The notes below the pieces were generated by a model. It ran no database searches, was not told the origin of the DNA, and saw only the letters and a list, made by a program, of their open reading frames with translations. The translations under genes were made by a program, and so were the position numbers. Positions 1-64,000 of a stretch of 64,000 nucleotides of DNA are shown piece by piece; the stretch's first letter is position 1; each line of letters starts with the position of its first letter. The stretch covers positions 62,744,001 through 62,808,000 of the forward strand of contig CM097887.1 in assembly GCA_044892525.1 (NCBI GenBank). The letters run 5' to 3'. The stretch is from Schmidtea polychroa (taxonomy: Eukaryota).

Positions 1-105
1 TCCAACAATTAATAATCTAAAATTATCAGGAAATACTTTATTATTAAATTTAGATTTATGTCTATTTAAAATTGGTTTCCAAATTATTGGACTTCGTACA
101 TCCAT
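1..105 (-). CDS. Polinton DNA-packaging ATPase (A32/FtsK-HerA family), N-terminus only
   Basis: Not in the ORF track. Manual translation from ATG at 105 gives MDVRSPIIWKPILNRHKSKFNNKVFPDNFRLLIVG, open to the window edge. RLLIVG is the hydrophobic strand that precedes Walker A (GxSGxGKT); the motif itself lies outside the window. Confidence 0.7.
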   Translation of the reverse strand, partial: MDVRSPIIWKPILNRHKSKFNNKVFPDNFRLLIVG

Positions 106-120
106 TTTATTTATTATAAA

Positions 121-732
121 ATGACCTCGAAGAGTTCCTCTACTGAAGAATCTTTGCAAGAATTAATAAATTCAAATAAAAATAAATCAGTAGTAATTGA
201 TGGTAAAAAATATTTTATTGGAAAACATATAAAAGAACAAGTTAGAGCGAAGCTGAAGGGCTCTTCGACTAAAGAAGGCGGCATTCTTCCATTAGCTGCT
301 TTAATACCTGCAATCATTGCCGGACTATCAGGTGCTGCTGGAATAGCTGGAGGAATTGCAACTACAGTTCAAAAAGCTAAAGAATCTCAAAAGACAGACC
401 TAGAAAAAGAAAAACTACAAACTGAAATCGATTCAATGAAGAAGGTAGGGCAAGCTAAGGGAAAAGGCCTCTATCTTAATCCATATGAGGGGACTCTGTC
501 TGAAGGTCAAAAGTCTCAGGGGACTCTGTCCAAGGGAAAGGGTCTCTATCTTGATCCTTATAAGGGTAGAGGTTTAAATGATTTTTAAAAAAATCAAATT
601 TCTACATCTAAATCTTTATCTTCAAAAGATAAAGATGATTTAAAAAAAATATGTAAATCTTTAAAGAATGGATGCCTTTGTAAAACTAAAAATGGTAAAG
701 GTTTATACTTGAAGCCCTTCGAACCCCATTGA
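121..732 (+). pseudogene. Adenovirus pX/mu-like core protein with GKG-LYLxP repeats; internal TAA at 586-588
   Basis: KEGGILPLAALIPAIIAGLSGAAGIAGGIA resembles adenovirus pX MRGGILPLLIPLIAAAIGAVPGIASVA. The frame continues past the TAA as KNQISTSKS...KNGKGLYLKPFEPH* (stop at 732), carrying a third LYLxP repeat. Confidence 0.7.
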
Positions 733-754
733 TACCATTTTTAATACCATAAAA

Positions 755-1600
755 ATGGTATATGAAGAAAGATTAGCACTTTTAAAAAAATTACAATCTG
801 AACAAGATAAATATAATAAAAAAGATACAACTCAACATGCTGAATCTATAATATTAAATGAGGTAATAACACAACAACAGGGGCCAACAATTAAAGCTAT
901 AGAGGGACTTAAAACTATAGAAGCTCCTCTAACCCTTGAACCTAAAGCTATAGAATCTTCTAAAAAGGAATTATCAAGATTAATGGGTTTAAGAAAACGT
1001 AGAAATACTATTGATTTAGAAGAAGATGAATTTCTTTCAAGATTAACACCTCTTAAGACTCCAGTTAATTTTAAAATTAATACATCACTAGCTAAATCAA
1101 TTATACCTACTATAGGTTATGATCCTAGAGGTTTTCAAACAATAACAATTAATAATCAAATATTTTATATATATTTAAATTCAAAAAATAATCCAGCGAT
1201 TATTTCAACAAATACTTTTATGAATAGAGAGCGTGTAGACATTGAACTTTCAGATGGTTTTCATGGATTAATTTCTGGATATCTTCCAGATGATGTTAAG
1301 AAAGAAGAAATTGATAAATATTTAAACTTAATAAAATTAATACATGGTAGTTCTAAAGCAAAACATATTCAAGATTTAAAGAATTATTTAAATAAAAATG
1401 AAAGGGGTTATGTTGTTACAGAGGGTAAGGGGATGCCTGTGGCTGCAAACCCAATCAATCTTTTTATTGAATTAAGAAAACTATTAGCAGCTAAAAAAGC
1501 AGGACATAATAATTTAGATTCTGATATTTTGAAGATTTCTAAAGATTTGTTAAAACAAGGAATAATTTCAAAAGATAAATTTAATAAGTATATAAAATGA
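755..1600 (+). CDS. Conserved Polinton hypothetical protein (281 aa)
   Basis: Intact ORF in the viral cluster. Its C-terminal NPINLFIELRKLLAAKKAGHNN...LLKQGII motif is of a type I recognise from Polinton proteins. Function unknown. Confidence 0.75.
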   Translation: MVYEERLALLKKLQSEQDKYNKKDTTQHAESIILNEVITQQQGPTIKAIEGLKTIEAPLTLEPKAIESSKKELSRLMGLRKRRNTIDLEEDEFLSRLTPLKTPVNFKINTSLAKSIIPTIGYDPRGFQTITINNQIFYIYLNSKNNPAIISTNTFMNRERVDIELSDGFHGLISGYLPDDVKKEEIDKYLNLIKLIHGSSKAKHIQDLKNYLNKNERGYVVTEGKGMPVAANPINLFIELRKLLAAKKAGHNNLDSDILKISKDLLKQGIISKDKFNKYIK

Positions 1601-2082
1601 CTCCTTCAATATTAGATTTTTTAAAAACATTTGGAATAAATGCAAAAACAAATTTTGATTTAAAAGATTATGCAGATTATTTAAATTTAAAAATAAAAAT
1701 ATTAATGAATAATGAATTGAAAGGTCCGAAGGTCAAAGGTCAAAGGGTCACTCCAAAGAATATAATAATCAATTATCAAAATTCAAATGAAAAAGGATCT
1801 CATTGGGTTTGTATATATATGGACGAAGTCCCAATCTACTTTGATTCTTTTGGGATTGAACCCACTAAAGAAGTTGAAGACTATCTGTCCGGAGTAAGCT
1901 CGAAGAGAGACTATACTTTTAATTCTTTACAAGTTCAACCTAATAATACTAAAATATGTGGTATTTTAAGCTTATATGTTTTGTATAGATTGAATAAATC
2001 TCAAGGGACTCTGTCCAAAGGGGACTACTGTTTCACTTCCTTAATCCAAGAAATTTATAATGATTTAAAATCTCTACTATAA
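1597..2082 (+). CDS. Adenain/Ulp1-like (clan CE) cysteine maturation protease
   Basis: GSHW (His), YFDSFG (Asp) and Q...ICG (Gln, Cys) catalytic motifs in the expected order; overlaps the previous stop codon (ATGA). Confidence 0.95.
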   Translation: MTPSILDFLKTFGINAKTNFDLKDYADYLNLKIKILMNNELKGPKVKGQRVTPKNIIINYQNSNEKGSHWVCIYMDEVPIYFDSFGIEPTKEVEDYLSGVSSKRDYTFNSLQVQPNNTKICGILSLYVLYRLNKSQGTLSKGDYCFTSLIQEIYNDLKSLL

Positions 2083-2085
2083 GAA

Positions 2086-2823
2086 ATGGAAGATAATTTA
2101 AAAAAAATGGTAAACATAATGTCAGATAAATATTCAAGAACTTTATCTATAAATTCAAAAGAATCAGACTTTACTATAAATTTTGAAGATTCAATAAAAT
2201 TAGATCAAAATTTAAATTATGAATTAGGTCTATTATGGTTTTGTGCTTATAATACTATTTTTAATATAACTAAAGATATTAACACATTTAGTTATGTAAG
2301 CCCCCCAAAAACGGAGTATAACATAATAATAATAGAACCCGGGGCTTATGAGATAAAAGATTTAAATAATATACTTTCTAAAAAAACAAATGGAGCTATT
2401 GAAATTAAAATAGATTTACCAACTTCAAAATGTATAATGACTTTAAAGAATATAGGACTTAGGTTTCAAAATAATAGTTTCTTTAGAACAATTTTAGGAT
2501 TTACACAAAACCATTATACCACACCTGAAGTTACATCAGAAAATATTATAAAAATAATAAATACAAACACAATAAATATTCATTGCGATTGTATAACAGG
2601 TTCTTATAATAATGGTAAACAAAGTAATATTTTATATTCCTTTCCCTCAAACACAGTTCCTATGGGATATAAAATAGTTGAAAGAATGAATCCTCCAAAT
2701 TATTTACCTTTATGTAGAAAATATATAATGGATATTAATTTTAAAATTCTTAATCAAGAAGGAGAATTGATTGATTTTAATGGAGAAGAGATTTCAATGT
2801 ATTTACATTTGAAACAGGTTTGA
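2086..2823 (+). CDS. Minor capsid protein (penton, single jelly roll)
   Basis: Motifs YNTIFNI, IEPGAYEI, LGF, INIHCDCITGSY.NG, ILYSF, GYKIVE and NQ.G.LIDF.GE are typical of Polinton pentons. Confidence 0.9.
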   Translation: MEDNLKKMVNIMSDKYSRTLSINSKESDFTINFEDSIKLDQNLNYELGLLWFCAYNTIFNITKDINTFSYVSPPKTEYNIIIIEPGAYEIKDLNNILSKKTNGAIEIKIDLPTSKCIMTLKNIGLRFQNNSFFRTILGFTQNHYTTPEVTSENIIKIINTNTINIHCDCITGSYNNGKQSNILYSFPSNTVPMGYKIVERMNPPNYLPLCRKYIMDINFKILNQEGELIDFNGEEISMYLHLKQV

Positions 2824-2847
2824 AGATTCATTTTAAATTATTAATAA

Positions 2848-3780
2848 ATGAGTTCTTATATTCCTTGTAATAGAGGTGGTGGAACAATAAAAACAGGGTT
2901 TAATACAGAAGAAATATTAACTTTAACAGAAAATAAATATATTAATGAAAGAGGTGATTCAATGAAGGGAGATTTAAATTTAAATGGACACAAGATAAAA
3001 GATTTATCTTTACCAATTGATGAAGGTGATGCTGCTAATAAAAATTATACTGATTTAACAACAACAAGAATTGAAAGTTCATTAACAACAAAAATTGATT
3101 CAATGGAATCAAAGCTTAATAATATCGAACAACGATTTAATGATAAATTTGACAAGTTACAAAGTCTGTTAACTGAACAAGTTGTAAAGTTAAATACTAG
3201 TATATTAAATTCTAAAGATAAACAAATTATGAATACTAAATTTAATACAATATATAATATAATAAATGAGATGATTACATCATTTAATAAAAGACTTTCA
3301 AATTTAGAATCTCATACAACACACATTAACACCACACATAGTATTAGAAAAAGAGCTGCTGAATTAGAACAGAATAAAACATTATTACCCCATACATATA
3401 AACATTTTATAGAACCAACTTTAATAACAACAAATAGTAAAGAATGGAGTGTTTTTATGGTTGTAAAGATTATTGATCCTTATTTCTTTTTATTTGATGA
3501 TGATAATGAAAGAATGAAATGGTTTGTGAAATGTGATTATAATAGTAAGTTTGAAAAGGGTGATGTTATAATAAGTGGTTATGATTTAACACATGGATAT
3601 TGGCATGATAAAACTGATTCACATAAAACACATAAAGTTAAAAGTAAGAATATTATTTTTAAAAGCACACTTGTACAATATATAGATTTAATATTTTATG
3701 AAAAAAAGGTTGATGTTGATGAAGTTCGTAAAGCATTGATGGAATTGTATAAAGACATTCTCTCAACAAGAGTCTCTTAA
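2848..3780 (+). CDS. Putative fibre/spike protein
   Basis: N-terminal GDSMKGDLNLNGHKIKDLSLPIDEGDAANKNYTD tail-fibre-like repeat, then a heptad-rich coiled coil and a beta-rich C-terminal domain; lies directly after the penton. Confidence 0.6.
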   Translation: MSSYIPCNRGGGTIKTGFNTEEILTLTENKYINERGDSMKGDLNLNGHKIKDLSLPIDEGDAANKNYTDLTTTRIESSLTTKIDSMESKLNNIEQRFNDKFDKLQSLLTEQVVKLNTSILNSKDKQIMNTKFNTIYNIINEMITSFNKRLSNLESHTTHINTTHSIRKRAAELEQNKTLLPHTYKHFIEPTLITTNSKEWSVFMVVKIIDPYFFLFDDDNERMKWFVKCDYNSKFEKGDVIISGYDLTHGYWHDKTDSHKTHKVKSKNIIFKSTLVQYIDLIFYEKKVDVDEVRKALMELYKDILSTRVS

Positions 3781-3834
3781 AGATATCCGAGTATTGGTAC
3801 CAGATAATAAAATCTTATTTTTTTAATTATTAAA

Positions 3835-4434
3835 ATGGAAGAAGTAAGAGAAGAAAAAGTTTACCCAGAATTGTCATCAGGATATTATTCCCCCAAACCT
3901 TCGGGACCTTCAGCTCCCACAGAACTTGAAATTATGAGAGTAAAAGAATTTAAATCAGAAACCTTACATTTACAAGATTTATTAAAGCATTATAAAAAAA
4001 TTAAAAATAGATGGAATAAAGGGAATACAGTTTTAAAACATATAGGTTATTCTTTAGGATTTGCATCTGCAATATTAACAGTTATTTTACCTATAACTTT
4101 ACCAGTTTTAACACTTGCGCCAGTAATACTTGGAAGTATTTCTGTAGCTGATGGTTTCTTAGCTGAAATAGTTTCATTATCTTATACTTCAAAAAAGAAA
4201 AGTTTATATCGTGAAGTTTGTTTGTCAATAGAATTAGGAATCTCTAAATTATTTTTATTTCAATTAAAAGCTTTGGAAGATGGAATCTTAACTGATGATG
4301 AAATAATGAAATCAAATCAAATAATACAAGATATTAAAAATAATATTAATAGATTAAAAAGTGCTAATGTTATAACTAATGAATATTCTAAAAAAATTAA
4401 ACGGGAGAAATGGTTAAAGAATTCTTATTTATAA
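3835..4434 (+). CDS. Polinton membrane-associated protein (two hydrophobic helices, ALEDGILTDDE motif)
   Basis: Intact 199-aa ORF with VYPEL/PSAP N-terminus, a hydrophobic hairpin and an ALxDGxxxxxE motif of the kind seen in polintovirus proteins. Confidence 0.65.
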   Translation: MEEVREEKVYPELSSGYYSPKPSGPSAPTELEIMRVKEFKSETLHLQDLLKHYKKIKNRWNKGNTVLKHIGYSLGFASAILTVILPITLPVLTLAPVILGSISVADGFLAEIVSLSYTSKKKSLYREVCLSIELGISKLFLFQLKALEDGILTDDEIMKSNQIIQDIKNNINRLKSANVITNEYSKKIKREKWLKNSYL

Positions 4435-4512
4435 AATGGGTGTATTTTTAAAAAAGTAGATCAGGTTGCTATAGTTGCTTAAATTAATTGTCGACATTTT
4501 ATTATTAAAAAA

Positions 4513-7500
4513 TTAAATATCGTTGAAAGCCAACCTTTGAATCATTAATTTATGATCTTTAAATTCTTTATCACTTAGACCTTTTATATATTCAGGATCA
4601 GTATTAAAATATTTAAGTACTAAACATATAGGATTAATAACTTGAGAATATAAAGGCTTCTCGATTTCTCTCTCGGGATAAATGATTTCAACATTATAAA
4701 TATCAAGATCAGTAATCTTTGTATCATATAACTTATTCAACTTTTCTAGATTTTTTATTATCGGTATTAAATTATTTCCTATAGGAAGAGTTGTCTTTAA
4801 ATCACTTAGGATGAATCTCTTATCATCATAATTTGATAATGATACTTTTTGAGATTCTATCAAGTGAATATCATGGTTTTCGCTTTTAATCTGATGCACT
4901 TCATCAATTTTATCTTTATGATTTGGATTCAATGTATCTATATAATCTTGATGAGAAAGACTCTTTGCAACGGATTTCTGTATTCCTTTACATCTGTTAT
5001 CCTTTACAGGTTTTTCTTCTTGTCCCTCTGGTCCTTTAGGGAATATAGGATATTTAAATGAAATAATTTCCTCTTTTTCTGGGGTTTTAAATATAATTTC
5101 TCGGGTTATAAATTCAGGGTTTTAAAATGTTTCGTATGAATATTGTTTAGCACGAATAAATATTCCATTTTCTATAGGAGTAAAAGGTTTTTCATCTTTA
5201 AATGAAAATAATTCTCCAGTTGAATTTATTAAATTTGAAAGTATAGGATTTTCAGCTATATCTCTTTGTAAATCATGAGTTCTTATTGTTAAAAACATTG
5301 AATCTGTATCCATTGCATGCATTGATATATTAGAACCATATATAGGTTGTAAGATGTTATAATATGTTTCATACATTTGTAATGTTGAAAGTTCTAAAAT
5401 TGAAAACCCTATAAATATTGGTTTGTTGTATGTTTTCTCAAAACTCTTTAGTTCTATTGCAGTAAGACTTTCAGAAAATACTTGTGCGTTTTTAAATGTA
5501 GGCTTTCCTAGCATACGATTATAACGCTTAATATCTTTGGCAGTATTAGTTAGGAGTTCAATATGAGTATATTTATCAACATTCTCCATTGTCTTCCCAA
5601 AGACTGAATTGTTTAAAAGTTTATAATTATTATCTTTAAAAAGATTACCTTCTCTTTTTGCAATGTTTCGACATCTAATGTTCTCCTCGATAAAAGCTTT
5701 CATGAATGGCCTCTGTTTAAATCTTATGACACTATGAACTTTTTTTAATATCATACCTCGTGAAAGATAAAATTGGAGGAGTCTATAGTGACAAAGATAA
5801 AACCTTCGATCTGTTTGATCACAAAGAAGTTTCATTGTTAGGGGTTTATCTTGTGAGATTTGCCATTCAGAAAGTTCGTTGATATCAATCTTTCTTCTTA
5901 CAGGAGCTAATGGGAAATATCTTGTTCCTGATTTTATATCATCTGGATATAATAAGTCACATTCTACAAAGTAACCTATTGGAGAATCTTTAGGTGTTGA
6001 AAGTATTTCTTTTATAAGTTCTTTTGATGATTCTATTTCAATGAAATCACCCATTGGTAAATATTGAGTCATAATTCCTGAATATAAAGCTGTTGCATCT
6101 ATATAAAGTATAAATATAGGATTTTTCATTGTTTCTAATATTTCTTTTAATTCCTCATTGTTAATTTTTATATATGGATCAGAGGTCTTTGAAAGCATTC
6201 TGCTAGTAGTTATTGCATTTCTAGCTTTTATTTCTCTATTCCCCATTACTGAAGAGACTCATCCTCTAATGTTTGTTTTAATTAGATTAAACATATCGAG
6301 GTTAGTTAAAAGATCTATAATTTTATCAGCTTCTTCTATATTTGAAGTCCAAATGGTATATAATAAAGTATCCCAAGCTAAAGAGGGTGCTGTTATATAA
6401 TTGTAAGGTTTAAGAACAAAAGATTTTGTAAATTCTTCAAAGCAATCTGCTAGAATATAAACATCCAAGGATAAATACATACTTGTATATTCTCCTAAAG
6501 TTTTACACTTGAATAATTCCCACATTTTATTTGCTCGAGAATATTCTTGATTTGTAATATGATTTTTTTGAAGTTGTGAATAGAAATGTTCTTGGCTAGG
6601 AAGACTTGTTTCATTATATTTTTCAAACGAGTCAACATAGTCATAAGGATATATTCCTTTTGCTAAGCATGTAGGATATTCTTCTGGAGGAATATTATTT
6701 TTTTCCAAGAATTCTCGAGTGATTTTAAAATTTTCTGGTTTCATTGTTTTAGCTATTCCATCTAGAGACATTTGAAGAAAGTTTAACGAGTCTATAAATT
6801 TTAATTTTCCATATTCAACTGATTTATATTTTTCCTTTGTAAGTCCTATAACTTTGAAAGAGTTTTTAGCATTTGCTGCTAAATGTTTAATAAATAGATG
6901 TATGTCATAACCAAAAAGATTATGAAATATAACAGGTACAAATTTAGGAGTATGACAATTAAGATTACAATTTTTATGAGCTGCTCCTCGATAATTATTT
7001 TCCTTTTTTAAATGATCATGATCGAGGACTTTTATATTCGGAGACTCTTCAAATGGTTGTTTACACATCCAACAGTTGGAAGTGTTTTCATATTCTGTTG
7101 TTGTTGATTAGAAATATTTTGAGGATAGTTTGTTTTTAATACTTTAAATATTTCATGTTCTAGATCATTTATACTTTTAGTAAAATGATTCAAGACTTCT
7201 GTTTCTGAAATTCCTCGAAATGTATATTCTCTAGATTCTATGAGTTCAGGATAATTACTTTTAAATAATAATTTATAAGCAGATGGTAATTGTTTAGTTT
7301 TTTTAACACTATTAGGTTTATTCCTTTTTCTTAGAAAGGCTTTCATCCTCTCTGGTTTCATCTTCTCTCCTGAGGAGTTCCAGGAATCCATGAGTTTATT
7401 TTTTTCTATTATTTTTAAATATTGTTTAACCAAATCTTGTTTACGATTTATAAATTCAAAGTCCCCATAAAGCACTCCTACTGTTTGTAGTAAATTTGAA

Positions 7501-8828
7501 AAGTTTTTAAAATACATCTTGGGATAATTAGGCATTTTAATTAAAGCTGGATCATCTTTTTCACAAAATCTTGTATGTTTAATCATAGAGTTTTTAGTTG
7601 TTGAATAATGAAGACATCTTTTACATGTTCCTCCTCCACTAGTTGGATTCTCTGGTGATGTAAAAGCTTGAAAGTTTTTTATTAAAACATAATGTTGATT
7701 ATTTTCTTGTTCCAAGATTAAAAGATATATCTCCCTAGTGTTATCCTGGGGTTCATTATCTCTAACTTCATAATCTGAAATATAAATTGGAATAATTTCT
7801 CTGCAATTAACATGTTTCCCTTTAACACGTTCATAAATATTAATTTTAAGATTATTTAAACTTTCAAATTTTGGAATGTCTTCTAGTTTCATTGGATGTT
7901 TGAATCCTTTGGGAAATATTAATTCATTTTCATATTGTTTGTATTTTGAAACTCTTTGAGGGTTTGATTCTTGAGGGTGTAAATGTGCAAGTATTGACCA
8001 GACGAAACATTTGTTATCATTATTCTGTATGTTTATAACATTTTTAGATTTAAAGGGTGTAGGAATATAAGATTTAGGATTAAGTGGTAATCCTCTCCAA
8101 TAATCAATCACTAAAGTTTGGAAAGAGTTGAATACTAAGTTTGAATCTCCTAATTCATTTTCAACCTCTTCTTGTTTTGCTTCTACTGCTTGAATTATTT
8201 CTTTGATGGTTTTATCAAATCCTTTAGTTGAAAATAAATATTTAAAGGGTATTCCAATTTCAACATCTAAAGGTGTTGTCTTTTCTTCTGCTCCTCGCCA
8301 GTATTTTGCTTTGATTATAATTTTATATTTTATAACATTATACCTTGTCGGTTTATAATTTTTTAAAGCTTCAGTGAAAGAATTTTTAATATTTTTTTTA
8401 TTTTTATTTATATATTCTCCAGGAGTTATAGGTCCATTGATTTCTAATTGAAATTCATCTACATGATTAAAATCATCCCAGTTATATTTTTCTCTTTCAA
8501 CATGATCAGGTTCTCCTTCTGAATGACATTCCTCATCGTCAGAATTTTGTTTTTTATTTTTACATTCTTTTATATGTTCTAAATAATAGAAATTTACTTT
8601 TGTTGAAAAGTTACAGTGAGAACATGTAAATATTTCTCTATTTTTCCCGATACAATTTTCAAAATGTTTATTATATCCAGAATGTAGAAATCTTCCTTTA
8701 CATTTAGGACAAACTTTTGAATTTGTATCATTAAGATTGTTTTCTTTTAATAAATGAGCTTTCGATTTTAAGTGAGAAATTAATCCAGTTTTATTTTTAA
8801 AAACTTTATTACAAATATTACAATTCAT
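4513..8828 (-). pseudogene. polB: Protein-primed DNA polymerase B (pPolB), ~1440 codons, three lesions
   Basis: Four ORF-track pieces join into one gene: YGDFE (ExoI), HNLFGYD (ExoII), KGIYPYDY, DVYILAD (ExoIII), DATALYS (A), KLLNNSVFG (B), MDTDS (C), RAKQY, RCKG, DDKR. Lesions: a frameshift near 7100, TGA at 6259-6261 (RG*VSS, from RGG) and TAA at 5122-5124. Confidence 0.95.
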
Positions 8829-8927
8829 TTTTAGAAAAAAATTTTTTATTGGATATCCTGTTTTGATTTTTTATGTTTTTATATTTATTTTCATAATGTG
8901 ACAGTATAAAAAATAACAAAAATCCAA

Positions 8928-9017
8928 ACCTAGATAGCGCAGTGGGCTAGACCGGCACCGTGGTTCAAATGGATAGCGGTTCAAATCCTAACTGTGGTTA
9001 GTTTTTTTTTTTTTTTT
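8928..9017 (+). ncRNA. Candidate RNA polymerase III small RNA (tRNA-like type-2 promoter with oligo-T terminator)
   Basis: A box TAGCGCAGTGG (8935-8945), B box GGTTCAAATCC (8978-8988), T16 at 9002-9017. It does not fold into a canonical cloverleaf by eye. Confidence 0.6.
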
Positions 9018-9223
9018 AATTTGAAAATAATAGTGTGGGTATCTTAGATTTATATTTTATTTTATTTATTTTTATTTTATTTTATTTTATTTATTTTATT
9101 AATTATTTTATTTTTAAACATAAATATGAAAAAAAAATTATTGAAACGGGTGATGGTGGCGAACCGGTAATTATCGCCACCTGTCTTTCGAACACCCCCG
9201 GATCGATTCTTTAATGTGCACAT

Positions 9224-9511
9224 TTATTTCTCAGTTGTTTTCGGACCTCTTTCGGATTCACTTTCGAATTCATTTGTACTTTCGAGCAGCACGCTTAAAA
9301 CGCCGATGAAATCGTATTCGAGCGAGAAGCGAATAATAAGGTGTGCTGCTATTATCGGATTGATTCTGATGTATGAGTCTGGCCAGCTTGTATATTAGAA
9401 GAGATTTGATAAACGAAAGAGGTTGAAATGATCCGGATCAAAAAAACTGTTGAGGAGACAGTGAAAAAAAAAATACCACTGTCCCCTCAGAGCAGTTTTA
9501 CTATTTTTCAT
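9224..9511 (-). pseudogene. Small Polinton ORF (95 codons) with one internal TAA (9395-9397)
   Basis: Starts in the same TAAATG context as the other viral genes: MKNSKTALRGQWYFFFHC...SNLF*YTSWPDSYIRINP...GPKTTEK*. No recognisable family. Confidence 0.3.
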
Positions 9512-9584
9512 TTATTTTTTAATTTATATAATTTAAAATCAATAATCTGATAAAGATCAACCCCGGAGTTTGATTGCGATCAAA

Positions 9585-9844
9585 AGTAGTGTGTATATAG
9601 CCCTATCCCAAATAGCCCTCTAACTTTTTCATAATGCCATTTTCTTTTCTATTCTCTTTTTAGTTTGAAGCTTTTGAGTTTGAGGCTTTAAAGATTAAGG
9701 GTGGTTATTGTTTAAAATATGGGGTTAAAATACTATAAAAACATAGGTTTTATGTTGTTTTTCTAATGGTTTAAGCGTAATGGAGGTATGTTTTTGTTGG
9801 GAGGGCTGTTTGGGTTGGGTATATATACACACTACTACTACTAC

Positions 9845-9845
<1 letters not shown>
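9585..9845. repeat. Inverted Polinton-type termini 261 bp apart
   Basis: AGTAGTGTGTATATA at 9585-9599 is the exact reverse complement of 9822-9836; weaker homology continues for about 40 nt more. Confidence 0.8.
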
Positions 9846-9877
<32 letters not shown>

Positions 9878-9910
9878 CAACAATACTAATAACGATAATA
9901 ATAATAATAA
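9846..9910. repeat. (AAT)n/(AAC)n microsatellite abutting the Polinton terminus
   Basis: Directly visible simple repeat. Confidence 0.95.
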
Positions 9911-9934
9911 ATGTAAATTAATATTTTTTTAAGA

Positions 9935-10600
9935 TACCTATGGGGGGAGGGGTCATTTATGAAAATGTACAATTTATAGTTTTAAATATAATATAAGTTA
10001 AATATATATTAAGATAAGCTAATTTAGTATATTTAGGTGGTAGTTGATGACTATATGATTTTGAGGGGGGTCATTCATAAAAATTTACAATTTACATTTT
10101 TAAATATAATATAAGTTAAATATGTATTAAAATAAGCTAATTTAGTATATTTAGGTGGTAGGGGATGACTATATGGTTTATGGGGGTCTTTGATGAAAAT
10201 TTTTCAACTATAATTTTAAAGGTAATCTAAGTTAAGTATATATATTAAATAGTCTAAATTAGTGTATCAGGTAGTGGTTAATGGTTATGTGAATTAAGGG
10301 GGGTCATTTATCGAAATTTTCTAAATTTATATCGTAAAGGTAAGGTATTAATGTATTTAGACAACAATTAATGGTTAGGTGACCTGAGGAATTATTAAGG
10401 TGGATAACTGTACATATATAAGTTAATTTATTACTATATATATTGTTCTCGACAAATGTATAGTTTGAGGGGGGTACTTATGAAAAAATGTAAATTATAC
10501 TTTTATAAGTTTCAGATATATAAGTTAGATTGTGAATCTGGATATTTGTTTCGACGATTGCGTAACTTGGGGGGGGGGGTATTTATAAAATATTTACCAC
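9935..10600. repeat. Degenerate tandem repeat, ~116-bp unit, 4 clear and 2 weak copies
   Basis: GGGGTC(A/T)TT recurs near 9950, 10067, 10183 and 10299, with a shared TAAGCTAATTTAGTATATTTAGGTGGTAG in the first units. Confidence 0.85.
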
Positions 10601-10639
10601 TTATTATAGATTATATTTTTATCGCTAACGTAGTTTATA

Positions 10640-11100
10640 TTTTATACTTTTATGACCAAATTCAGATTATAATTTATAGTCTTTCAGCTAATATAAATTT
10701 ATAACTTATATTTTTATGAAATTAAATTTATAGTTTATGTTTTTAAAGCTATTATAATTTTATAATTTATACTTTTGAGGTTATAATTTATATTTTATGA
10801 AGTTAAGTTAAATTTATAGTTTATATTTCTAAAGCTAATATAATTTTATAATTTATACTTTTATGAAGTTAAGATTATAATTTGTACTTTTATAATTAAC
10901 TTAGAGTTATAATTTTTATCGTCAATATAAATTTGTAATTTATAGTTTTAAGAAGTTAAATTTATAATTTATACCTTTATAACTAATCATAATTTATATT
11001 TTGAAGAAATTAAATCTATAAGTATAATTCATATTTTTATGAAATTGAGAGGATAATTTATACTTTTGTGGGTTACGATTTGTATTTTTATAGTTAGTTT
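10640..11100. repeat. AT-rich minisatellite-like array
   Basis: Recurrent TATAATTTATA(C/G)TTTT and GAAGTTAA units. Confidence 0.7.
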
Positions 11101-12729
11101 AGAGTCTATTCAATTTAAAATCCAAGTCTTGCTGATACGCATGTCGAACACCTTTATGAATACTATCACTACTAAATCAATCATTTTTAAAAAATCTTTA
11201 CTTTACACTATTACTAGAAAATTGATTTAAGACTTATAAATCTAGATTCGACAAACGTATAGGTAGAGTTGGTTCTTGATGATATTTAACCGTCTACATT
11301 AATTGTGAATTGTAGAGTTGTGATTAATTTAGGTCTGAGATCTACTCTGTTTATTACCCCTAGTGTATTGTATTGTGATGATTTTGGATGTAGATTTTAA
11401 CTATGTAAGTTATTCATGTATTGAAAGTCGGGAAGAGTGTTTGCTTTCGCGGCCCCACTGTGACCACTACGACAAACCTTACTGTTGTGTGGTAAGTCAA
11501 CCCTTTACGGCTGACCTATAATAAATAGGTAGAGTCAGACGGAGGATTTCATCGACTTAACTCCATGGCAGAACCATGGAGTGGTGCGACCTCCGAATGA
11601 CCTGAACAAAAAAAACTCAATAATATTGATAAGTGCGTGCCAGGCAGTGGCCTTTAATCATTGTGAGCTGCGTACCCATCAATGATAAAGTGCATAGGTG
11701 CAGGGTTGGCTGGGATCTCGCTTCAAAATCAATGATAACCGACGATCTCACTCAAACCTACATTTCTATAGTTAAAAAGAAATAATGAAAACAAGGTTTC
11801 AATAATAATAATTTATAATTCACAATGAAATCGTCCTTACCTACAATATCAGAAAAATCAAAACCAAAAATTTGGCATAAGAGTAAAAATATTCATTTGC
11901 ATTTTTTTTTCTTGAAAAGTGACGAAATGTTTTAGTTTATATAGCCTCTGTTTGACGTGTAAGTATACATGCGTGCATTGATGCAGTAAAACAAATTCAG
12001 ATTATTTTAATTCTCGAACATTCGATTTTTAATTTTTATCGATTTTGATGGCGATTTTTCAGTAAGAATTTTTGTTTTTATTTTTGAAATTTTATTTTCG
12101 AATTATTTTTTATTAAATTTGCGTCCATGATGGATTTCAGCATTTCCAGAACATTCCATGCTAAATTTAATCTATTTCTTATTTTTAAATTGTTTTTTAT
12201 GATTTCTTTTCTAAAATATTTATTTTTTAAACTAAAATATTTATTTTTTATAAATTTTATTGGGTCGTTTGGCGGTCATGATGGATTTCGCCATTTTTAT
12301 GAATTGTTCTGGATTTTTATTAAATATCGATATAATTTTCTTTACGTAAGATTTTATGAAGATTTTCTTTAATTTTCTTTTTTAATTTTTACTAATCGCC
12401 TTTATTCGAATTTGTTTTTTGTTGTTTTATGTCTTTCGGTTATATTTGAGTAAGTTTTCGTGTAATACTTCTTGCTCATGTTTTATTTTATTTTTAATTC
12501 AGATGTTTTATTTTTGGGTATATTATCTCTCTATTATCATTGTTTACTTGGTGTTTTATATATTTTTATTTAAGTAAACTTAATGCTGGGTATGCGTGTT
12601 GTGTACTGACACATTTCGTCCCATTCCTAACTTTGGGTTCAGAAATCAGTTCTAGCCCAACATTATTATAATTTATTGTAAAATCAACTTTCTATAGTAA
12701 GTCTCCAACCAACTCACGATGGAAGAAAT

Positions 12730-13320
12730 AAAAGTTTAAAAAATTAAATAAAGAAATTATTTAGAAAATAATAATACAATAAAATATGAAAAAATGGAAA
12801 AAATAAAGAATATATGATTAAAGGATAAAAACTTAATATAAAAGAGTAATCAAATTTAAAAAATTGTAAAAACTAGAGAAGCCTCCAGAAGATTTAATTC
12901 AGTGGATTGTGTCTTATCAGTCGAGATTGGAATATTCATTAGAACAACATCAACTTTATTCTATTCTTGGGCACATCCCGAAGTCAAAGTTTGATTTATT
13001 TTTTTTATCTTTATTTTTTATAAAATAATTTACATAGCATTTACATACAATCACCCCAACTTTCTCAAAACATCTTTTTAACCGAGACTCCGTCGGGTTC
13101 TACATTTGTTCCTACCTACAAACTTTCGATAAACAATCAAAATATTATTAAACTTTCTGGAGGCCTCTATTGCGTTGCAATTTTTAATCTTTCAATTTTT
13201 AAATTCGATTACTACTTTATATAAAGCTTTTTTCTTTAATCATATATTCTTTATCTTCTTCTTTTTTATGTTGTATTATTATTTTCAAATTAATTTTTAA
13301 ATTTTATTTTTTAAACTTTA
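12730..13320. mobile_element. Foldback/MITE-like element with ~165-bp imperfect inverted arms
   Basis: 12730-12895 is the reverse complement of 13152-13320 (e.g. GAATATATGATTAAAG / CTTTAATCATATATTC and GCCTCCAGAA / TTCTGGAGGC). Confidence 0.75.
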
Positions 13321-13429
13321 ATTTTTTGCATAGTAAGTTGGTTGGCTATAATAAATAATATTAATAATAATAATAGTAATAATCAACGTCCTCTCTAAGC
13401 TGCGCGTGGGCGTGGGCGCGCAGTACCAC

Positions 13430-15190
13430 CAGTGCTACCACGCAGTAAACGTGAATTCATGAATTTCTGCCCAGTTTCTCACACTAAAGAGGCCTGGAAA
13501 ATTGTGAATGTAAATTTTATCAACTGCAGCGGGAAACTGACTACCTATTCAGTTTTCAATGTTGCCGCTATATGTCGTTATAAACAAATGCTCACGACAA
13601 TCTACAATAGGATAACTGCCGGTTGCCATTATCCTTTTCGTCGCGGTCTCAAGGAAAGTTGAACACATATGGCTACGTGTCAGGTTGCCAAATTGCCACC
13701 ATGACAGGAATTAATTGAAATAGAAACTGTTGAATCGAAATTTCCTAAATGCGTTGAATTAGGGAGCATTTTAGCCTTTCTTTGGAGGAGGGTGTCATAT
13801 GCAAAATATGCTCAGAAGGAAAGTCTATTTGTGATTTTACTAACGGTAAATCATGGGAGTAATGGAAAATGGATTATTTGAAGGCATCTTATTTATAAGA
13901 TTCATTTGAATTCATGAACAAAATTGAAATGACTGAATTCTATAACTGGTGTATAAACTCTGCTAAATGAATTCGTCATCGACAGGCAGCTGCAAAGGGA
14001 ACTCAAACATCGTCAACGTACAGGTGAGCAAGTAAAACTTTAATAGACATTGCTTTCGGCACAAGAAATCCATGATCACATGACAAAGTACGCTATTATT
14101 CCAGAAAGTTGGAGAAATAGATTATGCGTTTGGATTTGTAGAATGCATCAATACTGTTGTACAAGAGACCATAATGTCTGAAATCCTTGAATCTGCCTTT
14201 CATACACTGATTGTGGATATATTAGTTAACAATAATGTTAATTATTTACATAAAATATCGCCCTCTAGCAACGACGTCACACAAAACACTCTATGCTGGA
14301 ATTGTTAAGCTAAATGCTTGCGATAGCAAATCAATCTTTTTAGCAATCAAACAGTTTTATCTAGAAAACAATCTGGACTTAAAGAAGATGGTCATGTTCA
14401 CTTCGGATGAAGCGTTAGTTATGCTCGGCAAGCGAAATGGGTTGTTGCTATGTTCCGTGCTGAAGTCTCTCATATATCAGAGAAGCACTGTGTAGACACA
14501 TCGAGAAGACTTAAGCATAGACGATGATTGAAAAAAATGACATTGATGAAGGACATTGAATTATTGCTTCGAAAAATTTATACAATGTTCAGTTGATCAA
14601 GTTCGAAAAAATCTGAATTCCAAGAATTAGCTAATGTTGCCGACCACGATATTGTCTCTTTCAGGCCGCTGAATAAAGTTCGATGGTTATCATGGCATTT
14701 TGCAGTGAAAGCTTTGGTTCGTAATTATTCGGCTTCAATTGAATATTTTACAAAATATGTGGAAGCTGATAACAATCCAATATCCAGCTTCAGCCTGAAG
14801 AAGCTGAAAAATCCTTAAGTTCATGTGGCAATTCCCGTTTTGAACGACGTTCTGACTGAACTTGTGGATTTGTGTTGGGTTTTTCAGAGGAGCTGCATTA
14901 CAAAAATTGAAGCGGTCCAGTTTGCCAGAGCAAAGATAAACAAATTGAAATCGTAATATTTAGAAGAAGAAATAAGCTGGAGCAAGGAGGTTGTGGATTT
15001 ACTTTTGAAAGACGGATATAAAGATGTTGACAATTCGACGATACTGAGATTTATTGAACGGGTTTGTAATCATTTGCAGGATAGATTTCCAGAAAAAGAA
15101 TTGAAGGAATGGGTGGCATTTGATAAGCAAACAATAAAATCAATCTTTCATTTCTCGGGTTCTTCATTGGATCAGATTTCCTATTAGCTC
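13430..15190 (+). pseudogene. Degraded hAT transposase (ZNF862-like)
   Basis: Fragments FTSDEALVMLGKRNG, HCV..R..L and VRWLS lie across broken frames; CAGTGCTACC end-like sequence near 13430. Confidence 0.75.
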
Positions 15191-15706
15191 GAGTTTTCTA
15201 TTAGCCAATTAATTAATTAATTAACGATTTTCTGTTTTTTTATACATTCGAATGCTTTTCAACCCTTTCTAACCATTTTCTGATAAATCCCTAATCACCA
15301 TCTTGTTGACCATTACCTAATCTATACCTGCCCGTTTTCGATTAAATTTCGATAAATTTACAATTTATTGATTTTTTCGGATTTCTTTAGAGTCGTTTCA
15401 TCTTGAATTTCTTTAATAGCTTGCAGTTTCTTTTTAAAATCAAAGTTTAAAAAATTTTGTTTTATTGGATAAACAATTTTTATTGGCATCAAAGATTCTG
15501 GGCTTTGAATAAAATATAATATTTGCAATAGTGATAGGCTGTATAATATAAAAAATGAGATCAAAAACAAAAGTTCATTATTATAAAACTTTTTATATGT
15601 AAGTTCTGTCATTTTTAATATTTGCCTTTTTGTTTAAGTACTATTTCTGATGATTCCCCTTTTTCAGCAGCGTAAGTAATTAAACATTATATAATGAAAT
15701 TTAATA

Positions 15707-16202
15707 CACCTAAACCTCGATTTGCATCTTTAATTGGGACCGTAGAAAGACGACACAAATCAAAATCATTTATCGTATATGTTTATACCAGTTTTTCATT
15801 AATTGGTATCTTGTAGTAAATTTCATGAAAAAAACCAAATTTTTTTAATAAAAACATGTTTTTATATCATAAGTGTATGAATATCAACAAAAACTTTAAT
15901 TCATTATAAATTAAAACACATTAAATAAAAAAAATTTTTAAAATTATTAAATTAAAAAAAAAGTTAGCTAAATTCATAAAAATTATAATTTTTACATTTG
16001 ATAATTTTTTAAATATTTTTTAATTTATTTTAAACTTAAAGACCTCACATTAAATAAAACAAATATTCAATAAATTTCACAGAAAGTATAATTTTTAAAA
16101 TAGCATACCTGTTTTATTCTGAACTTAAAGATATCGATAGTAATTAACGACGCAACTTCGAAAACGACGCAAATCGGAACGACGCAAATCGAGGTTTAGG
16201 TG
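15707..16202. mobile_element. Tc1/mariner (pogo-type) MITE
   Basis: 19-bp perfect TIR CACCTAAACCTCGATTTGC / GCAAATCGAGGTTTAGGTG with TA on both sides. Confidence 0.9.
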
Positions 16203-16270
16203 TATAATAGATAAAAAGATGCGATCAGCCGCATAACCGATACTTTTTGAAAATAATTGTATCTAATTAC

Positions 16271-17162
16271 TGTTTAAAAAATACTGATTTGATATTTTAA
16301 AGAATTTTGGATTCGCATTCTGACTTTGGTTCGTAAATGGGTTGACATATGTAACATGACAAACAAGAATAAAAGAATTCATTGTCAGAATGAAAGGAAG
16401 TCTGAGGAGGTGTTTTGATTGAACAAGCAAATGCTGTCGTTCGTTATATAAGTATAATTTCATATCCACCATATCATTTTCCACACCATCATGGACACAG
16501 GGAATGTATGCCCCTGGTAATATTGGAAATGCTTGTATACATATAGTTCTTGGAGGGGCTAGATAAATTAGATTGAAAATCATTAAAAAGTCTACAATAA
16601 CTATTATATGTTATGCAATTACCAAGGATAATAGTTTTCACAAATCGCGTATATTCAAAATGAGTTTTTCGAAACATTAAACCACATGCCAAGGAATACA
16701 CGCCACCAATTGTTTCTTTTGGAATTGTAAATGTTAAATTGTCTTTAATAAGCTGTGTCTCTCCGGAAATTTGCCGAAAATATACATCTGGTGACAAATA
16801 ACAATCAAAATGACATTGGATTTTGTCATTAGAAACATAAAATCCCTTATTAGGCTTACCCAATGTAAAGTTGTCGCATTCCTTAATAATTAAATACCTT
16901 GTGATAGTACTCGACATTGTAGGACGGTTGATGAAAGTTAAATTTGCAAATAATAATAGTATAAATGAACCAGTTTTAGCATAGCTTGGTATGGTTATAA
17001 TCGATCTATGATGAATGGCACTATGTACAAAGAAATTGTTTGTCAGTGTCAAGCCATCAAATACCAATTTATCCTGAGGATATCCATCGGCTATAATTTC
17101 TACTGAATTACCAATGTAAACCACATTGCTTGTTAAATTTAATCTAACATTTCTTGGAGGGA
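16271..17162 (-). CDS. Ig-superfamily domain exons of a host cell-surface gene (exons 17162-16623 and 16558-16271)
   Basis: Both exons are multiples of 3 with phase 1-1 GT/AG boundaries (540 and 288 nt), begin PPR.., and carry Ig-like Cys pairs (QCHFDC...LACG; IPCVHDG...LVCHVTY). The intron between them is 64 nt. Confidence 0.65.
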
Positions 17163-17202
17163 CTAAATATTAATAATAATTAGGAGTCTATTATTATTAT
17201 AG

Positions 17203-18648
17203 TAATGATATTACATTTAAGGCCAAAGACCAAATGTGAAGCAGTTCAGAGTATGTTGCGTAATCCAATGCAATGTGTTAGTTATTACGCAAAATGCATT
17301 ACTATTTAAGAGTCATCACTCTGTGTTAATAATTAAATAAATTAAACAAATAAAGACCAGTGTGAGCATGATGAGCGATTGTGAGAAGTTTTTAAAAGAA
17401 TACAAAAAACAGGACTAAGAATAAATCCGGAGAAGTGCGAAATTTACAAAACCAAATTAAAATTCCTTGGTCACACCGTCAGTGAAGATGGAATACTGAT
17501 GGAATAGAAGATCAAGTCAATTACAGAAGCGATGAAACCATAGTGTGCTAAACAACTTCGATCATTTCTTGGCAAATTACTATAGATGATTTGTCAAAGA
17601 TTATGCTAAATTAGCAGCACCCCTACATGCAGCAGCATCAAGATGTGATAAAACAAATTAATGATAAGAAAATTGTGAAAACAGTTTTAGACAACTTAAA
17701 GAAGTCATAACACAAGTTCCTATTCTTGATTTTCCTCGTATAGATCGTAAATTTATTTTGGATACTGATGCCAGTTTTGAAATAAAAGAAGACGGTTCAG
17801 AAATAGTTATCGCATACGATTCAAGAAATCTGACCACCCATGAAAAGGGATACTGCGTAACCAGAAAAGAGTTATTGGCATTGCATGAATATATTTTATA
17901 TTTTAGACAGTATTTATACGTGAAAGAATTCGTGGCTCAAACAGATCACAAAGCTATAGTATTTATGAACACGAAAAAAAAGCAATAAGTTCATAATTTC
18001 AGACATGGATGGCAAATCTATCGGAATGCGATCTCCAATTGAAATACCGGAAAGGTAAAGAACATGCAAACGCAGATGGATTATCAAACATCAAGGGTAA
18101 TTTTTGTGCACAGTGTCAGACACACATGTAAAACATAAACAAGAAGGATCAAGAGTAAGATATATCAATTTGATACAAAAAACACATACAATGTTAGAAA
18201 TTATGGAAGAACAGAAGAAAGGTAAATTGTTCCAGGAAGCGATTGAAATTCTTAGGAATCAGATAGATGTTTGGAAGGAATCTTTTCTAAATAGTTTTTT
18301 ATTCAGATATAAAAATCGGTTAAAGATATCGGATGATATACTTGTATTGGAATCAGACAAAACAAATCTCAAAAACCTATCAATCTAAACTAGTTATTAA
18401 AATACATGAAGATTTATGTCACGTCGGAATTAAGAAACTGTTTCATTATTTGGAAGGGAATTTTTTCTGGCCGAATGGTTAAAGAGATGGCATCAATCTT
18501 AAGAAGGGGACAGTAATGATATAAATTTAGAAGGCAAAGAACAAATGTGAAGCAGTTCAGAATATATTGCGAAATCCAATGCAATGTGTTAGTTATTGCA
18601 CAATATGCATTGATCACCCTGTGTTAATAATAAAATAAATTTTTAGAT
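17203..18648 (+). mobile_element. Internally deleted Ty3/Gypsy LTR retrotransposon
   Basis: Direct repeats of ~140 bp (17203-17341 and 18512-18648) flank the RT C-terminus (INPEKC..FLGH), RNase H (DTDAS..IAYDSR..KELLA..TDHK) and the integrase Zn finger (HEDLCHVG..FWP). A purine-rich tract AAGAAGGGGACAG precedes the second repeat. Confidence 0.85.
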
Positions 18649-18829
18649 NNNNNNNNNNNNNNNNNNNNNNNNNNNNNNNNNNNNNNNNNNNNNNNNNNNN
18701 NNNNNNNNNNNNNNNNNNNNNNNNNNNNNNNNNNNNNNNNNNNNNNNNNNNNNNNNNNNNNNNNNNNNNNNNNNNNNNNNNNNNNNNNNNNNNNNNNNNN
18801 NNNNNNNNNNNNNNNNNNNNNNNNNNNTC

Positions 18830-19529
18830 TGATGTCTTACACTTTAAAATATAAACAGCACAAGTTTTGTGATACCCAGTGCAAATCCCAATAGTAAACT
18901 AATATCTGCAAACTTGTAAACATGGCGTATGAAAAATCATACTCACCTCTGCAGATTTTCTGTGACCAAGTTAAGAAGCAAGTTATGTGATTTTCAGTGT
19001 ACCAGGAAACGTATGGAACAAAGCTGAATCAGCAATATTGTACCCTTACCTTGCGCAAGATATCACTGGATATNNNNNNNNNNNNNNNNNNNNNNNNNNN
19101 NNNNNNNNNNNNNNNNNNNNNNNNNNNNNNNNNNNNNNNNNNNNNNNNNNNNNNNNNNNNNNNNNNNNNNNNNNNNNNNNNNNNNNNNNNNNNNNNNNNN
19201 NNNNNNNNNNNNNNNNNNNNNNNNNNCAAAAAGTTTATACTTAACAACAAGCTGATAAAGGAAAGCCGTCCATGTATCAAATTGTAAGATTATTTTAATG
19301 GAACTACAACATGGTAACTTCGCATATTCATTAACCTTAAAAGTAGTATGATTTACCCTAATGAATTCGTTTTTCCAATAAAAATCTATGTACACAAAAA
19401 AAAACTTCGTAATGTTTTGAAATTCTTCGGTGAGCAGAACTGTAATTGTCTCGGATGCTTCTACATCGACATAGGTTACATTTGGCAGTAAAGGATTTTT
19501 GTCCGATTTATAAACCAATGGAAATATTA
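18830..19529 (-). CDS. Further exons of a probable Ig-type membrane protein (gapped; possibly a paralog or pseudogene)
   Basis: Open exon-like frame 19529-19227 after an AG acceptor; a short GTGAGT..TTGCAG intron precedes a hydrophobic ISLLLGFALGITKLVLFIF segment. Interrupted by an N gap. Confidence 0.35.
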
Positions 19530-20779
19530 CTTAATGAAAATATCATCAAAAAGTATCTATATATTTTCTATTATGAAAATTTTCTGAGCCTAATTTATTT
19601 AAGATTTTTATTTGAAAATGTTTAAATAATATACACAAATTGAAAGTGGTGTTGAAGGAACTCGAGTGTGAATCGAAACATTATTGTGAAAATAATAGAG
19701 TAGGAAATGTGAAAAAAGCAGTGCCGAAAATTCGTGAGTATTAAAAACATCGATACTGATTTATAGTCTTCAAGCTCTCTTTTTAATAAATGTAACACGA
19801 AGTTAATAATTGCAATAAATTAACCAATTACCACCCACTGTACTCACGTGGGTACACTTGTTAAAGGCGTGATTTCATGTTTTTCTATAATGATTATCCT
19901 AACCCATTTCAACAATAGATATCTCACAACTTTATGTTCACTACCTATATGTCACTACTTTATTCATATGTATTTTATTATATAGATGAGACTGCTAGAA
20001 CTCTTAGATTACGTGTAGTTTTTTTAAGTGTAGTTTTCTTTTGGGTGTTAATTGGTTAAAATAGTTTATATTAAGCGCTATACTAATTTATACAATACTT
20101 ACTACATCTGTAACTGTTTTTTTCGACATAAATGACAAATAAAGGAGATGGACAATTATATAAACTCTTCTTTAAACTCTTCTGTAAACAAAATGAAATA
20201 TTTTGGCTTCCAATTTTATCAAACTTGTAATTTGTACAACTGTGAGTGACAATATTAACTTGATATTTTGCTTTTTTACCGCCTAAAATATTTTAATGTT
20301 ATAACTGTAACTTTCTAAAATAACAATCAAACAATTCAATATTTTTCTACTCACCTTTGATTTGTTTTTATTTTTATTTACAATTTCATTTACCCCATTT
20401 AAATTAGAAAAATGAGATCTATCAAATAATTTTTTTAACACTTTGACAGGCACTATATATTCAAGGGGGTTCAAATGGTTTTGAAGATTCGTATTATGAC
20501 ACAATATAAAGCAGTGGTGCCCACTAATATTTTCCTAAGATCTACTTTTCAAATTGAATTTTTTTTATCATATTGTAGGCCTATGTGGCCATAAGCAGTG
20601 TGATTTTAGAATACAGAAGGATTATGTTTCACCGTTTTTAAGGAGTAATTTTTAAAAGTTTTCTTTAAATAGAAAATCTGCCGTAATCCAAATTAAATAT
20701 TTAATCACAATTTTGGACATTTTAATTTTTACTTTTGTATAGGAATGTAATATTAATAACAAGTGAAAAATAAAATACA

Positions 20780-22560
20780 ACATTGTTTTTAAAAATCTTT
20801 ATTATTTTGAACTTTCAGCTGCATTGGATGTTCTGACTTGCATCAACAATTGTTATGTAGTTAAGGGTTGACGGACTTAGGCAGTTTCTTAAACATGAAT
20901 CCAAATGTTCGTCCGTTAAACACTTACGATATTTGGATTTAACTATTTTCATTTGCGAAATATCCAAAACAGGCGTGCAAATTCTCAGCACAGTTTCGCA
21001 AACTTGGGTATTTTTCTGCAAATTAATACTTTCAAACGTTTTCCTTAAAAACTTTTGTTTTAATGAAAGCATCGTTTTGTAGTTCAATGACTTGTGTTTC
21101 AAGGGTTTCGATATGGAAAGTCATAAATGAAATCACACCAAGTTTTTTGAAGTCCTGAAAACGTCTCTCAAATTCCGCTTTAATATTTTAAATTTCATCT
21201 ATGTGTCTAATTGGGTCATAATTTGTATAAGAAATTTTTATTTGTGCAGCTATATTTGAAAAATGAGCTAAGTTATTATTCTCAAACTTGCTTACAAAGA
21301 GCGTGAGCTTCTGTTTGAAAGTATATACGGAACATCATTTTAGAAACCACTTTATTCTTGCCTTGTAATTCAATATTTAAATCATTAAGTTTGGATGTGA
21401 TATCTGCTAAAAACGCTAAGTCTAAAAGTCTAAACCATTCTATTTTTCGATTAATTTAAGACAAAAAAAATTAATAAAAAAAATTTAATTTAAAGAGGTT
21501 TCCTGTTTGTTTCTAATGGTAAACCCTGTTTTTTATTCATTTCACTCAAATATCGATTTATAAATAAATTGATTAATAATAAAATTAATTATTAAAATTA
21601 GTTATTAATTTATATTTTAATTTGTTGTTTTATTTAAGTAATCTATATAATTATACTTTGTAATTTAAATCAAGTTTAATCAGTGTTTCGATAAAAGTTA
21701 GTTTATCATTAGTTTATTTTATATTAATTATAAAATGATTAAAGTCTATAATTATAATTTTGATTTCAAGGATGTAAATGATTTTTAATAATAAATGAAA
21801 TTTTCGAATGATATAATAATATCTATTATAACGATCTTTTTAAATTGTTAAAATTCCTCTTTACAGCGGGAAGTGTTAATATGGCACTAAAAATTTGTAT
21901 CCGATTTTGTTTTGCTGAAAAATGGTTAAGATTTCTGAGGTTTTATGAAATCTTGCGTTGTCCATTATTAAAACTTTGTTTGGATTACGAGTATCATTCT
22001 CCATTTGTATGCATTCATCACCTCGGGAAATAAGAAATTTATTGATTTCGCTAATCAGACCTCGGAATCGCTGACGTCGGTATGCATAAGTAGTTCTGTA
22101 GACCCTTCATTATCATTTTCTTCTGCTTGAATCTTAAAAAGCCGCCTCTGAAGACTTTTGTTCGAATTGAACTTGCAATCTTGAATGTTGTATCAATGAT
22201 ATCATTCATGTTTATAATTTTATTACATAAGTCGGGAAATTCATCGTCATTTCGACATAGACCAATAAAACCATTATGACGACCTATCATTCCTGGGATT
22301 TTATCTGAAGTTATTGATACAAGCTTGAAAATTGGCAACTGAATACTATTCGCAATTTTATTAAAGCTGGACAAATCTCCTCTCCTGGAGTTGTTCCTTG
22401 CAGAGGAATAATTGTTAGAAGTTCCTCTTTAGTGGAAAAGTCTTTAAAAACAATTTCTAGTAAATATTATTAACAGAGACACATCAACGACTTGTAAAGA
22501 AAAACTTGAACAATCTTTAAGATCTTTCATCAACGCCCATTTTCTAGGAGGATTATTTTA
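20780..22560 (-). pseudogene. Degraded hAT transposase (Charlie/SPIN, GTF2IRD2-like), interrupted
   Basis: DFSTKEELLTIIPLQGTT, LVSITSD..GMIGRHNGF, DLAFLADITSKLNDLNIELQGK, KSKYR..LTDEHLDSCLR. Confidence 0.85.
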
Positions 22561-23519
22561 TTGGTTTTTGGACTTTAATTTCTTAAAAAATTAAAGAATT
22601 TTAAGCGCTTTTTAGAAGAGACGACCGATTCAGCTTAAGTCGGCCCTGTAGATGCACTATACTAAATTTTAATTAGAATCGAAATGGAGCTATCCATTTA
22701 TTTTTCCATTTATATATACGCGAGCCTTCATAATGATTGCAAAAGTTGAATTGAATATGTTCTAATTGAATTTAAACATGTTCATAATAATTTGTTTACA
22801 TAAACATGTTTCAATTTTTCTACATTTTCTCAGTAAATATTTAATGACTTCTTCCTTTAAATTTCAAAAAATCCCAAAGAAAAACAAATTCATAAATTAA
22901 ATGAAAATAACTGATGACAAATCATGAGTCATCCATATATTTGCACACCAAGCTATATTATAGAATTTTTTTGTGAAACAGGTCTAATTTAAAATAATAA
23001 ATAAAATTTTAATCACTTAATTTACATTTCAAAATAAGTCATTACCTTGAGGACATACCATGTCATTTGGAAAATATTCTCTGCAATTATTCCCAGAAAA
23101 TGGCGCATCACAAGAAATATTTAGTAACGTTGTGATTTCTATTAAGCCTTTTAAAGTTGGAATTCTGTAAGTAATTTGTTTAGAAGGTGTTAATAAAAAG
23201 TTATAAGAGCTTAAATTGAAACGACTATAAAAAATATCGCCTCCATACATTGATGATTTCTTTAAAACAAAGTAAAAAATAACCTGAAATATCAAATAAT
23301 ATAAAATGGTAAAAAAATGTAATTAATAATAATAATAATAATCAAATTATGCTTTACATTAGTTAGAGATACAACAGATAAACATAATGAAACAAAGATT
23401 TATAGAAAAGTTATATTAGTTTTTATATTTCCCCTGAAAGACTTTGACAATTTAAGAATATAGGAAATACGATGAAAAGATAGATTTATGGTTTATGGTA
23501 TTTATCTTCTACTTTGCAA

Positions 23520-23770
23520 ATCCAGTAAAACGTGTTGATAAATTGTTTAAGTTGTTGATGAAGAATACTGGTGATAAATTTATTAAGATACCTAAGGGTC
23601 TACGTTTTAGAATGATTGGATATAATTTCGATTATTGTGTGTAATCGGATGGTTATGTAAATAATATTAGGTGTTTGTAAGTATGATGAGTGTAAATAAG
23701 TCTAAAACTCTGGGTGAATTGTTTTCGGATCTCGTTTATCAATTTACACTTAATGAATGCAACGTCGTAT
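23520..23770 (+). pseudogene. Penelope-like element relic (approach to the GIY-YIG domain)
   Basis: KSKTLGELFSDLVYQFTLNECN resembles the S.VVY.F.C..C motif; homologous to 62990-63050. Confidence 0.45.
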
Positions 23771-23771
23771 A

Positions 23772-25350
23772 TAGAGTTTGGAATGAGCGAGCCTCAAGCT
23801 CAAACTTGACGAGTTTGGAATGATTTTTGAAGCTCAACGCTCGAGTCTACAGCTCGGCGAGTTTCGAACTAATGTTTCTCGATACTTTCTTACAAAAGAA
23901 AGTTTAACAATAATGCAAAAATTTTAAATTAAGTCAAATTTAATTTAAAGTTTAATAAATTAAGTTTATTTATTATAAGTATCTCTTTTAATAATCTTAT
24001 TTTTGAATAATAAAAAATATTAATAAAATGTTATTAATTACAAATCATGTCAAACAAAAAGAGATCATCAGTTTGGAATTTTTTCACAGAGAAAAAAGAA
24101 AACAACTCAGCTGAGTTCAATAAATGCGGAAAATCATTTCTTGTGTCACAAGGAAGCACTACATCACTTCATCGGTATTTAACTAGTATTCATCAAATCG
24201 ATGCAAACAAGGATAAATCACAACCACAATCAAAAGTGTTAAAAATATTAGATAAATTTTTAAAAAAGACTTCACTTGAAGAAATTTCCTATTCAAAGTA
24301 TCACTAATTCAAAATTTATTCCACAGTCTATATCATTGAGAGGATACAAACTTCTCCATGATGAGAAATCAGTAATGGGTTTAATTCACAATTTTCAGAT
24401 CAGGTGAAGCAAATAATTTAAACAGAAATCATTAAGATTTTCAATCTTTCAAAAAAATTTCAATTACTTTGGATGAGTGGACAAGTTTTTGGAAACCGAC
24501 GTTTTCATAATATAAATATTCACACTGTTGATTGATTATGTATAAATCTTCGTCTTATAAGAATTGTAGGGAGTTGTAATTCGGAAAGAGAACATCTCAG
24601 TTCATTTGACATTTCCTTCGAACATGATATTGTTGCAAGTACTGGTGATGGAGCAAGTTTCATAATCAAATTTGGTGAAAAATCTTTTTTATATCAAGCT
24701 TGTCTAGATCATGCATTACATTTGGCTGTAACGAAGACATTATACAAAAATAATATTATAAACCAAATTGAATTAGATGAAGAAAATGGTTCTAATGATG
24801 TATTTGTCGATGACTTTGGTGAAATAAATGAAGAAACTATTGAAATCAAAAATGAATCATTTAAAGAAAATATTGATAGTGTGAGAAAAATTTTTCAAAA
24901 AATCAGCAATCAGATCAGATACTTTCAAATCCAAAAGCCTTGAAAAGTTTAATTTTGAAAAATAATTGTAATTCAATGCTTCATATGTTAGAAGATTTTA
25001 TCAAACTATACGATGTTTAAAAGGAACTTTTGAATGAAATTGGCTCAGGACATCTTCTTGATAATTTAAACATGGACTTATTGAAACATGTTGCTACGTC
25101 ACTTAAACCGGTTGAAATTACGCTTAATGCAATGAGTGAAAAAAAGCTAATTTTAGAGTGGCAAGTATTACCATCAATTTTCTGATTGAAAAATTATCCG
25201 CTCAAGATTCAGAAATTAGTTCGATTTTATTATCGAATATTAATCATTACAATCAATCCAAGAATAAATCAACAGCTAATTGATCTCATGAATTCCTTAT
25301 ACAATTTCGGAAATGTTACAAAACGTCAATTGGTCCGACAGCAACACTAA
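23772..25350 (+). pseudogene. hAT element with BED zinc finger transposase, degraded 5' part
   Basis: Left end TAGAGTTTGGAA; SSVWNFF..GSTTSLHRYL..IH (zf-BED), ITLDEWTS, GDGAS, CLDHALHLAV. Confidence 0.8.
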
Positions 25351-25567
25351 TGATACGTCTTTTCCCTTCTACAAGCGATTCGCTCGTTGACGACACCGAT
25401 TAATGCATTTGAAATAATGCATAATAATGCATTTGAAAATCCCAGATATTTAAAATTATTTAAAATGCATGGATTAATAGTTTTCACTAATATTTCTCTG
25501 CTCGTTTGGTCGACAATATTGAAAACCTTGAGTACAGAGATGAAGAAAAGTGTCCAATGTATACGAC

Positions 25568-26200
25568 TACAGTTTGGAACAACTGGAGACATTCAAGTTC
25601 AAACTCCAATATTTTTTCGAGCTTTCGAGCTTGCATGTAATATTAAAAAAATTGAAGTAATATTTTATAGCAATAATAATTATGAGGAAGTTTTATGATG
25701 AAGAAATTTTTAAATTGAAAATTTTAAAAATTAAATTTTAGATTAATTTTTAAAAAATAATAAGATATTTTAATTAAAAATATCTTTGTAGAAAATTTGT
25801 TTAAATAAGAAAGTTTAAAGAAGATATAATTTGATTCTGATATTTACTGAAATAAAATTTTGGAAACAAAAACTGATTTTAATGTTTTACAGGATGAACC
25901 TCCTAATAATAATCAATTATAATTTCTTTATTTATATATCTTTATTAATAAAAAAGTATTTTAAGAATACAAGTACACTTAAAGATTTATCTGATAATCT
26001 GGAACGTAATTTTGTACAGACGTTATTTGCAACAGAAAATGATCTTTCTGCGCTAATTGATAATGGTTTAATGATGCTAATAGCATCTAATAAATGCTTT
26101 AAATTTTCGGTTAACACGCCATTATTTTTTGATAATGAAAATTCTTGTCGCAATTTTTTTTAACGATCGATTTGTGAGAAACTTCGAGTAAGAGATTCTA
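25568..26200 (-). pseudogene. hAT C-terminal dimerisation domain plus terminal sequence, opposite in orientation to the adjacent 5' part
   Basis: IKPLSISAERSFSVANNVCTKLRSRLSDKSLSVLVFLK; end-like TACAGTTTGGAA at 25568. Confidence 0.75.
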
Positions 26201-27549
26201 AACGATTTTTTAATTCTTCTTCTATTGAAATATTTTTAAATTTTTCTGTCTACTATTAAAAACTTACGAAAAAGAAACATTAGTATTTAATTAATTAGTT
26301 TATTATTTTTCAGCTAATAAATATTATTATTTTATTGTTACATTATATTGTTATTTATTGAAATTGGTCCAAATATATTTTCTTTAAGAAAAAAAATTGA
26401 TTTTTTTTGGTCGTTTTTTTTTTAAATTGTCCGTTAAGGGATTAAACCAAGCCTGTAAAAGTATTAATTTTACAAATTAAAATTATAAGAGTTAAAATAA
26501 TATTTTATCATTACAGGTTTATTAATTTCATATTTCAATTGTAAATGAAATTGAAATATTATTTATATTTTTGTTCACCATTGTCTAATTTTTACATTTG
26601 GAATTTCATTAAAATTTTGATTTGATAAAAAAGCTAGTAAAATAGAAAAAAACATTGATCCATTGTCGAAATTTAAATGAAGATAAATGAAATTCTAAAG
26701 GAAGATGGAAAACTGGACAAATAATATTTAGATTGATAATAAAAGAAAAATTATTAACCTAATAAAAATAATAAAATTACCTGTTGCCACTGAAAAAGTT
26801 TAACTGTGTGATAAATTCTTTCCCATTGAATTTGTTGATATTGGCAAAAATTGCGTATCGTTCTTAACTGGCAATGTGTTGAGCTAAATTTTGTATATAT
26901 AAAACAATTTTATTGTATTAAAGTTATATAAATAATAAATTCATGACCCGTAACAAAATAAAAGGCTATTATGTTCATAATGAAATCTAAATCAGAGTGT
27001 GGATTTTATCAAAATTAAATCCAATAAAAAATGTTATACAAGCAGATTTAATATAAAATCTAAATTTGATTTGCATGTTGTATATGTAAAAAATACTCCT
27101 GATTTCAGGTGTTAAGATCATCTATAATATTAAAAATATCAATATGCTTTATTCATAGAAACACACAAACTTACATGTGTGTTGATTTTCATGGTTATTT
27201 ATTTAGACACAGAAAGTCAATGGAAAAATAAATTTAACACAAATATGATACCATAAAAATGCAAATAAGCTTTAACACATCGTTTATCTCATACAATATC
27301 GCTTGCTGGATGTTGGATAAATCATCATAACCCAAATATTAAATAAATTGTATTTGATTATAATAGTCACTAAATAATAGCATCGATTTGAATAAAACTA
27401 AAAATGTCAAATCCAATATATATATATTAATTTAAGAACATTTCACTATCATCAAAAATAATTCCTCAAAGAATTCAAAATATGTAGGATGACACTTAGT
27501 TACAGTATCAATTTACATTATCAATGCCACAAAAAGGTTTCCTCGCTCA

Positions 27550-28467
27550 CGTTTCCAAACTGCCAATGACGTCGTCAGAGGGGTTTATAATATAAAACCT
27601 TATGGTATTCGATCCAGATTTTTTGCAGCTTTATATGAAGCAATGGATTCGAACTATACAAAACTCTGCTCTATCAGAGAAGTTTGATGGCTATCAAAAG
27701 GAAAAGTCGTCAATAGATTTTTGTTTATGAAAGTTGAAATCATTTCATTCATCGACAGTGATTTGGATTTTTCATTTCTAAAGAAAGATCTTTCGTGATT
27801 GCAAGTTTCATTTTTGAACGATATTTTCGACAAACTCAACAATTTAATCTTGAAATTACAAGGATCTCAATAAAATGGCGTCACCATCTTTAGCAAGCTA
27901 AAAGGATTTAAGGAAAAACTGAGATTATCGAATTCAAAAGTCATCAAATCATACTTGAATCCTTCAAAATTTCAAAAACTTGACAGAATCCTTTCTTAAG
28001 TATTTTCAGAATCTCAGCATTATTGAAGTGGAATGGGTAGTCAAAACAATCTTGCAAACAATCTGAAGCAAACAATCTTGAAGAAGAGCTTGAAGGAAAC
28101 TTGATTGATATGAAAAATGTTATAGTTTTTGAAGGAATTTTCAATGAAGAGCTTTCAGAGATCTAGATATTTTCGAGTAGAAAAGCATTTGAATTGTTGT
28201 TGTCGTTTTGAAGTTCTTATCTTTGCGAACATGGATTTTCGCCACTCATAGTAATGAAGTCAAAAAACCCAATAGACCTTAAATGGTCGATATGGAAATG
28301 TGTTTGTCTTTCGAAAATTGAGTCTCGTATCAATCTTGTTTGTGCGGGAAAAGAATCTCAAAATTCGCATTGATCAAAAATAAAGTTTAATCGTAATTGA
28401 TTAATTACATGGTTAATTATAAATTTTTAATGGTGTGACTCGATGTCAAAAAGGTTGCCCGACACTG
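27550..28467 (+). pseudogene. hAT (Buster/ZBED5-like) 3' relic with right end
   Basis: RWLSKGKVVNRF, LNDIFDKLN..LKLQG, SSYLCEHGFS; terminal AAAGGTTGCCCGACACTG. Confidence 0.75.
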
Positions 28468-30433
28468 ATGTATTAGCTACTTATTATTAGTGAGTAGTAA
28501 CGGTGATATGTCTTTGGAGGCAGTGTGCTCACTCTATACTACTCAAAGGTTATGGGCCATTAAATGTTTTCATAGAGCTTGTTTTATAATATAGAATATT
28601 TTATATGCTTCATTTTTATTATTATTTATGTTCTTGAAGGACTACTTCACAGTAATCTTTTATAAACTAAAATATATCTTTTACAAATATTTCATAAAAA
28701 TCATATTTGTTAGCATTTTTCTTACTTAGAACTATTTAACATCGTTGAAAACCGAAACCAGCTTTGTGCATTAATATTTGGCAATCTAAATAAAACAGAG
28801 ATAAGGCATAGAAATAATTTTATTTTTAAATTTATTATTAAAATTAGGCGACTACTTCATTGGTTATGTGAAATTATTTGTCAACAAAATATTTATTGTA
28901 AATAATCGAAATAGAATTAGTAAGGAATAAAAAAAGTTTTCAAGTTCACAAAACTGTCATTAAAGTTATTTTAATTGAATCAGTTGTTTTATTAAAAAAA
29001 ATTATTTTTATTTATTAGTTTTATCTATTATCTTATAATTAATTTTATTAAATACTTTGTTCATTTATTTTTTATTATTAGTTTTATATAATTTTGGTTA
29101 CAAAAGTATTTCGTTATCAAATTAAATGTTTTTTGTTTACAATATAAAATTTATAATAATAATAATAAGGTAAAAAATTATTATTTGAAAATAATTAAAA
29201 GTAATTAAAATATAAAGCAATAGAAACAAAAATATGAAAAAAAGAAATAAATTAATTAAATTAAATTAAACATAATAAAATAAATTAAAACTAACAAATA
29301 GAATTAAATAAAGTATATAATTTAAATAATAAAATAGGTCATTAGTTAAATGTAAAAAAATAAAAAAATAAATAATAAAAAAATAATTAAAATAATAATA
29401 ACACTGAAAAATATTTTTTTTATTTTATTTTGTAATTTTGTTTTTATAATAAAATGTCAATTTTTAAAAATAACTTTTACGTAATTTGAAATTAAATTTT
29501 ATTTTATTATTTTTAAGAATTTCTTTTTAGAAAATACAACGCATATTTTACAATAAAAGTAAGATTTTCATTTGAATAGGTGTTTACAACTTTTTTCAAT
29601 GACTAAATATTTTGTTTATTTCTATTAATTTTGCTCAAAAAGCGTCTCTAACATTATTTTTGAGCAAATATCTATATAAGGTAAGTTTTTGAATTGAAGT
29701 AATTTTTAGGACTTGAATTTTGATTTTATATAATTATGAGATCATTATTCAAGTTCTTAAATATTACTGTTAGTCAGCATTTATAATATAACATTGATAA
29801 TTAAATTTCAGGTGTTTTTTAGGAATTTTATGGTATTTTATTTGGATTTATTTCGTAAAAATGTAAGTTAGATATTTTTATAATTATAAATAAGTAAAGT
29901 AATCACCAAACATTTATTTTTTAAAGACATTTAGTAAAGAATGGATAAAATATTTTTTAAGTTTTTGTAATCTTCTTTCGAATTTTGTCTGTTTCTGTAA
30001 TTCTATGAAAATATTAATTTGTTAAAATAATTTATTAAAATTTACGATTTGCGATTTTTTTCCTGCAAATTCAAAGATGTCGAAGGACCTTCTTCAATAT
30101 CTGTAAATTTAAAGAAATTTTATATTCTAAATTATTTTATAATTAAATCCTACGATGTATTTTCTTCTTTTTCCCTAAAGTTCAAGGTAGAGCAGTAAGA
30201 ATCTGATTCAAAAGTATTTTTGTACATAACTTTTTAAATAATTTAAAAATATTGATATGTTAATTATATGTCATTCAATGTTAATTTCTCATAAAAAACA
30301 CTTTACTTAATTTTGTATATATTTTTCATTATGTGTGCTGTGTTTGTATGCTTAATTATTTTCTCTCACTTTTTATATTCCTATAATAAATGTTAAATTT
30401 CGCAGCATTAAATTTTTACACACAGGTAAGTTT

Positions 30434-32252
30434 GGGATCCGGATAAAACACCGAAACAAAAAACTCGAAATTAAAACTTCGAAAACAAAAACACCGAAAA
30501 ATATAATTTCGAAATGCAAAAATATCGAAAACATAAACATCGAAAGCATTTTTATTATTTAAAAAAAAAAATTGTATGTAATTGATGTAACAATTTTAAC
30601 ATTTGTTGACTTTTAAAACTATTAGGCCGCTTGAAGTTCTAAATTATGGGCTAAACCTCTTAAATAATCAAAGTGTTTCGAGTTACATATGACTCTACTA
30701 TAGACTTGATTCTTCTGGCAGTTTCGATATAAATTCTTTTTGATGGTGGTGGATTAATTCCTGACGTTAATTGTTCCAATTTCAATCGAGTCAGGCCTTC
30801 TTCTTTCTTTAAAATTTCAAGAAAACGCCAGAAATTTGGGTTACTTGATGCCATCAATGAACTAAAAGATCGATGCCATCCTTCAATCGAGTTATTTGTT
30901 TTAGGAAGATCATCGATTGATGCTTCGTAACAATTCCAAAGCGATATCGGAACTCTTGGTGATCTTCTTCCTGTTGCAGATCTTGTTGGTCTTCCAATCC
31001 ACTGATCCTCGATATAATCGATAAGTGGACAAAGCAATTGTTCGTTTTCTCTGAAGAAATCAGAGTCTAAAAGTACATTGAAACACTCAATGACATCTTC
31101 TGGCACAAAAGCTAAAGCTGCAAGTTGTCGCAAATATAAAGAAAAATCAGGATCCTGTATATCCTTATATTTGTCGCAAATTGGACTGTTTCTTTGTATT
31201 TCTCTCCATATACATTGAGAAAAATGGAAGAAACAACCACGAATTCTTGTATCGGGGAAGCAATCTTTGATTGAATTAATAATTGCTTGTTCAAAATCCG
31301 ATAACACAGATACTGGTGATAGAGCAGGCTTTATTTGCTTTAATTGGCGAAAAACTTTAGTATAAGTTTCTTGTCTTTTGTTAGGCAAAAGAGCATAAAC
31401 CAAAGGTATCACTGTTTTATCGATAATACAATGTACCGTAAACATCTGAAAAAATAAACTTGGAGCAGTTTTAAATGTTCCATCAACGTATAAATGCGGA
31501 GATGATACTAATGTATCAATTAATCGACTTGTGCTGAACATCACAATTCTATCTGCGCCATCATTTGAATCGTAGATTACAAAATCATCTCCGATTGCAG
31601 TTTTTCTTAAGTTTTCGGGTATAAATAAATCCGAAAGTGATGTCGGCGAAGGCAATATCCCTGATGCTTGATTTCTTTGTCTTCTGATAGTTCTTTTGAT
31701 AGAATCTATCTTCGGCAACTTGCTACAAACAGCTTGAGACGATGTTGACGTTGCCGCTGCAATAATTTGAAGCGGTGTTTCGGTGGAAGTTTTTGAACTT
31801 TCTTTTATTTCAGAATAAAGCTCTTTAGCTTTAATAACGGAAACTTTTGGAACATGATTATGTTCTCCTATTTCTTTTTCCACTTGATTATCAACAGTGT
31901 GGCATCTTCCTTTGCACTTAAATGTCAAATATTCCACACATTTCCAATAAGTTTTTTCGTTATGTTGCCTATCTTTTTGATAAAGAAAACTATTATATAA
32001 AAGTTGATTAACACCTTTTTGACTTTTAATAAATTTAATCTCCATTTTTATAATTGTAATCAATATTTAGCTAATTTAATAATTTAACTATGAAGAAATG
32101 AAAGGAAACGGAAACAATTTAAAGGGACTTTTTATTAATTTTTCGATATTTTGTTTTCGATATTTTTGTTTTCGAAATTTTTTCTATTCGATATTTTATT
32201 TTCGGTGTTTTTGTTTTAGTTTTTTTAATTTTCGGTATTTTGTCCGGGATTC
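30434..32252 (-). mobile_element. Apparently intact autonomous Mutator-like (MULE) DNA transposon, 1819 bp
   Basis: Perfect 9-bp TSD GGTAAGTTT (30425-30433 and 32253-32261); ~110-bp TIRs built of AAAA(C/T)..CGAAA subrepeats. Confidence 0.95.
30660..32063 (-). CDS. MULE transposase with N-terminal FLYWCH domain (467 aa)
   Basis: FIKSQKG..L.YNSFLY..YWKC..C...HNH (FLYWCH); VDGTF, LSDFE, CFFHF and TNNSIEGWH catalytic motifs; no stops. Confidence 0.95.
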   Translation of the reverse strand: MITIIKMEIKFIKSQKGVNQLLYNSFLYQKDRQHNEKTYWKCVEYLTFKCKGRCHTVDNQVEKEIGEHNHVPKVSVIKAKELYSEIKESSKTSTETPLQIIAAATSTSSQAVCSKLPKIDSIKRTIRRQRNQASGILPSPTSLSDLFIPENLRKTAIGDDFVIYDSNDGADRIVMFSTSRLIDTLVSSPHLYVDGTFKTAPSLFFQMFTVHCIIDKTVIPLVYALLPNKRQETYTKVFRQLKQIKPALSPVSVLSDFEQAIINSIKDCFPDTRIRGCFFHFSQCIWREIQRNSPICDKYKDIQDPDFSLYLRQLAALAFVPEDVIECFNVLLDSDFFRENEQLLCPLIDYIEDQWIGRPTRSATGRRSPRVPISLWNCYEASIDDLPKTNNSIEGWHRSFSSLMASSNPNFWRFLEILKKEEGLTRLKLEQLTSGINPPPSKRIYIETARRIKSIVESYVTRNTLII

Positions 32253-34963
32253 GGTAAGTTTGTGTGTTCCTATAATATATATTTATTGATTTTTTTAAGA
32301 TTATAGATAATGTTATATTTCGCAGTTAGGTGTAGCTTTAAATTTTTCTATCCTGTCTTATATGTATCACAAGTCTTTATTTAATATCAACTTAGGTACT
32401 AAAAGCACTTTGGTGAAATATGTATTTATATTATTGATATTATTTTTTTGTATTATATGTAGGCTTCTATGAATTGCAGAGTGGTTTAGTATGTCTTGTG
32501 GAAATATGATTTGTCCTCTTGAACTGAGAACAGAAAATTTTAATACTAATATCATATTCACATCTCTTAATTTTAATAATAAGTATATAAAACGTATATC
32601 TATACTAAATTTTAAAATAGCAAGTATTTTTATAATATATGATTGGAATAAAAAGAAATAACTCACTGTTTTTCCAACGCATTATACATTTCTAAGCTAA
32701 AATATTGTCAACATTCGCATGGTATTTATTAATAAATTCTAACCACTGATTACCATCATAAATTGAACAAACAAAATATACAAAATCTCCAAAAGATTCC
32801 ATGCAGTCAGTTTTATTGTTGATTTTTACAGAAATAACTTGAAGCTTTATTTCGATATCGCCATTAGGAGAGATATAATTACGCTAAAATTTCGAATAAA
32901 TAAATATTTCACATTAGAGGAAATAACGAACTCTATCTTGACTTATTATTTTGATGATCAGGATGGAGATTATAAAATAATGTAGCATTTATATATAATC
33001 AATAAATATATATATTGTAACTTTATTAAAAGACTTTCTATAAAAGTTATATCATAGTGGGTAAATAAATGGTTGTATAGTCAAGAATCCACGCGTTCCT
33101 TTGCCGCCGTCGTCAAGCAAGCTTATGATTTATAATTTAAATAAAGAAAATGACGCTGAAAATTTTTTAAGTCACTTTCTTTGTTTAAATATCCTAATTT
33201 AAATCACACTTTTCCATTAAAAATTAGAACGCTCAACCCTACACAGAATTTTTGTGCACTGTTGAATTCCTTAACCTCCCGTAGATCAAAATGTGTAATT
33301 GATTTTGTTGCCTTGCTGATGTTGGCTGTGAGTCGGAAAAGGTTTAATAATGCCTGTGAGTTATTTTAAGTGTACGAAAATGATTCCATGAAATGAAACA
33401 TAAAGTAATTTCTCAAAAGAACTTTAATATCAACACATTTAGCCTCTACAGAAATTATTTAAGACAATAAAGTACTATTAACAGAATTGCTGGGAATAAA
33501 ATAAGTGACCCGTTCATTACAACATTTTAAATTTTGACCAAAATATGCTTACTTATATACCATGATTTTGGTGTGCTAAGATATGTGTAGTTTTTATGGA
33601 TTTAAAAAAAATTGAATTCTTTTAAATAAATTTCTTTTAGGATTTAAATTTAAAAATTTCTTTAAATGATTTCCTTGAAAAAAACAATAAGAATAATAAT
33701 CAAAACGAATTAAATGCAAATATTTTAATTTATCATAAAGTACTTTAAACAGAATATAATAGATAAAAATCAAAGTCTTAATCATTCTAATTTATGAAAA
33801 TTCGTTTAAAATCTTTGAATTGCAAGTTTAAATTACAATGCGAACCTCATTCAAAGTCCAGTGAAAACCACGACTCAATCGAACTCACCCGTACCGTTAA
33901 CAACCAATTCAGTATCGATTCAACGCCAATTTGGACATTCTGAACTTTAGATTAGATGTTTATTTCTGACTGTTCAGTTGTAGTTTGAAAAGTTTTTAAT
34001 TTGTATTCTTTTGCTCAGGAATTTTAGTAATTAATTTTCGTCAATGTCGTTTATTTGGACTTTTTAAGTTTCAGGTTATATAGTAGTTTTTCTTGATTAC
34101 AACCATTAATGAGTTTTCAGTTAAGACGTAAGGCCTTCTATCGGCAGTCCGTCTGTTTAAGGATTAATTAAGTCGAACAGTCTGATTACGCAGGAAAAAT
34201 CTTTGTTTATTTACGACACCACCTCATACAGTACTAACGTTTCGAACCCACAATGGTATGCAGTTGGTTGTTTTCAATAGTCGTGTTGGGTGCCCTAAGA
34301 AAGAATTGCTTGAAGGTAATATGAGTCTGATAAGGTAGCTGGCATTAGAACGCCAATACTATGTCGAGACCAAAATACAACATTGGCCTCGAAAATGACT
34401 GTTGAATAGGTCAGTCACAGCCAGTTCACTTCCGAGACTTATTCAGTTTCATCGAGTATCATCTGACAGAAAAAATATTGGTTATCATAGAATGCATAAA
34501 AAATAAGTATCAATAAAAAAGAATAACATTGGCATAGAAGTGTTTGTTATTTAAATATCATGATACTCACTCTTAAATTCCAAATGCGTACATCAGCAGC
34601 AAAAGCAGTAAAATGATATCTAAAAATGGTATATAAAATGAACTTTTTAAAGTAAACAACTGTTTTACTAAACATTTACTTAATTAATATATAATTATTA
34701 TACTGGTTCGCTCAAATAAATTGCTGATTTTAAAAATAGAAAAATTAATCCGAAGGCATTTTATCAAATTTATCCGTAAATAAAAATTGATTTGCAACGA
34801 ATCTAAAAATTATTTTATTTAAAAATCAACGAAAAATCTTAGTGAATTAAAAAATCGATCAAAGTTTGATTAAAGGTTTTTCCAAATTTGAGGACAAATA
34901 AAATAAACATTAAAATAACAGTTGATCAACTTGTTTTAATAATCACTTCATAGTAATTAACTA

Positions 34964-37900
34964 ATGCAAATCTTTCTAACATTCTCGAAGTCATATTATA
35001 GGATTTTAGTGCATTCATTTAAACTTAAATTTTTTAATTATTATTTTTCTAATAAAGTATATTTTCAACTTTTAAACCATCACAATGTTTGTAAACCGAA
35101 ATTTTTTATTTCTAAATCTTTACCGATTGTATTTTTATCAGCAGTTGCTGTGAACTTAAAAGGTAATTAATTACTAATGTTTAAAAATTTCTAATATGGA
35201 ATAATTCAGAAGATTTACTGTATTATGCTAGAGTTGGGGATTTGAAAAATTTGTCCAAGTATTATATTATAATGTTTTATTTCACTTTAAATTAAACTTT
35301 AATTTAGAGATTTAAAAATTGAGGATTTAGAAAAGCGTCACAAATTTGGTTGGTCCTTATTAATGACAGCTGTTGCCAATAGACAATTGAAGTATTATAA
35401 TTTGTAATGAATCCTTTCAAATTAAATTATTGGAAGGTGTGTGCAATTTTTAATAAGCAAGGGAGCTGATATAAATGCCAAAGACGATTATAGTGGAACA
35501 GTAGAAATTTCCAAAAATTTAAAAATAAACTCCTTAGAAGGTATCGTAAATTTAATATTCTAAATTCTGCTCTGTTATTATCATAGTTATTACTTTAAAT
35601 TTTATTTTAAATATTATTTTAAAGAATTAAATGGCTAAATCGTCAGCATTGTAAATCTGAAATTTTAATAGCATTTCATTACTTATATATGTTCTATTAA
35701 TTTTTGCCTGAAAGGTTCAATTTATTCTTTTGGTGCACTTGATGCTTCGTCGTAAAATCTTTTATTCATGATTCCGTGCCTTTCGCGAAAGCGCAGCAGC
35801 CATCAATCACTTGCTCTGAATTGTATGTTCATACGATTTGCTAATTTCAATGTAGCAGATTTAAATTCAACTGCCCGAACGGGAACCCCACTAGAACGTT
35901 GTTAGCCATACCATTTTAAGATTGGTTGAAGTTTCACAAGCCAATTTCATTCGTTTTCTGGGATGCCATATTGTTCACATATACGAGACGCAGACATTCC
36001 AGACTCCAACTTTTGTATCATTTTTGATCGATCGTTTTGGATTGGTTCTTTACCGTTTGTCCATATTGTAAGGGTAGGATTGCGAAAATTTGCATTTATT
36101 TACGTATTTATTAAATTTATTAAATGCTTTCATTCACTTCGAGTTAATAAGTTAAACTGATGTAGAGTTGCAAGCACTAGTAGGCTGTGTCGAAACCTAC
36201 GCGTTATTATATCAGGGAATCCCCTAATACACTATCACTCTGACTAGGTGCAGTCTTCGAGCAGGACAGCATTATGTCTTAAATTCTAGTGGTAGACCTA
36301 TAATGCAATGGCTAGCAGTTGCCAATTTCGCTGTATAAATGAAAATTGTTTAAATGCGGCGACACTTGAATTTAAGCATGTATAATATTAACAGGACGTT
36401 TTTAAAAATTTTTACATTTGACTGGATTTTTTGTCCATTATATCCGAAGTTTTTTAAATATAGGACCGTTAAATCGAAGTTTTACTGTACTGAAATATTT
36501 CTTGACTCTAGTTTGAGAAGTAATTCCATAGGCTCTCAAACCAAGGGAACTAATAAAAACAAATATAGAACAGCATTTCAATATATTTCAATATGTATTT
36601 AATTCCGTTTTAAACTGTCCCATCAGAATTATACATCTATACGCCGGGTTGCATTACTGTGAGGGATGGAATCAGTAACACAGTAAAGTTACAACACCAT
36701 GGGAATTGATCCCATATAATCACAATGCTATAAATGTCTCTATTCTGGTATTGAGCATCAATGAGAGTATTATCGGCACTCCAAAAAGTAACAATGAATA
36801 CCTTGAAATTGGGAAAACACAGTAAATAAATGCCCATTGGTTTAACATATAATTTCAGGACATAACATTTTGACATGTAAAATGAATACAGTGCCTAAAA
36901 TAAAAATTTATTCCATTTATATAACACGACGCTTATTGACTATTGGAACTTTTCTATTACTCATTTTGCACCAGTAATTTACTTTAAACTTTAGAATCTA
37001 AAGTGTAAATCCCACACCGTTTATCGTCATATTTGTATATTCTAAGTGCAACATTATTTAGCAGAAATAATCAAACGAGAAGTGTAATAAAACCAATTTA
37101 AAACAATCTCAAATAACCAATTTTACTCAGTGCATTCGATTTTTTACAGATAGCTTTAGTTTTAGGAAGTAATCTATTAATTCCGAAATATTTGCTGGTC
37201 TGTGTTTTTGTTAACAATACATCAATTCCATTTTATTTAAGATTCAATTCTTAGTTGAGTAATTTTTAAAAAATGGATTGTTTGTATTTTTGTATTTTGG
37301 TTTCAAGTCTAAGATATGGAAATTTTCATTAAACTCCGATTTGCATACCCTACCTTTTAAAAGATGAACAGAAACAATTCTATTGTAAAAAATGTTATAT
37401 TTTGATTTGCAAATTCTACTTTGAAGTTCCTTTTAATTCCCTTATGATGCTTTGGAATAGCATTCAAGCGAGCCCTTCAAATTAAATGTAATCTTGAAAA
37501 GATCGTTTCAACTTTTTTTTTATCGTTTTTGAACTTTTTAGGTTTTATCAGATTTAAGAACATTTATCAGAATTATATATTCATAAATAATTCTAACTAA
37601 CAAATAGAAAACTTTTTCATAAGATAAAGTTCAGAAAAAGTGATATTTTCTATAATTAATATTTTTCATTATTATCTGGAAATAAAAATGGAAAATGAGC
37701 TCAATTTTTTAATTGAAAGAATCGAAATTCGATTATTTATAATTTTATAAATAATTCATTCAAATTAAAAATTGAAAGGCTTCACTATTTTCTACGATAA
37801 AAATATCTTGATTTCGTTTCTTCGCAAAATAGCTTTATTACGTCGACATTTATTACGTCATGATAAGGATTCCTTATCAAAAATTGTTTGAATTGATGAA

Positions 37901-40900
37901 TTCATTCTAGTTAATTTTAGATTTATTGTCAAAAAATATTTATTACTATTCTTATCTATTGGCTGCCTTGAAATCTTATTGAAAGCAGCGATTTTAGCTT
38001 TCTGGTCATGAAATACTTTGCCAAAGATTATTTTATCGATTAGGCCATCTAAAAAAAATTAACTTACAATATAAAAATTTTTCTTTAATTTTTTTAAACC
38101 TACCGATTTTTTCATATAATTTGGTTTCTAGTATCAACCTTTCTCCTGCAATTATTTATAAGTGACCATTTGAGATTGTCATATAAAATAAAATAGGATA
38201 TTAAAATATTATTTATAACAATAATAATAATAATATTAAATATTATTAATTCAAATATCTCTAACTATAAAAATTTGTCAGTTGATTACATACGGAAAAA
38301 CGAATTCAGTCCTGAATTCAATACCAGGGCCAATTTCCAAGGCTGTACGGCATTGCATTATTCAGTTCTGTTGGATGATTATGAAATGACATCATTGTTA
38401 TTGAATAATAGTAATGAGTTCGTTGGTGAACTTACCGATTTGATAACGTAATTCCAGACGCGGATCCAACTATTGAAAATGATAAAGGCTATACTCCTAT
38501 ACAATACGCTGTATCAGATTCCTTAAGAAAACTTTTGCTATCCAAACAAGAACAGGTTTTCCAAATCATATAAAAATATTTTATAATTAAATCTTTTTAT
38601 TTGTAAATAATCATTTAAAATGAATTTTAAAATTATCCATACGGGGATTTGGCCCGGTTATCGTTATAAGTTTCGCTATTAATTGGAATATTATAAAATA
38701 TGACCACATGACAGTTTCATATAATTGCTATACATTTAATTATAATATTAAAAATCACTACTTAAAGATACGTTTTACGATATATTAAGAAAGGTAGGAT
38801 AGAAAAAACTAGATATTATAGATTTATTAAATAAATTACAAAATTTTATTATTATGAAAACTTTTTTTCCAATTTCACCAATTTTTTCCATTGAATTTTT
38901 TAAAAACAGAGCTTGAAGACTATAAATCAGTAATTTATCGATGTTTTTTGATACTCACGAATTTTCGACACTGCTTTTTTTCCTTTCGCTTGAAAAAGGC
39001 AGTGCCGAAAATTCGTGAATATCAAAAAAAATCGATATATTACTGATTTATAGTCTTCAAACTCTCTTTAAAAAAATTTAATTATTAAAAATTTTTTTAA
39101 TTTATGAATATTGTGAATAATTAATGAATATTGTCGACCAAAGCAATTGACCAATATATTTTTAAATCTTAAAATTTTGTTAATTAAAATTTATCCTACC
39201 AGACGAGTGTAGGAAAACTGTCAAAATATATCGTAAAACGTATATTAAGTGGTGTTTTCTAATTATTGTTGAATTATATTGTCTGCTTTGTTAAATTAGC
39301 CAATAGCAGTCAAATAAATGCATGCATTTGAGATTTTACTATAAATATCAAGTTACCTGAAAATCATTATTAAAAAATTGAAATTGAGTAACTTCATTTT
39401 CACGTAAATGGTGACTCACCTCAACTGGTGTGCACACCAACGTGAATTATAGAGGTTACTAAATTTCGGAATTGGGTGTATCTTTAATGATATCATTTAA
39501 TGATATTGATGAAATAGTTATTCATAGGGTTTATAAGTTAATAATTTTTATAAACTAAATATATTTTTGTAACTAAACAGTACTTAACAGAAGTAGTGGG
39601 AAATTATTTTGAAAGAATATTATCCTTATTTCAGAGCACAAATTAAAAAGTCAACTAGGCATCCAATATGTTGTTAATCAATAAAGTTTCANNNNNNNNN
39701 NNNNNNNNNNNNNNNNNNNNNNNNNNNNNNNNNNNNNNNNNNNNNNNNNNNNNNNNNNNNNNNNNNNNNNNNNNNNNNNNNNNNNNNNNNNNNNNNNNNN
39801 NNNNNNNNNNNNNNNNNNNNNNNNNNNNNNNNNNGTCATGAAATATAGGTAAATATTAATTACTCTCCTCTACCGACTCCCTCATTTCGCATATCGAATT
39901 AGGTATACCTATTTTTACCCGAAAATCTAGTGTTAAATGCTCAAACAATATTATATTCAAATTCTAAAAATAATTTAATATTGAATAATTAAAAAATTTA
40001 TCATTTTTGAATTGTTATATCTATAAAATTATAAAATAAGAAATAGTTCAAAATATATATTCCAATAAATAAGTATTATTGAAACAATTTTAAATTATGT
40101 TAACAATAAAAACTTTTGAATTATAATATATGGATTAAATATTAATTTAATCCATATAACATTAATACTCCATGACTCAAATCTGTAAATTATTATAAGA
40201 TAATTGAAATTTTTTTTGAAATGAGTTTAAGAAAAGAAACTTATGTTAAATTTTTAATTTAATGACAATTAAAAACATCAACTATATTGAAAATTATAAT
40301 GTGAAAATGACATTTTGAACTGAAAATTTTGCATTTTTAAATAATTGATAGATAGAAAAACCTGTAAGTTTCATGATTTCAGTGTTCATCATTCGATAGT
40401 TTTTACTGTTCCAGGCAAACATTAGGTAAACAATGATTTTCTTTTTTATAGTTAGTATCCTTATACAATTCTAAAATAATTCTTTATTTCCTACTATTAG
40501 TCGAGACCACCGACACAGATGGTTGTAATGAACTCTATAGGTTTTTACCTTAAGTATACTTAAAATAAAGAAAACGATGTTAAGTTTCACTAGAATAGTA
40601 ATCTTTATATCCAAATTGACTTACTATTAAAATTAGAAGAAGGCTAATATTTGTAGGTTAAATATTTTAATTCTGTATAATTTTCTCTGTCTGAATACTG
40701 TCAACTGGTTGTATGTATAAATGAATAAATATACAACAATAATACAAACAAAACATGGTTATTAATCTAAATTTCTTTAGTTTTTGAAATATAAAGCAGA
40801 AAAGGAATTAGAAGAACGACGCAGATTTCCTTTGGAACATCGTTTAAGAAAGCACATTGTTGGCCAGGAAGCAGCTATTGATCTAGTTGCAGCTAGTACA

Positions 40901-43900
40901 AATAAATTTCTGAGAGATTTGTATTTAAAACTTAATTCTATAGCAATTCGTAGAAAAGAAAATGGTTGGACCGATGATGAACATCCATTGGTATTTTTAT
41001 TTTTAGGGTCATCGGGAATAGGTAAAACTGAAACCGCCAAGCAAATTGCAAGTTATTTACACAAGAATGATTTGAAAAAAGGATTCATTCGGATTGACAT
41101 GTCTGAATATCAACAAAAACATGAGGTATTTTCGATTTGATTAAGATTTTTGATTCACTAATATTTAATAAGTCGGTTTTCTAATTGGCTACTTTCAATT
41201 AATTATCTTATATATCTTTAATGATTAAAAACCTAAATTTGTTATATTTAAAAATCACTGATCTATCAATATGTCAATTTTATTTTAGTATTCAATGATA
41301 TACAAATCTATATTAACCATTCAGTTATGCAAAAATGAATAATAACACGAAATGAACAATCAAATGAATAACACATCTTGTAGTCCTAGTAAATCTAATT
41401 CTTTAATTCAACAGAACCATGAGCGAGTTCAAATATTCATAGAAGATAACTCCTCGGAGATCAGTGCACCAGAAATATGTCTAGTGGGATTAATTCTTCG
41501 GTAAAGAGGTTACCGTAGGGCAGCATATAATATTATCAGTTGGATAAAATAATTTTGATCAAAAAAAAGCAGTGCCGAAAATTCGAGAATATCAAAAAAC
41601 ATCGATATGTTGGTTTATTGGGTTGGTGATAATATTTGTAAGTTAAAATTTTTACTCTGACTCCAAGCGTGTCTTTGACTGACCCACAATTAACAATTAA
41701 CACTGGAAACTTTATTGAATATCACCAATATTTTCACAATGATACAAATGGCTCAACAAGCTAACTGTTGATTATACAATGCTTATTATAACACTATGGT
41801 GAAGAATAGCACACGCGTATAACCTTGATTTGACAAATCTCTCACAACTGAGGAGTGTAACAATTGGTAATTTAACGAGTTGTTTTTTGATTTGGATTTA
41901 CTCTCCGAACTTTACTCTGTTATCAACTGAATAAGCTCCTGCCTCTTATACCTTTATTTATGCTTTCTTTTCAAATTCTCCAAATAAATGTCGTCGTATT
42001 ATTTCAAGTATTCTGTCCTTTGACGCAATATTCTGTCGCAACTCTGTTCCACAATATTCTGACTCAAACGTTTCCTCGCAAATGTTCTCCTTTAACTATT
42101 CTGTAGTAAATATTGTTCTTCAACTGTTCTTCTCTTAATTGTTCTGTCCGCTTCTGCTGTGCTTCCTCCTTTAATACCTCGTCACTTTGTGGCACTTCAG
42201 TTTATCTTTAATTTCCCATTTTTTCCAACATAATTTCCCAACTTTTTCCTACAACCGAGTTTTATTTGACAGTTGTCAAGATATTTTCTAGTTTTTCCTT
42301 TTTGGTAGTCCCTAGACAAAGTTATTTAAGAAATAATAATAAATTACTTAGGAAAAATAAATAAATAAAATTAAGAACGCAATACCCAAGATTTCCAGGG
42401 GAATTATCAGCATGACAACCTCGATAAATTTTGTAGCAACATTTCGACTCCTTGTAGATGACGAATTAAATTTAACCATAAATGATGAGCAAAGAACCCT
42501 ATAATATTAACCAATTACTTAGTGAAATTGCCACATTGGTCGAAGAGACAAGCAAGAAAATTAAACGTAAAATGTTGAAGATTTTGAAGAAGAGAAAAGT
42601 TTTTAAAATAGTAACGCAGTTTCCCTTTAGATTAAGCAAAGGATAAATTATAACAGCTTGAAAAATAAAGTGTGATTTTTAATAATAATAAATCTATTGT
42701 ACTTTGATCAATAATACTATTAACCTAAAATATAACATAGATTATTGTAATTTGCATGTAAAGGCAGCTCAGAAATTTGTACTATATAATAAAATTAATG
42801 TTTAAATAGAAAAAACAAATCAAAAACGAAGGATTTTACCGATTATTTATTTAGAATAATTTTAAGCGAAATTTTGATTGAAAAACTATTTCTAAATAGG
42901 TTGCTAAATTCATTGGATCTCCTCCAGGATATGTTGGCCATGAACAGGGTGGCCAATTAACGAAAGCATTAACTGATTGTCCACAAGCAGTGGTTTTGTT
43001 TGATGAAGTGGAAAAAGCTCACCCTGATGTTTTGACAATTTTGCTTCAGTTATTTGATGAAGTTATTGATTTAATTTGAGTTTTCTTCTTGATAAATCTA
43101 TCAAGGGCCGAATGACAGATGGTAAAGGTACAACCATTGAATGTAAGAAAGCAATATTTATTATGACATCAAACTTGGCCAGCGAAGAAATAGCTAATCA
43201 CGCTCAAGATCTTAGAATGGCTAACAAATCAAGTAAGTGTATTGGTCAATATTATTTTGTCATTATTTACTCATAAGACTCTGGGAGTGTGGAAATTGGA
43301 CGGGAATTTAAAGAGAAAATTATGAGACCTATTTTAAAAGTTTGATTTTATACATATTTATTAAGGGGATTTCATTATCGAAACTTTACCGCTCATTTAG
43401 AGACATTTCCTTCGAGATGAGTTTCTTGGTAGAATAAATGAAATGGTCTATTTTCTTCCATTTTCCGATTCAGAATTATCTCGGCTTGTTAAAGCGGAAT
43501 TAGAAATCTGGAAAGAAAGAGCCCTTAGAAAACATGGAATTGAATTAACCTGGGATAATAGTGTTGTTGATTATTTGGCAGATGGTTACAATATATATTA
43601 TGGTGCCAGGTCTATAAAATATGAGGTTTGTTATGTTCATTTTATTTCAATTTCATCGAAAATTACCTTAGCCATATCGAATGATACATAATTTAAATAA
43701 AATAATTGGATAAATTCATAAAAACTCAATTTTTAAATTGATCTACAATAATAATTATTATTTTATTTTCTAAATTATTTATTAATTTTATTATTTTTAT
43801 TGACTTTTTATTTTTATTTATAATTATATTACTATTGATTAATTTATTATTATTTTTATTATTAATTATCAATATAAATATTGATTAATTTATTATTATT

Positions 43901-46409
43901 GATTATTATTATTATTTTAACATTTTTTGTTTATTATTTATACTTATTTTATTTATTATTTAGTTTTATTATAAACTGCAATAAAATCGTTTGTAAAACA
44001 GGTATAGTAAAATCTTTTTTACACGATTTTGAAATAACACTGTTCGTCAAGAAGAAATTTTAATTTTTTTTACACGTTATTTTTGATTTAACACGAATTC
44101 CTAAATTTTTTTTTAATTATTTACATGATTTTCTGCAAAATCGTGTAAAAAAGATTTTACTGTAATTATTCTAATGTCAATAAATCAAATGAATATTCTA
44201 TGAATTAATAATTTTGCAAATTTAAAATTCAGAAATTCAGATTTCCTGTTCATGTAGACTAAATTGGAGTTGTTTAGCGGTTAGAAATGTACAGCTAAAC
44301 ACATAAACTCACTACACCCGTTTGCATGGAATAAGAACTTCTATAATATAAAAAAAATCATTCAAGTTATATAATCGAAACAGACAAACTTACCTGTGTA
44401 AAAAATGCAATATTGCATGGAATATACTATGTTTATGTGTTCAATTTATTTCTAGAAAAACTTTCGATACATAGAAATAGTTCATGAAATAGAAACTTAA
44501 AAATTGTATTATTGTATTATTTGGGAAAAAGTGGTAGATTTAACTCAAGAATTCAATGCCAATGACACTGCTAAACTCAATTAAAAAAAATTAAGTTGAA
44601 AAAATAAACTCAATTTTTGAATCGATCTATAATAATCATTATTATTTTATTTTGTTCTAAATTATTTATTATTTTTATTGATTTTTTATTTTTATTTATA
44701 ATTATATTACTATTGATTAATTTATAATTATTAATTATTATCAATATAATTATTGATTAATTTATTATTATTTTTATTAATAATTATTACTATTTAGTTA
44801 TTTTTATTATTGATTATTATTATTTTAACATTTTTTGTTTATTATTTATACTTTTTTATTTATCTTTTAGTTTTATTATAAACTGCAATATTATCGTCGA
44901 ATATTATAATTGAAACAGACAAACTTACCTGTGTAAAAATGTAATATTGCATGGAATATACTATGTTTATGTGTTCAATTTATTTCTATATAAACTTTCG
45001 ATACATAGAAATAGTTAATGAAATAAAAACTTAAAAATTGTATTATTTGGGAAAAAGTGGTAGATTAAACTCAAGAATTCAATGCCAATGACACTGCTAA
45101 ACTCAATTTAAAAAAATATAAGTTGAAAAAATAAACTTAATTTTTGAATCAATCTATAATAATAATTATTATTTTATTTTTTTCTAAATTATTTATTATT
45201 TTTATTGATTTTTTATTATAATTATATTTCTATTGATTAATTTATTATTATAAATTATCAATATAATTATTAATTATTATCAATTATTAATTCAATGCCA
45301 ATGACACTGCTGAACTCAATTAAAAAGATATAAGTTGTTGAAAAAAATAAAGAGAAGAAACAGAAAATGATGAAGATAAATTTCATTTGAAATGGTTATT
45401 ATGAATAACAAAATTTTTATTTAGCTTTATAATTTACAAACTTATATAAAATTACTTAATGGGTTCCACGAGCAATTTCGTTGTGCAAAACGCATTTTTC
45501 CATAATAATACATGTTAAAAATTTTAATTCGTCTGTATCATAACATGGTACTGTAATATAGGAAAAGTATTTTTAGTCAGACTCAGATTTAGGAGAGTAT
45601 ACCGAGGCTTCTTTTTCCATCCTTTGTTTCGTGGTTGCTGGCTTTTCCCTGGGCCTTCTGTATGTCTGATTGCCATAAGAATATCAAATTTCTCTTTCCA
45701 GAACTTCCGGATAGTTATGTCTCCACAAAACTCACATTCTTGAAACATCTTATTGAAGAGGGCTCTGGTGAACAGTTTTTTAAAGTTGGTAATACGTATA
45801 TGAGTGTCTGTTGATTCTAATTAAATTTTTGATATTTGTCAGAATGAAGATAAATAATACTCAAATAATATTCTATCTATATATTTCTTAATGTAATCAA
45901 TTATAAAAATAATATTAATAAATAAATCAATTTCAATAGAAAATATATGAATAGATAGAATTAATGAGATAAAAGTCTAAATATTCTCCAAATCTCAGAC
46001 AACCAAATATCGCACAATTTTAAAACTTCGAATAAAATTTAAATTATCTTTTCCGTCAAGATCTGATATTAGTAATAAATTTCTAAATTTTTTTAATTCC
46101 TTAAGTTAACAATTATTTTATGACATGATCAATTGCAACTAAAAACAAAATTTCTGAAAGTTTTAAATATGATATTTTAAGGTGGAAAGAAGAGTCATTA
46201 ATGAATTAGCTTTGGCTCATGAGCGCGATCTTTTCAAAAGTGGAAGCAAAATTCATTTGATACTGAATAAAAAATTTGCCAAAGCCGAATTGTCAGATGC
46301 TGATCAAAAACAAATAACAGATCCACCCGTAATCAAGATGCAGGTCACGGATAAAAATAGTTCTCAAAAGAAAGAATATGAACTTGGATGTCGATCATTA
46401 TGGGTTTAA
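34964..46409 (+). CDS. CLPB: Mitochondrial ankyrin-repeat AAA+ disaggregase Skd3/CLPB, 13 exons
   Basis: Exons 34964-35162, 35210-35258, 35308-35391, 35437-35540, 38282-38410, 38458-38555, 40781-40895, 40944-41125, 42900-43061, 43106-43232, 43278-43339, 43401-43625, 46182-46409; all GT-AG and in frame. They encode [33 protein letters not shown] (Walker A), [19 protein letters not shown] (Walker B) and [13 protein letters not shown]. Confidence 0.96.
35700..36340 (-). pseudogene. pogo/Tigger transposase fragment (CENP-B-type HTH) in CLPB intron 4
   Basis: [15 protein letters not shown] motif in broken frames. Confidence 0.65.
38908..39065. mobile_element. Palindromic short element (73-bp arms, ~11-nt loop); single-arm copies at 19712-19780, 41566-41608 and 51306-51378
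   Basis: AGAGCTTGAAGACTATAAATCAGTA...CGAATTTTCGACACTGC is mirrored by GCAGTGCCGAAAATTCG...TACTGATTTATAGTCTTCAAACTCT. Confidence 0.85.
43720..45330. repeat. ~535-bp tandem duplication (about 2.5 units) in CLPB intron 12
   Basis: GAAACAGACAAACTTACCTGTGTAAAA at 44377 and 44912; the AT-rich block recurs at about 43720, 44600 and 45130. Confidence 0.85.
44005..44162. mobile_element. Tc1/mariner-type MITE, 158 bp
   Basis: TIR (T)AGTAAAATCTTTTTTACACGATTTT / AAAATCGTGTAAAAAAGATTTTACTG with TA flanks. Confidence 0.85.
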
Positions 46410-47925
46410 ATTTTAAAAAAATATAGTCAAATTCTTATTTTATCTTCGTTTAATTATTTTTTAGCATAAATTTTTATATTAATCTGCATTTTAGGAAAGA
46501 AATGATTTCGTAATTATTAATTATTCAATATAGCATTTTCAAAAATTATTTTTAAAATTAGTAATTTTTTAATCAATATTAATTAATAATTTTAGATTTA
46601 TTTATTTTAAGAATGTAAAAAATAAACATTTAATAATTAAATTAACAAAAAGAAAAAACATAAGAATTAAAAGAAATGAGAATTATATATTAAAATTCCT
46701 AAAACATAGAAGATAATAGAAGATAACATAATTTGAAGACGCCCATATCCATCATAGAGGAGAAAAATATTAAAAACGAATAAAATTAGAGAATAAATAA
46801 TATTTATGAGAAATCGCGATCAAAATTGATAAAATTAAAATACAAAATTAAGTAGAATTAAAACAATATTTTACTGAATCCTGTAAACCTAGAATTAGCT
46901 GGGCCAATTAAGCCTCAACGGCCTATGATGAAAAAGAGTGCGGCTTCGAGTTTGTAGAGAATCGAAGCCAGAAATGATCAACTATTTCAATGTTAATAAA
47001 TAAATATTAGTTTAAATCTTTTTCGTGCATTTGCTAAATGTCTCGTTTTAGAGAGACAAGTTTAGCTAATATGCGACAAACAAAGAGGGAACATAGGCCT
47101 TTTAACGGCAGACCACGAACCCACTCGAGTGCTTGCACAATATAGTGTACTTACAAGTACTTACCAACTCGATACAGTTATAACGTTGATTACTCAACAT
47201 TATGGTATTCTGGGTTACTCTGTAAATAACATAAATTGGTAAAATCTGGATCACCTGTAACATATTAATTTTAGTTGTAATTAGAAGATCTGGGAAAAAC
47301 TAAGTCTGCTCAGGATCTAAAGCTGTCAAGTACTTTGTAACTTGTACACCAACTCGAGCCAATGTATCAGCTTTAGCAGTGGCTTGAATTTTTTGAGCCA
47401 AGATAATATCTCTAATTTCATTCAAGTCACCATTTATAAAATCAAATCCAATATTTCTTTTGAGGTGCATAAATAGTTTCACAAATTCAGGAGCGGTGGA
47501 GTTATTTTTATATTTTCCCATATATTAATTTCAGCCTTTCCCCTCAATAAATTACGGATATTTGGCATTTTTTGACTGACAGCATAATCAGAATTTGCAA
47601 TAAAATTATTTTGATATTGTTCAAATTTAGTTATCAATTGTGCTGCGTTCTCGATGTTTTTTGCAAAACCATTTTTAAAGTTTTTTTTATGAGACTTCTA
47701 ATAATTTTAAAGTAATATCATTATTAAAATGAAGAGAGAGAATCGGAACGATAAAATCAAAGTAGAAGAAGCGGCCAATTAATTTAAGCACTCTATATAT
47801 ACATATAAGTCGTAAACAGGAGTTGAGTAGTCGTAAATAAAGTTTTTGAAATAGTAATTTTTTACCAAGTGTCGCAATAAACAATGAAAACTTGCAGCTG
47901 TTTAATCTGTTTGTGTAATTGGAAT

Positions 47926-48317
47926 CAGGCCCGTCGATAGCAATTCCGGGCCCCTATGCAGAGCATTTTATGGGCCCCTAAACAATTGTTAATCGTACAA
48001 CGCATAAGATAGCAGATAACGTTTTATTTGACGTAGTGGCCTGTAGCCCGTGGATGTGTTTGATAGTACACAAATGATATGCATGGTTTCATTTTCAGTA
48101 ATCATGGTTAGTAAATATAACAGTTTTTAATTCCAACCAATGTTGATCTAACTACTTGTTGTTCGTTCAATTTATTCTAATGGAATTCAGATGCTTGAAC
48201 TTTAAACTGATTGTAGTTAAGTCAACTTAAGTGCCAGTAATATTATATTTAAATACATAACAAATCGAACCCGGGCCGCTAGGCATTTGCACCCTCTCCT
48301 CCGTTTAGGCGGACCTG
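47926..48317. mobile_element. hAT MITE
   Basis: CAGGCCCG...CGGACCTG ends; 8-bp TSD ATTGGAAT/ATTGCAAT. Confidence 0.75.
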
Positions 48318-48608
48318 ATTGCAATCAATAAAGTAGATATCAGATTGTCGTGCTAATCAATAAATATTACTACATTTTTGGAAGTTTTTTATTGTCAGCT
48401 GTTATTAAACCTAAATAAATAAAATCAAATCATTAATTGTTAAAATCGCAATTCACCAACAAACTCAACAAGTTCATGGATCAAAAAAAGACAACGATAA
48501 TTTATTAATCTAATAGTATTTGCCTTCAGATTCAAATCAAATTTTATTCACAAACCTTGAATTAACTAATATTCATACATAGAAATGCAAAATAGTATCA
48601 TCGAAGTT

Positions 48609-51600
48609 TCATTTGAAAGGGTTATATTTAAGCCATAAACAAGTACCCATGACAAAAATCGCGCCACCTACTATAAACAGTGACCAATGATAATTATTGT
48701 TGATTTCTTCAATCAAAGATATTGTGGAGGAACTAGGAATATTTGAAATAAGTCTAAAACGTTTCATATTAGTTTCTTCAAGATGCTTAGATAATCTATC
48801 AATGTCTTGTTTATTCTTGAGCTTCCTTTGACAAATGGTTTGCGCTCGAATGCTTTCATTTTCTTTATAACTTAGCTCCTGTATGTTTGAATTTCTGAAA
48901 TAGTTCATTGTCAATAATTGCTAATAATAATTAATATCAAACAAGTAAATGACAAGATAAGCCTGAGCTGCAATATATTTATTAAATGAGAATTTTTTAT
49001 TATGAAATAATCCTTTTCAATCTTTATAAGGAGGATATTCATATATTTATTTAATTATTATTTATATTTAATAAATGACGATGTTTTGCTAAAAATATGA
49101 AAACATTATTTCTCCAACAATTTCTAATGTTGCTTAACCCTTTGAACACGTTAAACGAAAATTAAAATTGAATCTGAAAAATGCAAAATATGTTATGTCT
49201 GTCTCGAATTCTAAATGAATCATTCAAATTCAAACATGGCAATCACAACATAACCAATGATGCAGTTCATTAAGTCTCCAAAAGTATTTACACCAGGAGA
49301 CGATTTAGAAATATTTATTGAGTTGAAAGATTTTTTGAGCTAATGAAAATGTTGGTAGAACTCAAATCAACTTTCGTGAAAACGTTTTTATCAATAGAAG
49401 TAGTAAAGAAATATGAAGAATTAGAACCAGTAAATGAGAAACCTCAAAAGTTTGCCTCAGGTTTGAGCGCTGCTTTATCTTATCGAAAATGTAACGACTC
49501 AGCAGTCGAAGTTTTTTTATCAAAATTAACAAGTTTGTCAAAAATATTTTGAGGCATGATTTAAATAGGAAGATTAAAAATTTATTTTTATTTGCAAGCA
49601 ATGAATTAATATGTAGAATATTTGATAAAACTTCATTTATTACAATTTAGGGCGCGCTATAAAAATATTTAACCTAAAATGGAGTGTTAGTAGTAAAACG
49701 TTACAAATCACGGATTTAGTGTTTGAAAATGGATAAATTTAGGTACTTCCGTGTTATCTTACCCCCAAAAATTAAATTAAAAAGAACACATATAATTATG
49801 ATATTTATTTACTAAATCACAGTTACAAACTCAGCAAATGTTTGTAAAGAGTTTGAAAATGGTCATCCAGGTGGCCAGAAAACCACAATGTCGTTGAGAA
49901 TAGTGTCGAACACATCGGCACTGTTGCTTAGAACACGTTTGCGCCACATAAACTCACATAATCACATAAATCACAGATAGCCTTAATAAATTCATGTTCA
50001 ATAATGTTCAACAACGTCATCATTAATGTATTCTCTCATTTTTTATATTATTTTAATTGTATTTTATAATTTTGGGGGGAAAGATAACACGAAGTACCGA
50101 AATTTAAATAAAATGACTGCAAAAAATATATATAAAATCTTCCTTTTTAAATGGTTATAATGTCATTAGCAAAATGTTTACCGTGTGATATTATCGCGAT
50201 CTCCAGACGTCAGAATTTATTGCATAATAGGTCAGTGGCAACGTAATTGATGTTTCCCCAAATCTATTATAATAAATAGCGTTTTCGGAAATTTTCATGG
50301 TTTTCCAGTTCAATAATTCATAATAATAAAAATTATTATATGTTAATCATTCAACGTTAATGTTTATTAATTGTTGATAATGAATACAGTCAACTCTCTT
50401 ACAATGCGATTAATTCGTACCGCGTTATGTGGAAACCGTGTTATAAGAAAAATTATAAAAAAGATGCATTTTATGGAGATCGCGTTGTGAGAAACATAGA
50501 AATAAGTCAAATCATATTAACTTACATCGAGTTACAAGGAAACCACTGTCACGTTATAAGAAACTGAGAACTAATATAAATTGGATGAATTCCTACCGAG
50601 TTGTATGGAATCGTAGAAATAAATAAATTGTACAAACCTATACAAAAAACTGCATGTTCAAAATACATTATCAGGTTGTAATTAATAAATTAAAAGGAAT
50701 TGTTTATTGATTGTTAATTGCCTAATACGTAATTGAAAATGAGAAAAAAGGGAATTCCCTTTAAATCCCTACTATGTAAAGACAAAAATTTAAATTCAAA
50801 TCATCGAATAAGTGTTACCATAGAAAAATATATTACGTCATTTGAGTTGTTTGAAAGTCCTTGTACGAAAAATGCGTTATAGGGAGATCGCATCGCGTTA
50901 TAGGAAAACAGTCCCAATTTCACTGCGCGTTATAAAAATACCGTGTTGTAGGAGAGTTGATTGTATCAACAATTAATAATAACTAGTTGTAGCCCGTTAA
51001 TATTCACGAAAGTAAAATTATTTGCCTATTTATATTATAATTGCAATAATATATAGATCGATAAAAATAAAATGGTATTGATTGATGACAAATAAATTTA
51101 TTTTTTTTGTCTATTTATATACCAATTCGAATTATAGTATTTCCTTGATTTTAAATTAAATAAAATTGCATCAAAAACCTTCACTGCACTTTAAAAGTTA
51201 CTACTTAAGTATTTAATTTTAAATATTTATTAATAAAATTTCTTATTATAAGAACTTTTATTTCTTCCAATTTCACCACTGATTATTTTATCAATTGAAT
51301 TAAAGAGAGTTTGAAGACTATAAATCAGTAATATATCAATGTTTGTTGATACTCACGAATTTTCGGCACTTCCTTTTTCAAGTGAAAATTTCTGTTATTA
51401 ATCGAACACCGAATCTCATCATAAATCTAGTATTTTTTGATAATATTACGAGTTTTTAAATAAAATTATATTAGAATTATATAAACCAGTGTTTCTCAAA
51501 CTATGGGTCGCGACCCATTTTTGGGTCGCGAAAGAATTTTTGGTGGGTCGCGATGACTTATGGAAAGATCTACAAATATAAATTTTGGAAGTTTAAGCCT

Positions 51601-54600
51601 TTTAAATTTATTTAATCTTTGTCATGTGGGTCGCAATAAAATTTTTGGCATGAAATGTCAAAAATTTGGGTCGTGATCAAAAAAGTTTGAGAACCACTGA
51701 TATAAACAATACACATTGTAACAATACGTTTCTAGACATGGGTTTAGTGGGAATCTTAATTAATTATCTACGATCTAAATCCTGCTAAATCGTATGTTTT
51801 CTCTGACTTGAATATAATCAATTGTGGCAAATATAATAATAAAAAATCAATAGTGAAATAACTAACGATTTATTTTGAATTCCATAAATGGAATCTTTAT
51901 AGAAATTGCTGAACAAGTTCTCAGAATGAGATGTGTCGGAAAGATCACTTTCATCATCTTCATCACTTATTTGATAATAAACAGTATCAGAAGCTGCACT
52001 CTCACTGCTAGATGATGAAAAGAGCTCATATTTATTAATAACATGAGCTTTATCATCACACTGCAAAATGTTAACAAGCACATCAAAAACCGAAATACTC
52101 ACCAATAGATAGGATCCATTTAATTGAGCAGTTGGTTTACATTTGTATTGTTTAAAAGCTTCGATGATAGCTTCATAACTAAATTTTAATTGGAATATAG
52201 AATGAACCATTCCCATTCTGTGCACTCGCAATTCTTCAATTATTTCTGATATTTCCAAATTATCCAGATTGTTATATTTTTCCATCTGTATTTTAAAATA
52301 ATAACATTTTTAACAATATTTTATCAATGGTGAAATTTTGCAATTAATTTTATTTCTGATTATTTGCAAGGATTACGGAATTACATTATTTCACATAAAG
52401 AGTTGTGTTGTAATCCTTCATCAAGAAGTAAAAAGATAAACTTTGACGAATCATTTGTTATATTTACATTTTTTCGATTCCAAATTGTCCATAATACACA
52501 TTTTATTGTATTATATATATATATATATATATAATCATAGTGTAAAACCTCAATATGCAGTACATTGAATTAGTGTTTCCGAACCAAATTTATACGGCAT
52601 ATTTTAAATAATCCCAAGTTATATTAATATTATATAATGTAGCTGCAACAAAGTTGCTGTGATAAATAAATTAATCATTTTGTAACTTTTATATTTGTCA
52701 TTTTATACAGTTTGTATGAATTGAAAAAACATATTCTAGTGCGCCGTTAGACTGTTTTATCGAAACCTATATGAATCTGATATGGTGCATCGAAATAAAA
52801 TCTTTGTCCGAAATTTAAATCTTCAATTTTTGCTTGATAAAAATAATGATTCACTTTCATAAAACCACCGAAAATATCTGTAAATGAAATTAGTTAGTAT
52901 ATAATCATTTAATATTTATAATTTTCTTTCCGTACACTGAATAGGACATATTCCTAGCTAATAATTTATCGATCCTAGTTCAAAATTATAGCTTTAACCC
53001 TTTGACGACGAATTTTAAAAAATGAAATTTCTGTAACTTTAACGATAGAAATCAGGTGTCCTCAATTTCAGAGCACCATGAATTTTTTCTAAGTCTTTTT
53101 CGCTTAGAAATTTTTCACCCATACTGCAAATAAAAAAATAAAAAAGTTGTAACATTGCAGTTGCCACTGTTAGGACATATATGTCCCACTAACTAAATGT
53201 AAGGCAAAAACTATTATTGCATGCAGTTTTATAAAAAAATATAAACATATACACAGAAAAATTAATGTGCTTACCTTTTGATATAAATACTTCCCAAAAT
53301 AAACAATAATGTAGGTATTATAACCACTATTTCACAAAGCACATGCTGTAAACTGTGACAACGAATGAAATAAAATGTTACGTTTGCTAGCCGGCAGAAC
53401 GTATATTAACGAGAATAGACGAAACTAGTCGAAAATACTATAAACATGAGTGGGACAAGCGTTGGTCGTAATAGCACAGAGAATAAGGCATCTATATTTT
53501 TTTTAAATTTGACTGGGACATATATGTCCCGACAGTGGTCAAAGGGTTAAGCAAAAATAAGGTAATTTCTTAAATTTTAGATGTTTATTAATATTATAAT
53601 TAATATTAAAAGAATTGAAAGAATAACTTAATTTGTTTATATATATTATTTTGCAAATTAATAAATATTAAGCAGAACGTAAAGTTCTTCTTTTCTATGA
53701 TTTCTACCTTAATGGCGATTAGTACAAGGCTACTCGAATTGTATATTAAATTGTAAACTAATTTCTTTATAAAGGTCCAGACTTCATTCACATCAGCAAT
53801 AAGAGTCAGGTGCGTAAATAAAACTATCTTTTTCGCTGATAATGGATTGGGAATGTGCAAATTTGGATTTGCAGTAGATGACACTCAATACGTGTTTCCT
53901 GTTGTGGATCAATTGTGTTATGACTGGTATGGGTCTAAAAGATCGCTATGTTGGTGATTAGGCTCAGTCTAAGAGAGGTATTTCAACTTTAAATTATCCA
54001 ATTGAACCGGCATTGTTAGAAATTTGGATGATATGAAAAATATCCGTCATCATACATTTTACAATGAATTGAAAATAGCGCCAGAATAGCATCTAGTTCT
54101 TCTTAACGAAGTGGCACTGAATTCAAAAGATAACAGAGAAATAATGACACAATGATTCCTGAGATGGTGAAACATACTGTCAGTTTATGAAAGTTATGCG
54201 TTATCTCATGAAATTTACAGAATGAATTTGACTTGGAGATTTGACAGATTATTTGATAAAATTAAACAAAGATACTGCAGGAAAATGATTGATTTTATAT
54301 TTATATTTTATAAACAAAATTATTTATCAATTATTTAGTTTTAATTGCAATTTGATCTTTGACTATTTGTATAATGATAAAGTTAAATTGAATTATGATT
54401 AACTAAAAAATCATCAGATCAATGTTTAAAGTCTTTTTTTATAAATTCAGAATACATGAAAAAAATGTTGAGAAATCAAAAATCTATACAAATTCTTACT
54501 TTTAATATCAATAAATCAATTAAACAAAATGTGCCACTTCGACCGGCACCAGCTGAACAATGAATGATAGCAGGATTTTCTGGATAATCGAGTATATTCA

Positions 54601-57600
54601 GTTGACGAACAGTTCCCATAAGAGTGAGAAATGAATACAAACACTTGGGAGCTCTGTGATCAGGCCAAGCCCAAAATTCAAAATGCCATAAGTCATGATA
54701 TACGTCTGTCTAATAAAATGTATCTGTTGAAAATGGTAAAATTGTTGCGTATTTTATTCAAAATTAATTTGGTGATTACAATTGATCCGACCATGATGTG
54801 TTGCTTAATATCAAAATCACAATTCACTTAATAATAACTTTTTAAATTAATAGAACTACAATTACACTTTTAATATAACTCAAACAATAGTTAATAATCA
54901 ATTGGAATCATTGCTACAGAAAAAATAGAAATTCCGCTAATAGATCGGTTTAAAGGAATGTTGATTGTTAAATTTAATTTATAGTTAACTTTCAAATCAA
55001 TTAATTTAAAATTAATTAAATTAAAATGATTGTTTAAATATTCAAAAAAAACATTTTTAAAAAATGAAAAACAATGTTATTCATCTATCTTTCACCATTT
55101 CAATCACTAATCCACATCAAAATATATAAAAAATAAATGTCAATCATTCGAGAAGCTGAAACCTTTTTTTTCAAGTCGAGATCTTTCTGTTGATGACTCT
55201 GATCAGCGACACCTTCTATTCGACCAAAGAAATTTCCCATATCGATTGACAAAAGAAGTTGATGATCAAAGTTTTTCCAGATAAATATTTCAATACTTTT
55301 ACATCATACTATACTGGAGTCGACATGCCCAAATGCGAGTTCATCAACAATATCAGTACAATCCCCAAATCAAGTACCTATGGTTTCTTGAAAACATTAA
55401 CTGCTGGAGCAAATATTTCTATGATCGTTTTCAATAAAAATTTTATGCAAATTAGTTTCGTGTACAGGTAATATAAGACTATTGATGCAAAGTATATATT
55501 GAATAAAATGAAATAATTTTCGATCATAAAAATAATCCTTATCAATTGAAATTTAAAATCGAAAATTATTCCATTTTATTCAATATATAGTTTGCAGTAA
55601 AAGGTTTATATTATCATTTACTTGTTTAATAATTTTAAAAAATAATAATAGTTTAATGTAACTAATTAACTGTATCAGATGAAAGTTATAAATTTTGTAA
55701 ATTAGATTATATATTTTATAATTAGTAATTTAGACAATGAACTATTTGTTAGTAATGTTGCTGCACTCACACAAATTGTATAGTAAAAGATATTACTTTT
55801 AAACATGATGACTTTGAAGGTAGACTGAGTATGAATATAATAATTGATATTTAAAAGATTAGATGTTTATAAGGAAACTCAGATGACGAAACATGAGATA
55901 ACAACCTCATGTTCTCCTATTAATATGAATCCTTGAAGACAACCAATGCAAAATTGAATAATTTATTGAAGAAATGGAGAAATCTGGCATAACAAAAGAT
56001 GCATATCTCCATCGAACACACTGTTGACATGCATTAATAAAAGGATAACGAAAATATAAGACTTTATCTTGATTCTAGATTATTAAATAAATCTTCAGAG
56101 ACAAACTATTTCCAAGTTCTAATATTGAAGAAATCTTAGAAAGCGCAAAATATTTTATCCATGACGATCTTGGTACTGGATTCTATCAGATTGAATTGGA
56201 AGAAAGTTTTAAATTAAAATAATCTTTGCAACGAAATCTGAAAAATACTTCTTTAACAAAATGTTCTTTGGTATAACCATGACATCAGAAATTTTTCAAA
56301 AAATGATGAACAAAGTATTAGAAAAAAAGTTGGAAATTTGCTTTAGTATACTGAGACGAAATATTAATCTTTTTAAAGGATTATGACTCACATATCAGAG
56401 ACAGAACAACTTCATAAAAATAGAAACATCCAAATAGAAAATAATTTTTTCAAATAGTAGTTTTTTAAGAAATAATTGAAATATTTATGAAATTGTAAAT
56501 TAAAGCGGATAAAAAACCGATGCTTCAAACATAAACTCAATTAAAGTTTTCGAAACATCTATTTCATTGCCGTCCAACCTGCCTCACAGTGCATGATTTT
56601 CAGTGGCCCGCCAGAGTGCTTGCTGTTTTGTTCAAAGCACGTTTATTTTTTCATTCCCCTATACAAAATGTTAGCTGCAATTTTAAGCAAAATATATGTT
56701 CAATAACATTTTCTTTCCACATATTGCGACATAAATCAATCGTTTCTAATAGTGGAACATTCGTAAATAGACTACACACATCGAAAGATATCATAAATTC
56801 ATCTGCACTTTTTTTATTCAGCTGTGCAATAAACGTTGAAAATTCAAAACTGTCCTTAGGTTCAAAATCAGTAATCATTAAAAGTTTTAATAACCAATTT
56901 TTGTGTTTTTAAAATTAAATTGATTTTTGTATGATTAAACAAAATGTTTTTTTTAAATTACTTTATGATACAATATTAATACTATTATTAGTTGTTAATT
57001 TGTTTAAATATTATTTTCATTTAGTTGTGATTAATACAATTCCTAGTCTGAAGAAGACTGTTAAACGGTCGAAATATGTTTTATTTTAATATACTTAGTT
57101 GGCGATTTTCTATTATTAATAATTTTATTATTTTTAAGTTTTCTGAAAAACAATATTACGGTACTGCAAATGAAAAAACGACGTAAACCAGAGTATATAT
57201 TAAAACCAGATACGAGCAGCAGAAAGCGAAAAGTTACGGTTACAATATCGACTTTAATAAAGGTTTCAATTTGGATACTGATACTAGTTTTGATAGAATT
57301 GGTACGGTTTTGTCACAGTCAAATGAGAAAGGAAAACAAAAGATAATTTTTCGAAAAGTACTTAATAAACACTAAGTTATTGTATTAAGAAAAAAGAGCT
57401 CTAAGCCGCATCCACTTTACATTAAAATGTAATCATTATTTTTGTGAAAAAACGATTTAAACTTAGAACAGACACTAGAGCTGTTGCGATCATTATAAAA
57501 ACAAAGCAACCAGCTAATTAGTTAGTAGGCATATTTTGACTGATGATTTAATCGCTGCATATAATTTTAAAATATACGGGCGAATAACACCTTGATCACA

Positions 57601-59757
57601 AGGTTAAATTAAAAGGTAGATAAATGAGTTCACTATTTTGAAAATGTCGTGATTTAATTTAATGGAAAAAACGTTTTGTTCTGAAATAATGCTCTTACTC
57701 TAGGAGCTAGTCTTTTATTTCTAAATATTGATATTTCGAGGAAAGGGTTAGTTCTAGTTCCTATCGAAAGAAACTTGAAAATAGTCATTAAACTAGGAAG
57801 AATCTTCAGATATTTCTTGTGAACGATTAATAAGCCTTTCATTTATTAAGGAGTTGATTTTATACAAGTTTTAGAAACATTTACTATTTTTCAGTCTCAA
57901 TATATTATCAATAATATTTCTAAATTTCTTGAATAAAGGGTCATTGCATAATTATGTCACGCCAAAATCACCATTTTTGACCCCCCACCTACCCTGTCAC
58001 TTTTGGTCACATTTCTGTTGATCCACTCCCCATAGTGACGTCATTTTATTGTTCACAAAATGAGGGTAGACTGCTTGGGTTATTGCTGTAGCGGCAATAA
58101 TTGTTAGTCATCGTTGTCTAGTCAAAGTATCAGCATCACTGTAACATAGTAGCAGAGGAAGATTGTCGCAATAATAATTCTTGTGGTCCATAAAATACAA
58201 CTAGCATGATGTCACATTCAGCTCAACTCATCCACCCATCCATGTCACGTTTTCAATGATATATATGCAGAATTTCACCAACGATGTTTTATTATCTACT
58301 TTTTCTTAAAATTTACCAAATAATCCTTTGTAAATAGTTTTATATATTTTGTGATCAAAGGATTTATATAGTTGATATTATGCGATAAATTTTAATAGTT
58401 GCAAATGGATTTTAATTTGTCTTGATACTAAGTGGATTTTGATATTAAGCGATTTGATATTACAAGAGACCCAATGTATTTTATATTCCTGGCGTTAGTT
58501 ATTATTTTAGATGTACTTGGATTTGGTTTAGAAATTTTTTTATATGATTTTTCAAAATACAGGTAACTCTCGTTCAACGCGGGCAATACGTTCTGGACAT
58601 GATCGTGTTAAGCGAAAAATCGCGATCAAACGAGGGATTTTTGAAAAAAAACATTTAAAGACTCGAAAAACTTTCTATTTATTAAATAAACATTAGAATA
58701 ATAATAAGGCAAATAACATTAAGAATTTTAAAAAAAATACAATGGATAAATTAATAATTTATTCATTTTTCTCGACGTTGTATAAAGGAATCTAGATTCC
58801 CTCGTTTGGCTTCTCTACGTTTATTGCGCAAAATTTGCCGATAACCATCAATCAATGCATTACAGCCACGTTTAACAGCATTTACTCGCTCGTAATCTTC
58901 ATCGTTCTCTTTTAACAACTCCATGCATCGATTGTGAAGAGAAAGGGTCTTTTCGATAGTTTTTACAGTCAAATTTCTGATTGGAATAGGTTTCCTAGGA
59001 GTGTATGACAGTCCATTTCCTGTAGCTCATCATGAGCCAAGGGTTCACCGTGTGATTTTAACAAAGTATGCATATCATCTTCTCTCGAATGCAAAACTAA
59101 ACTAGGTCAAATGTATGTATGTAAATTGTATCTACTAGGAGCCACGTAGCGACGTTATTTTGTCTCACTCACTCTCATGACTTACTATGTACATTTATAT
59201 GCGTGTGAGTGAGCAAGAACATTATGTGTCACTCATTATGGCGATTTATCGCACTACCAAAGCCAGTGTCTGAAATTTTTTTTTGTTAAATTATCGGTCA
59301 CGTTATAACGAATTCGCACTCGCCCGGGTCGCGGTGATATTTATAAATAAAAAAAATCGAAATTACTTCCAAATTGTAAAGCCTTAATTTTCTCTGATAA
59401 AATCCATTAAATGTGCGCACTTCTAAAAGTTTTATTGAAAATATTATTTTCTGATTATCATCCGATCTAATATATAAATCGGTTTCGGTTTTCGGAAAAT
59501 ATGATTCCTAAATTAGATTAATAAACTTAATGTTTTCTAAAAAATGATTAATAATACAGATTCGGATTCCTCGAATTTCCCCAATAATATAATACCGAGA
59601 GATTGAAAATGCCAAACCATCAACCAGAAAAGGTCTCGAGTTCTTGAAGGATATTGAGTTACAATGTAACTTCGTTTATCAATGTTCACTAAAGAGGCAT
59701 TTATATAATCAGAGTTAAAATAAGATGATCTGGGCAATAAAATTCTATTATAATCAT
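48609..59757 (-). CDS. PTPN1/2: PTP1B/TCPTP-like non-receptor tyrosine phosphatase with C-terminal membrane anchor (5' exons not identified)
   Basis: Exons 59757-59558 (DYINAS, RSYIVTQ, FWLMVW), 59507-59367, 54709-54500 (WPDH, HCSAGAGRSGTFCL), 52285-52103 (RMGMVH..QLKFSY), 52060-~51867 (acidic/Ser-rich) and ~48920-48609 (basic stretch plus hydrophobic tail). The last junction is not resolved. Confidence 0.88.
49742..50098 (-). mobile_element. Merlin (IS1016/ISXO2-like) non-autonomous deletion derivative
   Basis: TIR GGTACTTC(C)GTGTTATCTT; 8-bp TSD TAAATTTA/GAAATTTA; retains the transposase C-terminus CEFMWRKR...FDTILNDI..FWP*. Confidence 0.8.
50387..50963. mobile_element. Tigger/pogo-type MITE
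   Basis: TA|CAGTCAACTCTCTTACAA ... TTGTAGGAGAGTTGATTG|TA, with CGCGTTATA subterminal repeats. Confidence 0.88.
51487..51699. mobile_element. hAT MITE, 213 bp
   Basis: TIR CAGTGTTTCTCAAACT / AGTTTGAGAACCACTG; perfect 8-bp TSD ATATAAAC; GGGTCGCG subterminal repeats. Confidence 0.95.
52998..53546. mobile_element. piggyBac non-autonomous element
   Basis: TTAA|CCCTTTGAC ... GTCAAAGGG|TTAA. Confidence 0.85.
56560..57130 (-). mobile_element. Penelope-like element fragment (RT piece plus inverted pLTR-like segment)
   Basis: MISFDVCSLFTNVPLLETI is the Penelope RT signature; a hammerhead-like motif lies on the opposite strand just upstream. Confidence 0.8.
57038..57102 (+). ncRNA. Type I hammerhead ribozyme-like motif
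   Basis: CUGAAGA (57048-57054), stem II GACUG/CGGUC with UUAAA loop, GAAA (57071-57074), stem III AUAU/AUAU; stem I is imperfect. Confidence 0.6.
58560..59330 (-). mobile_element. Tigger/pogo 3' fragment
   Basis: TA|CAGGTAACTCTCGTTCAACGCG end; C-terminal DEDYERVNAVKRG..GYRQIL..LDSFI tail. Confidence 0.65.
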
Positions 59758-59936
59758 CTAAATAAGAAAATATAAATTAAATAACATTAAAAAAAGTAAT
59801 ATTAATTTCAATGTTTAATAAACTAAATGGAACAAAAATCAATTAAAAAAGTTAAGTATTGTGAGGTGTTGAATATTTCAGATAATTTGTCAGAATAGTT
59901 TAAAGCGAATTTCGGCCAAAAAATAATTAAAATTAA

Positions 59937-60176
59937 CCCTCTCCGTATATTTGTCGAATATATTCGACATTAAAGCAAGATGTCACTTCCAGTTTCATAG
60001 GCCATTGCAAAAGTACATCGTTTTCACCGCACATTATGAAAAAGAAAACAGAAAGATGTGTCCCTTTTCCAGCTTTGAATCCATCGGGATGAAGCTGAAG
60101 GCACATTTTGTAACCGTTTTTGTGGGAATAGAACGGGTCACTATAAATATCAGCATTATTTTTTACACGGAGAGGG
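59937..60176. mobile_element. piggyBac MITE, 240 bp
   Basis: TTAA|CCCTCTCCGT ... ACGGAGAGGG|TTAA. Confidence 0.92.
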
Positions 60177-60849
60177 TTAAAAATAAGTTTTAATTGTAAA
60201 ATATAAATTTAAATAAAAAATTTTAATTCGATTTGAATTGAATTTTAATATTGAATTCTTCTGACAAATTGTATTGAGATTGTTTCAAATAACGCCAAAA
60301 TGTTTGTTTGAATATTAAACAATATTGTGATAATGAGTTCAAATACTGAAAGTATTTTTCAAAACAACTTAAACGATGTTCTAGTAACTTATAACAAGTA
60401 TAATAAATGATTTTCATTTGTTAGTATCAGCAAACCTTTTCGGTCGTGGATAAAATTTACCTAAGATTAGATTTTTTAAAACTTCTAGCTGATCAGTGGT
60501 AATTTCATATGAAAGCAATCAAAACAAAATTTTTTTAATCCTAACTAGGCCTTACAAAAATAATTGCTGGGAAAATTTTCTATTTTATATGCAGTTGTTG
60601 ATTGATTTGGAAACTGGTTTACAATTTCGGAGTGAGTAACATAAAATTATGTTTTGGGTCACCTTAGGCCCTAAACATTTAATATTGTTATAGTTCAATC
60701 TGGTTGTATTAATTTTATATTTTAATTGTGATTAAATATAATAAACTTCAATAATTATTGTTGTATTTAAATATTGAAATTAAAGAGTTTTTGAATTAAA
60801 ATTTATTCTTGCAATTAGTGAAATTTGTAATTTATATTCGTAATTTTTC

Positions 60850-62050
60850 GATAGGTTATATAGCGTTTCTCACTTAAAAGAACTATATTAACAAATACAA
60901 AGCCATTTGAAATTAAAACTAGAATAACTAAAAAATAAAAACAATTATAAAAAATATATATCAAAATTTTAACTTTTAAAAAAACCAATCCAATCAACCA
61001 GTGAAATTGATAAAACTCCTAAAACTATTTCATTTTCTAATCCAATTACGGTGTTTCAATTCGCGGCTTTAACATAATTTTTCCCATTTTCCAAAAAAAT
61101 CTTCAATTGTTTTTTAATTGGGGACTGTAAGGTGGTAAAAACATCAAATTATGTCTGTTTCCTGCGATCATACTTCTAATATTTACCATTTTATGAAAAG
61201 CCACATGATTATCTATGATTATTGTAAATTTGTTCATGTATTGTTCATTAATTTTTCTAAAAAGTTCTGATAAAAATTAACAAAATGAATTTCCGTTAAA
61301 AACACTATTTTGAGTTTTAAAATATAATATTCCAAATTTGGATATTGCAGAACATGCAGAACCAATTAAAATTCTGCCATAAGAAATTCTTGAAGAACAA
61401 CTTACGCCAATTTCGTCCAAAAATAATTTTTTCTTCGTTTAAAAAAAGGTATTCTTTTGAATACCCATATCTTCCTTCAATCTTTACATCTGTATTTCTT
61501 TCTTCTGTCAGCAAAACTACTTTTAAATGAATAATTAAAAAAATTTAACGACCTTTCGATTAGTAGCAAAATACAAATTCCTTTCTCGGTTTGATTTGAA
61601 TTTTTAAGTGATTTAATGTAAATAAGTCATCCATTTTACCTTTGGATTTAATTAAAATTTCGATATCAACTTTTATCTTTTTGACTTTTGGTATTCTTCT
61701 TTTAACTAATTCAATTCTACAAAATTTTAAAAAATTCTTTTGACATTTCTTTTGATGATTGCCCTGATTCGTACCTGTTTATTTATTTCTTCTTATTTCG
61801 TCAGTTATTTGGTTCTTTCGTATAATAGTTTCTCCCATGGCAACAAAAAACAAAAAAAATATACTTGAAAACAAATAAATTGTATTAATTAACGAAAATA
61901 GAAAGACATAATTAATTAATAATAATTTTTTTTTCATAATATAGCTTTTTAATTTCTTAAAATATTTTTAGTTTAAATTATAGGTTTTTATTTCTTAATA
62001 TAGTTTTTTCATTTGTTAATATAGTTATTTTAAGTGAGAAACGCTATAAA
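60850..62050 (-). mobile_element. Degraded Tc1/IS630-like element
   Basis: IDNHVAFHK...LMFLPPYSPQL at about 61020-61230; inverted GTTAATATAGTT.TTTTAAGTGAGAAACGCTATA near both ends. Confidence 0.65.
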
Positions 62051-62149
62051 TAGTTTTGATTAAAGCCTGATGATGCATTGATTAATTGTTTAATAAAATT
62101 GGCATGACAAAATTAAATTCAAGTTTTAAAAATGATATTTAATACAATT

Positions 62150-63070
62150 GCTAATGGTAGCCTAGTTTTGAGTTCATTTTGCTCTCATCGTCATCATGTA
62201 TAATACCACCTGGAATCGAAACCAATAACTTTATTTCAGGAGTCTGATCACAAAGTTGATGAGTTCAACTCCGGGTTACCTATACTAATAATACTAATGG
62301 GAGCCAAATAATCTCAAAAATTGTTTACCATATTAAATCGTATTCAATATCGCTTTAAAATTTCTATTTTATTCAGTTATTTATACGAAAACCAGAAACC
62401 ATATAATCAAATGAAACTAAAACACTGTTAACCTTAGAAAACATGGAAGGGACCAGAGTGGTCGAATTTAGTTGTACATCACAATCGCTTCTCTAAAGAA
62501 ATGTAATAATGTATATTGTTTGATTCTAAATTACTAATTGGATAAGTACTTGATTGTTCAAAAATAATTTGATTAATATTATCATTGTAAATAATTAGAA
62601 TATCAATAAAATAAAAATATTTTTTACTCATTTTCTTTAAGGTTAATTAGAAAATTAAAACTATTAAAATTTAATTTGTGGTTAACCCAAAATAAATTAA
62701 TAATAATACACACATCAACTTATCTGTGTGTTAATAATCTTGTTACGCTGGCAAACATCTTTATTATAGAATTCTAACTTGGCCATAGAAATAAATTGTT
62801 TCTCACCACAAAATTCTTATCATAAAATCAAGAAAAACGTGATAAAAAGCTACCAATTTAGTGATCAAAAAAATCATTGCGTTCTATAGCACCAAAAATG
62901 TTTTAAAAGATAAAGTTAAGCAAGCAGTTGGAGAATTTAAATTTTAAGATTGTGTCGAATTCATGTAAAGTACGCAATGTGTTTGTCAATGAGTCTAAAA
63001 CTAAGATTGGATTTTATTCTGATCTCGTTTATCAATTTACATATAATGGGTGTAATGAGAAAATTACAAT
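62150..63070 (+). pseudogene. Penelope-like element relic
   Basis: Broken-frame fragments SYHKIKKNVIKS and ESKTKIGFYSDLVYQFTYNGCN. Confidence 0.45.
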
Positions 63071-64000
63071 TTTACGAATAATATAAAATGAATAGAAAAA
63101 TCTAAAATATTGAAAGAAAATATTTGAGTTTTATTTGAATAAGCGCTTTACACAATAAAAAAAATTTTATGCGTTATATCTATGTTATAATCTGATGAGC
63201 AATATTGAAAATGCAGCTGTTTAAATTTTAATTTTAAACGTTTTATATAAAAAGTCGTTTATGTCACGGTCTAGTGAAACTGGATAAATGGCATCTTCAA
63301 AAGGTTTCTTTCAAGTTATTTTGAAATCAAGCAAACTTCAGTATAAAAACTAAATTTTCTACATAAATATATCAAAATAATAGGGTTGTGTTCATAGGGT
63401 CTGATGCAAATTTTTCAATTGACTGTGATAAAACTTGATTATAATTACATTATATAATCTGTAAGCATCAAAAATACAGTCATACTCCTTATGAGATAAA
63501 TCTAACTATTCATTTATCGTTAATATTGTAATTATTTGAAAATTTATATTATGAATATTAAGAATCTTAATATGACACAACCACGTTAATGCTTTAATTT
63601 ATCAAGCCACTAGAAATTTTTAACATTGGAGTTGATTTTTCGAATTAAGGCAGATGACTGAAGAACATTATCAGATTTTCATAAAAGTTTTAAGAAAATA
63701 CGAAGTAACAAATAATGAAGAAAATTACAAGATTAAAATGCAAACAGTATTCGTGAAACCGGTCAACTTAGCAAACTATTTAAACGATGCTTTAGCATAC
63801 AGTACGACATCGGGAATCGAGTAATAATTTTTTTAGAAAAACAGAAATATGCCAAAAATATTATAAGACAATTTAAATTTAAGAAGATTTTTTCTTCAAA
63901 ATGAGTTAGAAGATCAAGATGTAAAAATAGGTATAAAATGCTAGGTCTAAAACTTAGAAAAAATTTTAAAGAAAGTCAAAGAAAAAATTGAAAAATATGA

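Follow-up and report, generated by a model that had tools for sequence, protein, structure and literature searches.

A young, broken Polinton in a likely planarian genome bears a mirrored host flank in place of its target-site duplication, probably through template switching between its terminal inverted repeats

Polintons/Mavericks (Polintoviricetes) are the described elements closest to the one reported here. The present element shares with them pPolB, an rve integrase, an A32-like ATPase, a protease, a DJR major capsid protein (MCP) and a penton, as well as a length of 15 kb, terminal inverted repeats (TIRs) under 1.5 kb, a 6-bp target-site duplication (TSD) at the family level, mostly decayed copies, and purifying selection on MCP and ATPase (PMC11161782, PMC10748475, PMC8097293). 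Vertebrate Polintons reach a median of 8 and a maximum of 287 copies (PMC8097293), and Trichomonas has 388 pPolB2 copies (PMC10748475), compared with ~1,600–1,900 related copies in the assembly studied here, the counting methods differing between these figures. What sets this family apart from those descriptions is a terminal cassette that bears a second, inverted terminus on its inner side and, in 3/50 sisters, a mirrored flank in the place of the TSD. Among planarians, piRNAs of Schmidtea are known to target Polintons, and Dugesia is reported to have undergone DNA/Maverick expansion; unlike the present account, the available text of these reports contains neither gene maps nor descriptions of end structures or of rearranged flanks (PMC8532177; 10.64898/2025.12.11.693146). 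The element itself is a standard Polinton, and Polintons are already on record in planarians; in view of those publications and of the copy number, a reading as a single, poorly catalogued integration is not supported.

Adintoviruses Alpha and Beta likewise have animal hosts, adenovirus-like virion genes, an integrase, a PLA2-like domain and a pX-like protein (Starrett et al., PMC8502044). Adintovirus Alpha is recognized by a PF03175-type PolB together with PLA2X, a gene that combines PLA2 and pX; here, PLA2 is separate from the pX-like ORF and fused instead to the integrase in sister frames (454–473 aa), and pPolB matches PF03175 at only 38.6 bits (E 8e-10). Adintovirus Beta has a PolB <30% identical to the PF03175 type and GasderminX/cupiennin accessory genes (PMC8502044). 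The weak PF03175 match would fit a Beta-type PolB, and neither a gasdermin-like ORF nor a gasdermin family match was seen in the element. No planarian name was found in the available adintovirus text or one supplement file (PMC8502044). For the mirrored flanks, the nearest described process is aberrant one-ended retroviral integration, in which one junction is normal and the free end primes on nearby viral or host DNA, producing flank deletions, duplications and inversions (PMC5041404). The mirrored Polintons belong to the same product class; however, inversions are the rarer of the retroviral outcomes and truncation of the viral end is frequent there, whereas the long inverted repeats here supply a second terminus that is complete, together with a mirror that is exact.

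The window, by which we mean the whole 64,000-nucleotide stretch analyzed, holds the right part of an element whose identity as a Polinton/Maverick is virtually certain (Table 1). With a 4.7-kb Gypsy insertion counted in, the element is 19,635 bp long, its start lying 9,799 bp to the left of the window; without the insertion it measures ~14.9 kb. It encodes an MCP, a PLA2-integrase, an ATPase, a protease, a penton and pPolB; a 109-aa ORF, the MCP, the PLA2-like/integrase gene and most of the ATPase lie left of the window. The original prediction had named a Polinton gene set from the right part and held that a left flank devoid of capsid, integrase and TIR would speak against it. All three are present: a DJR MCP (PF21738, E 1e-24), an rve integrase (PF00665, E 3e-11) fused to the PLA2-like domain (PF08398), and a left TIR from which the outer 670 bp of the right TIR shows 0 substitutions. 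The TIRs end in AGTAGT...ACTACT, the AGT-repeat type by which Polintons/Mavericks are recognized.

Table 1 Features of the element and its right flank, in window positions
Feature	Position	Strand	Remark
Polinton, right two thirds	1..9836	.	rest left of window
A32-like packaging ATPase, 5' end	1..105	-	P-loop across window edge
pX-like core protein gene	121..732 (end approximate)	+	one internal stop
Conserved ORF, open	755..1600	+	no Pfam match above cut-off
Adenain-like cysteine protease (likely), open	1597..2082	+	Atlas neighbours
Penton, single jelly-roll minor capsid protein, open	2086..2823	+	fold match
Coiled-coil, fibre-like ORF (putative label)	2848..3780	+	C-terminus shortened
ORF with hydrophobic central stretch, open	3835..4434	+	
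pPolB	4513..8828 (read 8828-4513)	-	PF03175
Right terminal inverted repeat, ~930 bp, terminating in CACACTACT	8903..9836	.	
252-bp terminal cassette: true terminus and inverted inner terminus copy	9585..9836	.	
Host flank, copied inverted on left of element	9837..12190	.	without TSD
Remaining LTR to natural end	12191..12663	.	

As predicted, an ATPase starts close to the window edge (105-1, minus strand), and its frame extends left beyond the window. A sister frame matches Pox_A32 (E 1e-7), and the ATPase sequence had no match in PDB. The 3' part of the gene is split by the Gypsy, which has identical 152-bp LTRs and a 5-bp duplication; this is the second lesion left of the window, the other being a break that separates the PLA2 part from the integrase part. 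The single lesion announced for the pX-like ORF was found, the match to Adeno_PX being weak (E 0.045). This ORF is presumably of the PZ type and the open frame after it of the PW type. The next frame likely encodes an adenain-like cysteine protease: it had no sequence match in Pfam or PDB, and its assignment, in agreement with the earlier claim, comes from Atlas neighbours scoring 0.97, 12–38% of whose members carry Peptidase_C5. The penton call is sustained by its predicted fold (pLDDT 96 from a 111-row alignment, against 34 for the single-sequence fold), which best matches the mavirus penton (E 7e-11) and also adenovirus pentons. The proposed fibre and membrane-protein labels found no family match above curated cut-offs; the fibre-like ORF is ~14 aa shorter at its C-terminus than in most sisters.

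The three lesions foreseen in pPolB are one frameshift and two stops. Homology searches gave 1,606 longer homologues at E<=1e-30, and those with a name are DNA polymerases of molluscs. Cys and His motifs are visible by eye in the frame and may mark the TP and vOTU domains that Polintons have at the pPolB N-terminus. Full-length pPolB was found in 3/50 sisters. In 6/20 sampled copies the polymerase core is 65–68% identical to that of the window copy, and the penton of these same copies is 81–82% identical, resembling the penton of copies whose polymerase is at 90%. A virion module shared between differing polymerases is likewise known from pPolB exchange in nematode Polintons, although the exchange in the present family involves much closer polymerases inside one genome (PMC10748475).

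The family is large and the window copy young. Counting one capsid 30-mer gave 1,922 occurrences in an assembly of 781 Mb, and the family would make up as much as ~3–4% of that assembly provided that the 1,900 copies with a capsid gene are mostly close to full length. Private substitutions amount to 0.20% of the window copy's body, a figure that overstates its age, and the nearest of 50 sisters is 0.63% distant; a fairly recent integration, as first proposed, is therefore supported. The intact sister copies that the original prediction hoped for did not emerge, as 0/50 sisters scored gene by gene had all ten frames open. Between sublineages, in pairs that are not independent, dN/dS is 0.18 for MCP, 0.12 for ATPase, 0.25 for integrase and ~0.3 for protease and pPolB, with weak constraint on the penton (~0.6), fibre-like ORF (0.65) and PW (0.55–0.9). 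We infer that family copies arise by protein-primed pPolB synthesis and rve integrase insertion, many of them probably relying on proteins that other copies provide. With a family so young and so large, and a host that is likely tractable in the laboratory, untreated animals and existing data are places in which to look for virion production and integration.

An ACT-repeat terminus is present as predicted, but the family terminus lies at 9836 rather than 9845, and the extra ACT units are flank. A broken small terminal ORF, also claimed, was not found; the inner end of the right TIR contains only the tail of the 109-aa left-end ORF. The inner inverted copy of the terminus within the terminal cassette comprises 36 nt with 86% complementarity, and the cassette has a predicted hairpin fold (z -6.1). 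No flipped loop of the kind produced by parvovirus flip-flop occurred among the ends listed, although the variant of the inner arm is present in some outer arms. A true TIR of 3.3 kb was rejected: AGTAGT is where sisters terminate, and an LTR family accounts for the outer 2.35 kb.

The 6-bp TSD predicted for the locus is absent and replaced by a 2,354-bp mirrored flank, whose arms differ by 3 substitutions and one 1-bp indel. We read the locus as a rearranged member of the Polintons rather than a non-member. The mirrored sequence is part of the 5.3-kb LTR of a giant retroelement. Because this LTR runs on to its natural end on the right (Table 1), the right flank is the native side. On the left, a 2-bp AT overlap joins the inverted copy to an unrelated repeat that is cut mid-sequence; the target LTR lacks its other half. 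The left neighbour was considered as a transposon ending at the junction and rejected, as 7/7 fetched relatives continue in the same sequence. The right arm carries private alleles where the left arm keeps the LTR-family allele, namely a dinucleotide and a single substitution; besides the right arm, eight matches have the family allele at one site (the left arm among them) and five at the other. Divergence between the arms is 0.13%, or 3 differences, which is low against the up to 9.4 expected of a mirror with the age implied by the body's private substitutions (P 0.016). Among Logan contigs from five runs, no listed contig bridged the left junction, and the side with the unique alleles lacked cover at 98% likeness.

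Among two-ended sisters, 45/50 have exact 6-bp target duplications (21/24 + 18/20 + 6/6), counted after excluding 16 rows in which a terminus had been matched to the inner copy of itself; in the terminus-pairing table, 10/50 copies yielded no row. The remaining sisters comprise one with a one-mismatch TSD, one without a TSD and three with the same mirroring (3/50, 95% CI 1.3–16.5%). Together with the window copy these make only four mirrored cases, in a tally that covered Polinton copies. In all of them the symmetry is centred on the element and runs through the exact terminus. After the mirror, the far junction of sister c13 has a 245-bp TIR piece, and that of L135/136 has ~590 bp of filler, with ~700 bp of the target Gypsy lost; the far junctions of mirrored copies look like repair products. 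What c02 mirrors is the end of a different AGTAGT element, which has a 6-bp duplication of its own, and a clean 6-bp duplication lies outside the mirror. This composite was considered as a mobile family and rejected, being present at one locus only; it has not spread. A further candidate, c31, was discarded, its match being a microsatellite. The three copies with mirrored host DNA show 0 TIR-to-TIR substitutions in the outer 600 bp, and many normal young copies show 0–1. Inverted and tandem local duplications are common in the assembly, and at L221/L222 an outward-facing mirrored pair lies between two ends.

We consider it likely that the window copy is a young, broken Polinton whose mirror arose by a template switch from TIR to TIR, followed by host end-joining. 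In about 1 copy in 15, one element end would have been left free or broken, would have annealed to the opposite TIR and would have been extended through the intact junction 0.3–2.4 kb into host DNA; joining of the extended end to the far end of the host DNA would have followed, the original flank being lost. This could have happened during one-ended integration, to which we give nearly an even chance, or later at a stalled host fork, a sizeable but smaller chance, with a minor share left to artefact. Against this reading stand the small number of mirrored cases, the low arm divergence, the frequency of local duplications in the assembly, the confinement of the c02 composite to one locus, the weak constraint on the penton, fibre-like ORF and PW, and the lack of a fully open copy among 50 sisters. 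The later branch can also be taken alone, the Polinton giving nothing but its inverted repeats: long after a normal insertion that left a TSD, a fork would collapse in one TIR, restart on the other, inverted TIR, copy the flank in reverse and change over to distant DNA at a microhomology. Such a purely host-made origin is a serious contender that falls short of even. Template switching at inverted repeats, as described by the DUP-TRP/INV-DUP and ODIRA models, is established for other genomes and serves as precedent; the outward-facing mirror between two ends at L221/L222 and arms no older than the element, perhaps younger, also suit it, as do fast-rearranging planarian genomes (PMC11410931). 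However, arm identity is not proof of a later date, because normal young copies have similarly low TIR-to-TIR differences, and a rate of ~6% seems high for a chance accident in such a young family.

An assembly artefact, in which TIR-to-TIR crossing or haplotype merging wrote one flank twice, would be favoured by a TIR that is a 930-bp repeat in a genome where near-identical ends number in the hundreds (352 plus 195 exact termini) and by the frequency of local duplicates. It is nevertheless improbable given the dinucleotide and single substitution private to one arm, the templated filler and deletions at far junctions, the clean duplication beyond the c02 mirror and the 45/50 sisters assembled with exact TSDs. 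More improbable still is an extrachromosomal route, in which an element excised with one flank had its other end rebuilt by panhandle copying before integrating. It fits c02, whose outer ends are AGTAGT termini with a TSD, but at the window locus, c13 and L135/136 the outer ends lack both a terminus and a TSD and one side runs on into the native target; this origin is disfavoured for the window locus.

Under the preferred template switch, mirrored flanks would be a countable, datable footprint of end-to-end pairing, which replication models propose and for which no demonstration was found in the literature searched. A wider proposition, which is doubtful, holds that one-ended integration is frequent among Polintons and that, in several per cent of events, a panhandle formed by the free and the integrated end is copied through into host DNA, generating element-centred palindromes and deletions. 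If true, Polintons at ~1,900 copies would be a source of structural change in planarian genomes, the mirrors would provide for the first time a genomic footprint of the panhandle intermediate that has been proposed, and the gain of outer segments by TIRs would be accounted for, as in the 252-bp nested terminal cassette and in c02, wrapped in another element's ends.

The host genome is likely planarian. Its assembly places ~700 Mb in four chromosome-scale contigs, and the host CLPB is sister to that of parasitic flatworms (SH-aLRT 92) in a tree without cnidarian rows, for which one exon of 20 aa was translated in the wrong frame. At 781 Mb the assembly far exceeds myxozoan genomes, and the suggestion of a myxozoan-like parasite is not upheld. 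The tiny introns noted earlier are real, four in one host gene measuring 48, 44, 45 and 61 nt, but other exons of the same gene are separated by kb-long gaps.

The Polinton named in the original prediction was correctly called, and its open reading frames stand as listed, although details needed correction. The element is already under way at the window start, and its left part lies outside the window. The predicted structure of the penton (111-row alignment, pLDDT 96) best matches the mavirus penton (E 7e-11), with adenovirus penton bases matching too, and the identity predicted from this model is secure. The polymerase (pPolB) matches PF03175 and carries one frameshift and two stops. The putative protease is assigned through its Atlas neighbours, and the fibre-like and membrane ORFs matched no named family. 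The Gypsy element that interrupts the ATPase gene, with a 5-bp duplication, is young; its 152-bp LTRs are identical to each other and have the ends AGT...ACT. Relatives of this Gypsy (65–99%) adjoin other Polinton copies and also occur in the window. Counting the Gypsy, the Polinton is 19,635 bp long; excluding it, the length is ~14.9 kb, as in sister copies. A short A/T motif, (T)ATAAAA or near it, directly precedes the ATG of each virion-module gene and may simply be an AT-rich start context; the element showed no TBP-like ORF.

Locations of the Polinton and associated features. Plain numbers are window positions, and "10 kb left of window" denotes the 10 kb directly adjoining it; L011 is the stretch left of the window holding the left part of the element, other L numbers are stretches fetched from the assembly, and G000:C1 and G000:C3 are contigs of it, the window being G000:C3:62744001-62808000.
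Feature	Location	Remark
Left TIR	10 kb left of window	
109-aa ORF	10 kb left of window	
DJR major capsid protein (MCP)	10 kb left of window	
PLA2-like domain	10 kb left of window	
rve integrase	10 kb left of window	
ATPase remainder	10 kb left of window	
Gypsy in ATPase gene	L011:4675-9377	
A/T motif before ATG	genes at 121, 755, 1597, 2086, 2848, 3835; L011:1905	
Right terminus of Polinton	9836	
5.3-kb LTR family	9837-12663; L113-L118	3,334 candidates
Gypsy relatives	17364-18213	
FLYWCH-MULE transposase	30660-32066	open, 468 aa
Ankyrin-CLPB host gene	35321-46385	
Facing-outward termini (L221/L222)	G000:C1:47596119-47611140	
Mini element, ~230 bp	L226:1501-1732; G000:C1:55370660	both termini
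Mini element, ~185 bp	G000:C1:74076379-74076563	both termini

A penton search of the 781-Mb assembly scored 150 copies at 91–100% identity among 2,963 candidates. Exact 30-mers occurred 1,922 times for MCP, 1,607 times for penton and 354 times for the polymerase type of the window copy, with zero matches for the control, and two terminal patterns marked 352 and 195 ends. Sister copies were sampled with their flanks as 50 of the 150 listed penton copies, weighted toward the top of the list. Private substitutions had a median of 0.26% among sisters and amounted to 0.20% in the window copy. Near-full open frames were retained in these 50 sisters for MCP (26), PLA2-integrase (26; a single frame of 454–473 aa), ATPase (26), pX-like (34), PW-like (28), protease (28), fibre-like (31), membrane ORF (36) and pPolB (3), and for penton, the gene used for selecting the sample, in 46; none of the 50 had all ten frames open. 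Pairwise dN/dS between sublineages, calculated from open frames only and from non-independent pairs, was 0.18 for MCP, 0.12 for ATPase, 0.25 for integrase, 0.3–0.4 for protease, 0.2–0.3 for the membrane ORF, 0.3 for pPolB, ~0.6 for penton, 0.65 for fibre-like and 0.55–0.9 for PW. Modules are mosaic: 6 of 20 copies, chosen among the first 100 listed penton-motif matches, had a polymerase core just 65–68% identical, yet shared the common virion module. Polintons were also seen inside other Polintons of the same family or ~80% relatives (L019/L020, L083/L084, L071, L095/L096), and one recombinant had a polymerase half ~72% identical.

The family termini are AGTAGTGTG...CACACTACT. The first 252 bp of each TIR form a cassette that has an inverted copy of the terminus at its inner side and folds much better than shuffled sequences do (z -6.1); the flipped loop was absent among the ends listed in the tally, and the sequence behind the cassette varies with subfamily. 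Within the 50-copy sample, 24 sisters were two-ended: 21 had an exact 6-bp target-site duplication (TSD), two were mirrored and one was neither. Twenty additional two-ended pairs, including one probable segmental duplicate of a copy already counted, gave 18 exact 6-bp TSDs, one with a single mismatch and one mirrored flank, and all 6 further two-ended sisters had exact 6-bp TSDs.

At the window locus, right-side host DNA is repeated, inverted, on the left of the element, where a 6-bp TSD is expected. This inverted repeat extends past the terminus to a total of 3,302 bp; its outer part, 2,354 bp long, is host DNA and a piece of a 5.3-kb LTR. Over the 2,354 bp the two sides differ by 3 substitutions and 1 indel; the substitutions amount to two events, each confined to the right arm. 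The right flank is native because the LTR continues there to its end at 12663. At its left end the mirror is joined, sharing 2 bp (AT), to a different repeat that is itself truncated mid-sequence; the LTR's other half was absent from the 18 kb farther left.

Mirrored flanks recurred in 3 of 50 two-ended sisters (CI 1.3–16.5%). In sister c13, ~500 bp are mirrored, followed by a 245-bp piece of TIR. The sister in L135/136 lies within the RT gene of a Gypsy and has 2.2–2.4 kb of the Gypsy 3' half mirrored; beyond the mirror lie ~590 bp of filler, and ~700 bp of the Gypsy are lost. In sister c02, 320 bp are mirrored at 99% and then ~570 bp at 81%, and the mirror terminates in the AGTAGT termini of another element, with a TSD; this arrangement was found at one locus only. 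At L221/L222, outward-facing termini stand 12 kb apart, the flanks mirror each other over at least 1.4 kb, and the TIR is just 630 bp on one side.

All four mirrored cases require a switch between the two TIRs, synthesis that reads through the intact junction, and a further join via microhomology or homology. Template switching by the host at inverted repeats would yield the same structure, and a racket model exists for Polintons. The mirror arms are slightly younger than the private changes of the body predict (P 0.016), by a yardstick that overstates age, and TIRs are equally alike in many normal copies; the timing does not decide between one-ended integration and host repair. An assembly artefact is a less likely source of the mirrored flank, since the arms carry private alleles and the far junctions templated filler; public contigs were uninformative on the junction. 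In PMC5041404, the free end of a one-ended retroviral integration primes synthesis on nearby DNA, the products being deletions, duplications and inversions, and PMC4046053 describes the TIR panhandle as a proposed origin in protein-primed elements.

The window element is an ordinary Polinton, and such elements are known in the host group. In Schmidtea, piRNAs target Polintons (PMC8532177), Mavericks have expanded in Dugesia (10.64898/2025.12.11.693146), vertebrate Polinton copy numbers have a median of 8 and a maximum of 287 (PMC8097293), and pPolB swaps were already known (PMC10748475); the available part of PMC11410931 names neither Polinton nor Maverick. The text and one supplement file of the adintovirus paper (PMC8502044) name no planarian, and neither of the adintovirus classes described there is a clean fit for the window Polinton. 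Searches of the openly accessible literature turned up no report of mirrored flanks among the papers listed; subscription papers, Repbase and preprint supplements could contain similar notes or family names. Follow-up is warranted by how large the family is and by the recurrence of mirrored flanks.

Several derived structures were also observed. Long tandem arrays (L124–L127, on contigs G000:C137 and C76) have a 1,201-bp unit in which ~890 bp of Polinton family TIR is combined with ~310 bp of different sequence. The C76 array leads straight into a Polinton body, and the arrays are a satellite derived from a Polinton end. The 232-bp mini element, almost perfectly palindromic and with a 6-bp duplication, is as fold-back at the ends would leave it. 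Another Polinton-type family is represented by fragments near unrelated loci, with ATPase-like frames bearing a GPSGSGKT loop (flanks in L113 and L135) and a capsid-like frame (L115), a sign that several abundant Polinton families are present.

The 781-Mb assembly is AT-rich, has four chromosomes and contains giant LTR elements, which PMC6431247 describes for planarians; together with the CLPB tree, these traits point to a free-living planarian as the likely host. The 5.3-kb LTRs belong to a giant retroelement with a gag-bearing frame of 1,571 aa and a ~16-kb period, Burro-like as judged by size. The tiny introns of the original prediction are real in CLPB (44–61 nt), but kilobase-long introns lie beside them. 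In a 29-row tree built without cnidarians, CLPB was sister to seven parasitic flatworm rows (SH-aLRT 92).

Follow-up and report, generated by a model that had tools for sequence, protein, structure and literature searches.

Results

The Polinton at the locus

The window, by which we mean the whole stretch of 64,000 nucleotides analysed, holds near its left end the right arm of a Polinton whose left arm lies in the adjoining stretch to the left (L031). The pPolB gene (5122..8828, minus strand) is broken in three frames (8828-7032, 7068-6259 and 6246-5122); the ORF that opens at 8828 is the N-terminus of the protein, with 34% identity to an intact relative from a metagenome (E 8e-82), and the last of the three ORFs has a PF03175 match. 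L031, into which an LTR retrotransposon has inserted, carries genes for a double-jelly-roll capsid, a PLA2-like protein and an rve integrase, so that the carrier combines pPolB (PF03175) with the integrase and the capsid (PF00665, PF21738), the gene set of Polintons and adintoviruses. Candidates for the packaging ATPase and the cysteine protease (L031:9964-9308, window 1597-2082) had no Pfam match at E 0.01. The retrotransposon occupies L031:4675-9377 and has gag-like and protease-like ORFs, reverse transcriptase, RNase H and integrase.

Polintons end in AGT repeats at their terminal inverted repeats and make a target-site duplication of 6 bp. The carrier has terminal inverted repeats with AGT-repeat ends; the right one, of about 0.94 kb, spans 8903..9836 and is mirrored at L031:1146-202, to the left of the window. 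Its outermost part is a terminal hairpin segment (9585..9836) with 36-nt arms at 9585-9620 and 9801-9836 that are 86% complementary, each with an AGTAGT end motif, forming an imperfect hairpin of about 250 bases that may bear on Polinton replication. Outside the repeats, the mirror symmetry of this copy continues into its flanks over another 2.35 kb (99.8% identity), which includes a tandem repeat of about 118 bp; the flanks make up a larger inverted repeat around the Polinton (window 9837-12190 against L206:7852-10000 plus L031:1-201). Elsewhere in the window there is an uninterrupted FLYWCH-MULE transposase ORF of 461 aa (30660-32045, minus strand), together with exon-like open frames at 40781-43691 (plus), 45524-45820 (minus) and 59933-60208 (minus), whose motifs suggest a CLPB-type ATPase, a fragment of PRP8 and a TRAF/MATH domain.

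The island between the polymerase gene and the element end

As originally predicted, a GC-rich island of about 75 nt (50.7% GC against 26-29% in the surroundings) lies 100 bp, measured to 8928, from the pPolB start on the opposite strand. Direct reading of its plus strand gives an A box (TAGCGCAGTGG, 8935-8945), head to head with the pPolB ATG at a distance of 107 bp, a B box (GGTTCAAATCC, 8978-8988) 32 nt past the A box, and an upstream copy of the B-box core (GGTTCAAAT, 8962-8970) that lies within a 16-17-nt tandem unit. There is a single strict B box in the 64-kb window, and a looser A+B+T pattern has one site in positions 1-10000 and none in 10000-64000. The predicted Pol III terminator is a T-run at 9002-9017 (plus strand), and if the start is placed at A8918 by the 17-nt distance to the A box, the predicted Pol III transcription unit, hereafter unit A, would run from the A after C8917 into the T-run (8918..9005, plus strand) and give an RNA of about 88 nt rather than the 78 nt first proposed. 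The T16 run had been given as the terminator; it is present but peculiar to the window copy; T8-T9 accounts for 60/65 of the runs counted from other copies. That the island is not a normal tRNA gene holds: ARAGORN called 0 tRNA genes on it, with no cloverleaf, and Rfam gave no family match up to E 10.

Unit A belongs to the innermost 115 bases of the terminal inverted repeat and faces outward. It is therefore carried twice per element, pointing away from pPolB at the right end and away from the capsid gene at the left end, where its mirror lies at L031:1114 (minus strand), inside the repeat. Since the island is inside the terminal repeat, its adjacency to the polymerase gene, on which the comparison with adenoviruses had leaned, is incidental. 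Beside the left-end unit, an ORF of 89 aa (L031:1368-1099, minus strand) without Pfam match ends within the A box, and small ORFs ending in the A box recur at 70-98 aa in many copies.

Occurrence in sister copies

The exact A-to-B pattern has 869 matches genome-wide, against 0 for the reversed control, and among the 100 of these 869 that were listed many form minus/plus pairs 11-14 kb apart. The best 29 other DNA matches to unit A all fall inside a Polinton terminal repeat (29/29). In a sample chosen by capsid gene and blind to the island (40 of at least 97 capsid-gene matches), at least one A/B/T unit stands upstream in 37/40 copies and an A-type unit in 36/40; units A and C look interchangeable in their placing, since 22 of the 38 copies measured have one or the other at a distance of 45-64 bp from the capsid ATG. 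The outcome that the original prediction had named as contrary to it, an island absent from sister copies and matching a dispersed SINE or tRNA pseudogene, is thus not what the genome holds. A tRNA-derived SINE was considered and rejected, given that the 29 best other unit-A matches and the 20 sampled loci of the paralogous unit B (20/20) are in Polinton end sequence; where a SINE would have an A-rich or LINE-like 3' tail, there is a sense-strand T-run 13 nt past the B box.

Paralogous units and their likely tRNA origin

Two further outward-facing units are found in the left arm, unit B (L031:1605-1525) and unit C (L031, about 1858-1770), and a distant lineage whose pPolB DNA is about 68% identical carries the unit types A2 and A3. 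Scored as a tRNA, unit B reaches 26.9 bits with anticodon GCA, just below the Rfam cut-off of 29, and its middle resembles the host tRNA-Cys (L093) beyond the boxes (shuffles as good in 0/2000 local and 4/2000 global alignments). The unit-B pattern has 3751 matches in the genome, of which 994 are probably host tRNA-Cys genes that fit the same pattern, leaving about 2,750. The host's tRNA-Cys, tRNA-Asp/Gly and 7SL genes are organised as long tandem arrays with periods of 281, 398 and 593 bp (G000:C1:269250638 onward, G000:C1:157887453 onward and G000:C2:31932512 onward, G000 being the genome assembly), and pattern matches number 994 for the tRNA-Cys and 1671 for the tRNA-Asp/Gly arrays.

In its middle, unit A has no likeness to host tRNA-Cys (974/2000 shuffles reach the score) and gives no signal against tRNA-Asp, these being the two host tRNAs compared. 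Its A-box start lies 43 nt from the B box, the same as in host tRNA-Cys, and it shares letters with units B and C just past the A box. When the five paralogue types are aligned with tRNA-Cys, the A-to-B spacing is kept and the T-run follows 12-14 nt past the B box; 15/20 of the columns invariant across the five lie in the boxes, a figure that is partly circular because the units had been found by their boxes. From the spacing, the paralogy and the letters shared with B and C, unit A is likely to be tRNA-derived as well. Leaders, middles and tails are mixed freely among the variants, which have a mosaic look.

Conservation of the promoter signals

For the distant lineage, the sequence lying upstream of the unit was used to retrieve 30 loci, with the leader as anchor; units were found in 18/30. 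In a set of 19 segments (18 distinct), 4/19 of which come from two query copies originally found by boxes, the A box and the B box each match the window at an identity of 0.975 and the T-run at 0.96, against 0.52 in the middle and 0.46 in the tail. The gap between box and non-box identity was reached by 0/20000 column permutations, a test that stands for a few lineages and not for 18 independent cases, since the rows share ancestry; in the younger set the gap is smaller (422/20000). Between the boxes the units differ widely, the middle being deleted, replaced, or furnished with one to three B-box cores: the 16-17-nt tandem unit is present in 1, 2 or 3 copies among the variants, with a single core in L160, L167 and L175 and a triple one in L176.

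These patterns bear out the claim of an element-encoded Pol III-type unit, which is found in sister copies with boxes and terminator kept while the rest changes, and they support a Pol III unit of putative function. A working Pol III promoter has probably been retained by selection. The same signals bear on the idea of a site bound by TFIIIC without transcription, of the ETC or COC type, for which the duplicated or triplicated B-box core speaks, as does the tendency of ETC sites to lie between divergent genes, where they can be boundaries (PMC3395662). ETC sites are, in that source's description, defined by an extended B box (PMC3395662), whereas here the A box and the T-run are equally strict, and we regard a TFIIIC-only site as very unlikely. 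The insulator that had been offered as the second option of the original prediction comes nearest to the best explanation, but retention of the A box and the T-run speaks for a complete transcription unit over a TFIIIC-only site.

Copies and relatives without the unit

Three of the 40 capsid-selected copies (L134, L135 and L145) have an unbroken capsid frame and short ends without the unit, their capsid gene running nearly straight into the terminal hairpin segment. The 12/30 unit-less loci of the distant lineage divide into 6 with short ends (two near-identical) and 6 that are cut or interrupted. The unit is therefore dispensable, and because intact copies have short ends without the cassette, the latter is a module gained or lost within the family. 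The cassette-less copies retain a similar terminal hairpin of different sequence.

Among unrelated Polinton families of the same genome, no tRNA-type unit was found in 7 elements extended to their ends (with inverted repeats in 6), nor upstream of pPolB at 20 loci of other families, in which pPolB is, however, internal. A weaker A/B/T-like match with longer spacing occurs near the ends of three elements of one unrelated family (L183:796; L189:858 and 1867; L192:9181). Scans of viral contigs found no relatives. Fifteen metagenome capsid relatives (31-51% identical) had no unit by pattern, a single weak relaxed-ARAGORN call (L108) and no unit by Rfam in the 11/15 scanned; they say nothing on units, because none of the contigs reaches a terminal repeat. 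In one related metagenome Polinton, a hairpin between converging genes (L098:5436-5515, minus strand) matches Rfam mir-754 with 48.6 bits (E 4.3e-7), below the family cut-off of 84, and the mir-754 miRNA family may derive from Polintons; genome searches for mir-754 and mir-2 were blank but uninformative.

The cassette-less copies raise the question of an unused passenger, that is, a captured tRNA gene or SINE head whose apparent conservation would come from few lineages and from exchange between repeats and paralogues. Such copies did integrate with unbroken capsid frames, six or seven elements that belong to unrelated families of this genome do without a tRNA-type unit, and the variants look like mosaics. 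A passenger would hardly explain, on the other hand, why five otherwise dissimilar paralogues keep boxes, spacing and T-run, why box identity is 0.975 against about 0.5 alongside, or why the lineage with the cassette dominates the sample (37/40), and we judge this account quite unlikely.

RNA fold of unit A

Unit A folds at -19.4 kcal/mol, no better than its shuffles (z -0.07), and mean z values, from up to 14 variants per type, are -0.2 (A1), +0.35 (A2), -0.8 (A3), +0.1 (C) and -1.6 (B). RNAalifold returned zero consensus pairs over 40 variants. The two stems described in the original prediction, GACCG 8950-8954 with TGGTT 8961-8965 and AACC 8927-8930 with GGTT 8996-8999, could pair on paper, but the minimum-energy fold lacks the central one and neither is conserved: across the two, change on both sides affects 2 pairs, where shuffles give 2.2 (385/500). 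Their cells are paired in 75.2%, a value matched by 6/500 shuffles and one that relatedness alone can raise, and the terminal AACC/GGTT is paired in 62.8% of cells. The minimum-energy fold of the window copy is likewise paired in 71.9% of cells against 71.8% when shuffled, with no excess of two-sided change. There is no shared RNA fold in unit A, and the covariation sought among the variants did not appear.

VA RNAs are about 160 nt long, with the apical stem, the central domain and the terminal stem as three conserved domains of a stable fold and a GGGU-ACCC pair in the central one, and their origin from tRNA has been hypothesised (PMC7589676). The likeness lies in the intragenic A and B boxes, the oligo-T terminator, the residence in a DNA virus and the presence of more than one paralogue per genome (PMC7589676), whereas unit A has a predicted length of about 88 nt and no conserved fold, sits twice per element in a terminal repeat, and has neither GGGU nor ACCC within 8918-9005. 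Judged on its sequence, unit A resembles a VA gene in its promoter and not in its product. The VA-like mechanism proposed at first finds no support in the fold statistics or in the replacement or deletion of the middle among paralogues. VA RNAs are abundant Pol III products that inhibit PKR, a vertebrate kinase, or load Exportin 5 and Dicer.

A structured block downstream

The terminal repeat holds a second candidate, block D, a strongly folding stretch of 356 nt (9148-9503, plus strand) 130 bases downstream of unit A, with a fold of -125 kcal/mol and z of -5.9 on the plus and -3.8 on the minus strand. Its homologues in the distant lineage, 63-71% identical, mostly have z between -4 and -7 (8 shuffles each), and one that bears deletions has z -0.1. 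In a 7-bp helix, four pairs are changed on both sides between lineages, and the helix is fully paired in 20/25 ungapped rows; over the whole block, the RNAalifold covariation term is small (-0.47) and two-sided change is seen in 3/68 pairs. Inverted repeats can stay matched through DNA repair alone. Rfam had no family for block D.

Within the block, motifs that resemble an A box (9157-9167) and a B box (9200-9210, both plus strand) are 43 nt apart, as in unit A. Compared with host tRNA-Asp, which was chosen after looking, the head of the window copy was equalled by 0/2000 shuffles and those of three others, weakly, by 21, 161 and 164/2000. Derivation from 7SL was rejected (232/500 shuffles equal the window copy, and 13/500 the best variant). 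A T4 about 90 nt into the block could end the transcript early in most rows. Past the B-box-like motif there is a self-complementary 8-12-mer that is lineage-specific in sequence and palindromic in 24/26 rows; kissing-loop motifs are self-complementary in the same way. With 356 nt and a stable fold, block D is nearer to a VA RNA in shape than unit A, and it is the better candidate for a structured RNA, possibly one made by Pol III.

Sequencing-run contigs over the unit

Of 12 sequencing runs, none is on record as RNA; two runs of the same study, X1 and X2, are RNA by guess. Contigs of both cover unit A and are unstranded. Those of X2 all fall within L031:1005-1134, several stopping at 1131, the predicted start, and leave L031:975-1004 and 1135-1274 without cover, where X3 and X4 continue; position 1131 is a variant branch point too, and an X3 contig also stops there. 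Cover extends about 30 nt beyond the T-run, and one X1 contig spans the unit, the small ORF and the capsid start. The stops do not amount even to a hint of transcription. Run X10 had no matching contig and X7 had capsid pieces only.

This last X1 contig would suit a role in Pol II transcription, with the unit as the 3' end of the small left-end ORF or as part of an inward promoter for the capsid and polymerase genes. In keeping with it, the 89-aa ORF, found again in many copies, ends in the A box, there is an ATTAAA after the T-run, and in many copies the A box is just 45-64 bp away from the capsid start codon. Upstream of the right-end copy, though, there is no such ORF, many left ends keep the unit without the ORF, and the letters that are conserved coincide exactly with the Pol III boxes, all of which makes a Pol II role highly improbable.

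The contigs of the two runs that are RNA by guess are also among the points in favour of an abundant short RNA that, like VA RNAs or TMERs, would serve in trans, either as a decoy or by giving rise to small RNAs, for example by its 5' triphosphate or 3' oligo-U end, and that would need no conserved fold. The A box and the terminator are kept along with the B box, the length is near-constant across paralogues, and templates number hundreds to thousands. What weighs against it is that the variants have no stable or common structure, that the middle is replaced or deleted in many of them, that leaders, middles and tails are interchanged so freely, and that the 13-nt tail is too short for a pre-miRNA stem ahead of the terminator. 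An action in trans is accordingly rated as unlikely.

Discussion

The reading we prefer is that of a Pol III unit serving in cis at the element ends of this high-copy Polinton family, by open chromatin or as a barrier, to which, taken as a whole, we give a probability of roughly 0.45. It is favoured because the signals and the position of the unit matter and its content does not. TFIIIC would bind the A and B boxes, TFIIIB would occupy the AT-rich stretch that separates the unit from the first gene, and the RNA of about 88 nt would be made by Pol III largely as a by-product; the loaded TFIIIC and Pol III may then maintain open chromatin or a barrier between the element end and the first gene of each arm. 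Evidence against such a role is that the units always face outward, as opposed to the orientation-independent barrier of yeast. In addition, piRNA silencing begins on the element's own transcripts, for which reason a barrier against spreading would not stop it. In favour of the cis role, Polintons of a planarian are described as targets of nuclear-PIWI chromatin silencing (PMC8532177).

The closest precedents for a cis role are the yeast tRNA-gene barriers and the ETC and COC sites, in which Pol III signals serve as chromatin boundaries, often between divergent genes (PMC2040200, PMC3395662); in fission yeast, the tRNA-gene barriers are reported to require both TFIIIC and Pol III (PMC2040200). 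Those are host loci with demonstrated binding and barrier activity (PMC2040200, PMC3395662), whereas the present units belong to a mobile element, and their binding and barrier activity are predicted. A likeness is also found in the retrotransposons Helenus, Ajax and Cassandra (TRIMp3), which have non-functional tRNA- or 5S-derived sequence in their terminal repeats, conserved around the A and B boxes (PMC10886601). They are non-autonomous LTR retrotransposons whose RNA template is presumably transcribed from the Pol III promoter (PMC10886601); a Polinton, by contrast, copies as DNA, and its unit is directed outward and would terminate after about 88 nt. Membership in TRIMp3 (Helenus type, with PBS and PPT) was rejected, the carrier being a DNA element with pPolB, capsid and integrase.

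TMERs combine a tRNA-like head with the pre-miRNA stem-loops that follow it in one transcript. Unit A was rejected as a TMER since it ends 13 nt past the B box, and the layout would suit block D. The TMERs of murine gammaherpesvirus 68 resemble the present system as a cluster of tRNA-type units with type 2 Pol III promoters in a DNA virus (PMC8223928). In that description TMERs are known to be transcribed, whereas the units here are predicted, and unit A has no cloverleaf and no stem-loop of miRNA length; TMER promoters have a triplicated, overlapping A box (PMC8223928) and unit A a duplicated B-box core.

In a bolder version, a Polinton lineage would have captured host tRNA-Cys and tRNA-Asp genes and made of them a Pol III cassette in its terminal repeats, with short units like unit A and with block D as the real effector of the VA or TMER kind, and by this means escaped small-RNA silencing and expanded to thousands of copies. 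This chain of events strikes us as unlikely, but if true it would be the first small-RNA system in Polintons, independent of adenoviruses.

As to novelty, Pol III units are known both in DNA viruses, namely VA, EBER and TMER (PMC8223928), and in terminal repeats of retroelements, namely Helenus (PMC10886601). The carrier shares with Polintons, Mavericks and adintoviruses pPolB, the rve integrase, the double-jelly-roll capsid, the PLA2-like gene and the terminal inverted repeats (PMC8502044). The main text of the adintovirus paper names predicted tRNA genes once, where a figure flags them in MELD viruses with other replicases, and has neither VA RNA nor polymerase III (PMC8502044). In the open-access full-text literature, Repbase and supplements lying outside its scope, we found no report of a small-RNA gene or Pol III element in Polintons, in agreement with what the original prediction had supposed.

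Within a single genome some sister lineages have the cassette and others lack it, which opens its role to direct testing. Polintons stand between transposons and adenovirus-like viruses, and through a tRNA-derived cassette in the terminal repeat elements of this sort could draw on host Pol III, as VA RNAs and TMERs do in parallel. Active units would have added thousands of Pol III or TFIIIC sites to the host genome (about 2,750 for unit B and at least 869 for unit A).
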